Below, piece after piece: positions 1-51,057 of a stretch of 51,057 bases of DNA. A program made the position numbers and the translations under genes. The DNA is taken from contig JAYZDB010000034.1 of assembly GCA_036338025.1 (NCBI GenBank), forward strand, positions 1 to 51,057. The letters run 5' to 3'. This DNA is from Planctomycetota bacterium (GTDB lineage Bacteria > Planctomycetota > UBA1135 > UBA2386). Below the pieces are notes generated by a model. The model made no database searches. It was not told the origin of the DNA and was given only the letters and a program-made list of their open reading frames with translations. Position 1 is the first letter of the stretch; the number at the start of each line of letters is the position of its first letter.

Positions 1-230
1 ACATCACCGCGGAGACGATCATCCGCAAATGCCTCACCCTGCGCGGGGTCCACAACTACGCGCCGGATCACCTCGATGCTGCGCTGGCATTCCTCGAGCG
101 GCAAATCCACCACCTGCCATTCGAAGCGCTGGTCGCTCCGCCCGAACATCTCGAGAACCTCGCAGCGGCGATAGAGCTCGCTAAAACCCATCAATGGGCA
201 CGCGTCTCACTCGATACGAGCACCGCCTGA
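1..230 (+). CDS. 3' end of an upstream gene (partial); the tail resembles the C-terminus of a zinc-type/MDR alcohol dehydrogenase
   Basis: The frame is open from the window edge (codons from nt 3) and translates to ITAETIIRKCLTLRGVHNYAPDHLDAALAFLERQIHHLPFEALV...WARVSLDTSTA, with TGA at 228-230. It is absent from the ORF track because no start lies in the window. The family guess rests only on the RGVHNY...AL.FL pattern. Confidence 0.4.
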   Translation, partial: ITAETIIRKCLTLRGVHNYAPDHLDAALAFLERQIHHLPFEALVAPPEHLENLAAAIELAKTHQWARVSLDTSTA

Positions 231-382
231 ATCGCTGCAACGAAATACCAGCAGCAACGACCCGAACAGGGGGCGCGAGACCCCCCGTGCAGCAGACTCA
301 TGTCGATGGAAGGAAGTTTGCTTTCCGGGCATCACCATTCTCTAATCCACTCGTTCGCGTCAGCATCCCCCCCCCTGTTCGC

Positions 383-3169
383 ATGCCGTCGAAATACACC
401 TTGGTGCTTCTCGCCCTCGCGCTGGGCACCCCACTCCTCGCTCAGCACCCCATCGTTCCAGGTGTGGAGCGACTGCGCTCACACAGATCATCGACTCCTT
501 CTGAACGAGGCGTTGTCTTGCTCAGCGAACTTTCCTGCACTGCGTGTCACGCGGCCGGGGGCAGCGGAACCTACCTGCGCAGGCGGCAGGCACCCGACCT
601 GAAGAAAATCGCCTCACGCGTCACTGTGAGTTGGCTGAAGAGTTTCTTGGCAGATCCACACAACATCAAGCCAGGCACCTTGATGCCAAAGTGGCAGCCT
701 GACGCCGACGCCGCAACGCGAGAGTCCTACGCCGATCTACTGGTGCATTACCTGACCTCGCGCAGCAAGGGCCTCGCCATGAGCAAGACGGTTGCCAGCG
801 AAGCCAAGATCGCACGGGGCCGTCAGCTGTTTCAATCCGTTGGGTGCGTCGCTTGCCATGCGCCGATAGACGGGCGCAAGACCGAGGTCTCCAACATCCC
901 ACTGGGAAAACTGGCCCACAAGATGACGGTCGAATCACTCTCGGCATTTCTGCGCAACCCGCAAGCCGTACGACCAGCCAGCCGCATGCCAAATCTGCGA
1001 CTCGATGACAAAGAAGCTGAGGCAATCGCGATGTTCTTGCTGAGAGAGCAGGTCGAAAATCCGCAGGCGGCAGAGGTTGAGCCTCCATCACGCCCAGGCC
1101 TGGCCTTCGACTACTACGAGATCGAATCAGCGGCAATGCCCGACTTCGACAAGGCCAAACCACGCGCCCAAGGAATCGTCGAGAAGGTATCGAACAAGGT
1201 CCCCAACATGACCCGGCAGAAGCGTTACGCCCTGCGCATGCATGGAGATCTCAAGACCCCGAAGAAAGGCGTCTACACCTTCTCGATCAACTCCCTTGGT
1301 GAGTCACGCCTGCTGATCAATGGCGATGTCGTGATCGCAGACGGAACCAAACAACGCTCAGGCGAGGTAGATCTGTCCAAGGGGCAACACCAGATCGAGG
1401 TCGAGTATTTCCACTTCAAAGGCAAGCAGAGGTTGCGCCTGCAGTGGGCGGGTCCCGACATCAAAAAACGTGACATTCCTCCCAACGCTCTCTCCAACCG
1501 GATCGGCAAAGCACTGATTCCCCTCGAGAGCCCGATCGGAGCTGACGCCAAGAAGTTCGGCCGGAACAAAACCAAGGTGCAACGTGGTGGCAATCTGTTC
1601 GTGAAATTGGGTTGCGCTGCATGTCACGAACCCGCAGCCAACAAGACGGTAGCGACACCTCTTGCCAGGCTGGATCCAGACAAGCCCGGGTCCTGTCTCG
1701 ACGCCAATCCGACCGGCGGCGCCGTGGCCTTCGATCTGTCATCCGTGCAGATTTCTGAGTTGCGCTCAGCCTTGAAGAACCGTGCATGGTCCAAGAAACC
1801 CGATTCCGAATCCCAGGTACGCCAACTCCTGGCAGCGTTCAACTGCTACGCATGCCATCCACGCGACGGGATCGGCGGTCCGATGGAGCCGCGTGAAAAC
1901 CTGTTCAAGACCAAGATCAGCATCGACCTCGGGGACGAAGGGCGCCTACCGCCCACATTGGACGGTGTCGGCGACAAATTGAAGCCGCAGGTGTTGGCGA
2001 AAATCCTCAGCGATGACGAACATCACATCCGAGGCGAGTTCATGGCGACCCGGATGCCTGGCTTCGCAGGCGAGATCAAACTCATCGCCCAACACCTCAT
2101 CGCCTCCGATCGCAAGAAACTCGTCCGCACGCCGACGGTTTTCAGTCCCGAGGCCGTCGCCGCCGGCAAGCGCCTGGTCGGCGTCACTGGATTTGCCTGC
2201 GTGACTTGTCACAACGTCAACGGAGACCGGTCAGCAGCGATCCCCGGGATCGACATAGCAAGCACGACAAAGCGTTTGAACCGGGATTGGTTTCATCGCT
2301 ACCTCACCGACCCACCGACTTTCCGGCCCGGCACTCGCATGCCCGCGTTTTGGGCTCAGGAGCAATCTGCGTTCACGGACTTGCTCGGCGGATCATCGAC
2401 CAGGCAGATGGATGCAGTGTGGAGTTACCTCTCACTCGGCAAGTCCATCCCAGCACCTGAGGGCATCCAAAAAGCCAGCGGTCGCCCCAAGATGGAACTC
2501 ATTCCGCAAGACCAACCGATCTTGCACCGCAGCTTCATGAAGGACGTCAGCCAGCGTGCCATCCTGGTGGGCTACCCCGAAAACCTGCACGTCGCCTTCG
2601 ACGCCCAATCCGTCCGCCTGGCGAAGGTCTGGCGTGGGCGATTCTTCGACGCCTCGGGAGTGGCCAGCGGTCGAACGGATCGCTTCTACGGACCGCTCGG
2701 CAGCGAGGAACTGCTGTTGCCTGCACCGGCATTCGCGGTCCTGAAGGACAACAAGAGTCCCTGGCCGACGATTGGCAAGGGCGAACGCAACATCGGGGGA
2801 GACTTCCTCGGCTACCGATTCCCCAAGGACCGGCGTCCTGTGTTTCGGTACAAACAAGGTGGCTTCGAGATCCAGGAGCAACCCATTCCCATCCTGCAGC
2901 CGGGCGGCGCCGTGTTGAAACGCAGCTTCGTGCTGGTTCCAGGCAAGAATCCAAAGGACCTTCACTACCTCGCGTGGCGAGGCAAGAACATCAAGAAGGT
3001 CGCGGAGCACAAGTGGCAGTCCGGCGGTGTCGGCATCGAACTGAGGATCGACATGGACCACGACGTGATCATCCGTCCGGCAGGAGACCAGCAGGAGATG
3101 CTGATCTTCATCGCCGCCAACGACATGAAGAAAAATACCAATCGCTTCGAGGAGATCATCCGATGGTAG
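383..3169 (+). CDS. Secreted penta-heme c-type cytochrome with an internal PA14-like domain (planctomycete-type heme-binding/dehydrogenase-associated protein)
   Basis: ORF 194..3169. I moved the start to the ATG at 383 (MPSKYTLVLLALALGTPLLAQ, a signal peptide). There are five CxxCH motifs: CTACH, CVACH, CAACH, CYACH and CVTCH. A PA14-like block (GVYTFSINSLGESRLLINGDVV...HQIEVEYFHFKGKQRLRLQWAGPDI) lies at about nt 1230-1480. Confidence 0.85.
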   Translation: MPSKYTLVLLALALGTPLLAQHPIVPGVERLRSHRSSTPSERGVVLLSELSCTACHAAGGSGTYLRRRQAPDLKKIASRVTVSWLKSFLADPHNIKPGTLMPKWQPDADAATRESYADLLVHYLTSRSKGLAMSKTVASEAKIARGRQLFQSVGCVACHAPIDGRKTEVSNIPLGKLAHKMTVESLSAFLRNPQAVRPASRMPNLRLDDKEAEAIAMFLLREQVENPQAAEVEPPSRPGLAFDYYEIESAAMPDFDKAKPRAQGIVEKVSNKVPNMTRQKRYALRMHGDLKTPKKGVYTFSINSLGESRLLINGDVVIADGTKQRSGEVDLSKGQHQIEVEYFHFKGKQRLRLQWAGPDIKKRDIPPNALSNRIGKALIPLESPIGADAKKFGRNKTKVQRGGNLFVKLGCAACHEPAANKTVATPLARLDPDKPGSCLDANPTGGAVAFDLSSVQISELRSALKNRAWSKKPDSESQVRQLLAAFNCYACHPRDGIGGPMEPRENLFKTKISIDLGDEGRLPPTLDGVGDKLKPQVLAKILSDDEHHIRGEFMATRMPGFAGEIKLIAQHLIASDRKKLVRTPTVFSPEAVAAGKRLVGVTGFACVTCHNVNGDRSAAIPGIDIASTTKRLNRDWFHRYLTDPPTFRPGTRMPAFWAQEQSAFTDLLGGSSTRQMDAVWSYLSLGKSIPAPEGIQKASGRPKMELIPQDQPILHRSFMKDVSQRAILVGYPENLHVAFDAQSVRLAKVWRGRFFDASGVASGRTDRFYGPLGSEELLLPAPAFAVLKDNKSPWPTIGKGERNIGGDFLGYRFPKDRRPVFRYKQGGFEIQEQPIPILQPGGAVLKRSFVLVPGKNPKDLHYLAWRGKNIKKVAEHKWQSGGVGIELRIDMDHDVIIRPAGDQQEMLIFIAANDMKKNTNRFEEIIRW

Positions 3170-4629
3170 TGCCACGCGTCACAGCGATCCTCACACTCGG
3201 TCTGGCCCTCACGGCCCAGGACCGACCCAAAGAGGAAACCTACTACCGCATCGTGTCGTTTCCCTACTCCGATGACCGTCCCATGGAGGTGGGTGCGATG
3301 CTGCTGCTGCAGGACGGCAAGCTCTTGATCGGCACTCGCACCGGCGATGTCTGGAAGCTGCACAACCCGTACGAAGAAGACACCTCCAATACCAGGTTGA
3401 CGAAGTGGGCGCGAGGGCTGGCCCAACCACTCGGCTTTGCGGAGTACGAAGGCTGGGTATACACCGCCCAGCGTGGGGAGTTGACTCGCATCCGCGACAC
3501 GGATGGCGATGACTGGGCCGACGAGTTCCAAACCGTGTGCGACGACTGGGCGATCAGCGGTAACTACCACGAGTACAACTTCGGCCCCCGAATCGACAAG
3601 TCGGGCCGGATGTGGGTCACCTTGAACAAGCCATTCGGTGGCGAACCCTATGGCAAGGCCCACTGGCGCGGGTGGGCCGTCACCGTCGATCCCAAGACCG
3701 GCAAGATGAAAGCCATGTGTGCTGGCCTCCGTTCACCGGCCGGCCTCGAAGTAAGCCCCTGGGGCGAGGCCTTCTACACCGACAACCAGGGCGAGTGGTG
3801 CAACGCCAGCAAGCTCTCCCACCTGGAGTTCGGCGACTATCACGGACACCCCCACGGCCTGATCACCAAAGATCTGGCCGGCGAGCCCTTCGCCAGTTTC
3901 CCGAAACCAAAGTCCGGGACCTACATGAAGGACATGCACGAGCAGATCCCGAACTTCAAGATGCCGGCGGTCTGGTTCCCTTACAACAAGATGGGCAAGA
4001 GTCCCAGCGGGATGTGCTGGGACCAATCCAATGGGAAGTTCGGCCCGTTCAGCGGCCAACTGTTCGTGGCAGACCAACACCATGCCTCGGTGATGCGGGT
4101 GTTTCTCGAGAAGATCGATGGTCACTGGCAGGGAGCATGCTTCCCATTCCGCAACGATTTCCAATGCGGAATCACCCGCGTCTGCTGGGGCAAGGACCAC
4201 TCGTTGTTTGTGGGGATGACAAACGCTGGCTGGGGCGGCAAGGGCAACAAGCGTTGGGGCCTGCAACGCCTGATCTGGACCGGCAAGACCCCGTTCGAAA
4301 CCCAGACCATGACCGCCAGATCGGACGGCTTCGTCCTCCGCTTTACCATGCCCGTTGATGACAAGCTGGCCAGTGACCCGGCGCGTTACAAGTTCGAGAG
4401 CTACACCTACAAGCTCGCCAGTCGCTACGGCGGACCCGAAGACGACAAGAAGGAACTCGCGGTCAAGTCCGCTGAGGTATCAAACGATGGCATGAGTGTC
4501 CACCTCGTCGTCGAGGGGCTGCGGGCTGGCTACGTCCACGAACTGAAGATGGACGGTCTCACCGCCAAGGATGGGACCCCCATGCTCCACCCCGAGGCCT
4601 ACTACACCCTGGTCAAGATCCCGAAGTAG
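3163..4629 (+). CDS. Secreted beta-propeller protein, glucose/sorbosone-dehydrogenase-like (membrane-bound dehydrogenase domain family)
   Basis: ORF 2974..4629. The start is set to the ATG at 3163 (MVVPRVTAILTLGLALTAQ, a signal peptide), which overlaps the upstream TAG (ATGGTAG, 3163-3169) and implies translational coupling with the cytochrome gene. Motifs such as LLIGTRTGDVWKL, GLRSPAGLEV and YTDNQGEW are typical of SGL/PQQ-type propellers. Confidence 0.8.
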   Translation: MVVPRVTAILTLGLALTAQDRPKEETYYRIVSFPYSDDRPMEVGAMLLLQDGKLLIGTRTGDVWKLHNPYEEDTSNTRLTKWARGLAQPLGFAEYEGWVYTAQRGELTRIRDTDGDDWADEFQTVCDDWAISGNYHEYNFGPRIDKSGRMWVTLNKPFGGEPYGKAHWRGWAVTVDPKTGKMKAMCAGLRSPAGLEVSPWGEAFYTDNQGEWCNASKLSHLEFGDYHGHPHGLITKDLAGEPFASFPKPKSGTYMKDMHEQIPNFKMPAVWFPYNKMGKSPSGMCWDQSNGKFGPFSGQLFVADQHHASVMRVFLEKIDGHWQGACFPFRNDFQCGITRVCWGKDHSLFVGMTNAGWGGKGNKRWGLQRLIWTGKTPFETQTMTARSDGFVLRFTMPVDDKLASDPARYKFESYTYKLASRYGGPEDDKKELAVKSAEVSNDGMSVHLVVEGLRAGYVHELKMDGLTAKDGTPMLHPEAYYTLVKIPK

Positions 4630-4630
4630 G

Positions 4631-7600
4631 CTACCGACGACGGCCGGATCCGCCGCCCCGTCCAGTCGACCCACCGCCGCGTTGGCTACTTCCACCGCGC
4701 CCAGTCGAGCCGCCACCACGCTGACCACCACGGGTCGAGCCGCCTGCATTCCCACCCTGAGCGCCACGGCTGGCCCGCTCGGCCTCACGCTCTATCTGGC
4801 GCTGCTTCGACCAGGCGTCCATCTCTTCCTTGCTGATCGCGCCGTCTCCGTTGATGTCCGCCTTCTCCATGGTGTTCCAGAATCGGCCAAGCTCTTCCTT
4901 GCCCAACTGGCCGTTGCCATCCCTGTCGAGCCGACCGAACATCTCCGCCGTGCGACCGCTGCCGCCGGTTCCGTCGCCTTTCTTGACCTTCACGATCGTC
5001 GGCACGCCGCTATCACCCGCCACAACAGTCACCTGACCGAGGGTCTCGGCGATTCCGCTGCCTGAGATCGCGTAGGAATACGTTCCAGGCCGGATGTCGC
5101 GGGAGTCGACCTTGCCGCCACGAGTTCGAAGCCTCTTGTAGGACGGTAGACTGCGCCACTCAGAGGTCTTCTTGCCAGCCGCTTCACCCGTCACGACCAG
5201 GGCGACGGAAGCTCTTGAGACCGGCTCGCCGGTCTCTTCAGACTGGATCGTCAACTGCAACCGACCGGTCTGGAGTGCGATCTGACGATCAACGGCCATA
5301 CCGGATACGACGAGGATCTTCTCCTGGTGCAGAGCGCTACCGGAACTGCCGCCAAAACGACTTCCGCGTCCACCACCCCGGCCCGATCGACTGATGGACA
5401 GATCGTATTCACCAGGCGGTACGTCCTCGATCTCGAACCTACCTTCCCGGTCAGCGGTCGCCCGCAAGGTCTGCGCCGAAGAACCACCACGGCGACCACC
5501 GCGGCGACGCTGCGACGAATCGCCAGTCGCCGGATCCGGGGTTGCGACCTTCAGAGCGATGCGAACTTCAAGGCCACGCGCAGGTTCCAGATTCAAGGTG
5601 ACCAGACCCTTCACGGATCCCAGGTGTTGGCCTTCGAGACCCGCGTTGTACTGAATCTCGTCGCCCTCCCTGAGGATCAGGTCCGGACGGTCGCGCAATT
5701 TCTCAATATCCAGGCCGCCACTATCACGGCTTCCGAAGCCGCCCCGTCCGCGGCCTCTGCCGCCTCGATCTCGACCGCTACTGGAATCCACCTGCACAAA
5801 GTAATCACCGGGCTCAAGACCTTTGATCTCATAGGTGCTGTCCCGTCGGTCCACCCGAGCGGTCTTCTTGGAGCCGTCCTTGTGGGTAAACACGACCGAA
5901 ACCCGCTCGCCTTCTTCGACATTGACGACCTTGCCAAAAACCCGGGCGCCACAAAGCAGTTCGACACGGACATCGCTCTCCTTGCCCGACTGCACGATAA
6001 TCACGGTCGGAGGTTGTTCCGGGTAACCGTCAACCCGGACTCCGAGCAGATACTCGCCAGGAAGCTGCCGATCGAGCTCAAACCGACCTTCGTCATCAGT
6101 GCGGTCATCATCGATCCGACGTTGCCCACGAGACGCGTTCTCGTTGGATCCGCCAGACCGACGCATACGATTCATCATCTCCGAGAACCGGTCGCTACGG
6201 TCATTGCGTGATTCACGACTACGGTTGTTCGAGGCTGTCGATTTCGCCTGCTCAAGCGGAGGCAGCATCAATTCGACACGTGCCCGCCTGACCGGCTTGC
6301 CGGTCTTGGGGTCCACCACCTGACCAACGATCCTGCTACCGGGCATAAGCTGTACCAGCAGAGGTTCTTGCTCCTTGCCGATCTCCATCTGCACGACCGC
6401 CGCGGCAACCTCCACGTAGCCCGGACCATCGACATCGATGGCATAAAAGCCCGGCTCGAGCTCATCCAGGGCAAACTTGCCGTCTGGGTGCTCCGACGCC
6501 TCGGGCGTACGGCGCGGAACTTCGCCAGTTGGACCAAGCCGCTGTTTCAGGTAGGAATCAACCCGGGTCTGCAGAGCGGCTCTTTCAGCTCTGCGAGCCT
6601 CCGCCTCGGCAGCACGCGCCTGTGCCCTGGCGACGGCTTCCGGATCGTTTGCGTCAGTCCTGCGACCTCGCCGGTCGCCTCGGTCTTCACGACCGGTTCG
6701 GCGTTCGTCAGAACTATTGCGGTTGGGGTCACGCACCGAACGAGCACGTATTCCATAGACCACTACCGGCTGACCGGTTGTCGCGTCGACAACGGTACCG
6801 GTCAAGATCAGGTTCTTGACCAGACGGACTTCCATCTTGGGTTCGTCCGACGCCTTGAGATCATTCCGAACGTGCTCGATGTAATCATCATGCTCAACCT
6901 TCAGCCGGAACCCCGCGTGTGGTAGCGAGTCCAGAGCGAACAAACCACTCTCATCCGTCTTGGTCTTCTCCGAACCACCCCGACCACCACGCCCGCGGCT
7001 GGCCATGAACTCTGCGATCTGATCAGGCATCTGCCCGTTACCGAAACCACCACGGCTGGCCATGAGTTCTGCGATCCGGTCAGACATCTCCCCGCTACCG
7101 AACCCACCACGGCTACTGCGTCCTCCACGACCACCACGACTACCGCGGCCGCCGCGATCGCGATCTTGATTGCGATTCCCTGCCTCTTGGGTTGCGTTCT
7201 TCGGATCCGCTTGTTCCTGGGCTGCCTCGGCCTGGCTGACGGCCCGCGTCCACGACGCTTCGACCTTCGCATTGGCAATCGGGTTGCCGACTTCATCCAG
7301 AACCACTCCACTGACGGCGGCGCCGATTCCCAGCTGGACCCGCGCATCTCCGAAACTCTGCCCTTCCTGCAGTTCGAACTCTGGTGAAGTCCCAGGCAGA
7401 TGTTTGTCTGCTTCAGCACGCGCAACAAACTTGCCCGCGCTCACGCGTTGGAAGGTGAAGTGTCCCTTCTCGTCGGAGGTCACCGAGGGTGTCCGAGTGC
7501 GGCCCGAAAACATACTCGTGAAATCGAAGCTACCCCGCTCGCCAAATCCGCCACGACTACGGCGGCCATTGGAGTCATTACGAGTACCACCTTGTCCACG

Positions 7601-8461
7601 GTCTCTACCGCGACCCCGATCACCAGCCTCGCTTCGACCACCATCCTGACCGCGCTGACGTCGTTGCCCTGACTCGCTCTCCTCACCCCGACCGCGACCT
7701 CGACTACGACCGTTGGAACGGAGACGAACCTCGGCGTTGGGAACCGGCCGATCGAACTCGTCGACAACCACGCCTGCGATTACCGCACCTCGTTCCAGCA
7801 CGATGTCCTGAACCGCGTCCGTCTCCTTGCCTTTCTCCGCCCGGCGACGAACCGTCTTGGGCACGTAGACCTCGTGATCTACGCGCAGCTCAAACGAACT
7901 TCGGGTCGGAAAGTAGCCCTGAAGTTCGAACCTGCCATCCTCGTCGGTACGCACCGCGCCGGGTTGCTTCTTCATCTGGAACTCTGCCAGACGATTCCGG
8001 AATCTCTCTGTAGCTGACTCGGCCTGCCCTTCTCTGGCGGCGCCAGAATTGGTCTGCCCGCGCCGACCACGGTCCCGGCTACCTCGATCACCGCGCTCGC
8101 CTCGGTCCCGCTCGCCGCGTCCACGACGACTCATCCCCGAGAGGGACATACCGCGGCTAAACAATGCCACCTCGGCATTCACGACCGGTGCCGAAGTCCT
8201 GTCGATCACCCTTCCCATCAGCGTGACGGTCATGCGATCGCCAGCCTGCTCCGAATCGACCCGCTCGCGCTCCTCGTCGGTAGAAGGATCGCGCGTCGAA
8301 TCCATCTCGATCTCACGCACGTCCTCGTCGGAGGTCTCGCCCCCGTAGACTGACGTGTCGCCTGGGGCCAGCATCGGGCCATCGTCAGACAGGGCATACG
8401 CCAACGCCAAGCCACCAAAAACGACGAGCGAAACAGGGAGTATGAGCAGACCTTTCTTCAT
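4631..8461 (-). CDS. Giant secreted or anchored repeat protein: about 7-8 CarboxypepD_reg-like beta-sandwich repeats with Arg/Gly/Asp-rich inserts, a C-terminal EF-hand pair and an RGG tail
   Basis: ORF 4631..8488. The likely start is the ATG at 8461 (MKKGLLILPVSLVVFGGLALAYA). Repeats begin GRVIDRTSAPVVNAEV, GVVVDEFDRPVPNAEV, GVVLDEVGNPIANAKV, GTVVDATTGQPV and GQVVDPKTGKPV, and each resumes with a TDEDGRFEL-type strand. The EF-hand loops are DRDGNGQLGKEE and DINGDGAISKEE (about 4790-4939). The RGG tail lies at 4634-4774. Confidence 0.85.
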   Translation of the reverse strand: MKKGLLILPVSLVVFGGLALAYALSDDGPMLAPGDTSVYGGETSDEDVREIEMDSTRDPSTDEERERVDSEQAGDRMTVTLMGRVIDRTSAPVVNAEVALFSRGMSLSGMSRRGRGERDRGERGDRGSRDRGRRGQTNSGAAREGQAESATERFRNRLAEFQMKKQPGAVRTDEDGRFELQGYFPTRSSFELRVDHEVYVPKTVRRRAEKGKETDAVQDIVLERGAVIAGVVVDEFDRPVPNAEVRLRSNGRSRGRGRGEESESGQRRQRGQDGGRSEAGDRGRGRDRGQGGTRNDSNGRRSRGGFGERGSFDFTSMFSGRTRTPSVTSDEKGHFTFQRVSAGKFVARAEADKHLPGTSPEFELQEGQSFGDARVQLGIGAAVSGVVLDEVGNPIANAKVEASWTRAVSQAEAAQEQADPKNATQEAGNRNQDRDRGGRGSRGGRGGRSSRGGFGSGEMSDRIAELMASRGGFGNGQMPDQIAEFMASRGRGGRGGSEKTKTDESGLFALDSLPHAGFRLKVEHDDYIEHVRNDLKASDEPKMEVRLVKNLILTGTVVDATTGQPVVVYGIRARSVRDPNRNSSDERRTGREDRGDRRGRRTDANDPEAVARAQARAAEAEARRAERAALQTRVDSYLKQRLGPTGEVPRRTPEASEHPDGKFALDELEPGFYAIDVDGPGYVEVAAAVVQMEIGKEQEPLLVQLMPGSRIVGQVVDPKTGKPVRRARVELMLPPLEQAKSTASNNRSRESRNDRSDRFSEMMNRMRRSGGSNENASRGQRRIDDDRTDDEGRFELDRQLPGEYLLGVRVDGYPEQPPTVIIVQSGKESDVRVELLCGARVFGKVVNVEEGERVSVVFTHKDGSKKTARVDRRDSTYEIKGLEPGDYFVQVDSSSGRDRGGRGRGRGGFGSRDSGGLDIEKLRDRPDLILREGDEIQYNAGLEGQHLGSVKGLVTLNLEPARGLEVRIALKVATPDPATGDSSQRRRGGRRGGSSAQTLRATADREGRFEIEDVPPGEYDLSISRSGRGGGRGSRFGGSSGSALHQEKILVVSGMAVDRQIALQTGRLQLTIQSEETGEPVSRASVALVVTGEAAGKKTSEWRSLPSYKRLRTRGGKVDSRDIRPGTYSYAISGSGIAETLGQVTVVAGDSGVPTIVKVKKGDGTGGSGRTAEMFGRLDRDGNGQLGKEELGRFWNTMEKADINGDGAISKEEMDAWSKQRQIEREAERASRGAQGGNAGGSTRGGQRGGGSTGRGGSSQRGGGSTGRGGGSGRRR
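6994..7107 (-). repeat. Imperfect 57-bp tandem duplication (2 units) inside the giant repeat gene
   Basis: Unit 6994-7050 and unit 7051-7107 differ at roughly 9-10 positions by eye. They encode MSDRIAELMASRGGFG / MPDQIAEFMASRGRGG (a 19-aa period). Confidence 0.8.
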
Positions 8462-8953
8462 CGGGCTAAGTCTCCGGTAGAACAGCACCTACAAAACGCC
8501 AAAACACCGACGGAATACACGTGCTCCAGGCCTCTTTGGTGCATTGGTGCAAGCCCGTTACGCCGACGCGGCGGCAACAGAGACAGACACCCCGGACCGG
8601 CACCAATCCGAACCCTGCAAGACCGGGCAGCATCCAACTGCTTGTCTCCCTGGATCCGATGAACTCGGTAGAGCTGGAGCACGACCGGGCGGCAGCGGGC
8701 AGGCGCCCCGAAATCACCCGTTTTGGAACTCAGGCGTAACTACCAGCTTAGGGCCAGGGTCACCCCGAGGGCCAGCCCCCACGGACCCGGTCCGGGCCGC
8801 AAGGTTCTCCGGAGCACTTGCACAACCAACTTATTGGCAACCTCTTAGGGTCGATCCAAAAAGAAGCAGAAAGCCCGTACTGCCCGCTGCCAGTACGGCA
8901 GTTGTGCCTTTTGGACACAGTCCGCCCCCTGCGCAACCACAACACGACCAACC

Positions 8954-10219
8954 ATGAAAACCCGATTGCTTTCCATTACAGCTCTGCTGACCACCAGCAT
9001 CTTTTGTCCGACCACCACCGCGCAGGAGGTTGTCGGCATCACCGCCACCAGCCCCATCCTGCTCCGTCAGGACCTCTCCAGCGCCAATTGCGCGATGAAG
9101 AAATGTGCCCCGGCTAGCTTCGAGAAACAGGTCGCTCGGCACGCCGGCGGCTCCGCATACGACTCCCGCCGCCGTGGCGTCTGGAACACCAACGGGTCGC
9201 TGCTCGCCAACATCGACCCGTACACCGGCAAATGCGACTACATCTGCAAGCCGCAGCCGATCCCATTTCCGCCGGATCCTAGTGTGCGCCACTACGCCAC
9301 CGGCCTCGCCTACGTCGACTCCGGCGCGCGGCAATCTTCCAATAAGGTGCCGCCCGGCTGGCTGTTCGTCAGCTACAACTCCAACTACATCGCTCGACTG
9401 AATGTGCTGCGATGCTCAGTCGATGGGAAGTTCTGCAAGTTGCAGCTGCCCCGGGGTTCGGTGATCGCAGGCCTCGCCACCGATGACGTCGGACGCCGTC
9501 TCTACATCGGCGTCGTGCAGGCAAACAACACCAACCTGATCTTGGTCACCGATCTCGACGGCAGCTGGTGCAACCCGATCTGCAAGTCCATTCCGCCTGG
9601 CTGCAACCCGAACCTCCCGATGGGTCCCCTGACCGGCCTGGCATTCGACTCCTGTAGCCATTCCCTGATCATCACCGACGGCAAGCTGACGACCCGCTAC
9701 GCGATCTCCGCCGGGGGTTGCACACTCCGCCCCTTGGGCTGCTGCCCGAACACCGCCGATCCCTTCACGGGTCTGTGCCTGTTGCCAAACACCGACATCC
9801 ACAGCGTCGGCAACTCGTGCAGCACCAAGGCCTGCGAATCCTGCCCGACGATGCGTGCCGAGTTGCTCGGCGACCCGGTTCTCGGCAACCCCTACTTCGG
9901 CCTAGGTCTGCGTGAGGCTCCCAACAAGGCCAGCACCGCCATCTTGGCAATCGGCCTCGGTGCATGTTCCAGCCCCGGTATCAACCTCGGCTTCTGCACC
10001 AACATCCTGGTGCCCTTTCCGCCGATCCTGAACTTCTTTCCACTCTCGCCCATCACCACTCCCGGTTGCAACCGCAGCGTCAGCGTGCCCTATTCCGTAC
10101 CGCTGAACCCGAACCTCTGTGGTCTTCGGGCGTCGTTCCAGTGGCTCGTCATCTGCAAAGGCAAGCCGATGGGCATCGGGGTCACCAACTGCGTTGATTT
10201 TATGTTTGCAGGGTCGTAG
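8954..10219 (+). CDS. Secreted cysteine-rich hypothetical protein, possibly a beta-propeller-like N-terminal region plus a Cys/Pro-rich C-terminal domain
   Basis: The ATG at 8954 was verified. The signal peptide is MKTRLLSITALLTTSIFCPTTTAQ. GLA-type blade-like strings recur (ATGLAYVDSG, IAGLATDDVGRRLYIGV, LTGLAFDSCSHSLIITDG), and many Cys are scattered throughout. I recognised no family. Confidence 0.75.
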   Translation: MKTRLLSITALLTTSIFCPTTTAQEVVGITATSPILLRQDLSSANCAMKKCAPASFEKQVARHAGGSAYDSRRRGVWNTNGSLLANIDPYTGKCDYICKPQPIPFPPDPSVRHYATGLAYVDSGARQSSNKVPPGWLFVSYNSNYIARLNVLRCSVDGKFCKLQLPRGSVIAGLATDDVGRRLYIGVVQANNTNLILVTDLDGSWCNPICKSIPPGCNPNLPMGPLTGLAFDSCSHSLIITDGKLTTRYAISAGGCTLRPLGCCPNTADPFTGLCLLPNTDIHSVGNSCSTKACESCPTMRAELLGDPVLGNPYFGLGLREAPNKASTAILAIGLGACSSPGINLGFCTNILVPFPPILNFFPLSPITTPGCNRSVSVPYSVPLNPNLCGLRASFQWLVICKGKPMGIGVTNCVDFMFAGS

Positions 10220-10262
10220 CGACTTACTGGGCTAGTGATCGCTAACACCGCAGACACGTCCG

Positions 10263-10300
10263 CCGCAGCCTACCGATAGGGTAAGCTGCGGTGGCTTTTT
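10263..10300. terminator. Hairpin plus T-tract between convergent genes (likely an intrinsic terminator for 8954..10219, possibly bidirectional)
   Basis: The stem pairs ccgcagcctacc (10263-10274) with ggtaagctgcgg (10280-10291) with one mismatch, and the loop is about gata. It is followed by tggcttttt. Confidence 0.65.
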
Positions 10301-10307
10301 GTACCGC

Positions 10308-11420
10308 TCACCGGGGACGCAAGGGCACGAGGCCCTTGGCCCAGGCACGCACGAACAACCGAAAGCCACGGGAATAGTCTTCAATCCCGGAGGGCATACC
10401 CTGTGACTTCAGGTACTTGTCGTAGACCTTGGTCGAGATCGACTTCAAGCTCTTGATGACGTACTTCTCCCGCACCTCGCGAGCCAGGTCCATGTCCAGT
10501 CTCGCTCGCTCGGGCAGTTCTGCGTAGGCTCGTCGATACCCCTCAGCGTCCTGCCTTGACGCGGTGTATTGAAACACGCGCAAGGCCGTGCAGTAGCGTG
10601 CGTAAGGATCCTCAGCACGCAATCCCGACACGAAGCCAACGAGATTCGCATCGGCCTCCCCACAATAACCAGCGAGGTGCGCCAACTCGTGACCGCAGGT
10701 TGCCAGCCACTGTGGGTCTGGCAGTGCGGCCTCGACGTGGGCCTCGAGAGTCCACGGCGAGACGACGCCCCCAACATCAATTGTCATCAGGGTGCCAATC
10801 GGTGGACTCTTTACATGGGTGGGCCAGGCTGGTCGGAAGCCCTCGAGTTCCTCAACCAAGGTGGTCTGTGCCGCCTGGATGCTGCGGCGTGCTCGATCCC
10901 GGTCCCGTTCGGAGTCGGCCACGCAATCGCGGCGTATCAAGGCAACCAGGCGAGTCCGCAAATCCGCGACCGCCACCAAACCCGGCGGACGATCCTCGAT
11001 TCCCCAACGGATCTCCACTGGGACACGGCGGTATCCAAACCCCCACGTGAGGAGGAACACGGTGTACACGTAGAGCGCAAGGCGCAGGCCATGCCCGCAG
11101 CCAGCGAAGATCCGTCGCGCCACCCCCAGCCCTCGAGTTCGCGCCCGCCGCCAACCACGCAGCGCCCAAATCACCAACACGACCGGTGCAAGCAACAACA
11201 CCGAACCCATGATAGGAACAGGTACGCTCCCAGTCAGCGGAACCAGGCACCGCTGGGTCACATGAAACAGGCCATCGCTGAACAGCGCCTCGATCCAGGT
11301 CGCCGGCAGCACCAAACTCGCAGCGATCAGGACCACACTGGTAACCCGAAGGGTCAACCGGGTACGTCGCCACGACCGGACAGGAGACGTAGAAACTGGC
11401 GGCATCGGCTGTCCGCTCAT
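10308..11420 (-). CDS. DUF3810-family membrane protein (putative Zn-metallopeptidase, HExxH)
   Basis: ATG at 11420. It has N-terminal TM helices and the motif CGHELAHLAGYCGEADANLVGF, characteristic of DUF3810. Its ATG overlaps the TGA of the upstream CotH gene (ATGA, 11417-11420). Confidence 0.8.
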   Translation of the reverse strand: MSGQPMPPVSTSPVRSWRRTRLTLRVTSVVLIAASLVLPATWIEALFSDGLFHVTQRCLVPLTGSVPVPIMGSVLLLAPVVLVIWALRGWRRARTRGLGVARRIFAGCGHGLRLALYVYTVFLLTWGFGYRRVPVEIRWGIEDRPPGLVAVADLRTRLVALIRRDCVADSERDRDRARRSIQAAQTTLVEELEGFRPAWPTHVKSPPIGTLMTIDVGGVVSPWTLEAHVEAALPDPQWLATCGHELAHLAGYCGEADANLVGFVSGLRAEDPYARYCTALRVFQYTASRQDAEGYRRAYAELPERARLDMDLAREVREKYVIKSLKSISTKVYDKYLKSQGMPSGIEDYSRGFRLFVRAWAKGLVPLRPR

Positions 11421-12886
11421 TTAGAGATCGCGAAGTGAGCCGGACGAGCCTCGGCCGCTTCAGGGTGGAACATCGTCACGTCGAGATCTTCGGGAGCACG
11501 GGCTTCAATGTAGAAGTCCAGCCCTTCGCCATCCTCAAGTTCAGAACTCAGGCCCACGAAGCGGCGATCACCGGCTTCACGCATTGCCACCCGCTTGAAT
11601 GCTGCGTGAGGCGCCCAACGGTAATAGAGGAATACTCCTGCGAGCGGAACCTCACCGACAACCCCGACATCGATTTGGACCCGAGCGGGCTGGCCCGAAT
11701 CGCCACCTCCGATCGCCTGAACCCTTGGTTGTGCAATTTCGGGTCGGGGTCCGGCGAGGCTGGGGTGTGCAAGAACCATCCTGCTGCGCCTGGCACAGAG
11801 CATCTGCAACTCGTCGAGACTGCCCTCGAAAGCTGTCAATGTGGTCAAGCGACGCCGGTCCTTTTTGACCTCGGCCGTGATCAGGTCATGAAACCCCTGA
11901 CAAACCGGGCCGATCTTCTGCCAGTCAAGACAATGTGTCGCAACCGTCCGCACGTGCGCAAGGTATCGAGCTCGCCACGCTGGGACCGCCAGCAGGCGAC
12001 TCATCAGCGGGCGTAGGTCGTTATCCATCTGCTCGAGAGGATCTGATCCAAACCCCCGTTGTCCCTGTCGCCGCGCTACCGGGCGGTTGGGAATTGGTCG
12101 CGGGAGGATCTCGTTGTTGTCGTACAGGATCGGCAAGAACCGCCCATCCGGAAGCTCCACCAGGCGATAGTCGTAGCCTTGCTTGACGTATCCATCGCTG
12201 TCTTCAAACACCCATTCGAGAGCCAAAAACCACAGAGTCCGATCCACGTCGAGTACTGCCGGCAACACGGCTTCGCGCTCCTCGACCGGTGTCTCATTGA
12301 GGAGTTTGCAGAAACGGATCAGCCGAGACCACGCTTGCGGATCATTCTTGGTCTTGAGCTGGAACGCTCTCTGATAGTCGGCCTTGTCTTCCCCGAGGTA
12401 GCGGAGCGCACCAACCCCACGAAAGTTGCGCTCGATCTTCCAACGCACGGCCTTACGGCTGCCAAACCAATCCTTGAGGAAGTCCTTGTTAAACTGCTGA
12501 GCATTGGCATAGGCACCCCAGTTTGCTCCGTTGATCACCAGCTTCACGAAGTTAACGCGTGGCGTGGGCACGTACTCACCAGCGATTCGAGCAAAAAAGG
12601 CATCCCGGATCAGCGAGATGTCCTGGTTGCAATTCAGGAAGTTGATCGTTCGATTTCCGTCGATGCGCAGACTTTCGTCGGTGTAGTCAACGGAGATGTT
12701 GATCGACTTCTTCTTCAGCGTCGAGACCATGATGTACGATGAGCTGCCGCGGTAGCGCACGCCAACGCCCTGGTAGGGCTTGCCATCAACAGTCAGCTTG
12801 CCGGGAACTTCAACATCCGTCCGATAGAACTCCGAGAGTTGGGAGTGCCAGTCGCTACCCGGCAGGGAAAGGAACACGGTTCTCAT
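11417..12886 (-). CDS. CotH-family protein (atypical protein kinase fold, spore-coat protein H family)
   Basis: Motifs: FLSLPGSDWHSQL...GKLTVDGKPYQGVGVRYRGSSSY...INFLNCNQDISLIRD. The ATG at 12886 is the first start codon after an in-frame TAG (12980-12982). Upstream codons in the same frame (…EVPRHEGKSWFDPEI) already look like part of the domain; see findings. Confidence 0.8.
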   Translation of the reverse strand: MRTVFLSLPGSDWHSQLSEFYRTDVEVPGKLTVDGKPYQGVGVRYRGSSSYIMVSTLKKKSINISVDYTDESLRIDGNRTINFLNCNQDISLIRDAFFARIAGEYVPTPRVNFVKLVINGANWGAYANAQQFNKDFLKDWFGSRKAVRWKIERNFRGVGALRYLGEDKADYQRAFQLKTKNDPQAWSRLIRFCKLLNETPVEEREAVLPAVLDVDRTLWFLALEWVFEDSDGYVKQGYDYRLVELPDGRFLPILYDNNEILPRPIPNRPVARRQGQRGFGSDPLEQMDNDLRPLMSRLLAVPAWRARYLAHVRTVATHCLDWQKIGPVCQGFHDLITAEVKKDRRRLTTLTAFEGSLDELQMLCARRSRMVLAHPSLAGPRPEIAQPRVQAIGGGDSGQPARVQIDVGVVGEVPLAGVFLYYRWAPHAAFKRVAMREAGDRRFVGLSSELEDGEGLDFYIEARAPEDLDVTMFHPEAAEARPAHFAISK

Positions 12887-12979
12887 GATCTCTGGATCAA
12901 ACCAGGACTTGCCCTCGTGACGCGGAACTTCGGCAGGGGTCGGTACACCTGACCTGCTAGCGCCTCTCTTTCCGAGCCT

Positions 12980-13237
12980 CTAATGACGCAACAGCGAACG
13001 TCCACCGTTGTTATTTTCGCGCTCCGCGCGAATCCACTTCTGCGCCTCTGATCGCTCGACAAGATCCAGGCGTCCATCGTTGTCCTTGTCGAACCGCGTG
13101 ATCAACTCATGGCGCCTCAGGATGTCTGCGAGATTGGATTGCGCAAGAATCGAAGAGGACAAGAGGCCGCTCCATACACCGAGACCGCCGAACAGCTTCA
13201 GTTGCCAGTTGGTACTATCGGGGAGCGAGTGACGCAT
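12980..13237 (-). CDS. Signal peptide plus single canonical EF-hand module, in frame with the CotH gene and separated from it by one TAG
   Basis: The ATG at 13237 was verified. The hydrophobic N-terminus is LKLFGGLGVWSGLLSSSILAQ. The EF loop DKDNDGRLDLVE fits the D-x-D-x-D-G-x-L-x-x-x-E pattern. Both genes share a frame (13237 and 12886 are both 1 mod 3). Confidence 0.6.
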   Translation of the reverse strand: MRHSLPDSTNWQLKLFGGLGVWSGLLSSSILAQSNLADILRRHELITRFDKDNDGRLDLVERSEAQKWIRAERENNNGGRSLLRH

Positions 13238-13393
13238 CTTGGTACGGGGGATCTGACGGGCAATCCGGGCGGGTACCAGCCCGAATTGTCCCGGCCAGGG
13301 TAGCGTAGAACGATCTGGAAAGCTCGCCAGCTACCGTCGACCAGCATCGCCACTCACCCGCTCTCGGAAAACGGCGAGAGCATCGTACCTCCA

Positions 13394-14929
13394 TCACGAC
13401 ATTGTAGACGCCGCAAGCTCACCCGGAGCACAAGTGATTCCTCCCCCGGGATGGCTTCCGGAACCACACAGCACCAGACCCTCGAGCGGTGTCGCGTAGC
13501 GTGCACATGTAGCCTGCGGCCGGAAGGACAGTAATTGATCGAGGCCGTGCTCACCGTGATGAATATGGCCTCCGGTCAACGACAACTCCCGCTCGAGGTC
13601 TGCCGGCGTAACCACCTGGTACCCGACGATCCGGTCGCGGCATTCCGGCGCAACTTCAGCTAGACGATTCAAACAAACCTCGAGGAGATCTGCGCGCTGA
13701 GTATCACCCCACCCGGCTTCGAGATCATGGGGCACGAAGTGCACGAGCATGGACGCGACATGGTGACCGGCCGGTGCAAGCCCCGGATCGAGCACCGTAG
13801 GCATGTGGATATCGATGTGGGGAGATACTGGAAGGCGTCGGTACTTGACGCTGTCGAAAGCGCGTTCGATTTCTTCGAGGTTTTCGCCAACGCGGATCGT
13901 GTCGAAGACCGCGCCGGGACGACAGGAGAATTCCAACGGGCCGTCGAGGGCCAGATTGACCTTCGCAGTCGTTCCGCGGCAACGCCAGTTCTCAATTCCC
14001 GAACCAAGATCCCCCGGTAAGTCCAAGGGTCGAATGAGATCGAGGAAGGTCTGTCTCGGATCGACGGACGAAGCCACCAGCCCGCCCTCGACCCCGCTGC
14101 CATCCGCAAGCTCCACACCCTGGACACGGCCCGCGTCGGTCAGGATACGCACGACGCCAGCGTTGGTGCGGAGTTCGACACCCCGACTCTCGCAGGCCAA
14201 GACCAGGGCGTCCACCAGCGCGGCCGGCCCGCCGACAATGCCGCGCCCGGCCGTGCAGATCTGCATGAGAGCCAGCGCGGTCGTACCCGCAGACCCGGGA
14301 CCGGACCAGGTACCGAGAAGGGCCGGGGACGCCAGCGCGGCCTTCAAGACATCGGTCTCGAACCACTCATCGAGCCAGTCCTGCACACAGGTCGGCCCGA
14401 TTCGCAGACACTCGTACATCGTCTCACGACCGAGACTGCGCAACGCCCAGCCCTTCCTTAGCAGAGCGAGGAACTGCCCCGCCCCGCGCGGCGAGATCGG
14501 GGGCGGAATCTCGCCGAGGATACCGCGCAGGTAGCTCCCGATGCGGGCCAAGAACGCCCGAAACTCCACGTAGCGATCGGCATCGCTAGCCGAGTGTGCC
14601 GCCAGTTCGTCGCACGCCCTGACCGGGTCGTCAAACAGCAACAACCCCGGCCCGTCCTTCTGTGGAGCAAACACCGCAGCTTCGTCGGAACGACGCTTCA
14701 ACCCGTGGGATTCAAGACCGAGCTTGTCGATGACGGATGACCGCACCGAGGACGTATCGTGAAGAACTCCTACCGTGCGATAACCGGGATGAAACTCCTC
14801 TCCCGCTGCCAGGCCGCCGAGGATCCCACGCCGCTCCAGCACCAGGACCTTGCGCCCGCGAGACGCTTGCAGGGCAGCACAGGTCAGCCCGTTGTGCCCG
14901 CCACCGATGATGATCAAGTCGTACTGCAA
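13394..14929 (-). CDS. FAD/NAD(P)-binding oxidoreductase, phytoene-desaturase-related (COG1233 / PYROXD2-like)
   Basis: The TTG start at 14929 was verified (ttg cag tac gac...). The N-terminal Rossmann motif is DLIIIGGGHNGLTCAA...VLVLERR. It is a paralog of the next gene. Confidence 0.85.
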   Translation of the reverse strand: MQYDLIIIGGGHNGLTCAALQASRGRKVLVLERRGILGGLAAGEEFHPGYRTVGVLHDTSSVRSSVIDKLGLESHGLKRRSDEAAVFAPQKDGPGLLLFDDPVRACDELAAHSASDADRYVEFRAFLARIGSYLRGILGEIPPPISPRGAGQFLALLRKGWALRSLGRETMYECLRIGPTCVQDWLDEWFETDVLKAALASPALLGTWSGPGSAGTTALALMQICTAGRGIVGGPAALVDALVLACESRGVELRTNAGVVRILTDAGRVQGVELADGSGVEGGLVASSVDPRQTFLDLIRPLDLPGDLGSGIENWRCRGTTAKVNLALDGPLEFSCRPGAVFDTIRVGENLEEIERAFDSVKYRRLPVSPHIDIHMPTVLDPGLAPAGHHVASMLVHFVPHDLEAGWGDTQRADLLEVCLNRLAEVAPECRDRIVGYQVVTPADLERELSLTGGHIHHGEHGLDQLLSFRPQATCARYATPLEGLVLCGSGSHPGGGITCAPGELAASTMS

Positions 14930-14936
14930 TGCTGGC

Positions 14937-16520
14937 CTACCGGGTTTTCAGGATTCGCCGCGCGGCGTTGGCGCCAGGCGCCCCCATGATTCCGCCGCCA
15001 GGATGGGTGCCCGACGCACACATCCACAAGCCGGGGATCGGAGTCTTGTAACGCGACCACAGAGGAGTAGGCCGCAGGAAGAACAACTGCTCGAGACTGA
15101 GCTCGCCGTGGAAGATGTTGCCCTCGGTCAACCCGATTTTCTGTTCGAGGTCCCAGGGCGTCAGCACCTGTCGGTGCAGGATGGACTCCTTGAGGGTCGG
15201 ACAGTATTCGGCGAGAGTGTCGATGACAGCATCACCAAACGCCTGGCGTTTTTGCGGCCAGTTTTCGGGGCCCTCCTTCAAGGCGTAGGGAGCGTACTGC
15301 ACAAAGATCGACATCACGTGCTTGCCGGGTGGCGCCACCGAGGGATCCACCAACGAAGGGATCACCACGTTCATGAAGGGTCGCTGGCTGAAATCTCCGT
15401 ACTTGGCCTCGTCGAACGCCCGCTCCAGGTAATCGACACTCGGCGCAATCGCGACATCACCGCGCACATGCAAACCATCGCCCGGCCGACAAGTAAACTC
15501 GGGGAACCGATCGAGCGCCAGGTTGACCTTGCCGGAGCTGCCACGCATCTTGAACCGCTTGATCGATCCGAGAAACTCCGCGTCGAGGTCCGAGGAGTTG
15601 CAGAGCTTGAGGAAGGTTCGGTGTGGATCGAGACCGGACACTACAGTGTCGGCCTGGATCTCCGTCCCATCTTCCAAGACCACACCCCGGACTCGACCGC
15701 CCCGGACCATCACCTCGTCGACACTCGCCTCCGTGCGAATCTCGGCGCCAAAATGGCGAGCGGCGTCAGCGATCGCGTTGCTGATCTGGCCCGTGCCACC
15801 CTTCGAGAGACCCCAGGCCCGGAAGGCGCCGTCGATCTCCCCCATGTAGTGGTGTAGCAACACGTAGGCAGTGCCCGGTGATCGAACCCCCTGAAACGTT
15901 CCGATGATCCCGCTCACACCCAGGGTGGCCTTGAGCAAGTCCCCTTCGAACCACTCATCGAGGAAGTCGATGGCGCTCATCGTGAACATCTTGGCCTGAA
16001 GAATACGCTCCGACTCGGTCAGTTGGCCAAACATCCGACCGAGCTTGAGCATGTCCAACAGATTGCCAGGACGCAGTGAAGAAGGGTCGGGAGGCGTCAT
16101 CTCGAGGATCGGTTTGACCATGCGCCCGACCTTCATCATCTCACGCCCGAACTCCGGATAGATTTCTGCATCACGCTGACTGAACTGCGCGATCTCGCGG
16201 CGCGTCTTGTCACCATCGGGCCAGCGAACCAGGCCGGGTCCATCGAGCTGTGGGGTGAAGGAACACTCGAGCGGCAGGATCTCCAGGCCGAACCGAGGCA
16301 GCTGCAGGTCACGGATGATCTCAGGTCGCAACAGGCTCACGACGTAGCTGCAGACTGAGTACTTGAAACCCGGATGTAATTCCTCAGTCACCGCCGCACC
16401 ACCGAGCACGTGCCGCCGCTCAAGCACCAAAACGGATCGACCGGCCCGCGCCAGGTAAGCGGCACAGACCAGGCCATTGTGCCCGCCACCAACTACGATC
16501 GAGTCATACCGCTTGGTCAT
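14937..16520 (-). CDS. FAD/NAD(P)-binding oxidoreductase, phytoene-desaturase-related (COG1233 / PYROXD2-like), second paralog
   Basis: ATG at 16520. Motif: YDSIVVGGGHNGLVCAAYLARAGRSVLVLERR. Its ATG overlaps the TGA of the upstream GcvT-like gene (ATGA, 16517-16520). Confidence 0.85.
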   Translation of the reverse strand: MTKRYDSIVVGGGHNGLVCAAYLARAGRSVLVLERRHVLGGAAVTEELHPGFKYSVCSYVVSLLRPEIIRDLQLPRFGLEILPLECSFTPQLDGPGLVRWPDGDKTRREIAQFSQRDAEIYPEFGREMMKVGRMVKPILEMTPPDPSSLRPGNLLDMLKLGRMFGQLTESERILQAKMFTMSAIDFLDEWFEGDLLKATLGVSGIIGTFQGVRSPGTAYVLLHHYMGEIDGAFRAWGLSKGGTGQISNAIADAARHFGAEIRTEASVDEVMVRGGRVRGVVLEDGTEIQADTVVSGLDPHRTFLKLCNSSDLDAEFLGSIKRFKMRGSSGKVNLALDRFPEFTCRPGDGLHVRGDVAIAPSVDYLERAFDEAKYGDFSQRPFMNVVIPSLVDPSVAPPGKHVMSIFVQYAPYALKEGPENWPQKRQAFGDAVIDTLAEYCPTLKESILHRQVLTPWDLEQKIGLTEGNIFHGELSLEQLFFLRPTPLWSRYKTPIPGLWMCASGTHPGGGIMGAPGANAARRILKTR

Positions 16521-17704
16521 GCTCGCTTCCGGTCGGGGTCAAAGAACGGTCGATCCACAACGCTCGCCGCCACTCGAGATCGTTCGAACTCGACTGTGTG
16601 TTCGATCTCAAGACCTGTGCCAAGACTCGACTGAGCCGTCCTGACGGTAGCTAGTGCGAGGTACTTCTTGAGAATCGGTGACCAGGTCGTGCTGGTGACC
16701 TGCCCGACCTGCCGTCCACCGCTAAACAGCGGCACTGCATCACGACAGGCATGGGTCGGGAGACTCGGTGGCAGGCCCCAGGCAGCATAGAGTTCCTCGA
16801 TACCCTCCCAGCTGATCTCGAGACCGACGAATTGCCAGTCGCTACCGTCCGCATGTTCGGCGCGTAGCGCGGCCTGACCCACGAACGGTTCACGTTCGAG
16901 ATCAACGGTCCAGCCCAGCCCGATCTCGAACGGCGAGGACTTGCGGGACTCGATCAAACAGCGCGGCGCGCTGAAGTAGTCGACATCCTGGAGGACGAAA
17001 CCGGCTTCGATGCGGGTGACGTCGAGGGCATCGAGTCCAGCTGCCTGCAACCCGAATGGGGTACCCGCTTCCATCAGTGCATCCCAGACCGGCAGGGCAT
17101 CACCCGACCGCAACCAAACCTCGTAGCCGAGATCTCCGGTGTATCCGGTGCGGGACACCTGCACATCGACACCATCAATCCGCGTAGACATGATTCCAAA
17201 GAAACCCAGGTCACGAATCCCATCGTCAGCCGCCGAGGCCAGCGCCTCGCGAGAATTGGGTCCCTGGATCGCCAACGCCGCCAAGGTATCCGACACGTCG
17301 CGGAGCTGGATATCGAACCCACGGCGCTGGCGATCGAACCACCCGAAAGTCGGGCTGGCCGTGGTAACCCGGAACGACTGCTCATCGATCCGCGCGATGG
17401 TGCCATCATCGATGACCTTGCCGTGCGAATCACAAAAACACGCATAGGTCACCCGCCCAGCCTGCAGCGTGCCTACGTCTCGCGTCGCGACGCTGGCCAG
17501 GAAAGCCGCACTATCGACACCCGAGACCTCGTATTTGTAGAGCGGCGAGATGTCCAACAGGCCGGCAGCGTTACGGAACGCGAAGTACTCCGGGTCATGG
17601 TGGGACTGGTAGCTTGAGACCGCGAAGTAACCAGCCCAACTCTTGAACTGCAGGCTCTCACAAAGCTTGGAGGTGCGCGGATGAAACGGCGTCGGTAGGG
17701 GCAT
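16517..17704 (-). CDS. Aminomethyltransferase (GcvT) family folate-binding protein
   Basis: ATG at 17704. Motifs: FRNAAGLLDISPLYKYEVSG, GRVTYACFCDSHGKVIDDG, ALAIQGP, GYTGDLGYEVW. These match the layout of glycine-cleavage T / demethylase family proteins. Confidence 0.8.
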   Translation of the reverse strand: MPLPTPFHPRTSKLCESLQFKSWAGYFAVSSYQSHHDPEYFAFRNAAGLLDISPLYKYEVSGVDSAAFLASVATRDVGTLQAGRVTYACFCDSHGKVIDDGTIARIDEQSFRVTTASPTFGWFDRQRRGFDIQLRDVSDTLAALAIQGPNSREALASAADDGIRDLGFFGIMSTRIDGVDVQVSRTGYTGDLGYEVWLRSGDALPVWDALMEAGTPFGLQAAGLDALDVTRIEAGFVLQDVDYFSAPRCLIESRKSSPFEIGLGWTVDLEREPFVGQAALRAEHADGSDWQFVGLEISWEGIEELYAAWGLPPSLPTHACRDAVPLFSGGRQVGQVTSTTWSPILKKYLALATVRTAQSSLGTGLEIEHTVEFERSRVAASVVDRPFFDPDRKRA

Positions 17705-17793
17705 GGCTGGATCAGACGGGACCGAAAACTAACCAGCGCGGTTCGTTATTGAAACAACCGGGTCGTAATGACCACCACGTGAGAGTACCTGGC

Positions 17794-18879
17794 TTAGCTC
17801 AATAGACCGGCGCGAAGGTCCTGCGCCAGGAGTTGATGGAAGTGGTACATCGGTGCCTCGAACCGGGACGCGTACAGTCCCTCGTAGACTCCGGACTCCA
17901 ACCCTTCCTGTACGAGACCGACCACTTCGCTGTCCTCTTGCTGAACCCGGTCAGAGTCGTGCAAAGCGGACTCGAGTTCCTGTTCGGAAGCCTCGCCCTC
18001 ATGGTAGTAGTCAAAGACCACCCGGCATCGGCGCTCGTCGATGGGCAAGACCAGGTTGGTGTCGGCCCAGGAACCGTAACGGTTGATCATGAAATTGGGA
18101 TACGTCCAGATGTAGTGGGCGAGATCCCCCAGACGGTCGTGGTCCTCAGCGGGACAGGTCTGCACCGAGTAGCGGTCACCCAGGCGCACCTCGTAGTCCT
18201 CAAACGACAACTGCGCACACAAACCAGGATGCATGTGCGGCACGTGGTAGCCACCGTCGAGGTAATTGTCGACGAACACCTTCCAGTTGCATTGCAGTTC
18301 GTACTCCCGCGTCGTCACGAACGTCAGGGAGTCGAGAGCAAGCGCGTCGAGTTCGCTCCGCAGGCTTGCGAACTGCTCATTCGGATCTTGAGGATTCGAA
18401 CCAAAGTGCAGCAGCACGAAACCGCCAAGGGTTGCGATGGGAATCGGACGCAGTCCCACCGTCCCGGTCCTGAACGCCCCGACCTCGCCGGCCAGGGGAG
18501 CGCGCTTCAACGCCCCATCGAGCTTGTACTCCCAACCGTGGTAGGGGCAGGTGAAGTGCTCGACCCTGCCATGACCTTTGGCAACGCAGGTGCCGTGGTG
18601 GGCACATACGTTGTAGAAGCCGCGCAGTTCACCGTCCTGGTCGCGGGTGACCAGGAATGGCCGTCTGGCGAGCGAACCCGTGAAGTAGTCGCCGACCTCC
18701 GGCACCTGGCCCAGACGGCCGACAATCTGCCAACTGTTCGCGAAGACCGCATCTCGCTCAAACGGCCTGAAGGCCGGCTCCGTGTACCAACTCGCTGGCG
18801 GCGGAGTCGCCGCTTCGATCGCCAACGAGGGATCGAACTGGGCGATCTGGTCTCGCAGGGTAAGAGGGGCTGCCGTCAT
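17794..18879 (-). CDS. Rieske [2Fe-2S] non-heme-iron oxygenase alpha subunit (choline-monooxygenase-like)
   Basis: ATG at 18879. The Rieske motif is CAHHG...(17 aa)...CPYHGWEY. The mononuclear-iron region is NWKVFVDNYLDGGYHVPHMHPGL. Confidence 0.85.
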   Translation of the reverse strand: MTAAPLTLRDQIAQFDPSLAIEAATPPPASWYTEPAFRPFERDAVFANSWQIVGRLGQVPEVGDYFTGSLARRPFLVTRDQDGELRGFYNVCAHHGTCVAKGHGRVEHFTCPYHGWEYKLDGALKRAPLAGEVGAFRTGTVGLRPIPIATLGGFVLLHFGSNPQDPNEQFASLRSELDALALDSLTFVTTREYELQCNWKVFVDNYLDGGYHVPHMHPGLCAQLSFEDYEVRLGDRYSVQTCPAEDHDRLGDLAHYIWTYPNFMINRYGSWADTNLVLPIDERRCRVVFDYYHEGEASEQELESALHDSDRVQQEDSEVVGLVQEGLESGVYEGLYASRFEAPMYHFHQLLAQDLRAGLLS

Positions 18880-18965
18880 GTGATCAATCGTAATCGCCAG
18901 GATCCCTATCGCCAGATGCCGCCGCTATGATCTCGCCCGCCTCGACATACCCAATCCAGCTCACC

Positions 18966-19868
18966 ATGAACCGACGCAACTTCCTCTACACAGGTGCCCT
19001 CGCCACCGCGGGCGCGAGTTCGACAAATCTCCTCCATCTGACCCAACAGGGCAAACAGGGCGCAGTCAAGCCGTTCAAACGCGAGTGGCGCATGCGTTAT
19101 GCACCGCGCCTCGATTGGGGGCCAGGCTCCCTGATCGAGCGGGTCGAGCGGGTCGCAAGTTACGGGTTCACGGGCGTCGAGTTCAACTGGCTCGCCCGGC
19201 GCAAGATGAAGGAGATCACCGACCTGCGCAAACGCATGGACCAGCTGGACGTCAAAATGGGGATCTTCGTCGCCAACGGCAATGGCCGCCGACTCACCAG
19301 CCCCGAAGGCCGCGGCGCGTTCCTCAAGGATCTTGATCACAGCATCGAGGTCCACAAGGTGATCGGGAACAACTTCTGCACGACGCTGACCGGCAACGTG
19401 CTGAAGGGCGTTCCTCGTGCACAGCAAAAGCAGGCACTCATTGACAACCTGAAGGCCGCCGCGGACAAACTCGAGGGCAGCGGCCTCACCCTGGTGGTCG
19501 AGCCGCTCAACCCACTCAACCACCGTGGCTACTTCCTGGTCACTTCACCCGAGTCCAACGAGGTGATGAAGGCCGTCGGCAGCAAGCACGTGAAGATCCT
19601 CTTCGACATCTACCACCAACAGATCAGCGAAGGCAACCTGATCCACAACATCCGGAAGTACTGGGATGAGATCGCCTACTTCCAGGTCGGAGACGTCCCC
19701 GGGCGTCGCGAACCCCTGACCGGTGAGATCAACTACCGCAACGTCTTCAAGGCAATCTACGACAAGGGCTACCGCGGCTTCCTCGGCATGGAACACGGCT
19801 TGTCCAAGAAGGGGCCGGCCGGGATCCACAAGTGCTTCGAGGCCTACCGCTGGTGCGACAGCTGGTAG
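18966..19868 (+). CDS. TAT-signal xylose-isomerase-like TIM-barrel protein (hydroxypyruvate isomerase / sugar-phosphate isomerase family)
   Basis: ORF 18927..19868. The start is set to the ATG at 18966 (MNRRNFLYTGALATAGASS, a twin-arginine signal). Motifs: GFTGVEFN, LVVEPLN, KILFDIYHQQISEGN, GFLGMEH. Confidence 0.8.
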   Translation: MNRRNFLYTGALATAGASSTNLLHLTQQGKQGAVKPFKREWRMRYAPRLDWGPGSLIERVERVASYGFTGVEFNWLARRKMKEITDLRKRMDQLDVKMGIFVANGNGRRLTSPEGRGAFLKDLDHSIEVHKVIGNNFCTTLTGNVLKGVPRAQQKQALIDNLKAAADKLEGSGLTLVVEPLNPLNHRGYFLVTSPESNEVMKAVGSKHVKILFDIYHQQISEGNLIHNIRKYWDEIAYFQVGDVPGRREPLTGEINYRNVFKAIYDKGYRGFLGMEHGLSKKGPAGIHKCFEAYRWCDSW

Positions 19869-20073
19869 CTCGCGATCGGCAGGTGTCGCGCCTGACCGCC
19901 ACCCGCCGCGACAGCCGGCCTTAAAGTGCGCCGCGGCCCCCGAACCCATACTTCGAGGGCCGCGACAATCCCATACTCTTGTCTCGTCCACCCTCAAGAG
20001 CGGCGGACAGCGCAGAATCGAAGCAGGCTTCCCCGGGTTTTTGTGGCAAGCCCATCCCGGCCTGGGGGCTCGG

Positions 20074-20089
20074 TAATAACTAGTTATTA
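20074..20089. repeat. Perfect 16-bp AT-rich palindrome TAATAACTAGTTATTA
   Basis: All 8 pairs were checked base by base. It lies 5 nt beyond the TAG stop (20095-20097) of the minus-strand propeller gene, inside a 226-bp gap between convergent genes. The composition is strikingly AT-rich for this GC-rich window. Confidence 0.9.
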
Positions 20090-20094
20090 TGTAA

Positions 20095-21576
20095 CTACTT
20101 ACCGACAGACCACAGGTGACGCTCGGTCCGCATCAAGATCTGGTCACGCAGGATCGCAGGGGTCGCGTGGATCTTCTCGCCAAAGTCCACGACCGCATCA
20201 ACCTGCAATGTGTTCGAGACCTTCAGGAAGTGGCAGGTCCCACCACTCGTGCAGACCAGCACGTGGTTTCCCACCCCGACGGGAGAGGCATAGGCCTCGC
20301 TTAGATCACTCAAGCGCTTCTGACGGTAGTGCGCCGTGCCGGAGACGGGATTGAGGCAGGTGACCAGGCCACCGGACTTGTAGAGGTAGAGCCGACCCTT
20401 ATGCAGCAACGGCGAAGACACGTAGGGCAGGCCCCGCCTGTACTCCCACTTGACGTGGGAGTCCGTGATGGTGCCCTCACCACCCGCCTTCACCGCGACA
20501 CAGATGTTCCGACCGGGACTTCTCGAGGACTTCAGGAAACCTGAGACCTCGCGCACCTCCCAGGCGCCGCTCTTGTTCCGATCAGCGAACTCGAAGCAGT
20601 CCTTTGCGCGGCACTCGTGGAGTTCGTCGGGTAACACCTTGCCGTCATCGTTGATATCCAGTTTGCGGAATAAGGACTTGCCGTCCCGAAGGTCCTTCCT
20701 GCTGAACTTGCCTTCGCCAAACAGGGAGTCGATCATCGTCGATCCTTGCGCATTGCTGGTGGTCCAGGCAGCGTGGTAGATCATGTCCTTGTCAGCTGTC
20801 GGCGTAGGGCACACGAAGATCGCCGTGTTGCCGACCTGCCACAAGCGCTCTCCGGTATCTGGATCAAACGACGTCAAGCGACCGGTTCCAGCTACTACGA
20901 GTTCTTCGCGCTTCGAGTTTTTCCACAGGAAGGGCGTCGAGTAGGTCATGATGAAAGCGAGCCGCGGGATCTTCCAGAGCTGCTCACCGTCCTGGCGCGA
21001 CAAGCCGAGGATTGCACGTTCTCGTGCGCCATCGCGCACAACAACCACCGCATCGCCAGCGAGGATCAGCGAATTGGCGGTCCCGAACTGGTGCCTTGGC
21101 ACCGGCAGCTTCTTCTCCCACACGGGCTTGCCGTCCATCGCCAGGGCGCAGACACCGTAAGCACCAAAGTAGAAGTAGACCCGGTCACCGTCGGTGCACC
21201 CGGTGGGCATGGCGGGGCAACAAGACGTGTGCTCCGCGAGTTCTTCGCCTCGTGACCGCACCACATGGCGCCACAGTTCCTTGCCGGTCTTGCGGGAGTA
21301 GCTCAGCATGAGGAGTTGCTCACCCTCGTAGCCCGACAAGAAGACCTGGTCCTTCCACACAATCGGAGACGAGTGCCCGGCGGGTACCTCGACCTTCCAG
21401 CCCAGGTGCTTTTCGAGGTCAAACGGAATCGGCACATCCGTCGAAGGCGCGACCGCCAAGCCATCAGAACCCCGGAACTGCGACCAATGGGCAAACTGCT
21501 GGCCGAATCCAGCCGAAGCCAGAAGGACGGTGGCGAAGCTAGCACACAGGATATCGCAGGTTCTAATCCGGATCAT
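20095..21576 (-). CDS. PQQ-like (BamB-type) beta-propeller repeat protein with an inserted EF-hand pair
   Basis: ORF 20095..21819. The start is set to the ATG at 21576 (MIRIRTCDILCASFATVLLASAGFGQQ). Propeller strings include SSPIVWKDQVFLSG, KTGKELW and GKPVWEK. The EF loops are DINDDGKVLPDE and DRNKSGAWEVRE. Confidence 0.8.
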   Translation of the reverse strand: MIRIRTCDILCASFATVLLASAGFGQQFAHWSQFRGSDGLAVAPSTDVPIPFDLEKHLGWKVEVPAGHSSPIVWKDQVFLSGYEGEQLLMLSYSRKTGKELWRHVVRSRGEELAEHTSCCPAMPTGCTDGDRVYFYFGAYGVCALAMDGKPVWEKKLPVPRHQFGTANSLILAGDAVVVVRDGARERAILGLSRQDGEQLWKIPRLAFIMTYSTPFLWKNSKREELVVAGTGRLTSFDPDTGERLWQVGNTAIFVCPTPTADKDMIYHAAWTTSNAQGSTMIDSLFGEGKFSRKDLRDGKSLFRKLDINDDGKVLPDELHECRAKDCFEFADRNKSGAWEVREVSGFLKSSRSPGRNICVAVKAGGEGTITDSHVKWEYRRGLPYVSSPLLHKGRLYLYKSGGLVTCLNPVSGTAHYRQKRLSDLSEAYASPVGVGNHVLVCTSGGTCHFLKVSNTLQVDAVVDFGEKIHATPAILRDQILMRTERHLWSVGK

Positions 21577-21642
21577 GGCGGAGCGAGAGTCATCGAGAGT
21601 CCGGGAGTATAGGTCGTACGGACGAGCAATGCGCCGTTCGGA

Positions 21643-22569
21643 ATGCCCGACATGCACCGCTTGACGAAAACAAGTTGTTCCGCACCTGGGATGTGCGCGA
21701 GATCCAGTAGCAGTGTCCAGCAGTCCAGGCATACTCCGGTGGTGAAGAGTCGTACCCTGATCCTGATCTTGTTGGTCTTGGCGCTGCTGGTGGTAGTGCA
21801 GCCAATCAGCTGCCATCAACTAGAGCGCTGGTTCGGACCAGCGTCCGTCAATCTCAGGGAAGCCTACACCAACGGAAACACCGGGCCTCGCATCGACCAC
21901 AACACCTTCGACGCAGTACTCGAACGCTGCGTCACTGCATCCGGGCAGGTCCGCTACCAGGTCCTGGCCGAAGATCGCACGGGTCTCGATCGCTACATCG
22001 CAGAACTCGGCCGGGTGATCTTCGACCCTTTGCCGCGAAACGAGAAGCTGGCGCTACTGATCAACGCCTACAACGCCTTCACGCTCTGCCTGATCCTCGA
22101 TCACGGTCCATCCTTGGATTCGATTCGAGACATTCCTGAAGTCGATCGGTGGACCGCACGACGCTGGCAACTTGGAAATGAGGTCATGACTCTCGATGAA
22201 ATCGAGCACGACTACCTGCGCGGGCGCTTCAAGGAGCCCCGGATTCACTTCGCGATCAACTGTGCGAGTGTCAGCTGCCCACCACTCCGACGAGAAGCCT
22301 ACCGCGGTGATCGCATCGAGCAGCAACTTGAGGAACAGGCCAAGGCCGTGCACGCCAACTCGGCCTGGGTCCAGCTGGATTCCTCGGCGCAGACCATTCA
22401 GCTCAACCGGCTGTACTTGTGGTTTGAGGGCGACTTCGAACAAGCGGCCGGCAGCGTGCTGGGATTCGCAGCGCGCTTCCATCCGGGCCTCGCCGCCGAA
22501 CTGGAGGCCGGCAGGACGCCGAGCATCGAGTGGCTCGAATACGACTGGAACTTGAATCAGGCCCGCTGA
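21643..22569 (+). CDS. DUF547 domain-containing protein
   Basis: ATG at 21643; the exact start is uncertain, and a TM/signal segment LILILLVLALLVVV follows. Motifs: LALLINAYNAFTL, HFAINCASVSCPPLRREAY, WLEYDWNLN. Confidence 0.8.
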   Translation: MPDMHRLTKTSCSAPGMCARSSSSVQQSRHTPVVKSRTLILILLVLALLVVVQPISCHQLERWFGPASVNLREAYTNGNTGPRIDHNTFDAVLERCVTASGQVRYQVLAEDRTGLDRYIAELGRVIFDPLPRNEKLALLINAYNAFTLCLILDHGPSLDSIRDIPEVDRWTARRWQLGNEVMTLDEIEHDYLRGRFKEPRIHFAINCASVSCPPLRREAYRGDRIEQQLEEQAKAVHANSAWVQLDSSAQTIQLNRLYLWFEGDFEQAAGSVLGFAARFHPGLAAELEAGRTPSIEWLEYDWNLNQAR

Positions 22570-22576
22570 GACTTCG

Positions 22577-23929
22577 TCAGCGCGAACTCATCGGCGGCGG
22601 GCCGCCAGCTTGGGTCGGAGTCATCCCCAAAACGAATGTGTTGTAGCCAGCGTGCACCCGAACGCGAACGCGCTGTTCACCACCAACCACGCGACCGTTC
22701 CGGATCGCCCGCAAGACGACATCATGCTCGCCTTCCGGAAGCTCCACCCGCATGGCCTGAAAACTAGCTGGCAGAAGATTCCAGCAGCGTAGGTCGGCGC
22801 CTTCTGTCGCAGCCCAGATATTGCCAAGGATGTCGATCCCGACGCGCAACAAGTCTGCCTCACCGCGACGCTCTCGGCGTTCAGAGGTGTTGTGTGTCAC
22901 TACCTCCTTGCTGCCCTCGACGACCGCGGCCTTCAGGGTTCTGCGAATGACGCCCCGTGCCAACACCCAGGGCCGCATCGCATCAAACTCCACACGCGCG
23001 GTCTCTTCGACATCCGTAATGAGCGCCGTCTGACCGACTCGCTTGCCACCGATGAACACCGCGACGGCCTCTGGATTCTCCCGGTAGAATGCCAGGGCCG
23101 GAATCGGCACCGGCACATTGATAGGCACGAAGCTCTGCTGCTTCTTGACCGCCCAGATCAACTGAGCAGCCGCCAACGCGTCGCTGGTAGCCTGCTCGCG
23201 AACCTCTACCCGAAACGGTGCGCGACCGACCATCGAAAGAACGTGCACAACACCGTGTCCTGGCGGACAGAATCTACCGTTGGTAGCACGTTCTAGATTG
23301 GCCTTGGCGTCACGATGCCAAGGCGCGAGTTCCAAGACCTTGGCATATTCTCGCTGGGCCTCACTGCGACCTCGGGGTCGCTGCTCGCTGATGATCCCCC
23401 GCAGATAGTTGCCGAATGCCACCAGCTTGTAGGCCTTCTTCGGAGACTCGATCTCCCCCGAATCAAAGTTCGCAATGATCGCCTGCTGCTTCTCAAGGAC
23501 CTGCAAGGCGTAGGCAAAGGCGTCGTGCCCGCCCTCCATCAGGTCGCAAACCGCCAACATCACACGCACCAGCACGTGCTCGTAGTCCGCCGCCGGATAG
23601 GAGGTGCTCCGATCGTCGAGAAAAACGGACGTAGCCCAGTCGGTGTAGCTGCCTTCTGCCTTGGTGTCGAGAGTATCGCGAGCCTTGCGAAGCACCTCGA
23701 CCGCGGCCGTCGGGTCCAGGTTCGCCTGGTGTGCAATCCCGAGTTCGAGCTGGTAGAGATGTGCGTTGCTGGCGTCGCGTTTTTTCAGTTCCAGGAGTCG
23801 GTCGACCGCTGATCGGTAGTCACCAACCGAGTAGGCCTCGCGGATGCCTACCATCGGATCCGAAGCGCACGCCGCGACGCCAAGGGCCACCCCCACGAGC
23901 GTCAACAAGCGCCGAATCGCGGACACCAT
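22577..23929 (-). CDS. Hypothetical lipoprotein (TPR-like N-terminal region; resembles the COG3014-type conserved lipoprotein)
   Basis: ATG at 23929. The lipobox is LLTLVGVALGVAAC. It is the longest ORF here, only 7 nt from the convergent DUF547 stop. The family guess is weak. Confidence 0.7.
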   Translation of the reverse strand: MVSAIRRLLTLVGVALGVAACASDPMVGIREAYSVGDYRSAVDRLLELKKRDASNAHLYQLELGIAHQANLDPTAAVEVLRKARDTLDTKAEGSYTDWATSVFLDDRSTSYPAADYEHVLVRVMLAVCDLMEGGHDAFAYALQVLEKQQAIIANFDSGEIESPKKAYKLVAFGNYLRGIISEQRPRGRSEAQREYAKVLELAPWHRDAKANLERATNGRFCPPGHGVVHVLSMVGRAPFRVEVREQATSDALAAAQLIWAVKKQQSFVPINVPVPIPALAFYRENPEAVAVFIGGKRVGQTALITDVEETARVEFDAMRPWVLARGVIRRTLKAAVVEGSKEVVTHNTSERRERRGEADLLRVGIDILGNIWAATEGADLRCWNLLPASFQAMRVELPEGEHDVVLRAIRNGRVVGGEQRVRVRVHAGYNTFVLGMTPTQAGGPPPMSSR

Positions 23930-23953
23930 CGTAGGATTCAGAACGAAATCAGC

Positions 23954-24565
23954 CTACTTCCTGAACCACTTGCGGACCATCGCGCCTTCTGTGTCGGTAT
24001 CTCCCGTTGCAGCATTGATCAGGCGAAGCGTCAGCAGATAGTTGGCCTGACGACCATCATCACCTCTCGTCCCGCCCCGGGTGAGGCTGCCGTACATCAA
24101 GAACTGCACCGGCGATTTCTTCTTTTCAAGAACCTTCGCGAACTCACGTTGTGACTTGGGCAAGAGCAGCTTCTCTACCGGTAGGTTGCCCATTTCGCTC
24201 AGTACCGCGGTCACCAGTTCTTCAGCAACAATTCGATACGCCGGGTGCTGGTCAATTCCAATCTGGATGCGGTCGATCAACTGTTCGCGCCACTCCCCCA
24301 GTTCTTCCTTGGTCCGGTTCTGCAGATCCACGAAAGCAAGACGGCGAACCTGGATGCCGGCCTCATCGCCACGGTGCCGGTCCAAGAGCTTGGTGACCGA
24401 CTCGGTGATCAGTTTCTCGAAGGCCGCAGCGCCCGCACCGTCGGTATCAACCATGTTCTTCTCATCGTCCTCCATGATCCTGGCGGAAGGGCCTGTTTCG
24501 CAGGCAACGGGCAGAATCAGGGTGACGAAAAGGCTCAGGTAGTAGAGGGTAAATTTCATGGTCAT
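23954..24565 (-). CDS. Lipoprotein, LpoB-like (COG3417 penicillin-binding-protein-activator-like fold)
   Basis: ATG at 24565. The lipobox is LILPVAC. Motifs RRLAFVDLQNRTKEE...IDRIQIGI...YRIV and ...FLMYGSLT...YLLTLRLINAATGD resemble the LpoB/COG3417 pattern. Confidence 0.6.
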   Translation of the reverse strand: MTMKFTLYYLSLFVTLILPVACETGPSARIMEDDEKNMVDTDGAGAAAFEKLITESVTKLLDRHRGDEAGIQVRRLAFVDLQNRTKEELGEWREQLIDRIQIGIDQHPAYRIVAEELVTAVLSEMGNLPVEKLLLPKSQREFAKVLEKKKSPVQFLMYGSLTRGGTRGDDGRQANYLLTLRLINAATGDTDTEGAMVRKWFRK

Positions 24566-24781
24566 GTGGTGGACAAAGAAGACGGAACGCTACGCGCGGG
24601 TCCGCGTGGCGGAAATCCCTGGTCAGGATCCGAAAATGCTACTTCTTGCCGGCCTCAAGTTCCCCAGATCACTCGAACATCCGATCGGGTTTGGTGTTTC
24701 ACGGCCTCGCAAGGGCGATGAGGCGCGATCGAGATCTCCTGGCTCGATCGCATCCCGATCGGAGCAAGCTCGCGGACGGGA

Positions 24782-27076
24782 TTATCGCGGCTTGGAGATC
24801 TCCGACCACAGAGCCTGGAAGCCCTGGTGCCTGGGCGCCAGATCCACCAGGCGCTTCGCGTAACGACGGGCCGAAGTGAGGTCCCCCTTGCTGAAGTGTG
24901 TGGTAGCCAGGGCATGCAACAACTCACGGTCGTTCGGGTGCCGGGTCTGCGCCGCGGTCCACACCCGCAAGCCCTCATCCACCTGCCGTAAGGAAGTCAG
25001 GGCAAAGCCATAGACGTAGCTCAGATGGGGATTTTCGGGACCAAGGTCGGCTGCTTTCTTGAGCAAGGGCAGGGAGTCTCCATGCTGCTTCTTTCGAACC
25101 AGCAACAAGCCCAGGGCGTGGTGGATCTCAGCGGATCCCGGAATCCGGACCAGTGCTTCGCGGAGTAGAGTCTCGCCCCGATCGTCACGATCCCACTCGC
25201 GGTACAGATCCGCCAGGTTGGCAGTCGCCGGAATCGACCCAGGTTCCAGGGTCAAGGCCGCCAAGTACGCGGTTTCGGATTCTTTGAGACGGCCCTGACG
25301 GTGATAGAACAGCCCACGGTTGACGTGCGCGTATGGACGGTCCGCATTGTGGGCCTGCACTTCCATGAACTCCTGCGTCACCAGGTCGAAGTCAGAGCGC
25401 ACTCGCTCCGGCATGTCTTCCGCCTTCACGACTGCCAATTGATTCAGCGCTTCCAATCTCACACTGCGCACTGGATCGCGCAGCAGAAGCGAACCAAGTT
25501 GCAACCGGGTCGGTCCATCGAAGGCATCAAACGAGCGTAGAGCCCCCATGCGCATCAAGGGATCCGGATCACGCAATCCGGCCTTGACGCGGTCTATTCC
25601 GATCTCATCCAGGAAGGGCGCCGATTCCGCGAGCGCGGTCGCCCGGGCAATTGCTGGCTGGGTCGAGTCACCGAGCAAACGGGCGAGTTGCTCAGCCGCC
25701 CCAAAGGTGCCGGATCGCATCGCCGACAGAGCCTCACCAAAATGGAACTCACGCCGGCGCTTCTCTCCGAACCAGGTCGCAACCTGCTTGGCCGCCCAGG
25801 CACTCGATTGATCCTCGTGGCAGGCGGTACACGCGTCAGGCGTACCGAGCCGCTCGGCCAGATCCGGCCGGGGCACCCGTAGGCTGTGGTCCCGACGCGG
25901 GTCGATCACCATATAGCTACGGGTTGGCATGTGGCATTCGACGCACAGGCTGCCCGAGCTACCAGGCTTGTGGTGGTGGTGCGAAGGAACATCGAAGCGC
26001 TGTGGATCGTGACAGCGCGCACAAAGTGCATTGCCTTGAGCCAGCAACCTGGTGCTGTGCGGCTCGTGACAGTCGCTACAGGTCACCCCACGCTGGTACA
26101 TCTTGCTCTGCGCGAATGAGCCGTAAACGTAGACTTCATCGAGAATCTGTCCGTCTGGGTGGTAGAGACCACGCGTCAAGAGTTCGAGACGGTGCGAGTC
26201 GAGGATCGGGTGGCCGTGCTGATAGTCATCGGTCAAGCGTGTACGGCGGGAGTGGCAGCGGGCACAGGTTTCAGTCTGCATGTCGAGCCGCGGCGTCTCG
26301 GAACCCTTTGCACTACCAGTAGCCGGATCGATGGTCCAGTCGATGTCGGTCGCACGTTTCAGCGACACCCGCAGGCCCTTCTTCGGATCTGCGCTGCCGC
26401 CACCGTTTTGGGCCCACGCGACGTGCCCTGCACCCGGTCCGTGACAGGACTCGCAAGACACGTCGATCTCAGCGAAGGAAGTGTGGTAGACCGCCTGCTC
26501 GGCACTGTAGTTCTTGTGCAGATCGGTCGAGTGGCACTCAGCACACATGAAGTTCCAGGTCTGGTTGCGGCCGGTCCAGTGCAGTTCGTCGAAATGGGAG
26601 ATCTGCTCGCCGGGATAGAGGTGGAACCAACGCTGCCCGCCTTCCGTCTTGGAGCGGGAATCCCAGCAAACTCGTAAGGACTGCAGACGGCCGCCGGGTT
26701 CCTCGACCAGATATTGCTGCAGGGGCTCGATACCGAATGTGTACTTCACCCGGTACTCGTGCTTTTCCCCATCGCGCCCAACCGTCTCGACAAAATAGCC
26801 GGCCGGCTGCTTCGAGAACTCCCACCGCACGCCGTCCGCCTCGAACGGGGAGGAGAAATCGCCGAGCACCGTTGCTTCGCTCGGTTCCTGCATGGCAGCA
26901 TCGTGCTGCGAATTCCGGTACGACTTCGCCTGAGCGGCGTGGCACTGGGCACAGGTCTGCCGACCGACAAACCCCTCGTGCATGCTGCGATTGCGGTTTT
27001 TGCACGACGGAACCACCGCTACCCCGAGCAGGGCCAGGATTACCGCCACTCTGAGAACGAGGTGCTTGCCGCGCAT
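24782..27076 (-). CDS. Octaheme c-type cytochrome fused to HEAT/TPR repeats
   Basis: ORF 24782..27136. The start is set to the ATG at 27076 (MRGKHLVLRVAVILALLGVAVVPSC). There are eight CxxCH motifs: CAQCH, CAECH, CESCH, CARCH, CSDCH, CARCH, CVECH and CTACH. The C-terminal third has TPR-like repeats (YLAALTLEPGSIPATANLADLY..., HHALGLLLVRKKQHGDSL...). Confidence 0.85.
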   Translation of the reverse strand: MRGKHLVLRVAVILALLGVAVVPSCKNRNRSMHEGFVGRQTCAQCHAAQAKSYRNSQHDAAMQEPSEATVLGDFSSPFEADGVRWEFSKQPAGYFVETVGRDGEKHEYRVKYTFGIEPLQQYLVEEPGGRLQSLRVCWDSRSKTEGGQRWFHLYPGEQISHFDELHWTGRNQTWNFMCAECHSTDLHKNYSAEQAVYHTSFAEIDVSCESCHGPGAGHVAWAQNGGGSADPKKGLRVSLKRATDIDWTIDPATGSAKGSETPRLDMQTETCARCHSRRTRLTDDYQHGHPILDSHRLELLTRGLYHPDGQILDEVYVYGSFAQSKMYQRGVTCSDCHEPHSTRLLAQGNALCARCHDPQRFDVPSHHHHKPGSSGSLCVECHMPTRSYMVIDPRRDHSLRVPRPDLAERLGTPDACTACHEDQSSAWAAKQVATWFGEKRRREFHFGEALSAMRSGTFGAAEQLARLLGDSTQPAIARATALAESAPFLDEIGIDRVKAGLRDPDPLMRMGALRSFDAFDGPTRLQLGSLLLRDPVRSVRLEALNQLAVVKAEDMPERVRSDFDLVTQEFMEVQAHNADRPYAHVNRGLFYHRQGRLKESETAYLAALTLEPGSIPATANLADLYREWDRDDRGETLLREALVRIPGSAEIHHALGLLLVRKKQHGDSLPLLKKAADLGPENPHLSYVYGFALTSLRQVDEGLRVWTAAQTRHPNDRELLHALATTHFSKGDLTSARRYAKRLVDLAPRHQGFQALWSEISKPR

Positions 27077-27187
27077 GCGAACGACCACGTTACGGCGTGC
27101 CGGGACCCACGCAACCACTCGAAAGGCCAGACTCAAATCCTCCTGAGGTCACCACCCCTGGCATTCTACGGCGATCCTGTGTATGGG

Positions 27188-29407
27188 ATGGTCATGCCCC
27201 GCTGCGTACACAGGCTGATCCAGGTGCTGATGGTCTCGGCTACCACAATCGCCAATCTCGACGCCCAGGATCCCAAGCCTCTCCCCCGACCGAACATCCT
27301 CTGGATCACCTGTGAGGATGCCGGTTCCCGATTCGGTTGCTACGGCGACAAGTACGCCAGAACACCCAACATCGATGCCTTGGCGGCAAGCGGTGTGATC
27401 TACCGCAGAGCCTTCTCACACGCCCCGGTGCCAACAACGAGCCGTGCCGGCGCCATCACCGGCGAGTACCCCACCAGCACCGGTGCACACCATGTGCCCA
27501 GTCGGACCCTGGCCCCCAAGCACCTGAAGTGCGTGTCCGAAATTCTCCGGGCGGCCGGCTACCACTGCACCAACCGACACTTCGAGCACTACGGACTCGG
27601 TCCGATGAGGTTCGCGAAGAACCTCCCCAGAGAAAGTTGGAGTCCGTTCGCCGCCTGGGACTTCACCGGTTCTCAGAAGGCCACCTGGCGCAGCCGCGCA
27701 GACTCGACCCAAGCGTTCTTCGCCATCATGGGTCATCGTGGGACCGACAAGGCCGCAGTCCACGATCCCGGCGAGGTTTCGATACCCCCTTACCTGGCCG
27801 ACACGGCCGACACCCGCAAGGCCATCGCCGCACAATACGATCGAATCCATTCATTCGATGTCCACGTCGGCGAGGTCCTCGCGCAACTCGAGAAGGACGG
27901 TCTCGCCGACGACACGATCGTCTGGATTTCCTCCACCAACGGTCGCGATCTACCGCGCGAAAAACGCTGGCTCTACGACGCCGGCACCGCGATCGCGTTG
28001 ATCGTACGTGTGCCCGAAAAATACCGGCCCGAAGTCTTCGGTGATTTAGCGAAACAAAGACGCCCAGGTTCAAGCTGTGATGAGCTGGTAGGCACCATCG
28101 ACTTCGCCGCCACAGCGCTCTCGATCACACGGCAGCAGGCACCAGCCTGGTTGCGAGGGCGAGCCTTCCTGGGCCGCGACCGCAGCGCGGCCCCGCAGTA
28201 CTTGTTTGCGGCCCGCGACCGGATCGGCGAAGCCTACGACTGCCTACGCTCAGTCCGGGACGGCAGGTTCCTGTACATACGCAACCACATGCCGAGCCTG
28301 AGCTATTCGCAGCCCTGCGGGGGCCAGGACGCGAGTCCAGCCATGCAGGAACTGCGTCGTCTACACGCAGACGGCAAGCTCACCGGGGTGCCAGCTCGGT
28401 TCTTTCAGCCAAAGACGGTCGAGGAGCTCTACGACACTCAAAACGACCCGCATCAGATCCACGATCTCGTCAGCGACCCGAAACACAGTCGCCGCCTCCT
28501 CGCCATGCGCGAAGCCCAGATCCAATGGTCTCTGCGGACCAAAGACATCGGCCTGATACCCGAAGTTCAGTTCAATCGTTTCAAGATCCAGAAATTCGGC
28601 GTCATCCGTTGTCCAAAACCCCTGTTCCGCCTCGCGAAGGACGATCGCGGACGCACAGCGGTGCAGATCGCATGCTCAACCGCGGACTCCTCGGTGATCT
28701 ATCAGGTCGATGGTCGCGGAGCGGCCGGGGCAGAGCACTGGAACCTCTACACAGAACCCGTGACCTTGACCGCCAGGCAGGTCATCACGGCCCATGGGGT
28801 TGGCATCGGCAACAACCGAAGCCCGGTCGCGAGCTTCAAGATCGGTGATCCACAAGCCACCGAAGCCCAGGTGGAGGCCGACCACCGCGCCCCCCACTGG
28901 ACGATCCACCTGAGCCGAACGAAGATTCTCGAGCAACTGCAAAACCTCAAGCGACGTGATTTCACCGGCGAGGCGGCGTTGGCGAGCTACCACAACTCGT
29001 ATCAGGAGACCGCGACGGACTTGCGCTACTGGTCGCTGCTGGCAATCCATCGGCTCGCCCGGTCACCGGCCGAACTCCAGGCAGCCAACAAGGTCTACGT
29101 CAGCGCCATTAAAAGTTCCTCGGATGCGGTCCGGATGGCCAGCGCACGGATCCTGGCAAGCTCCGATGAACATCGGAGCAAGGCCTTGGACGAAATTCGT
29201 CACATGCTCTACTCGCCCAACTTCCACGCGGCATTCGAGGGCTCGCGCGCACTGGCCCAAATCGGAGCTCATGGGGCGCCCCTGAAAGCCGATGTCGAGA
29301 ACCTGCTAGGACGCATCTCGAAGGTGCTGGATCTCGCTGGTTACCTGCCGCCGCCCTTGGCACCCTGCAGGCGACTCAGCCAGCGATTTCTCGACTCCGC
29401 AAAGTAG
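27188..29407 (+). CDS. Sulfatase-fold (alkaline-phosphatase superfamily) protein lacking the FGly Cys/Ser, fused to a C-terminal HEAT-like region
   Basis: ORF 26714..29407. The first 158 codons are antisense to the cytochrome gene, so the start is set to the ATG at 27188 (MVMPRCVHRLIQVLMVSATTIANLDAQ). Sulfatase N-terminal pattern: PNILWITCEDAG...TPNIDALAASGVIY...APVPTTSRAGAITGEYP. Other motifs: LADDTIVWISSTNGRDLPREKRWLYD, C-terminal RYWSLLAIHRLA... and MASARILASS. Confidence 0.8.
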   Translation: MVMPRCVHRLIQVLMVSATTIANLDAQDPKPLPRPNILWITCEDAGSRFGCYGDKYARTPNIDALAASGVIYRRAFSHAPVPTTSRAGAITGEYPTSTGAHHVPSRTLAPKHLKCVSEILRAAGYHCTNRHFEHYGLGPMRFAKNLPRESWSPFAAWDFTGSQKATWRSRADSTQAFFAIMGHRGTDKAAVHDPGEVSIPPYLADTADTRKAIAAQYDRIHSFDVHVGEVLAQLEKDGLADDTIVWISSTNGRDLPREKRWLYDAGTAIALIVRVPEKYRPEVFGDLAKQRRPGSSCDELVGTIDFAATALSITRQQAPAWLRGRAFLGRDRSAAPQYLFAARDRIGEAYDCLRSVRDGRFLYIRNHMPSLSYSQPCGGQDASPAMQELRRLHADGKLTGVPARFFQPKTVEELYDTQNDPHQIHDLVSDPKHSRRLLAMREAQIQWSLRTKDIGLIPEVQFNRFKIQKFGVIRCPKPLFRLAKDDRGRTAVQIACSTADSSVIYQVDGRGAAGAEHWNLYTEPVTLTARQVITAHGVGIGNNRSPVASFKIGDPQATEAQVEADHRAPHWTIHLSRTKILEQLQNLKRRDFTGEAALASYHNSYQETATDLRYWSLLAIHRLARSPAELQAANKVYVSAIKSSSDAVRMASARILASSDEHRSKALDEIRHMLYSPNFHAAFEGSRALAQIGAHGAPLKADVENLLGRISKVLDLAGYLPPPLAPCRRLSQRFLDSAK

Positions 29408-29458
29408 CGCACTACGCGCATCGTCAGGCATGGTTGGGCCGGGCCCATACCGGGCAGG

Positions 29459-29977
29459 TCAGCTTCCCTCGATCAGCGAGACGAGAAGGGTGACCCTGCC
29501 GGACACAGCAACGCACCCGACGTCGGCAACACCATGAATATCACCGATCGCATAGAACCAGCGGGGCATCTCCACGTGTGACCTTAGCGGCTTGCCCTCG
29601 ACAAGCGTCGTCGAGCCACTGCTGGTGTCAAACACGCCTTTGACGACTGCTCCATGGGATGCCAACACCGCCTCGGTGGCTTGCTGAACCTGGTGCGCAA
29701 GCTTCGCCTGGTCCGCACCCGGCATGGTCGCGGTCGCCACGATCCGACGCGCCACCCGATGGGAACGCGCCAGGGCGGGAAAGCGGTCGTGGGTAGTGTC
29801 GGTGAGGACCTCCCATTCGACACCATCGCCAGCCTTGGCGGTCAGGTCAGCGAGGGCAAATTCACGCAAGAAGGGGCTGCCTTCGGTCTGGGTGAAAGAT
29901 GTGCCTGAAAGTCCAAAACCGATCAGGGTTCCGACTATCAGTCCGAGGATCAACGGAAGGGTCCAGGCTGTCTTCAT
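29459..29977 (-). CDS. Hypothetical membrane-anchored or secreted protein
   Basis: ATG at 29977. The N-terminal TM segment is WTLPLILGLIVGTLIGFGL. It is the only long ORF in this gap, and I recognised no family. Confidence 0.6.
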   Translation of the reverse strand: MKTAWTLPLILGLIVGTLIGFGLSGTSFTQTEGSPFLREFALADLTAKAGDGVEWEVLTDTTHDRFPALARSHRVARRIVATATMPGADQAKLAHQVQQATEAVLASHGAVVKGVFDTSSGSTTLVEGKPLRSHVEMPRWFYAIGDIHGVADVGCVAVSGRVTLLVSLIEGS

Positions 29978-30059
29978 GAAAACTCCAGGGTGTCAGGGGG
30001 CCACAAGGCTATCCGTATGGTCTCTGGGAGAATTTTGAAAAACTGCAGGCCTGCCGACA

Positions 30060-30932
30060 CTACCTGGAGTCGTCAGGGGTCGGTCCGAAGATCGACTCCA
30101 AGGCAGCCCGCATCACCGCGGTGTCGGGCACGACCCCGGTCCAGTACTCGATGCCGAGCTTGCCTTGGTTTACCAGCATTCCCATCCCATCAATCGTGCG
30201 GCAGCCGGCAGCCTTGGCTTCCTCCAAGAAGCGGGTCACCGGGGGGTTCGGGATGATATCCGCGACCACCAATTCTGGTCGCAGCGATCCGATCGCGACC
30301 GGAACCCGAGAGGTATCCGGAAACAAACCAATCGATGTGGAGTTGACGACGATCTCGACGTCGCTTGCGATCTCGTGCTCGCCCTCCCACCCGACAAACG
30401 CGGCTGAAGCCTGGGTACGTTGATCGAGCATCTCAGCGAGTTCTTCGCCTCGTTCGGACGTTCGGTTGACTACCGTAATGACTGACGCCCCCGCCAGGGC
30501 CAACTCGACGGATACCGCCCGGGCGGCGCCCCCCGCGCCGAATATCAGCACGTGCTTGCCGGCCGGATCGATCACCGGTTCGAGGGAATCCAAGAACCCT
30601 TTGCCGTCCGTGTTCTCACCGATGTAGCGGCCCTCACGTTCGACGACACAGTTGACCGCACCCATGATCTCGGCGGATTCTCCGAGCCCATCGAGGTGCT
30701 CGATGACCGCGACCTTGTGCGGCAAGGTGCAGTTGAACCCCTTGTATCCCATCGCTTTCGCGCCGGCGACGGCGTCGGCAAGCTTGTCCGCCGGCACTTC
30801 CGTCGTGTTGTAACGAAAGGCGAGACCGTGGTGGTCAAAGGCAGCCTGGACCATCGCTTCGGTCGGGTTCTCCCATACCGGATGACCAAAGTTCCCGATG
30901 TACTTCTTCTCGCAGCTAAAGGTTTCTGTCAT
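30060..30932 (-). CDS. aroE: Shikimate/quinate 5-dehydrogenase family protein
   Basis: ORF 30060..30977. The start is set to the ATG at 30932, 4 nt after the upstream permease stop. Motifs: GFNCTLPHK, GAVNCV, GENTDGKGF, VLIFGAGGAARAV. The N-terminal substrate motif is divergent (GHPVWENPTEAM instead of the usual G-x-P-I-x-H-S-x-S-P). Confidence 0.8.
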   Translation of the reverse strand: MTETFSCEKKYIGNFGHPVWENPTEAMVQAAFDHHGLAFRYNTTEVPADKLADAVAGAKAMGYKGFNCTLPHKVAVIEHLDGLGESAEIMGAVNCVVEREGRYIGENTDGKGFLDSLEPVIDPAGKHVLIFGAGGAARAVSVELALAGASVITVVNRTSERGEELAEMLDQRTQASAAFVGWEGEHEIASDVEIVVNSTSIGLFPDTSRVPVAIGSLRPELVVADIIPNPPVTRFLEEAKAAGCRTIDGMGMLVNQGKLGIEYWTGVVPDTAVMRAALESIFGPTPDDSR

Positions 30933-30936
30933 GTGA

Positions 30937-32307
30937 CTATCGCTGAAACAAGCTGGTGAAGTCCCGCCAGGCAACACGACCCTTACGGAACTGATCGGTC
31001 AAGACCGCGCCAAGGATCACCGCTCCCATGACGATCATCTGTGGATTGGGTGGCACCTCGATCTGGTTCATGCCATTTCGAATCACGGCGATGATGAACG
31101 CACCAACGAGAGTACCCAGGACCCGGCCCTGTCCACCCATCAAGCTGGTGCCACCCACAACGACGGCCGCGATCACGGTCAGTTCGGCCATGAACCCGAA
31201 GTTGGGTTCCACGCCCGTGTGTTTCGATGCCATGATCACACCGCCCAACCCAGCGAGCAGACCACAGACGGTGTAGACGATCAGCAGCACTCGCTGCACC
31301 GGCACGCCCGCCAGGCGAGCAGCCTCTTCGTTTCCTCCGATCGCGTAGATGTGTCGGCCGAGGCGCGTCCTCGACATGACAAAGTGTGCAAGGGCGTAGA
31401 GAAGGAACATCAGGATCACGGAATTGGGGATGGCAAAGGTACGACCCGACCCCAACCAACCAAACCCCGCGGGCACCTCGTTGATCGACTCCGAGTCGGT
31501 AATCGTCAAGGCCAGACCACGCGCCATCAACATCATCGCCAAAGTGACCAAGAAAGCCGGCAGACGGAATGCCGCGACGCATACCCCGGACAGAGCCCCC
31601 ACGCCTCCGCATACAATGACACCGGCCAGTCCACACAACAACATGCCGGTCCAATCCGCATCGCGACCACCCGCTACATCCCGAATCAAGACCGTGGAAG
31701 TAACAGCCGCCAAACCGATCAGGCTGCCCACCGACAAGTCGATCCCCGCGGTGATGATCACCAAGGTCATTCCGATCGCGATGATGGCGATGATCGAAAT
31801 CTGCTGAGCGATATTCAACACGTTGTCCTTCTTCAGGAACGTCGGCCACTTGTAGCTCTCGGGCGTCATCACCCGACACCTACCGCCCAGTTTCGGGTAG
31901 CGCGTATTGACATCCCGAACCGGCGCCCACGATGCAACAGAATTGGGGCAAGCAATCACATCAATGTGGGCACTCGCCTGTTCCCATTCCCGCAGCTTCT
32001 CTCCGACTTCCGGCGGGCTACCATGCACCTTGCCGGCGAGTTGGTGTCCGGAGGCGTTCAGCACCTCGACCAATGCATCCGCCAGCTGAACGCCGATCGC
32101 GCTGTTGGGGGTAACGATCGCTACCGACACCTTCGAATCCAAGGCATCGATTTGCGCGGCTAGTTCCTCGCCGGCAGCAGCTCCAGAATTTTGGATGTCC
32201 TTGACCGTGAGCGCACTGAAACCCAGCACCAGGATCAACAGCACGAAGAGCATGCCGTATTCCGCCTTGCGGCCTGATCGACTGAATCGCGATGGGGTAT
32301 TCGACAT
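30937..32307 (-). CDS. Sugar ABC transporter permease (ribose/xylose type) with an extra N-terminal TM plus a periplasmic segment of about 140 aa
   Basis: ATG at 32307. The C-terminal ~310 aa are a typical RbsC-like permease (IAIGMTLVIITAGIDLSVGS..., GGTSLMGGQG...). The N-terminus has a TM helix (MLFVLLILVLGFSAL) followed by a soluble stretch. Confidence 0.85.
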   Translation of the reverse strand: MSNTPSRFSRSGRKAEYGMLFVLLILVLGFSALTVKDIQNSGAAAGEELAAQIDALDSKVSVAIVTPNSAIGVQLADALVEVLNASGHQLAGKVHGSPPEVGEKLREWEQASAHIDVIACPNSVASWAPVRDVNTRYPKLGGRCRVMTPESYKWPTFLKKDNVLNIAQQISIIAIIAIGMTLVIITAGIDLSVGSLIGLAAVTSTVLIRDVAGGRDADWTGMLLCGLAGVIVCGGVGALSGVCVAAFRLPAFLVTLAMMLMARGLALTITDSESINEVPAGFGWLGSGRTFAIPNSVILMFLLYALAHFVMSRTRLGRHIYAIGGNEEAARLAGVPVQRVLLIVYTVCGLLAGLGGVIMASKHTGVEPNFGFMAELTVIAAVVVGGTSLMGGQGRVLGTLVGAFIIAVIRNGMNQIEVPPNPQMIVMGAVILGAVLTDQFRKGRVAWRDFTSLFQR

Positions 32308-32309
32308 GG

Positions 32310-33803
32310 TCAGTGAATGGCCAACTCCATGATCTGCTCTTGCGTTGCGTCGGCGACATCTTCGATCTCACCGCTGACACATCCAAGTCGCATGACGAGG
32401 ATTCGATCCGCCATCCCCAAAACTTCGGGAAGCTCCGAGCTTATCAGCACCACGGCCTTGCCCTGAGCGGCCAACTCGTTGATCAACAGGTAGAATTCGT
32501 AGCGTGCGCCGACGTCGATGCCGCGGGTTGGTTCATCGATGACCAGGACGTCACACTCACGCTGCAACCACTTCGCGAGCACGATTTTTTGTTGGTTGCC
32601 ACCACTGAGGGTCGCGGCGGCCTGATCGGGTTCTCCGACTACACCTAGCTTGCCCGCGTAGTCAGCAAACGCGGCGCGCTCACGGCTCGGAACCAAAATC
32701 GGGCCGCGGCAGAAGCGCCCGAGGTTCGGGAGGCCGAAGTTGGTGAGGATGGAGTGCGCAAGGACCAGCCCCTGTCCACTCCGGTCCTCGGTCAAGAGTC
32801 CGATGCCTGCACGGATCGCATCGCGGGGCCCTTTCAAATCGAGCCGCTTGCCATCGAGGTAGATCCGCCCCTCGTCCATCGGGTCAGCGCCGGCGATCAT
32901 GCGCGCCATCTCGGTCCTCCCCGCACCCACCAGACCGGTGATCCCCAGAACCTCGCCAGCGCGGACCTCAAAACTCACCCCACGCACCTTGGCCCCGCGG
33001 TGCAAGTTTTCGACCCTGAGCCGCGGTTCGCCGATCGGATGGTGATGCTTGGGAAACTCCTGCTCCACGGAGCGGCCAACCATCAATTCGATCATCTGGT
33101 GCCTGGTGATCGCCTCTATCGATCGGGTGGCGACTTGCTCGCCATCCCGCATGACCATGACACGACTTGAGATCTCGACAATCTCGCCTAACAGATGGCT
33201 TACATAGATGATCCCGATGCCCCGGGTCCGGAGGTCGCGGATGATCGCGAACAGGCTCTCAACCTCCCTGGTCGTCAAGGTCGCAGTCGGCTCATCCATC
33301 ACCAGGATCTTCACGTCGGTCACCAAGGCTTTGGCGATTTCGACGACCTGGCGCTCGGCGACGCTGAGAGAATGGCAGGCTGCCTCGACGTCAATTTGCA
33401 TCTGGAGCTTGGAGAACAACTCCTCAGCCCGCCGCTGCTCCGCTGCCCGGTCGATCACTCCTGACCGGGTGATCTCGCAACCCAGGAAGATGTTCTCCGC
33501 CACGCTGAGTTCGGGAACCAGGTTGAGCTCCTGGTAGATGACGCCAACCCCGGCAGCCCGCGCCCGGCTCGGGGACTGCAAGTCCACCTCGACACCTTCG
33601 ATCTTCACCCGACCGGCATCGGGTTGATGGGCACCACCAAGCACCTTCATCAAGGTGCTCTTACCCGCACCGTTTTCACCAACCAGCCCCAAGACCTCAC
33701 CGTGGTGGAGTTGCAGGTCGACACCCTTGAGCGCATGCACGCCGGGAAAGGACTTCCGGATGCCCGCCATGTCGAGCAGAGGAGGCATGGCAGATGTGTC
33801 CAT
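32310..33803 (-). CDS. Sugar ABC transporter ATP-binding protein (duplicated ABC domains, RbsA/MglA type)
   Basis: ATG at 33803. Walker A is GENGAGKST, the signature motifs are LSVAERQ and LSGGNQQK, and Walker B is ILVMDEPT / VLVIDEPT. Confidence 0.9.
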   Translation of the reverse strand: MDTSAMPPLLDMAGIRKSFPGVHALKGVDLQLHHGEVLGLVGENGAGKSTLMKVLGGAHQPDAGRVKIEGVEVDLQSPSRARAAGVGVIYQELNLVPELSVAENIFLGCEITRSGVIDRAAEQRRAEELFSKLQMQIDVEAACHSLSVAERQVVEIAKALVTDVKILVMDEPTATLTTREVESLFAIIRDLRTRGIGIIYVSHLLGEIVEISSRVMVMRDGEQVATRSIEAITRHQMIELMVGRSVEQEFPKHHHPIGEPRLRVENLHRGAKVRGVSFEVRAGEVLGITGLVGAGRTEMARMIAGADPMDEGRIYLDGKRLDLKGPRDAIRAGIGLLTEDRSGQGLVLAHSILTNFGLPNLGRFCRGPILVPSRERAAFADYAGKLGVVGEPDQAAATLSGGNQQKIVLAKWLQRECDVLVIDEPTRGIDVGARYEFYLLINELAAQGKAVVLISSELPEVLGMADRILVMRLGCVSGEIEDVADATQEQIMELAIH

Positions 33804-33817
33804 ATCGATCGGTACGG

Positions 33818-34786
33818 CTACTTCAGATCCGGGTCTTGCTCGGCATCGGCACGCCGGTAGAGCGACGTCGGGATCGGAATAAGGCGAGGTGGCGTCTCTC
33901 CATCAAAATACTTGACCATCTGCCGCACGATCATCCGCCCCATCTTTTTGGGAAACTGGATCGGATCAGCGTAGATCTTGCCTTCCTTGATCGCCTGCTT
34001 GCCAATCTTCTGGCCGTCGAACCCGATCACCTTGATCTGACTCTGCTTGCCTGCGGCCTCGATCGCAGCGACCGCCCCCAGGGCTGACGGGTCATTGATG
34101 GCGAACACGCCGACCAGATCACCGTTCTTTTCGAGCGTATCGGCAGTAGCCCGGGAGCTGGGTTCGCGCGATGCCTCGCCTGGCAACTCCGCCACGATTT
34201 CGATCCGGGCATCTGCCTGGGCTGCGTTGTGCGCATCGATGACCTCCCGGAAACCCTTGACGCGGGCCAGGCACGATTGTGCCACGTCGAAGCTCAGAAC
34301 CAGGATCTTGCCACCCTTGCCGCCCAGCGCTTCGATCATCGCGTAACCAGCCTGCTTGCCACCGGAGTAGTTGTCCGTAGCAACATGACTGACCACCTTG
34401 GCGGACGGGTCGAGACAACCAGTGTCCGCCGTGAAGACTGGAATACCTGCCTTGTTGGCTGCCTTGATCGGGGCACTGACCAACTTGGCATCGCAAGGCG
34501 TGAGTAGGATGGCGTGCACCTTCTTGGCGATGAAGTCCTGCACCTGTCGAGCCTGGTTCTCGGCTTTCTTGTCGCCACTCACGAGCTCGACGTTGAAGTC
34601 GTATTTGGCGGCCTCATCCTGCGCCGCGTGGGCAAGCTCGACAAAAAACGGGTTTTCGGAGGTCATGATCGAAATCCCGATCACCCGTTTCGGATCCGCA
34701 TCGGCACACCCAAAGAGGCATGCCAGCAGCAAGCAGGCGCCAACCTCCGCCAGCCTGATCGATAGTGAGGTAGTGATTCTGATCAT
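33818..34786 (-). CDS. Sugar ABC transporter substrate-binding lipoprotein (RbsB-like periplasmic binding protein)
   Basis: ORF 33818..34831. The start is set to the ATG at 34786 (MIRITTSLSIRLAEVGACLLLACLFGC, a lipobox). Motifs: IGISIMTSENPFFVEL, VHAILLTP, GIPVFTADT, VIGFDGQ. Confidence 0.85.
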   Translation of the reverse strand: MIRITTSLSIRLAEVGACLLLACLFGCADADPKRVIGISIMTSENPFFVELAHAAQDEAAKYDFNVELVSGDKKAENQARQVQDFIAKKVHAILLTPCDAKLVSAPIKAANKAGIPVFTADTGCLDPSAKVVSHVATDNYSGGKQAGYAMIEALGGKGGKILVLSFDVAQSCLARVKGFREVIDAHNAAQADARIEIVAELPGEASREPSSRATADTLEKNGDLVGVFAINDPSALGAVAAIEAAGKQSQIKVIGFDGQKIGKQAIKEGKIYADPIQFPKKMGRMIVRQMVKYFDGETPPRLIPIPTSLYRRADAEQDPDLK

Positions 34787-35039
34787 CAGAGGGACTGCAT
34801 TGCAGCACGCCAGCCCGGGGACATCCACCATTCGTCATTTCTCTCTCTGGTGAAGGCCAAGACAAACCCCGGGCTCGGACCGATACCTCGCAGCGGCTTC
34901 CTGATCATGCAGCATCGCTCGTGAGATATTCCCGAGCCCCAACGCACAACAAGGTCTACGCACCGGGTGAGTGGCCGCTAGCCCGGCCGCGGATAGGAAC
35001 CCTGGATGACCGGATCGAGCCCCGCTAGGCTTGCGGACG

Positions 35040-36293
35040 ATGAGTGATGAGACCCGGATACTCTTGACGAGGCCCGCTGACGCACCCCGCCAGAGCCTCG
35101 CCGAGTACCGCGCCGAGGACGGTTACGTGGCGATCGAAAAGGCGCTCGCGGATGGCACACCTGAGTCACTCATCCAACTCTTGGAAGACGCCGGCCTGCG
35201 CGGCCGTGGAGGGGCGTCCTTTCCCGTCGCTACCAAGTGGCGCCTGGCGGCCAATACCAACGCCGACCAGAAGTTTGTAATCGCCAATGGCGGCGAGCAT
35301 GAGCCGGGCAGCGAAAAGGACAAGTTCCTGGTCGCCCGCTATCCTCACAAGGTACTGGAGGGGATGCTGCTCTGTGGATTCGCGACCGGGGCAAATTTCG
35401 GATACGTCTACCTCATCGAGGACATGGCCGAACAGATCGAGGCTACGGAATCGGCGCTGCAAGAATTGCGTGAAGCGAATCTGTTGGGCGATGGAATTCT
35501 CGGATCGAGCTTCGGGTTTGACATCAAGGTGCACCGGGCCCCTACCACCTACGTTGCCGGCGAGGAAACCGCCGCCATCGACTCGATCAACGGGGGGCCA
35601 GGCAAACCACTGGAGAAACCACCGTACCCCGGCACCGCCGGCGTGCAGGGCAAACCCACCACCGTCAACAACGTTGAGACCCTCGCACACGCCCCTTCGA
35701 TCGTCTGCCACGGCGCTGACTGGTATCGTGCAATTGGGACCGGTAGCAGCCAAGGCACGATGCTGTTCACTCTCGGCGACCAGGTTCACTCACCGGGGGT
35801 CTTCGAACTACCGTTCGGCTGCACGTTTCGCGACGTCATCTATGGCTGTGGCGGCGGCCCAAAGAGCGGCAAGGCGATCCGAGGGATCCTGCCAGCCTTG
35901 TCCTGTGCATACCTTGGCGGAGAACACCTCGATACATCAATCGATCATGACACCCTGCGCGAACTCGGATCCTCGCCGGGGTGCGGCGGTATCACGTTCA
36001 TCGAAGAAGGCGAGGATGCCGTGGCCCGCATCCACGAGATTGCACAGTTCTTCCAAGCCGAACAGTGCGGACAGTGTCCGGCCTGCCGCATGGCAACCAG
36101 CCAGTTCGCCAACATCCTGGCCGGCGTGCAAGCTGGCAAAGGCCCCGGCTACGACGCCCAGATTCACAAGGTCGTGAACTTCTCGAAGGGCAAGGGGCTC
36201 TGCTCCCTGATCGCGATGTCAACCGCCGCGATCACCAGTGGTCTGGAGATATTCGCAGAGGACTTTGCCAGGACCGCCGGCACCAACAGCTAG
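35040..36293 (+). CDS. NuoF-like NADH-binding FMN/[4Fe-4S] flavoprotein (51-kDa subunit family), stand-alone
   Basis: The track start at 35031 is TTG; the ATG at 35040 (MSDETRILL) is more likely. Motifs: GLRGRGGASFPVATKW, NGGEHEPGSEKDK, VAGEETAAIDSING, NNVETLA. The Fe-S motif is EQCGQCPACR...GLCSL. Confidence 0.8.
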   Translation: MSDETRILLTRPADAPRQSLAEYRAEDGYVAIEKALADGTPESLIQLLEDAGLRGRGGASFPVATKWRLAANTNADQKFVIANGGEHEPGSEKDKFLVARYPHKVLEGMLLCGFATGANFGYVYLIEDMAEQIEATESALQELREANLLGDGILGSSFGFDIKVHRAPTTYVAGEETAAIDSINGGPGKPLEKPPYPGTAGVQGKPTTVNNVETLAHAPSIVCHGADWYRAIGTGSSQGTMLFTLGDQVHSPGVFELPFGCTFRDVIYGCGGGPKSGKAIRGILPALSCAYLGGEHLDTSIDHDTLRELGSSPGCGGITFIEEGEDAVARIHEIAQFFQAEQCGQCPACRMATSQFANILAGVQAGKGPGYDAQIHKVVNFSKGKGLCSLIAMSTAAITSGLEIFAEDFARTAGTNS

Positions 36294-36295
36294 TC

Positions 36296-37117
36296 ATGAT
36301 CCCAGCCGAGAACGAGCCGACCGATCTGGTTGACATCGGCGTCAATCTGACCAACAAGGTATTTCAATCCGACTTCCAAGCGGTCATGCAGCGAGCGCGG
36401 GAAGCATCCGTAGGTCGTCAAATCGTCACCGGCACGAGCCTGCGAGAGAGTCAGGCAGCCATCGATCTGGCTGCAGGCCACCCAGGCGAACTGTTCTGCA
36501 CCGTCGGGGTCCACCCCCACAACGCCAAGGACTGCAATGCCGACACGATCCCCGCGCTCAGGGAGATGGCATCCCAGGAGCAGGTTGTCGCAATCGGCGA
36601 ATGCGGACTCGACTACAACCGCGACTTCTCACCGCGCCCAGCACAACTCGAGTGGTTCGAGAAACAAGTGGAACTGTCCATCGAGTTGCAGATGCCCTTG
36701 TTCATTCACGAACGCGACGCGGCCGAACCCATGCTTGGAATTCTGCGTCAGCATCATCAGGGCATCAAGAGGGGCGTCGTGCACTGCTTTACGGGTAATG
36801 CAAAAGCTCTCGCGGCATACCTGGAGCTCGACCTCTATATCGGCATCACCGGGTGGATCTGTGACGAACGACGCGGTCTCGATCTCCGCGAACTCGTCAA
36901 GGAAATCCCTCTCGATCGTCTAATGATCGAAACCGATGCGCCGTACCTTACTCCGCACACGATCGATCCAAAACCCAAGCGAAGCCGCAACGAACCCGCG
37001 TTTCTACGCTACGTGCTTGAAGCCATCGCCTCGAGTACCAACCGGACACCCGCCGAGGTAGCGGTTGCGACTACCAGATCGGCGGAACAGTTTTTTGGCC
37101 TGAAACCGGCCGATTGA
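36296..37117 (+). CDS. tatD: TatD-family metal-dependent hydrolase (3'-5' ssDNA/RNA exonuclease family)
   Basis: ORF 35981..37117. The start is set to the ATG at 36296, 2 nt after the upstream TAG. Motifs: DIGVNLT, VGVHPH, IGECGLDYNRDFS, PLFIHERDA, VHCFTG, IGITGWICD, IETDAPYL. Confidence 0.9.
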   Translation: MIPAENEPTDLVDIGVNLTNKVFQSDFQAVMQRAREASVGRQIVTGTSLRESQAAIDLAAGHPGELFCTVGVHPHNAKDCNADTIPALREMASQEQVVAIGECGLDYNRDFSPRPAQLEWFEKQVELSIELQMPLFIHERDAAEPMLGILRQHHQGIKRGVVHCFTGNAKALAAYLELDLYIGITGWICDERRGLDLRELVKEIPLDRLMIETDAPYLTPHTIDPKPKRSRNEPAFLRYVLEAIASSTNRTPAEVAVATTRSAEQFFGLKPAD

Positions 37118-37700
37118 CCATGCGCTCGACATTGATCAAGTTGGTGATCAAGGTGACACCGGCCTTGTACGCGGCGGGGGTTCCAATCTCCTGGATCAAC
37201 TTGGACGCGACTGGTGCCCACAACGCAGGATCGGCCGCACTGGCAGCCATCTTGGCAGCCCAGGCAACCTCGCGGTTGCCGCACTCCTGCTCTGCCGCAA
37301 GCCCCGCGAGCTGAATACCCGTGTGAGTCCTGATCTGTCTCAGGCCAGCCAGTTCCCCGGCCTCAAACATCCGATCCTGACTCCGCAAAAGCATCGGGAG
37401 CAATTCTCGCACCATGAAGTCGACAAGCAGGGCAATCCGTCGACCCTCCACCAATCGGCTGGCACGGGTATTGATCAGGCGTGGTATCAAGTTGCGCAGG
37501 TAGTAACTGCGCGCGGCATCGTCCGAAATCACGTCGTTGAACGACTGAACTACCGCCCGCAGCACAGGCGACACGCATTCGGGACTATCGCTGTGTTGTT
37601 CTCCGGCGAGCCAGGCAACGCACTCAAGAGCACACATCCCGTCCGTTCTCGAGGCATGGGACCCACGACGGATCGGGTGTTGAGCAAGCAGTGGAGGCAT
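37071..37700 (-). CDS. Hypothetical protein (Cys-containing N-terminal motif, helical remainder)
   Basis: It is the longest ORF in the gap. The N-terminus is GMCALECVAWLAGEQHSDSPECVSPVL. Its 3' end overlaps the tatD 3' end by 47 nt (convergent). I have no family assignment. Confidence 0.55.
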   Translation of the reverse strand: MPPLLAQHPIRRGSHASRTDGMCALECVAWLAGEQHSDSPECVSPVLRAVVQSFNDVISDDAARSYYLRNLIPRLINTRASRLVEGRRIALLVDFMVRELLPMLLRSQDRMFEAGELAGLRQIRTHTGIQLAGLAAEQECGNREVAWAAKMAASAADPALWAPVASKLIQEIGTPAAYKAGVTLITNLINVERMVNRPVSGQKTVPPIW

Positions 37701-37818
37701 GGGCAGGTGGACCGAGGTGACCAGGGACCGCCCGTCATACTAGGCAATCCCCTCGGTCAATGCACGCACCAGGCAACAGACCTTGCCAAGGGATAAGCGA
37801 GCCAGCGGGTCTTGCTGA

Positions 37819-38727
37819 CTAGCTTCCTAAGTCGTGCAATCCAAGCGTCTGGTAAATCCTGCGCGTCGCGGAGGACTTGTTCAACGTGTAGAAGTGCACG
37901 CCTCGAACCCGGTTATCGAGAAGATCCCGACACTGTTCCGTAGCCCAGTCGGTCCCTACCCGCTCAATAGCTGCGCTATCGTCACCACAATGTGACACAG
38001 CTCGGAGGAGCGAGGCAGGGAACCGGGCCCCCGCCGCCAGATCCGCCATCCGCTTCATGCCGCTGACGGATGCGATGGGCATGATGCCGGCAATGATGGG
38101 CACGTCGATTCCCGCCAGCTCACACCGCTCTCGAAAGTCGTAGAAGTCGTGATTGTCGAAGAACAGCTGGGTAACGATGTAGTCAGCCCCAGCATCGACC
38201 TTGGCCTTGAGGTAGTCCATCTCGGCGAGCCTGTTTGGAGTCCCGGGATGACCCTCCGGAAACCCTGCAACACCAATACCAAATCCGCGCGAATCCGGGT
38301 GCGCTCCTGACTCGTTGAATTTCCGGATATACGCAACGAGATCGGCAGCATGCTGGAAAGCATCCATCGAACGATCCCAATCGGATTTGTCCGCTGGCAC
38401 ATCACCACCCAGGGCAAGTACGTTCCCCACGCCGGCCGCCGCGTAGCGCGTCAACACGTCCTTGATCTCATCCTCCTGATGACAAACACAGGTCAGGTGA
38501 GGAACAGTGGTAATCTCAGACTCCGTCTTGATCCGCACGACGAGATCGTGGGTCATTTCGCGCGTCGATCCTCCAGCGCCGTAGGTCACGGAGACAAAAC
38601 TCGGTCTCAGTTTTTCGAGGTCGGTGACTGTGGCGTAGAGGGCTTCCCACGCCTGATCCGTCTTCGGAGGAAAAAACTCGAAGGAGAAGGTTGTCTCGGC
38701 GCTGGCAAACGTGTCTTGGATGTGCAT
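37819..38727 (-). CDS. metF: 5,10-methylenetetrahydrofolate reductase
   Basis: ORF 37819..38772. The start is set to the ATG at 38727 (MHIQDTFASAETTFSFEFFPPKT). Motifs: FVSVTYGAGGSTR, VPHLTC, NVLALGGD, YIVTQLFFD. Confidence 0.9.
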   Translation of the reverse strand: MHIQDTFASAETTFSFEFFPPKTDQAWEALYATVTDLEKLRPSFVSVTYGAGGSTREMTHDLVVRIKTESEITTVPHLTCVCHQEDEIKDVLTRYAAAGVGNVLALGGDVPADKSDWDRSMDAFQHAADLVAYIRKFNESGAHPDSRGFGIGVAGFPEGHPGTPNRLAEMDYLKAKVDAGADYIVTQLFFDNHDFYDFRERCELAGIDVPIIAGIMPIASVSGMKRMADLAAGARFPASLLRAVSHCGDDSAAIERVGTDWATEQCRDLLDNRVRGVHFYTLNKSSATRRIYQTLGLHDLGS

Positions 38728-38971
38728 CGCTATTACCAACTCCAGTATGGGTCGACAGCCAGCTGCTCTCAAGGTTCATCCACCCAACTCGAGACGGAGT
38801 CCCCGTTCACAGATAGGCCAAACCCGGCTGATAGAGTTCAACCCAGCAGGAACGGGGGCCGGCAAGCACCCGACTATCGCCGTGGCTAGCGTTGCAAACT
38901 CACACACCCGGGAATCCGCAGCGTGGATACTCCACCCATGGCACCACCACACATGAAACGGACAGCCAGAC

Positions 38972-39949
38972 CTACTTGCGGCGCCTCTGCTTCATGAACT
39001 TCAGAGCACGTAAGCGCAGCTTCATGCGACGAATCCACTGCTCCGGATGCTTCGCACCCGGCAGTTTTTCGATCGTGGTCAGCGCTTCCTCGAACAACTC
39101 TGCGTTCTCCGTGTTATCTGCGTAGCCGAGAATCACCTGCCAGAACACCGGGGCCTGGCTGTCTGACGGAATGCGTCCGGCGTTCTTCATTGCCACAATA
39201 CGTTCGGCGGCGAGATTGAAACTCGCAGGGTCGTTGTTGTCGATACGGGCCAGGATTTCACGGATCTCCAGCGTTGCCAGACCCTGACGGATAGCCTTCC
39301 GGTGCGTCGGCGAGAGATAGTCCGCGGACTCCAGGACCTTCTGGATCGCACTCGGCTTGAGGTGACCGAGCTGGATCCGGCGAATCAGGAAGTCTGCCTT
39401 GGCCAGCCTGTCACCCTTGGCGGCCCTGGCTCTGAGTTTCGCGTAGCCAGCGACCTCCAACTCCAGGAACTTCTTGACGCCCGCGAGACTGAACTCGCTC
39501 TGAAACAACGCAACTGGTCGACCAGCCTCATCGATCGCAATCATGAATGGGTATCCCTGGCCGTGATACCGTTGCATCAGATCCTGATCAGGATCTCCAT
39601 CGACCTTGGATGTCACGTGGCAAAACAACACCACGGATTCAGCGAGCTTCTGGAATTCACGGGTCGTGAACACTGTGTCTTCAAGGTGCTTACTCGCGGG
39701 CGACGGAGCAAAGGACCGAGTGAAGTAGGCGAGAACCAACTGGTCGGTCCCTGCGGCAAGCTTCTTTGCGGTCACAAACGAAGTTGTCCACACGGACTTT
39801 TGCAGAAACTGCGACTTGAGTTTCTGATCCCGCAAAGCCACGAGTTCAGCCTGTGACTTCGCCTTGACCTCTCCGGTCTGCGCTGGCATTGCAGAGACAC
39901 AAGCCAGAACAGGTGCGGCGAGAACTGCAGCCCGGAACACGGCTATCAC
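38972..39949 (-). CDS. Secreted thioredoxin-fold-like protein with a degenerate SxxS motif plus a helical C-terminal domain (paralog of the next gene)
   Basis: The GTG start at 39949 was verified; it overlaps the upstream TGA (GTGA, 39946-39949). The signal peptide is IAVFRAAVLAAPVLACVSAMPAQ. Motif: LVLAYFTRSFAPSPASKHLE...VVLFCHVTSKV. It aligns without gaps to the 39946..40905 product. Confidence 0.8.
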   Translation of the reverse strand: MIAVFRAAVLAAPVLACVSAMPAQTGEVKAKSQAELVALRDQKLKSQFLQKSVWTTSFVTAKKLAAGTDQLVLAYFTRSFAPSPASKHLEDTVFTTREFQKLAESVVLFCHVTSKVDGDPDQDLMQRYHGQGYPFMIAIDEAGRPVALFQSEFSLAGVKKFLELEVAGYAKLRARAAKGDRLAKADFLIRRIQLGHLKPSAIQKVLESADYLSPTHRKAIRQGLATLEIREILARIDNNDPASFNLAAERIVAMKNAGRIPSDSQAPVFWQVILGYADNTENAELFEEALTTIEKLPGAKHPEQWIRRMKLRLRALKFMKQRRRK

Positions 39950-40905
39950 TTGTCGGCCTTTTGAATCGATTGGAGTCTCTTCTGATTGGTCTCGGCGAAC
40001 TTCTTGCTCGTGATGCCTGTTGCCTTGATAGCCGTAAAGGCGATGGCAAAGGCGCTGGCATCCTTGCGGAGATATGCATCCTCCATGACTACCCGCCAGG
40101 CTGCAATACCAGCCGGCCCCTCGGGCAGTCCAAACTCTCGGTGCTGTGCCAGCAACTTCTTGGCGTAGGGGCCGAAGGTCTCAGGCCTGCTGCTATCGAT
40201 ACCTTTCAAGCACTCTGCCGTCTGCGCGTCGACAAACATCTCCCGTACCGCCTCCCGCTGGAAGCTGTTGAGAATCGAACCGGTAGCGATGGCCTCGCGC
40301 ATTTCAACGCGGGTGAGATGCCCTCTGTCAAAGCGGGCCATCAAGAAAGTCGCCTTGGCTTTCTTGCCGCCCTTGCTGGCCTTCTTCTTGAGTTTGTAGA
40401 ACGCAGCTACTTCACCCGACATGACTGCCTCAATCGCTACAGCCCCGTCAACTCGCAATGCAGAGGTCTCAACCCGGGCGATGAACCGCCCCCCCGAATC
40501 AAAGATCGCCGCCTGCGGCCAGCCCATTCCGACTTTGAGAAACAGCTCAGGGTATTTCTCACCTCGGATCTTGGAAGCGATGTGCACGAAGGGCACGACC
40601 TTCTTGGCAAGCATCGCAAAGGCATCGCTGGAGAGCGGACCGCGCTCCAGTCTCACGCAAGGAGGTCAAGGAGCGAACGACCGGGTGAAGTAGACAAGGA
40701 TGTGTTGCCTGGTTTTCTTGGCAAGCGCCTGTGCCTTGTCGAAATCTGTCTGCCAGGCGGCCTTCTGGAGAAACCCGGAAGCGAGTTTTTTCTTCCGCAG
40801 TTCGATCAGCTTTTCCTGGGACGCAGCCTGTCCAACAAGGTCGGGAGCAGCAACAAGAAGAAAAAAGATCGAACCGATCGGCAAGATCCAAGTCTGGTTG
40901 AACAT
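39946..40905 (-). CDS. Candidate selenoprotein: secreted thioredoxin-fold-like protein with a U-P-P-C motif (in-frame TGA at 40666-40668)
   Basis: Track ORFs 40666..40905 (ATG, signal/TM segment ILPIGSIFFLLVAAPDLVGQ, ends ILVYFTRSFAP-TGA) and 39946..40656 (GTG) are in the same frame, separated only by TGA CCT CCT TGC. Reading through gives FAP-U-PPC-VRLE. The paralog alignment continues across the stop, and a hairpin lies 15 nt downstream. The alternative is a nonsense-disrupted pseudogene. Confidence 0.6.
40628..40650 (-). promoter_or_regulatory. SECIS-like stem-loop downstream of the in-frame UGA
   Basis: The mRNA reads UGA CCUCCUUGCGUGAGA CUGGAG-C-GCG-GUC-CGC-U-CUCCAG. It has a 6-bp stem plus a 3-bp stem around one C/U mismatch, and a GGU in the apical region 28-30 nt from the U of UGA. 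Confidence 0.5.
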
Positions 40906-41172
40906 ATTTCAGCGAGTGGGCAAGTGGGGATTGAGCCTTCTGAGGATACGCCGCCTGACCCAGATCTCCATGCGGTCAAGCTACTGTTTCAGCATATCGA
41001 GGGATTGTTCCGGAACATCCAGTCAGCCTCCGGACAGAGCCAGCAGCAACACGACATTCGGATTCCTCGTTGTTCAGATGGTGGGGTTTATCTACGACTG
41101 ACTTATCGAATCGTACCAAATCCTCATCGCGCCTGCTGCGATTCCAGCCTGACCCCGAATCTGAGCCTACCG

Positions 41173-42282
41173 TTGACCCAGTTCCAAGCCTTTGCAGTCT
41201 GCCCACCTGGCCTGGAACGATTGCTCGCCACAGAGCTGCGAGGCATCGATCTCTCCGCAACCACCGAGATGGCTGGCGGTGTGGCATTTGAATGCGATCT
41301 CGATGGTCTCTATCGCGCCAACCTCGAAGCCGGTCTGGCCAGCCAGATCCTGCTACGAATCTCGGAATTTGGGGCTCGCAGCCTGGCCGATCTAGACAAG
41401 CGCGGAGCCCGCATCGACTGGTCGCAGTGGCTACCCAGGGGTATCCCGGTTGTCGTCAAGGCGAGTTGCAAGCGCTCGCGGATCTACCATTCAGGAGCCG
41501 CTGAAGAACGCGTCCTGAAACACCTGTCCGAACAACTCGAGCCGAGCGAGTCGGATGCGACCCCGGTCCTTGTCCGGGTCCGCATCGATGACAACCGGTG
41601 CCAGATCTCCCTCGATAGCTCGGGTGAGCCTTTGCATCGTCGCGGCTGGCGTTTGCAGAGCGGCAAGGCGCCGCTTCGGGAAGACCTCGCCCGGGCTCTT
41701 CTACTGGCGTCCGGCTGGGACCGCCGCAGCCCGTTGATCGATCCGATGATGGGCTCGGGCACCATCCTGATCGAGGCCGCGGCGATGGCCCGCGGGCTGG
41801 CTCCAGGGCGAATGCGGACCTTTGCGATCGAGAAATTCGGGATACACGACCCACAACGACTGGTAGCGATCCGCGATTCCGCAGCTCAGCGTGCCCTGTC
41901 GGACCTACCGTTCAAACTATTCGGCAGCGACCGGGACGCTGGCGCCCTCGAGGCCACCAGCGCCAACGCGGAACGAGCTGGCGTCATCGAGGATCTCCAG
42001 CTACGTCGCAGCAGCTTGTCAGGGTGCCTGGATGATCTCGAAGGCGATGCGGTCCACGCACTGGTCACAAATCCACCGTATGGCAAGCGCCTGGGCAATG
42101 CCGACGAACTCATCACCCTCTACCAGGTACTCGGGAAGATCGTCGGCCAACTGACGGCCACATCATGTGTCGCGGTCGCCGCCAACGATCGGCGGCTGGC
42201 ATTGCGCAGCGGGTTGAAATTGAAGACCGGGTTCTCGGCCGACAGCGGAGGATCGAGAATCCGAGCCTTGGTACGAGTCTGA
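41173..42282 (+). CDS. THUMP-domain class I SAM-dependent RNA methyltransferase (UPF0020 / RlmL-N-like)
   Basis: ORF 39889..42282 is antisense to the thioredoxin-like genes over its first ~1.0 kb (39889..40905), and 40906..41172 appears non-coding. The proposed TTG start at 41173 (TQFQAFAVCPPGLERLLATEL) is uncertain; CTG 41161 and ATG 41269 are alternatives. Motifs: DPMMGSGTILIEAA and LVTNPPYG. Confidence 0.75.
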   Translation: MTQFQAFAVCPPGLERLLATELRGIDLSATTEMAGGVAFECDLDGLYRANLEAGLASQILLRISEFGARSLADLDKRGARIDWSQWLPRGIPVVVKASCKRSRIYHSGAAEERVLKHLSEQLEPSESDATPVLVRVRIDDNRCQISLDSSGEPLHRRGWRLQSGKAPLREDLARALLLASGWDRRSPLIDPMMGSGTILIEAAAMARGLAPGRMRTFAIEKFGIHDPQRLVAIRDSAAQRALSDLPFKLFGSDRDAGALEATSANAERAGVIEDLQLRRSSLSGCLDDLEGDAVHALVTNPPYGKRLGNADELITLYQVLGKIVGQLTATSCVAVAANDRRLALRSGLKLKTGFSADSGGSRIRALVRV

Positions 42283-42434
42283 GTCCGAGGCTCTCGGCAT
42301 GAGCGAGGTCTGTATCGACATCGCGGATCTCTCCAGCGTGCACATCCCATCCGCAGTAATTGGAACTTCCCCCTGGCTGCTTCAGATTGACTCCTCTGGT
42401 GTTTTGTGCGAGGTGTCGCCGTCACGCGCCTTGT

Positions 42435-43223
42435 ATGATCCGCGCCCCAATCTCGTCTACCAGCGCGCCGCTACCACCTGTGAAGACCCCGTCGGATTCC
42501 CTCCCACTGCCATCCTGCCGCGCGTCGGTCTGGCTGCTGTTGGCGACAGGGATCAGCGCCTGTGGATCTCTGCAGTGGGACTACAAGATCCCCAATGGAG
42601 GCGACGAAGGCGACGCGGCCCAATACCAGCCAGACGGCCCGATCCCGGGACTCGGAGCAGGAGAAGCCGTGGCGTTCTTACGCTACTCGGCGACCGGAGA
42701 CTTCGTCGGCCCGTTTCCTACCGATGTGGTTGAGATTTCGATCCACGATCCACGCGCCGGTGGCAGGGGCGCCACAATCCAAGCACAGGAGGCGGCATTC
42801 CGAGTCTCAGGAAACGACACGAGCAACCCCACTGCCGGTTACGGTCGCGGTGGGACCTTTGAAGGCAGCGGAAAGGGGACGTGGACACATGGAGGCGGCC
42901 AGGGTGCAAGTGTCATCCCTCAGGCGCTCGTAGTGCAGACACGCATCGATTCGCCTCGCGTCTATAGACAAGGCGACGAATTCGATCTGCTCTTCGAGTG
43001 CAATAACACCGGCGGGCGTACCATCGCCGAAATCGTCCTCGTCGATTACCTGGATTCTCGCCTACTGGTCTCGAATCCGCGCGGCGCCACGGTGACCAGG
43101 CAAGACGCTGGAACCCGCGTACGCTGGCAAAAATCACTGCGTCTCGCGCCGGGGGAATCGACACGATTTCAGCTGACCTGCCGGGTCAAGCCAGACAACC
43201 GCAACAAGAAGACACTCAACTAG
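42435..43223 (+). CDS. Lipoprotein with a C-terminal DUF11-like (conserved repeat) beta-sandwich domain
   Basis: ORF 42360..43223; ATG at 42435. The lipobox is WLLLATGISAC. The C-terminus, FDLLFECNNTGGRTIAEIVLVDYLDSRLLV...GESTRFQLTCRVK, resembles DUF11. Confidence 0.65.
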   Translation: MIRAPISSTSAPLPPVKTPSDSLPLPSCRASVWLLLATGISACGSLQWDYKIPNGGDEGDAAQYQPDGPIPGLGAGEAVAFLRYSATGDFVGPFPTDVVEISIHDPRAGGRGATIQAQEAAFRVSGNDTSNPTAGYGRGGTFEGSGKGTWTHGGGQGASVIPQALVVQTRIDSPRVYRQGDEFDLLFECNNTGGRTIAEIVLVDYLDSRLLVSNPRGATVTRQDAGTRVRWQKSLRLAPGESTRFQLTCRVKPDNRNKKTLN

Positions 43224-43244
43224 CAACGTAGCCAACTGACCAAG

Positions 43245-43670
43245 ATGACTCGCTCTCTCTCTCTAGTTCTCCTCGCCGTCGGTCTATTCCAGTCCTGCTC
43301 CAGCACCGCCCTGGTCCGAGTCCTCGGACCAGAGGGGACGCGGGTCTCTATCGGCAACCGCCAGGCCCAATTCGTACCCTTTGACATGCGCATGAGTGGC
43401 CGCCAGAAAGTCATGATCAAGGTGGATCGGGAAGTGATGATGAACCTGGGGATGTCGCGACAAGAGATCGACAAGGTTGTGCAAAACGAAACCTCGATAC
43501 TCGAAGGGACCGTGGAAGTCAGAAACACCCCGGACCTGGTGGAACTCAAACTAGAGGACGAAAGCCTGAAGCGGGCGATGTTGAATTACGCCCGTTTCAG
43601 TTGGACGTACTGGGATACCCGCAAACGGACGGTCCTGACCTTCAACGGCAGGGCACGCATGAAGAAGTAG
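43245..43670 (+). CDS. Small hypothetical lipoprotein
   Basis: ATG at 43245. The lipobox is LVLLAVGLFQSC. It lies 21 nt after the preceding gene, and I recognised no family. Confidence 0.6.
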   Translation: MTRSLSLVLLAVGLFQSCSSTALVRVLGPEGTRVSIGNRQAQFVPFDMRMSGRQKVMIKVDREVMMNLGMSRQEIDKVVQNETSILEGTVEVRNTPDLVELKLEDESLKRAMLNYARFSWTYWDTRKRTVLTFNGRARMKK

Positions 43671-43726
43671 CAAGGCCCGAAGTTCGCTAGCGGCGCGGAC
43701 AATCCCTTCAATAGCCCCGCTACGCC

Positions 43727-43762
43727 AACAGGCCCGACTCGGCGATCCGGGTCGGGCCTGTT
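43727..43762. terminator. Strong GC-rich hairpin between convergent genes (putative bidirectional terminator, no clear U-tract)
   Basis: aacaggcccgac (43727-43738) pairs perfectly with gtcgggcctgtt (43751-43762). The inner tcgg/ccgg extends the stem, leaving the loop cgat. Confidence 0.6.
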
Positions 43763-43779
43763 GCAGTAGAAGATCGCGG

Positions 43780-45228
43780 CTACGAAACCACGAATCGGTC
43801 ACGGTAGTTCCGGGACAGGAACATGTTCCCCAACTGAGCATTTTCGCCGACGAAGGTCTCAGCCTTGCTGTCGAACTGCAACATCGGGCCAAGATCGAAT
43901 CCATCCGTCAACAGAATCTTGTTCTTGACAAGGTGCTGACGGAACCGGGCAAACGACTCATTTGCGTCATCATCCGAACCAAACGGAGTGTCGGACTGCG
44001 AGAGCTTCTGGGTTGCACCAATGCAATACGGAATGTTGCCGAGGTGGCACGCAGCAGCGGACAGGTGACCCTCGAGGGCCCCGGTTGTCAACTTGGCGTG
44101 TTTACCACTCATGACGGCATCGAGGAAATTCTGGAAGTGGTTACCACCACCACGGAAGGTCTGGATCTCCTTGCCGTCGTTGTCGAAAGCCGAGCACTTT
44201 GAGTAGCTACCGATGACCAGGTAGCCGTTCTCGCAATGAAAGACGACGCCAATCTTGGCACCCTTGAAGGCTGGAGTAGGCAAACCGCGCACCTCAAAAA
44301 TAAGCTTCTGATCGCCGTAGTCCATGCTGGTGACCAGGGTGTTGGGCGTGTTGCCGTCATCATCGTAACCCAGGCGACCGCCGCAACTGATGACGCGATC
44401 CGGCAGGCCGGAGCAGCCGAGTCCCCAGCGCGCAATATCCATCTGGTGCACGCCCTGATTCCCGATGTCCCCGTTGCCGGTGTTGAAGTCCCAGTGCCAG
44501 TCGTAGTGCAGGCTCTTGCGCCGCAAGGGCACCAGGTCGGCAGGGCCGGTCCACAGATCATAATCACAGTTTTCTGGGATCTTCTGGGGACCGTTGACCT
44601 TGCCAATGCTGCCGCGTCGCTTGTAACACAGCGCACGCGCGACCTTGATCTTGCCGAGGTTGCCGGCCTGCAGCCAGGCGATGGCCTCACGGGTGGCCTG
44701 GTGCGATCGAGCTTGTGTGCCATGCTGGACGAACCGTCCGCTCTTGGCGGAGGCTTCGACCAACTTGCGGCCCTCGAAGACATTGTGGCTCAGAGGCTTT
44801 TCTACGTAGACATGCTTGCCTGCTTGCAGCGCCCAGATCGTAGCTAGCGAGTGCCAGTGGTTGGGCGTCGCAACGGTGATGGCGTCGACATTTGGATCCT
44901 CGATGAGAGTCCGGAGATCCTTGTGATACTTGGCGTTCGGAACCGCCTTCATGGCACCGCCGATGACGGCTTCGTCCGCATCGCAAATCGCGACGACTTC
45001 CGAATCCTTCGATTTCTTGAACGCACCAACATGGGCGCGGCCACGACCACGAACACCAATGACCCCAACCCGGACCGGCTCGTCTCTGGGTTCAAGATCT
45101 GGTAGCGAGAACTCAGCTTGTGCAGAGCCACGCGGACCACCAGTACTCGGGACCACACATGCGGCTGCAGCTGCGCCTGTAACAGCCAACGAATCCTCCA
45201 GAAACTCTCTGCGGGTCACATTGCCCAT
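43780..45228 (-). CDS. TAT-signal Gfo/Idh/MocA family oxidoreductase
   Basis: ATG at 45228. The twin-arginine signal is VTRREFLEDSLAVTGAAAAA. The Rossmann motif is VRVGVIGVRGRGRAHV...VVAICD, followed by HVYVEKP. Confidence 0.85.
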   Translation of the reverse strand: MGNVTRREFLEDSLAVTGAAAAACVVPSTGGPRGSAQAEFSLPDLEPRDEPVRVGVIGVRGRGRAHVGAFKKSKDSEVVAICDADEAVIGGAMKAVPNAKYHKDLRTLIEDPNVDAITVATPNHWHSLATIWALQAGKHVYVEKPLSHNVFEGRKLVEASAKSGRFVQHGTQARSHQATREAIAWLQAGNLGKIKVARALCYKRRGSIGKVNGPQKIPENCDYDLWTGPADLVPLRRKSLHYDWHWDFNTGNGDIGNQGVHQMDIARWGLGCSGLPDRVISCGGRLGYDDDGNTPNTLVTSMDYGDQKLIFEVRGLPTPAFKGAKIGVVFHCENGYLVIGSYSKCSAFDNDGKEIQTFRGGGNHFQNFLDAVMSGKHAKLTTGALEGHLSAAACHLGNIPYCIGATQKLSQSDTPFGSDDDANESFARFRQHLVKNKILLTDGFDLGPMLQFDSKAETFVGENAQLGNMFLSRNYRDRFVVS

Positions 45229-45243
45229 CGCTCAATCCTCTCT

Positions 45244-46035
45244 CTAGTCGATTTCACACAAGATACGGAGACCGAGATGGTTGCCATCAGGAACCCACCA
45301 GACTCCAGGGGGGACGTTTGGGTCTTCGAGGACCCAGTCATCCTCGAATCCTAGCCGACTCTCGGGTGTCAGTCTCGCAGCAGGATCTTCCCACGATCCG
45401 CCGCGCAGTACTGCCCGACCTGGTTCCTTGGGGCTGAACGGGTTGCCGCAGTATTCCCACAGGTTTCCCAGGGTGTCGTGTAGCCCGTGCTGGTTCGGTC
45501 GCTTCTGGCCAGCTGCCTGGGTCATTTCGTCGCTATTTACCTCGAACCAGGCAAATTCCGACAGCGGCCCCGACGGCACCGGGCCACAGGCCAGCAACCA
45601 CTCCGACTCGGTTGGCAGGCGAAATCGGCGTTTGAAATTCTTGGAGAGCCACTCGCAATACCGCTTGGCGGCGTTCCAACTCATCCCTACCGCCGGTCGG
45701 CGGCCGAGGCCCCAGTCACGGTCAAAGGGAGCAACATCTTCGAGTGGCTTGGACGGCCGTGAAATGCCATCGACACCCTTACCCGCCTCGCGGGCGGGGT
45801 TTTCGAAATCGCAGTAGACCAGATACTCGTCCCAGGTGACTTCAGTCTTGCCGATCCAGAATCCCCCCTCGGGAATCCAGACCATTTCAAACGACACCTC
45901 CGTGCCGGGAATGGTGAGGCGGAGATTCTCGCGCTTCACGATCTTGTCCGAAGCAGCTTCACAGCCGACGGCAGTGCCGATCAGGACATAGGCCAAGCCA
46001 GCTAGGACAAGTGAGTGAGGCCACATGAACTGCAT
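45244..46035 (-). CDS. Formylglycine-generating enzyme (SUMF1/FGE-sulfatase) family protein
   Basis: ORF 45244..46089. The start is probably the ATG at 46035 (MQFMWPHSLVLAGLAYVLIGTAVGC). Motifs: FWIGKTEVTWDEY, RPAVGMSWNAAKRYCEWLS, FRLPTESEW, GLHDTLGNLWEY, VLRGGSW. Confidence 0.85.
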   Translation of the reverse strand: MQFMWPHSLVLAGLAYVLIGTAVGCEAASDKIVKRENLRLTIPGTEVSFEMVWIPEGGFWIGKTEVTWDEYLVYCDFENPAREAGKGVDGISRPSKPLEDVAPFDRDWGLGRRPAVGMSWNAAKRYCEWLSKNFKRRFRLPTESEWLLACGPVPSGPLSEFAWFEVNSDEMTQAAGQKRPNQHGLHDTLGNLWEYCGNPFSPKEPGRAVLRGGSWEDPAARLTPESRLGFEDDWVLEDPNVPPGVWWVPDGNHLGLRILCEID

Positions 46036-46066
46036 CCTACACACGAAACCCGCATCCACCTGCAGT

Positions 46067-47209
46067 TCATCCGTTTCTGGAATCAACAAGGACTTGGAAC
46101 AGAGCCTCGGTCTTGCGACTCATCAAACTGACATCGAAGCGATCCTGCGCGCGTTGCATGCCAGCCGCACCCAAACGTCGTGCGAGTTCCGGGTCGTCAA
46201 TCAGCTTCTGAATAGACTCGGTCAGACCCCCGACATCCGCAACCTCTACGTGCAGACCGGAAATCCCGCTTTCGAGCACTTCACGCATGCCGCCGACCCG
46301 AGAGGCGATGCAAGGGACACCAGTCGACACCGCTTCGAGCAGGGCAACGCCAAGACCCTCATAGCGCGAGGGCAAACAGAAAAGGTCGGCAGCTGCCAGG
46401 GCATCGGGCACGTAGTCAATCTGACCAGGGATACGGACCTCAAACTGGTCCGGGAGCTGGTTGGCCTGCCCGATCAGCTTCTCACGCTCAGGACCATCAC
46501 CACCAAACAACCATACCAGACGTTTGCCGGCCGGGATCTGCACCGCCGCCAAGGCCTCGAGCAACACGTCGTGGGCTTTTCGGGCATGCAGCGAAGCGAT
46601 GGTAACACCGAGGACGTCATCGTCACCGAGCTGCAAGCGCTGGCGAGCCGTGCGGCGACGTTCAGGTTCCCGGAGCACACCGAAGCGTCCAGTATCGACC
46701 CCCTCGTTGATCAAATGTACCGTCGAGGGATCGACGCCAATCTTGAGGATCGCCTCCTGAACTCCCTTCGATATTGCCACCACCGCATCAACCGCACTTC
46801 GATAGGCCCATCGATGGAACCAGGTATTGCGGATCGGATAGTCCATGCGCCGAGTGACGACTCTCGGCGGTAACGACCTGGCAAACACGCCGGCGACCGA
46901 ACCGATCTTGTGGCTGCGAGAGCAGGCCAGGTGAATGAGATCCGGGGCCAGTGACCGGTAGTACTTGCGGAGTCCTAGAGCCGCGATCGGATCGTAGTTG
47001 CTACGAAACCGGACCTCGTGACAAGGCAGGCCGAGATCGCGGACGCTGTCGCGGAACATGGCGCCGGAATTGAGCACCAACACCTGGTCGTGCCCCCGCT
47101 CCTGGAGGTGTCGAATGGTCGCGAGCAACTGGTTCTCGCCACCCGAGAATCCGCGCTCCGCCAACACGTGAAGGATCCTCAACGGTCGACTCCTGACTAC
47201 CGGGCTCAA
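46067..47209 (-). CDS. Glycosyltransferase family 4 (GT-B fold)
   Basis: The TTG at 47209 overlaps the upstream TGA (TTGA). An alternative TTG at 47182 would give the canonical N-terminus MRILHVLAERGFSGGE. The C-terminal motif is LPSRYEGLGVALLEAVSTGVPCIASRVGGMREV. Confidence 0.85.
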   Translation of the reverse strand: MSPVVRSRPLRILHVLAERGFSGGENQLLATIRHLQERGHDQVLVLNSGAMFRDSVRDLGLPCHEVRFRSNYDPIAALGLRKYYRSLAPDLIHLACSRSHKIGSVAGVFARSLPPRVVTRRMDYPIRNTWFHRWAYRSAVDAVVAISKGVQEAILKIGVDPSTVHLINEGVDTGRFGVLREPERRRTARQRLQLGDDDVLGVTIASLHARKAHDVLLEALAAVQIPAGKRLVWLFGGDGPEREKLIGQANQLPDQFEVRIPGQIDYVPDALAAADLFCLPSRYEGLGVALLEAVSTGVPCIASRVGGMREVLESGISGLHVEVADVGGLTESIQKLIDDPELARRLGAAGMQRAQDRFDVSLMSRKTEALFQVLVDSRNG

Positions 47210-48513
47210 CTACCGGAGATCTGTCGCAACGATTCACCGTCACGAGCCTTGTCCCCGGTCGCGCAATCTTCGCTAAACGGATTGAAAATCAAGCTGGGCG
47301 AAACCGGGTCATCCGGACACTCCAACTGCGACGTACCCGACAAGATCGCGAGGATGTCCGCGACCCGGTCCTGGTATCGGTGCTGTTTCGTCACGAGTTC
47401 ACAACCCTCCGCAGCGATCTCGAGACGCTGGTCTTCGTGTTCGAGGTAGTAATCAACCTTGTCCAGACACTCCTGCTTGCTCTTGAACCAGGCCAGATGC
47501 TTGCCATCCTCGAAGAGGTCCTCGGTGCCTGGGACGTACCTGATCAAGTGGAACCCACGGCATGCCAGGGTCAGAAAGATCCGGTTGCTGAAATAGTAGG
47601 CGTTCTCGTGGTTCTGGTTGAGCCCAAGGACAATCTTGCTACGCGCGCAAATCTGGCCGTACTCCGAGGGGCCGATCTCGCGGCCGAACCTGAGGCCTGG
47701 GAACTTGTGCAACGTCGGCAGCCAGGACTTGATGATCCCGAAGACTTCGACGTCGTAGTGCTCGGACAGCCAGGCGAGAAACTCGGGTCGGTTTTCGCCC
47801 ATGATGCCGGGTCCACCAATGAACGCAATCTCCCGGTCGTACTCGATCGGCCGGGGGATATCAGCGGGACCATGGAATGCCGGTGAGTAGCCACTCAAAA
47901 GGAAGGTAGCGTTCCCGATACCGCGTTCGCGGTATTCCCTCACCAGTCGCGGTGTCGACATGCAAAGGAGCCGTGCATCGCGGACGTAGTCAACCTGCCA
48001 ATCCCTGATCTCGAACGGCTCTTCTTGCCACACCACCGTCGGAATCTCCTTGGAGAATTCCTTCATCAACTCGCGTGGCAGATCGTGGTAGAAGACGAAT
48101 AGAAGATCGGGATCGTACCGCTTGCAGATATGGCGGACCAGAAAGCGCATTCCGGGCTTGGTGAAGTAGCGCTTCAGGAAGGAGCAGTTCAGCCACTTGA
48201 CCTCGACACCATTCTGTTCGAGCGCGTCGACAAGCGCGGCGGTACATCGGGTCCTCGCCTTGGTCTTACCAAAGAACAGCACCTTTTTCGGGCGTATGGG
48301 CGCCCAAGTCTTGGTTCCGGTTATGGCATTCCCATTCGTGCCGACGTGACCATTCCTCGCGTGACCATCTACGGACCCCGGGTCACTCTCCACCGGCTGT
48401 CCGTCCGCCATTTCATCTTGGTTCACACTGTGTCGCATGAGATTCGCCGGAATTCGATCAACGCCGGGACCTGATACCCCGGCGACTTTCGGGCGACGAT
48501 CATGCCGAGACAT
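47206..48513 (-). CDS. CgeB-family (DUF3880 / Glyco_trans_1_2-like) glycosyltransferase with an unstructured N-terminal extension of about 80 aa
   Basis: ATG at 48513. Motifs: KVLFFGKTK...ALEQNGVEVKWLN and IVLGLNQNHENAYYFSNRIFLTLACRGFHLIRYVPGTEDLFEDGKHLAWFKSKQECLDKVDYYLEHEDQRLEIAAEG. Confidence 0.75.
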   Translation of the reverse strand: MSRHDRRPKVAGVSGPGVDRIPANLMRHSVNQDEMADGQPVESDPGSVDGHARNGHVGTNGNAITGTKTWAPIRPKKVLFFGKTKARTRCTAALVDALEQNGVEVKWLNCSFLKRYFTKPGMRFLVRHICKRYDPDLLFVFYHDLPRELMKEFSKEIPTVVWQEEPFEIRDWQVDYVRDARLLCMSTPRLVREYRERGIGNATFLLSGYSPAFHGPADIPRPIEYDREIAFIGGPGIMGENRPEFLAWLSEHYDVEVFGIIKSWLPTLHKFPGLRFGREIGPSEYGQICARSKIVLGLNQNHENAYYFSNRIFLTLACRGFHLIRYVPGTEDLFEDGKHLAWFKSKQECLDKVDYYLEHEDQRLEIAAEGCELVTKQHRYQDRVADILAILSGTSQLECPDDPVSPSLIFNPFSEDCATGDKARDGESLRQISGS

Positions 48514-48657
48514 AACGATCTTTACACATAATTTCCCTCCGGCCTAGTTTCACCAGCCGCGCAATGGGGATTCCGCCGACAAGTTCCTGCGCCTGGACCG
48601 AGCGAAATCGCACGAGTCGCAACTTCCAACCCAAACGCAACGCGTGGGAAACGCCTG

Positions 48658-49077
48658 CTAGCCCTCTGCGGAGAGTTCCCGGACCTGAGACGCAGGCACC
48701 AAGAAGAACCGGCCAATCGCGACTTCCAGAGGTGCTCCGGTATCGCAGATCTCGAACTTGTAGCTGCCCTCCATGGTGCCCCAACGGGTCCGCAACGGGC
48801 AGGTGCTGGTGTATTCATAGCTCTCGCCCGGGGCGAGGATCGGGTAGTCACCAACAACACCAGCGCCCTCGACATCCTCCCGCTCGTTGTAGGCATCACG
48901 GATGATCCAGTGGCGGGTCAGCAACTTGACGGTCTCGTGACTCTCGTTCGAGATTACGATCCGGTACATGAAGAGGAAAAACGGCGTGTCGGGATCCGAT
49001 TCTTCCGCCACGTAGTGCGCAGCTGCCCGCACACGGATGTCATGGGTGGCTTCGTTCGAGTTCGGAGACTGGGTCAT
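48658..49077 (-). CDS. apaG: ApaG (DUF525) protein
   Basis: ORF 48658..49209. The start is set to the ATG at 49077 (MTQSPNSNEATHDIRV). Motifs: FLFMYRIVISNES...LLTRHWIIRDAYNEREDVEGAGVVGDYPILAPGESYEYTS. Confidence 0.85.
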   Translation of the reverse strand: MTQSPNSNEATHDIRVRAAAHYVAEESDPDTPFFLFMYRIVISNESHETVKLLTRHWIIRDAYNEREDVEGAGVVGDYPILAPGESYEYTSTCPLRTRWGTMEGSYKFEICDTGAPLEVAIGRFFLVPASQVRELSAEG

Positions 49078-49109
49078 CGGTTCGGGGTCTTGCAACAGAT
49101 ACCTACAAC

Positions 49110-49292
49110 CTAACCACACTTGCAATTGATGCAACGGTCTGGATTCCGGCAGAAAGTGGGCCAGCCGACCGGTTTTTCCCGACTCGGCGACATCGCTGGC
49201 AGACCCCAAGCAGGTTGGAAAGCTGACATTTCGATGCTAAGGCACTTGCCGATTCCAGCGCTGCGAGAAAACTTTGGCTCGGCAGGGCTCAA
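49110..49292 (-). CDS. Speculative small ORF (60 codons) with a Cys-rich C-terminus, overlapping the radical SAM stop
   Basis: The TTG at 49292 overlaps the rSAM TGA (TTGA, 49289-49292); internal ATGs lie at 49229 and 49193. The product ends FCRNPDRCINCKCG-TAG. GC3 counted by hand is about 58 percent, which looks lower than neighbouring genes, so the coding evidence is weak. Confidence 0.25.
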   Translation of the reverse strand: MSPAEPKFSRSAGIGKCLSIEMSAFQPAWGLPAMSPSREKPVGWPTFCRNPDRCINCKCG

Positions 49293-50473
49293 CCCTTCGG
49301 AGAAGACTGCTTGTTGCCCCGCCGGACTTTTGCCCGGTGGCTGAAAGAAGCCAGAACGTCAGGTCGCCCCATGTTCGCGACCGAACAGTTCGCGCAAACA
49401 TCGCGCAGTTCCATATGACGAATCTGACGCCGGAGCTCGGTGAAGTCCTTGCCGGTCCAGATCTCCTCAAAAGTCTGGGTGTTGAAGTCACCAAAGGTCG
49501 AGAACTCGAACCAGGACCCGCAGGGAAACACAGTCCCGTCAGGGTTCACATGGATGTAATACCAGGGGAAGTAACAGGCCCGCTGGTGATCTTCCTTCTT
49601 CTTGGCCTTGAGAAGAAACTCGTCGATCTTGTGGTTGAGGTACTGGGCAACGTTGTAGGAACCCTCGACGCCCTTCATCTCCGCGGACTGAAGAAGCGCT
49701 GAGCCACCGCCGTCCGAGCTACGGGCCGCGTCGGTCACCGTGTCCGCGGCGATCTTCTCCGGGATCTCCATCGGGATCATGGCTTCGATCCCAACCTCGT
49801 CGGCGACGCGACGCATTTCTCGCAGGGTCTCGTTGCAGAGCTTGGGGTCGTTCATGAGGGTCTCATCTTCGATTCCAAGCCCACCCATGACCGCCATGTG
49901 GACAAAGTTCATCTGCGTGACACCCTTGGTCGCCATCAGGCGGATCAGGTCGGGCATCTCACGGATGTTCGAACGCATCAAGACCGCCGTCGCGGACAAA
50001 CGAGGGAACTCCGAACCGGACATATCCTTGATCTCTTTGACGAGATCGAAGCGGTCCATCAACGTGTCCCACTTGCCTGGAGGTCGGATTCGCTCAAAGG
50101 TTTCCTTGGTCGCTGCATCAACCGATACGGTCAGTAAGGGCATCTGTACCTCGATGCACTTCTCCATGATCTTCCGGCTCATGGCGAACAGGTTGGTGGA
50201 GAAGTGGAAGTTCGGCACCTCGTGCTCTCTACACAGCTCGAGTGCGCGCGGCAGATCCTTGGCGAGAAGGGGCTCCGCACTCGAAGACAGAACTACATCG
50301 TGGGCCCGGGGGAAGAGGTCATTGCCGACCTTCTCCAGCAACTCCCCGCCCATCGTCACCGGGCTCTCCTTGAAGTCCGGGTGGGCGAAGTGACACATCA
50401 CACACCGCAGCTGGCAGCGGGTGACCATGTCCAATTTCACGCGCAGGAATCGCTTTTCTCGGATGACGGGCAT
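49289..50473 (-). CDS. Radical SAM enzyme with a C-terminal SPASM/twitch-like Cys cluster
   Basis: ORF 49289..50764. The start is set to the ATG at 50473 (MPVIREKRFLRVKLDMVTRCQLRCVMCHF, containing the CxxxCxxC motif). The C-terminus is CYFPWYYIHVNPDGTVFPCGSW...RDVCANCSV. Confidence 0.8.
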   Translation of the reverse strand: MPVIREKRFLRVKLDMVTRCQLRCVMCHFAHPDFKESPVTMGGELLEKVGNDLFPRAHDVVLSSSAEPLLAKDLPRALELCREHEVPNFHFSTNLFAMSRKIMEKCIEVQMPLLTVSVDAATKETFERIRPPGKWDTLMDRFDLVKEIKDMSGSEFPRLSATAVLMRSNIREMPDLIRLMATKGVTQMNFVHMAVMGGLGIEDETLMNDPKLCNETLREMRRVADEVGIEAMIPMEIPEKIAADTVTDAARSSDGGGSALLQSAEMKGVEGSYNVAQYLNHKIDEFLLKAKKKEDHQRACYFPWYYIHVNPDGTVFPCGSWFEFSTFGDFNTQTFEEIWTGKDFTELRRQIRHMELRDVCANCSVANMGRPDVLASFSHRAKVRRGNKQSSPKG

Positions 50474-50617
50474 GAGCTGGACAGGAGTATACAGAAGGAC
50501 GCAGCCGAAGCAGACCAAAGCAGGACATCGCCCATTCCGACCCGCCCAGCAAGCTCGGTGGCAAGGCCGGTTCGCGGCATATGGTATTCGGGTTTTGCCA
50601 GTGCTGGACTCGAGGGC

Positions 50618-50800
50618 ATGATGGCCTCGCCCATGGGAACGCTGCGTTACGGCACCTCTAGTTGGTCGGAGAAGAGCTGGGTCGGACCGTTCTATCCGAC
50701 GGGGACCCCACCAGGGGACTTCCTCACCCACTACGCTGGCCATGGCCCTGCGACCATTCGGCAACTCGCCGATCAGATACCCGAGGAACTGCGAGGATGA
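50618..50800 (+). pseudogene. 60-codon remnant resembling the N-terminus of a DUF72 (YecE-like) protein
   Basis: The ATG ATG at 50618/50621 opens MMASPMGTLRYGTSSWSEKSWVGPFYPTGTPPGDFLTHYA, matching the DUF72 opening pattern (G-T-S-G/S-W...W...FYP...L..YA). The frame then ends at the TGA at 50798-50800, whereas I recall full DUF72 proteins being several-fold longer. Confidence 0.4.
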
Positions 50801-51057
50801 CCGAGAACACTTCCGAATTGAGCAAGCACTGGCAACTCGACCCCGGGATGACGTTCCTCAACCACGGGTCCTTCGGAGCCTGCCCAACCGTACTGCTTGA
50901 GAAGCAACGGGCAATACAGGATCGCCTCGAACGCGAGCCGGTGGCGTTCTTCATGCGCGAGTTCGAGGGGCTGATGGACGAGGCCCGCGACGCCCTCGGG
51001 AAGTTCCTCAACGCCGATAGCGCCGACCTTGCCCTGATCCCCAACGCCACCGCTGGC
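50797..51057 (+). CDS. Aminotransferase class V-fold PLP-dependent enzyme (isopenicillin-N-epimerase / cysteine-desulfurase-like), 5' partial, running off the window
   Basis: The ATG at 50797 overlaps the preceding TGA (ATGA). The frame is open to the window end: MTENTSELSKHWQLDPGMTFLNHGSFGACP...ADLALIPNATAG. It is not in the ORF track because there is no stop. Confidence 0.75.
   Translation, partial: MTENTSELSKHWQLDPGMTFLNHGSFGACPTVLLEKQRAIQDRLEREPVAFFMREFEGLMDEARDALGKFLNADSADLALIPNATAG

Follow-up and report, generated by a model that had tools for sequence, protein, structure and literature searches.

In the window, by which we mean the whole 51,057-nucleotide stretch of Planctomycetota DNA analysed here, the minus strand can be read from 40905 to 39946 as one frame with a sole internal stop, ...YFTRSFAP-TGA-CCT-CCT-TGC..., or FAP*PPCVRLERGPLSS in translation (Table 1). 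A first-pass annotation of the sequence had taken the open reading frames on either side for pieces of one gene, sharing a frame and split only by TGA-CCT-CCT-TGC; translation does give a single frame across them. Beyond the TGA the gene contains no frameshift and no further stop. Its product would begin with a signal peptide: all orthologs start with a hydrophobic stretch and then have an A-x-A-like site (MKIASLTLSAGLIALLLTATTSHA/Q or MRTVWILCAAVLAAATANA/Q, for instance), and residues 1-26 of the AlphaFold model of the neighbouring paralog, which match this stretch, are disordered.

Table 1. Coordinates of the features described at the locus.
Feature	Positions	Strand	Remarks
Proposed selenoprotein gene	39946..40905	-	319 sense codons; ATG at 40905; candidate Sec-TGA is codon 80
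Terminal stop of this gene	39948-39946	-	TGA, with TAG directly next
Proposed Sec-UGA codon (codon 80)	40666..40668	-	column is TGA in 20 loci including the window, Cys in 7 orthologs and 1 paralog
Redox motif U-P-P-C (codons 80-83)	40657..40668	-	aligns with CxxC of Cys forms and of 2JU5 (DsbH)
Predicted signal peptide, about residues 1-26 (MFNQTWILPIGSIFFLLVAAPDLVGQ)	40828..40905	-	cleavage site approximate
Thioredoxin-fold domain (Thioredoxin_7, DsbH/DsbD-gamma-like), about residues 48-175	40381..40764	-	Pfam, PDB profile and Foldseek
Candidate SECIS hairpin	40628..40650	-	local MFE -13.5 kcal/mol; all four bSECIS consensus criteria satisfied
C-terminal all-helical domain, about residues 178-319	39949..40374	-	AlphaFold model of the post-TGA piece
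Tandem paralog, 325 aa	38972..39949	-	signal peptide and same two-domain layout; active-site motif degenerated to S-P-A-S

The GTG start of the paralog overlaps the stop of the upstream gene (GTGA), and the two genes are therefore probably co-transcribed and translationally coupled. BLASTP aligns their products at 33% identity (E = 2e-45), gap-free between residue 26 and roughly residue 125; the alignment crosses the stop column and sets S-P-A-S opposite U-P-P-C, as had been claimed when homology was said to run straight through the stop. The same tandem layout is found in loci L001, L003, L004, L007 and L008, and probably in L006, where the contig ends within the third copy. The neighbourhoods of the distant loci contain no conserved partner and no nearby DsbD/CcdA electron-donor gene. 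Some loci have envelope-related neighbours. Within the window, nothing else convincing turned up among other TGA-bridged frames with a redox-like context.

The TGA column in related loci

Homologs with Cys or a further TGA at the aligned column had been named as the comparison to make, and both were seen. TGA occupies this column in 20 of 20 distinct orthologous loci read without Cys there, the window included, although the loci are phylogenetically related and counts across them are not independent. These loci share 43-94% amino-acid identity and come from marine, groundwater, soil and MAG sources; in all 20 the frame is unbroken across the TGA. Their motif is U-[P/G/A]-P-C (UPPC, UGPC, UAPC), apart from one locus with U-A-P-A. 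Reading of the DNA placed Cys at the Sec column in seven orthologs and in one paralog of the downstream class (CPSC), the Cys-form motifs including CPPC, CVPC, CEPC and CGPC, and CxxC is found there in at least 18 further full-length cluster representatives. Orthologs, which are collinear with the gene over its full length, thus have only TGA or Cys at this position; the degenerate paralog classes have Cys, Ser or other residues.

A lone in-frame stop has the look of a fresh nonsense mutation, and a search for records identical to the window's own protein returned nothing. These two points speak for a pseudogene, a nonsense allele or a sequencing error, a reading that is hardly credible at all and that we regard as effectively refuted by the recurrence of the TGA in 20 distinct loci whose assemblies and environments are independent, by the intact frame and by selection downstream of the stop. 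The first-pass annotation had allowed that resequencing might turn the codon into TGC or TGT, or that the sequence past a real nonsense allele might have decayed. A 94%-identical relative from an independent sequencing run has the same TGA, and dN/dS past the stop is 0.15-0.46, with no sign of decay; upstream of it the values are 0.06-0.57 (one pair saturated). Purifying selection acts on both sides of the TGA.

The TGA could also be a real stop separating two genes, one for an exported peptide of 79 aa and another for a 236-aa protein beginning at GTG 40656. Both open reading frame finders and public gene calls divide all homologs in this way, and in the window a GTG does lie four codons past the TGA. 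This arrangement is nevertheless very improbable, and we rejected it on several grounds. The split would cut the thioredoxin fold between strand beta-1 and helix alpha-1 and leave the downstream piece without a signal peptide. Its start is not conserved, since codon 84 is GTG, ATC, CTG or GTC and gene callers choose differing downstream starts. The annotation had also considered that homologs might end at this position or exist as two separate genes; Cys-form orthologs are instead single open reading frames of about 300-350 aa, and the frame continues unbroken through the TGA of every TGA locus. Finally, two genes would leave unexplained a hairpin that is specific to the Sec forms.

The hairpin downstream of the TGA

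This hairpin, CUGGAG-C-GCG-GUC-CGC-U-CUCCAG (40650-40628), begins 15 nt past the UGA. Its apex is G28-G29-U30; in the minimum free energy (MFE) fold the apical loop is G29-U30-C31 (40640-40638), 25 nt after the UGA, and an alternative register has six contiguous base pairs and the loop CGGUC. The structure is present as first described, with its apical GGU, and the likeness to a bacterial SECIS then noted extends to the published bSECIS consensus, which specifies a loop of 3-9 nt, a stem of at least 4 bp and G in the first two loop positions, at 16-37 nt from the UGA and with an MFE of -7.5 kcal/mol or lower (PMC13188914). The window passes with the loop GUC, a spacing of 25 nt and -13.5 kcal/mol. 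All four criteria hold for 17 of 18 Sec forms, always at a spacing of 24-25 nt; of the eight Cys forms and eight paralogs used as controls, three and one pass, respectively.

Comparison of folding energies leads to the same distinction. Over the segment from +16 to +45 the mean MFE (kcal/mol) is lowest in Sec forms, at -12.9, followed by -8.0 for Cys forms and -5.4 for paralogs (Mann-Whitney p = 2.5e-5). Measured against synonymous recodings of the same peptide, z is below zero in 18 of 18 Sec forms (mean -1.58) and averages 0.0 in Cys forms and +0.5 in paralogs. Taken by itself the window hairpin is marginal by this test (z = -1.65; 6.6% of recodings fold equally well), and its 73-nt fold is no better than that of dinucleotide shuffles (z = -0.27). 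The significance of the hairpin thus comes from the comparison across loci, not from the window sequence alone: a hairpin at the matching offset recurs with the TGA in 19 other distinct loci and is specific to the TGA-bearing forms.

Pairing survives changes that alter the encoded amino acids, as in GAG-CGC-GGU-CCG-CUC, GAG-GGC-GGC-GCC-CUC, GAA-AGC-CGU-GCG-CUU and GAG-AAC-GGU-GCG-UUC. The stem slides between registers among orthologs (i+j = 58, 60 or 62), which is why RNAalifold found no consensus structure in a gap-free alignment of 19 Sec-form segments and why tests on individual sequences were used instead. Counts in fixed registers gave 74% and 81% paired, with modest covariation; in the better register (81%) the covariation score was matched by 2 of 500 shuffles. 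Searches with Rfam, over the whole window at the gathering threshold and over 40500-40750 at E <= 10, gave chance matches only and no SECIS family. With the E. coli fdhF-type bacterial SECIS and the bSECISearch consensus the hairpin shares a position inside the coding region, immediately 3' of the UGA, a small apical loop in which U or G comes after a G (GUC or CGGUC in the window), a spacing within 16-37 nt and an MFE of -7.5 kcal/mol or below. It differs from the fdhF type in the sliding register and in matching no Rfam model; the fdhF loop, as we take it, also lies a few nucleotides closer to the UGA than the 24-25 nt seen in this family. One Cys form still bears the hairpin. Models that predict bSECIS elements could usefully be tried on that form and on the sliding-register hairpin.

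The genes for Sec insertion were sought in the same material. ARAGORN found no tRNA-Sec in the 51-kb window or in 19 loci, a Pfam scan of 29 window open reading frames gave no SelA, SelB or SelD, and selA, selB, selD and tRNA-Sec are absent both from the 51-kb window and from the examined flanks of related loci. Downstream hairpins can, as is generally known, stimulate read-through in other systems. These points would speak for a mechanism in which the UGA is read through or recoded as Trp, Cys or Arg, or is reassigned in this lineage, with the hairpin acting merely as a stimulator and no Sec being involved. We hold this to be highly unlikely. TGA ends 11 of the 27 Pfam-supported genes of the window, the last codon of the proposed selenoprotein gene among them; it is thus an ordinary terminator, and reassignment of the codon was rejected on that account. 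A column that is either TGA or Cys in orthologs bears the hallmark of Sec/Cys exchange at a redox site, and the loop, in which G precedes G or U at a fixed spacing of 24-25 nt, matches the SelB-type bSECIS consensus. The Sec trait is moreover present in the phylum, some Planctomycetes holding complete sets of Sec-insertion genes (PMC4807772). Our conclusion is that selenocysteine is almost certainly what the in-frame TGA specifies, at the active site of an exported redox protein of the thioredoxin-like type.

Fold and family relationships

That the TGA sits at the CxxC position of a thioredoxin fold had been proposed from the sequence, and three approaches agree on it. With U replaced by C, the read-through protein matches Pfam Thioredoxin_7 (PF13899) marginally (E = 4.1e-6; 27.3 bits against a cutoff of 27.0), the paralog reaching only 14.8 bits; PF13098 and PF00085 gave no match at E <= 1 in the Pfam scan of the same protein. 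A PDB profile search identified 2ju5_A (E = 3.8e-6), which among solved structures is the nearest in sequence, and aligned U with the first Cys of its active-site motif CMWC. The AlphaFold model of the paralog (pLDDT 87) has beta-1 at residues 71-78, alpha-1 at residues 84-93 and the Sec-equivalent position at residue 83, and Foldseek matches this model to DsbD-gamma, DsbH and AGR2 at target TM scores of 0.58-0.65 (0.63 for DsbH). On this model the U column falls at the helix alpha-1 N-cap, with strand beta-1 just before it. Besides U80-P-P-C83 the domain contains G-W-P130, which is invariant among orthologs and whose proline presumably forms the cis-Pro loop.

The C-terminal domain is modelled as about eight helices (pLDDT 85.8 for the post-TGA piece) and bears the conserved motif ETFGPxAKKLLxxHxxxGLPEGxxG...W.V..EDA..R.D. 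Foldseek gave no significant match of this piece in the PDB (best E = 0.15, TM 0.19), and the Pfam scan detected no TPR in the read-through protein. This conserved domain presumably serves to bind a substrate or a partner.

In databases the family shows up largely in pieces. Word-indexed searches returned 12-13 close homologs, all of them post-TGA fragments only, and an exhaustive search returned 662 cluster representatives (50% identity), most of which start or end at the TGA point. About 110 of the best 149 representatives start just past the TGA codon and are probably pieces of selenoprotein genes that were called wrongly. Cys forms seem to be fewer than Sec forms. The first-pass annotation had recognised no described selenoprotein family in the protein, and none emerged here: no selenoprotein model in a scan of NCBIfam release 20 claims the read-through protein, and the 2026 inventory (119 families), compared by its listed entries, contains none that matches. 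By sequence, then, this is a new, uncatalogued selenoprotein family, largely from Planctomycetota, built on the known thioredoxin-fold UxxC plan. Such a discovery is unsurprising, thioredoxin-fold UxxC proteins being the commonest kind of selenoprotein.

Known families of this kind include Sec thioredoxin (PF00085), thiol:disulfide interchange protein (PF13098) and the DsbA-like, DsbG-like and thiol-disulfide isomerase-like (cd02966) families, among others (PMC13188914 Table 1). The new family has in common with them Sec in place of the N-terminal Cys of CxxC at the start of helix alpha-1, the existence of Cys homologs, a bSECIS in the coding sequence immediately past the UGA and genes mis-annotated as truncated or split. 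In contrast to them, its domain is of the Thioredoxin_7 type (PF13899), it adds a conserved helical C-terminal domain of about 140 aa that matches no known fold, its signature YFTRS[FY][AS]P-U-x-P-C is distinct, and it occurs in tandem with redox-dead paralogs.

Closest among characterised proteins is DsbH of Chlamydia (2JU5; NF043050), which we take to be a periplasmic reductase. The two share an exported Thioredoxin_7-type domain in which C-M-W-C aligns with U-x-x-C, but DsbH has a single domain (a 154-residue chain in 2JU5), uses Cys and not Sec, and lacks the C-terminal domain. As the protein scores 16.4 bits against the NF043050 equivalog cutoff of 190, it is related to DsbH but is not a DsbH equivalog. 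The top NCBIfam match, the type 2 (VPGUxxT) selenoprotein NF041383, is very weak (E = 0.0015; 18.2 bits, where the cutoff is 275), and the protein has FAPUPPC in place of the VPGUxxT motif. NF041383 and the Trx7/PDZ selenoprotein NF041199 are likewise selenoproteins on Thioredoxin_7-like or thioredoxin-like domains; NF041199, however, has CxxU, with Sec in second place, and a PDZ domain. NF041199, GOS_C NF045500, HUIPC Trx-like NF047660, SaoT NF040730 and DsbG-like NF041057 gave no match at E <= 1.

Proposed mechanism and function

The stretch 40905..39946 on the minus strand is, with high confidence, one gene for a 319-residue selenoprotein precursor, an exported redox protein whose UGA is decoded as Sec. 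The insertion of Sec, the export, the redox direction, the substrates and the role of the paralog are what we infer from sequence and models. Along the known bacterial route of Sec insertion, codon 80 (UGA) would be decoded as selenocysteine during translation: the in-gene hairpin, with its G-U-containing apical loop 25 nt past the UGA, would act as a bacterial SECIS and recruit SelB-GTP-Sec-tRNA(Sec) to the ribosome, leading to Sec insertion in place of termination. The predicted N-terminal signal peptide would then probably direct the product to the periplasm. There Sec80 would make the nucleophilic attack, and the mixed intermediate would then be resolved by Cys83 through a selenenylsulfide. 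Because an x-Pro dipeptide occurs family-wide in the active site and the nearest characterised relative is DsbH (2JU5), the comparison suggests, less firmly, a thiol-disulfide oxidoreductase with a reducing or isomerising role and not a DsbA-type oxidant. The selenoprotein may act together with its co-transcribed redox-dead paralog.

A different function, compatible with Sec, is conceivable though doubtful. The protein could be a chaperedoxin-like holdase/oxidoreductase resembling CnoX/YbbN, or a disulfide oxidase/isomerase, in complex with the redox-dead paralog or paralogs and engaged in envelope quality control. E. coli CnoX/YbbN (3QOU) likewise has a thioredoxin-fold domain followed by an all-helical domain, and both groups include non-catalytic SxxC/SxxS relatives; the tandem SxxS/SxxC paralogs resemble the non-catalytic SxxC of CnoX. 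YbbN and its Salmonella homolog are the best Foldseek matches of the whole paralog model (E = 6e-5), the stop/start overlap suggests co-expression, and the envelope-related neighbours of some loci would fit. Yet the global TM scores of these matches are 0.25-0.28 with an rmsd of about 18 Angstrom. Homology to CnoX is supported within the thioredoxin domain alone. The C-terminal domain, with no significant PDB match, has no Pfam match to the TPR found in that part of CnoX; the neighbourhoods are not conserved; and CnoX is cytoplasmic and lacks Sec, whereas a signal peptide is predicted here.

It is tempting to carry the idea further, to a large and mostly planctomycete family hidden as split genes, of which this protein would be the founding member and in which the Sec protein, through its unique helical domain, complexes co-translated redox-dead paralogs (of the SxxS/SxxC and ERCxDS classes) as a chaperedoxin-like, selenium-dependent system that maintains the thiols of envelope proteins in the periplasm. 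This is a speculation that we think unlikely. If true, such a complex would be a new functional module and not one more Sec variant of a Dsb or thioredoxin enzyme.

An oxidoreductase selenoprotein of the kind favoured here would have consequences of its own. The family occurs in marine, soil and groundwater samples. It would lengthen by one the list of some 119 prokaryotic selenoprotein families or subfamilies known so far, and its phylum is one that selenoproteome surveys have scarcely covered. The database entries concerned run into the hundreds, and joining the fragments would correct gene models across Planctomycetota MAGs. The occurrence of Sec, Cys and redox-dead forms, sometimes side by side, offers a natural system in which to ask why an exported oxidoreductase retains Sec.

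The in-frame TGA and its conservation

The minus-strand gene under study very probably encodes a genuine selenoprotein. Its translation comprises 319 sense codons in a single frame with one internal stop (...ILVYFTRSFAP-TGA-CCT-CCT-TGC-GTG..., read as FAP*PPCVRLERGPLSS), and the ORF listing gives the locus as two pieces (see table). The first-pass annotation had described the same split, with the frame broken by nothing other than the TGA ahead of CCT-CCT-TGC, and our translation agrees with it. Its proposal that homology to the adjoining paralog runs through the stop was likewise borne out: BLASTP of the read-through product against this neighbor, the SPAS paralog, gave 33% identity (E = 2e-45) with no gap at the stop column, S-P-A-S standing opposite U-P-P-C. 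TGA terminates 11 of the 27 Pfam-supported genes of the window, the selenoprotein gene's own stop included; the codon is not reassigned, and lineage-wide recoding of TGA is excluded. The gene closes with tandem stops, TGA-TAG. Speculatively, a back-up stop behind a TGA terminator could matter where the organism decodes UGA as selenocysteine (Sec).

When 5.8 billion proteins were searched by word index with the read-through product, 12 homologs of 179-249 aa came up, all confined to the C-terminal 56-74% of the query; homologs from a profile search were again restricted to the C-terminal part. The DNA behind them shows a short ORF upstream, which stops 10-16 nt ahead of most called genes (at one related locus, L007, the gap is larger and the called start lies further downstream). 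Read through, every fetched homolog locus is a single frame interrupted at the identical column, always by TGA, in the contexts SFAP*PPC, SFAP*GPC, SFSP*PPC and SYSP*APC. Pattern scans run over GTDB species genomes and JGI metagenomes supplied additional loci, and in all TGA was read on DNA at this column in 20 distinct sequences, window included. The motif is U-[P/G/A]-P-C in the 19 of the first set except L011 (U-A-P-A); the twentieth sequence comes from a relative with 94% identity, sequenced in an independent run. Wherever the genome is named, it is a Planctomycetota MAG. Cysteine occupies the column in seven orthologs (CPPC three times, CVPC, CPFC, CERC and CEPC) and in a single paralog of the downstream class (CPSC).

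A sequencing error is excluded by the recurrence of the same-column TGA in 20 distinct sequences, one of them from an independent run, and a pseudogene by this conservation combined with dN/dS on both sides of the TGA (0.06-0.57 upstream, one pair being saturated; 0.15-0.46 downstream). Since dN/dS is low on both sides, both halves are translated in frame. The ORF listing could also be taken at face value, as two separate genes split at the TGA. This is strongly argued against by the persistence of the same frame past the TGA in the related loci and by codon 84, the supposed GTG start of the downstream piece, which is GTG, ATC, CTG or GTC across orthologs.

Locus L011 (Planctomycetota MAG JACPRB010000294.1) has the TGA, a SECIS-like hairpin of 7 bp and the motif YED-U-A-P-A. 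The resolving Cys at +3 and the usual x-A-P ahead of Sec are absent, and the remaining gene looks intact; it may represent a UxxA variant with different chemistry.

An exhaustive HMMER search with the post-TGA alignment against 1.84 billion cluster representatives yielded 662 proteins at E ≤ 1e-3, of which 376 also passed E ≤ 1e-10. Among the best 149 of the 662, about 110 begin no more than about 36 profile positions past the U/C column (MEGGALS..., LESGPLS..., MLFCHIT...), the pattern that a split at TGA leaves behind; the TGA is confirmed on DNA in 20 loci only, and some of the remaining short representatives could instead be contig-edge fragments. Full-length members among the same 149 carry CxxC in 18 cases and CGPS in one; about nine have degenerate motifs, and a few full-length proteins show other variants.

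Coordinates of features in the window and related loci
Feature	Position	Strand	Remark
Probable selenoprotein gene	40905..39946	-	
ORF pieces as listed	40666..40905; 39946..40656	-	
Tandem stops TGA-TAG	39943-39948	-	
Hairpin CUGGAG-C-GCG-GUC-CGC-U-CUCCAG	40650-40628	-	15 nt after UGA; apex G28-G29-U30
SPAS paralog	38972..39949	-	tandem array
Paralogs in related loci	L003:87-446; L006:1135-1461; L008:9111-9461		tandem arrays
L011 TGA and hairpin	L011:358-405		
L015 hairpin	L015:10166-10225		
Envelope-related neighbors	L008:6656-8050; L014:8510-10189; L001:2663-3835		
NuoF-like gene	35031-36293	+	
Long ORF with TatD domain	35981-37117	+	
FGE-sulfatase-like gene, two glycosyltransferases, radical-SAM/SPASM gene	45244-50764	-	
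Sulfatase	26714-29407		
Multihaem cytochromes	194-3169; 24782-27136		

A SECIS-like hairpin downstream of the UGA

The hairpin that the first-pass annotation had put forward as a bacterial SECIS element (bSECIS), a structure directing Sec insertion from within the coding sequence, is present at the predicted position with its apical GGU. It can pair in two registers, either 6 bp, a 1x1 mismatch and 3 bp closed by the loop GUC, or 6 contiguous bp with the loop CGGUC; taken alone it is unremarkable (z = -0.27 versus dinucleotide shuffles of a 73-nt stretch). In all Sec forms, that is, in all loci with TGA at the U column, a hairpin is present and its apex falls within +28..+33, counted from the U of UGA. 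Pairing survives substitutions that change the peptide, as in GAG-CGC-GGU-CCG-CUC (ERGPL), GAG-GGC-GGC-GCC-CUC (EGGAL), GAA-AGC-CGU-GCG-CUU (ESRAL) and GAG-AAC-GGU-GCG-UUC (ENGAF). Over +16..+45 the mean MFE was -12.9 kcal/mol for 19 Sec forms, -8.0 for 8 Cys forms and -5.4 for 8 degenerate paralogs (Mann-Whitney p = 2.5e-5), these and the other hairpin counts being taken over loci that are phylogenetically related and therefore not independent. When codons were resampled from each gene's own usage with the peptide held fixed, z was below 0 in 18/18 distinct Sec forms (mean -1.58), as against a mean of 0.0 in Cys forms and +0.5 in paralogs.

The bSECIS consensus specifies a loop of 3-9 nt, a stem of at least 4 bp, a G in the first two loop positions, a distance of 16-37 nt from the UGA and an MFE ≤ -7.5 kcal/mol (PMC13188914, Fig. 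2 legend). It accommodates 17 of 18 Sec forms, with a spacing of 24-25 nt in each and the loops GUC, GGC, GUG, GUA, CGUGC, GCGCA and GAGCA; the sole outlier, L006, lies above the energy cut at -7.0 kcal/mol. Among the controls, 3/8 Cys forms and 1/8 paralogs fit it, at unrelated positions except in L015. RNAalifold found no consensus structure in the Sec forms and fixed-column covariation was modest, because the stem slides between registers among orthologs (i+j = 58, 60 or 62); with the apex held in place, such shifts cause fixed-column covariation tools to miss the hairpin. Rfam contained no family matching the hairpin region.

L015 (Planctomycetota MAG DASRJH010000041.1) is a Cys form, CERC, with a perfect 9-bp hairpin whose loop is GUC and whose spacing, 25 nt, matches the Sec forms exactly (z = -2.6 versus synonymous recodings; MFE -14.2 to -15.6 kcal/mol). 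The hairpin may be a fossil SECIS that has outlived a recent switch from Sec to Cys, or else a structure that was pre-adapted; the locus is basal in a rough tree.

Fold, paralogs and genomic setting

With U replaced by C, the selenoprotein scored 27.3 bits against Pfam Thioredoxin_7 (PF13899; threshold 27) and had no match to PF13098 at E ≤ 1; NCBIfam release 20 yielded sub-threshold matches only (VPGUxxT type 2, 18 bits versus 275; DsbH, 16 versus 190). The only significant solved relative of a profile built from six orthologs was 2JU5 (E = 3.8e-6), named "Thioredoxin Disulfide Isomerase" by its depositors and "DsbH Oxidoreductase" in Foldseek, in which W-C-M-W-C aligns with P-U-x-P-C of the family. 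The full-length fold was seen in the predicted model of the SPAS paralog (pLDDT 87) rather than of the selenoprotein itself, whose post-TGA piece gave a model of pLDDT 85.8. In the paralog model, residues 1-26, taken to be a signal peptide, are disordered and precede three N-terminal helices; strand beta-1 spans residues 71-78 (LVLAYFTR) and helix alpha-1 starts at residue 84, so placing S83, the Sec equivalent, at the N-cap, the canonical place of the nucleophilic Cys. Foldseek matched the N-terminal domain of this model to DsbD-gamma, DsbH and AGR2-type Trx folds (target TM 0.58-0.65) and the whole model weakly to E. coli YbbN/CnoX (E = 6e-5, TM 0.25-0.28); in the post-TGA model of the selenoprotein, the helical C-terminal domain had no significant match in the PDB (best E = 0.15). 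G-W-P130, invariant among orthologs, would fit a Trx-fold cis-Pro loop. The hydrophobic N-terminus and A-x-A-like site found in all orthologs make export likely, judging from sequence features. By analogy with general CxxC biochemistry, the x-Pro dipeptide and the kinship with DsbH suggest a reducing or isomerising role.

The SPAS paralog directly follows the selenoprotein gene, its GTG start overlapping the stop (GTGA). The same tandem order occurs in L001, L003, L004, L007 and L008, and probably in L006, whose third copy is truncated where the contig stops. L003, L006 and L008 also have an upstream member of a third paralog class, RSDERCxDS, which is absent from the window. Arrays thus hold up to three paralogs of the same architecture: the Sec/UxPC gene, a downstream SPAS, SPAC or CPSC gene, and an upstream RSDERCxDS gene. 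Orthologs (Sec and Cys), downstream and upstream paralogs separate in a rough NJ tree, computed without support values, in which most Cys orthologs are basal and L009 (CVPC) is nested inside a Sec clade.

No neighboring gene was conserved between distant loci, nor was a DsbD/CcdA-type donor found in the window and fetched flanks. MOP-family flippases (Polysacc_synt/MatE, MurJ) and a GT2 glycosyltransferase lie beside the paralog cluster in several otherwise non-syntenic loci, which hints weakly at a cell-envelope setting. The window and flanks contain no tRNA-Sec, selA, selB or selD, 51 kb being too short to decide for the genome; some Planctomycetes are documented to have complete Sec-insertion gene sets along with selenoproteins (PMC4807772). 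In planctomycete P1, nuoEF and the selenoprotein gene fdhA share an operon (PMC4807772). The window, in which no fdhA was seen, has a NuoF-like gene (Complex1_51K + NADH_4Fe-4S) with no other nuo genes nearby, overlapping the start of a long ORF that contains a TatD domain. The FGE-sulfatase-like gene, sulfatase, glycosyltransferases, radical-SAM/SPASM gene and multihaem cytochromes of the window are typical of Planctomycetota, and its GC content is 60.5%.

Standing of the family

A 2026 inventory distinguishes 119 prokaryotic selenoprotein families or subfamilies, with no entry for PF13899 with UxxC (PMC13188914, Table 1). Among its nearest entries are Trx7/PDZ (NF041199), whose motif is CxxU, and VPGUxxT (NF041383); the nearest families defined by NCBIfam models did not match the selenoprotein. 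We found no description of the family in the literature searched. Members are possibly filed under a generic Trx-like category or among BSepDB sequences. Relative to the Table 1 entries and NCBIfam models, the family is apparently new, uncatalogued and numerically large.

The gene probably works like the many other Trx-fold UxxC selenoproteins with an in-frame bSECIS. A more novel possibility, which we regard as unlikely, is that it forms a periplasmic, selenium-dependent chaperedoxin-like module with its redox-dead paralogs. As a Trx-fold UxxC selenoprotein the family would not surprise a specialist; its value lies in annotation and in the evolution of Sec/Cys exchange.
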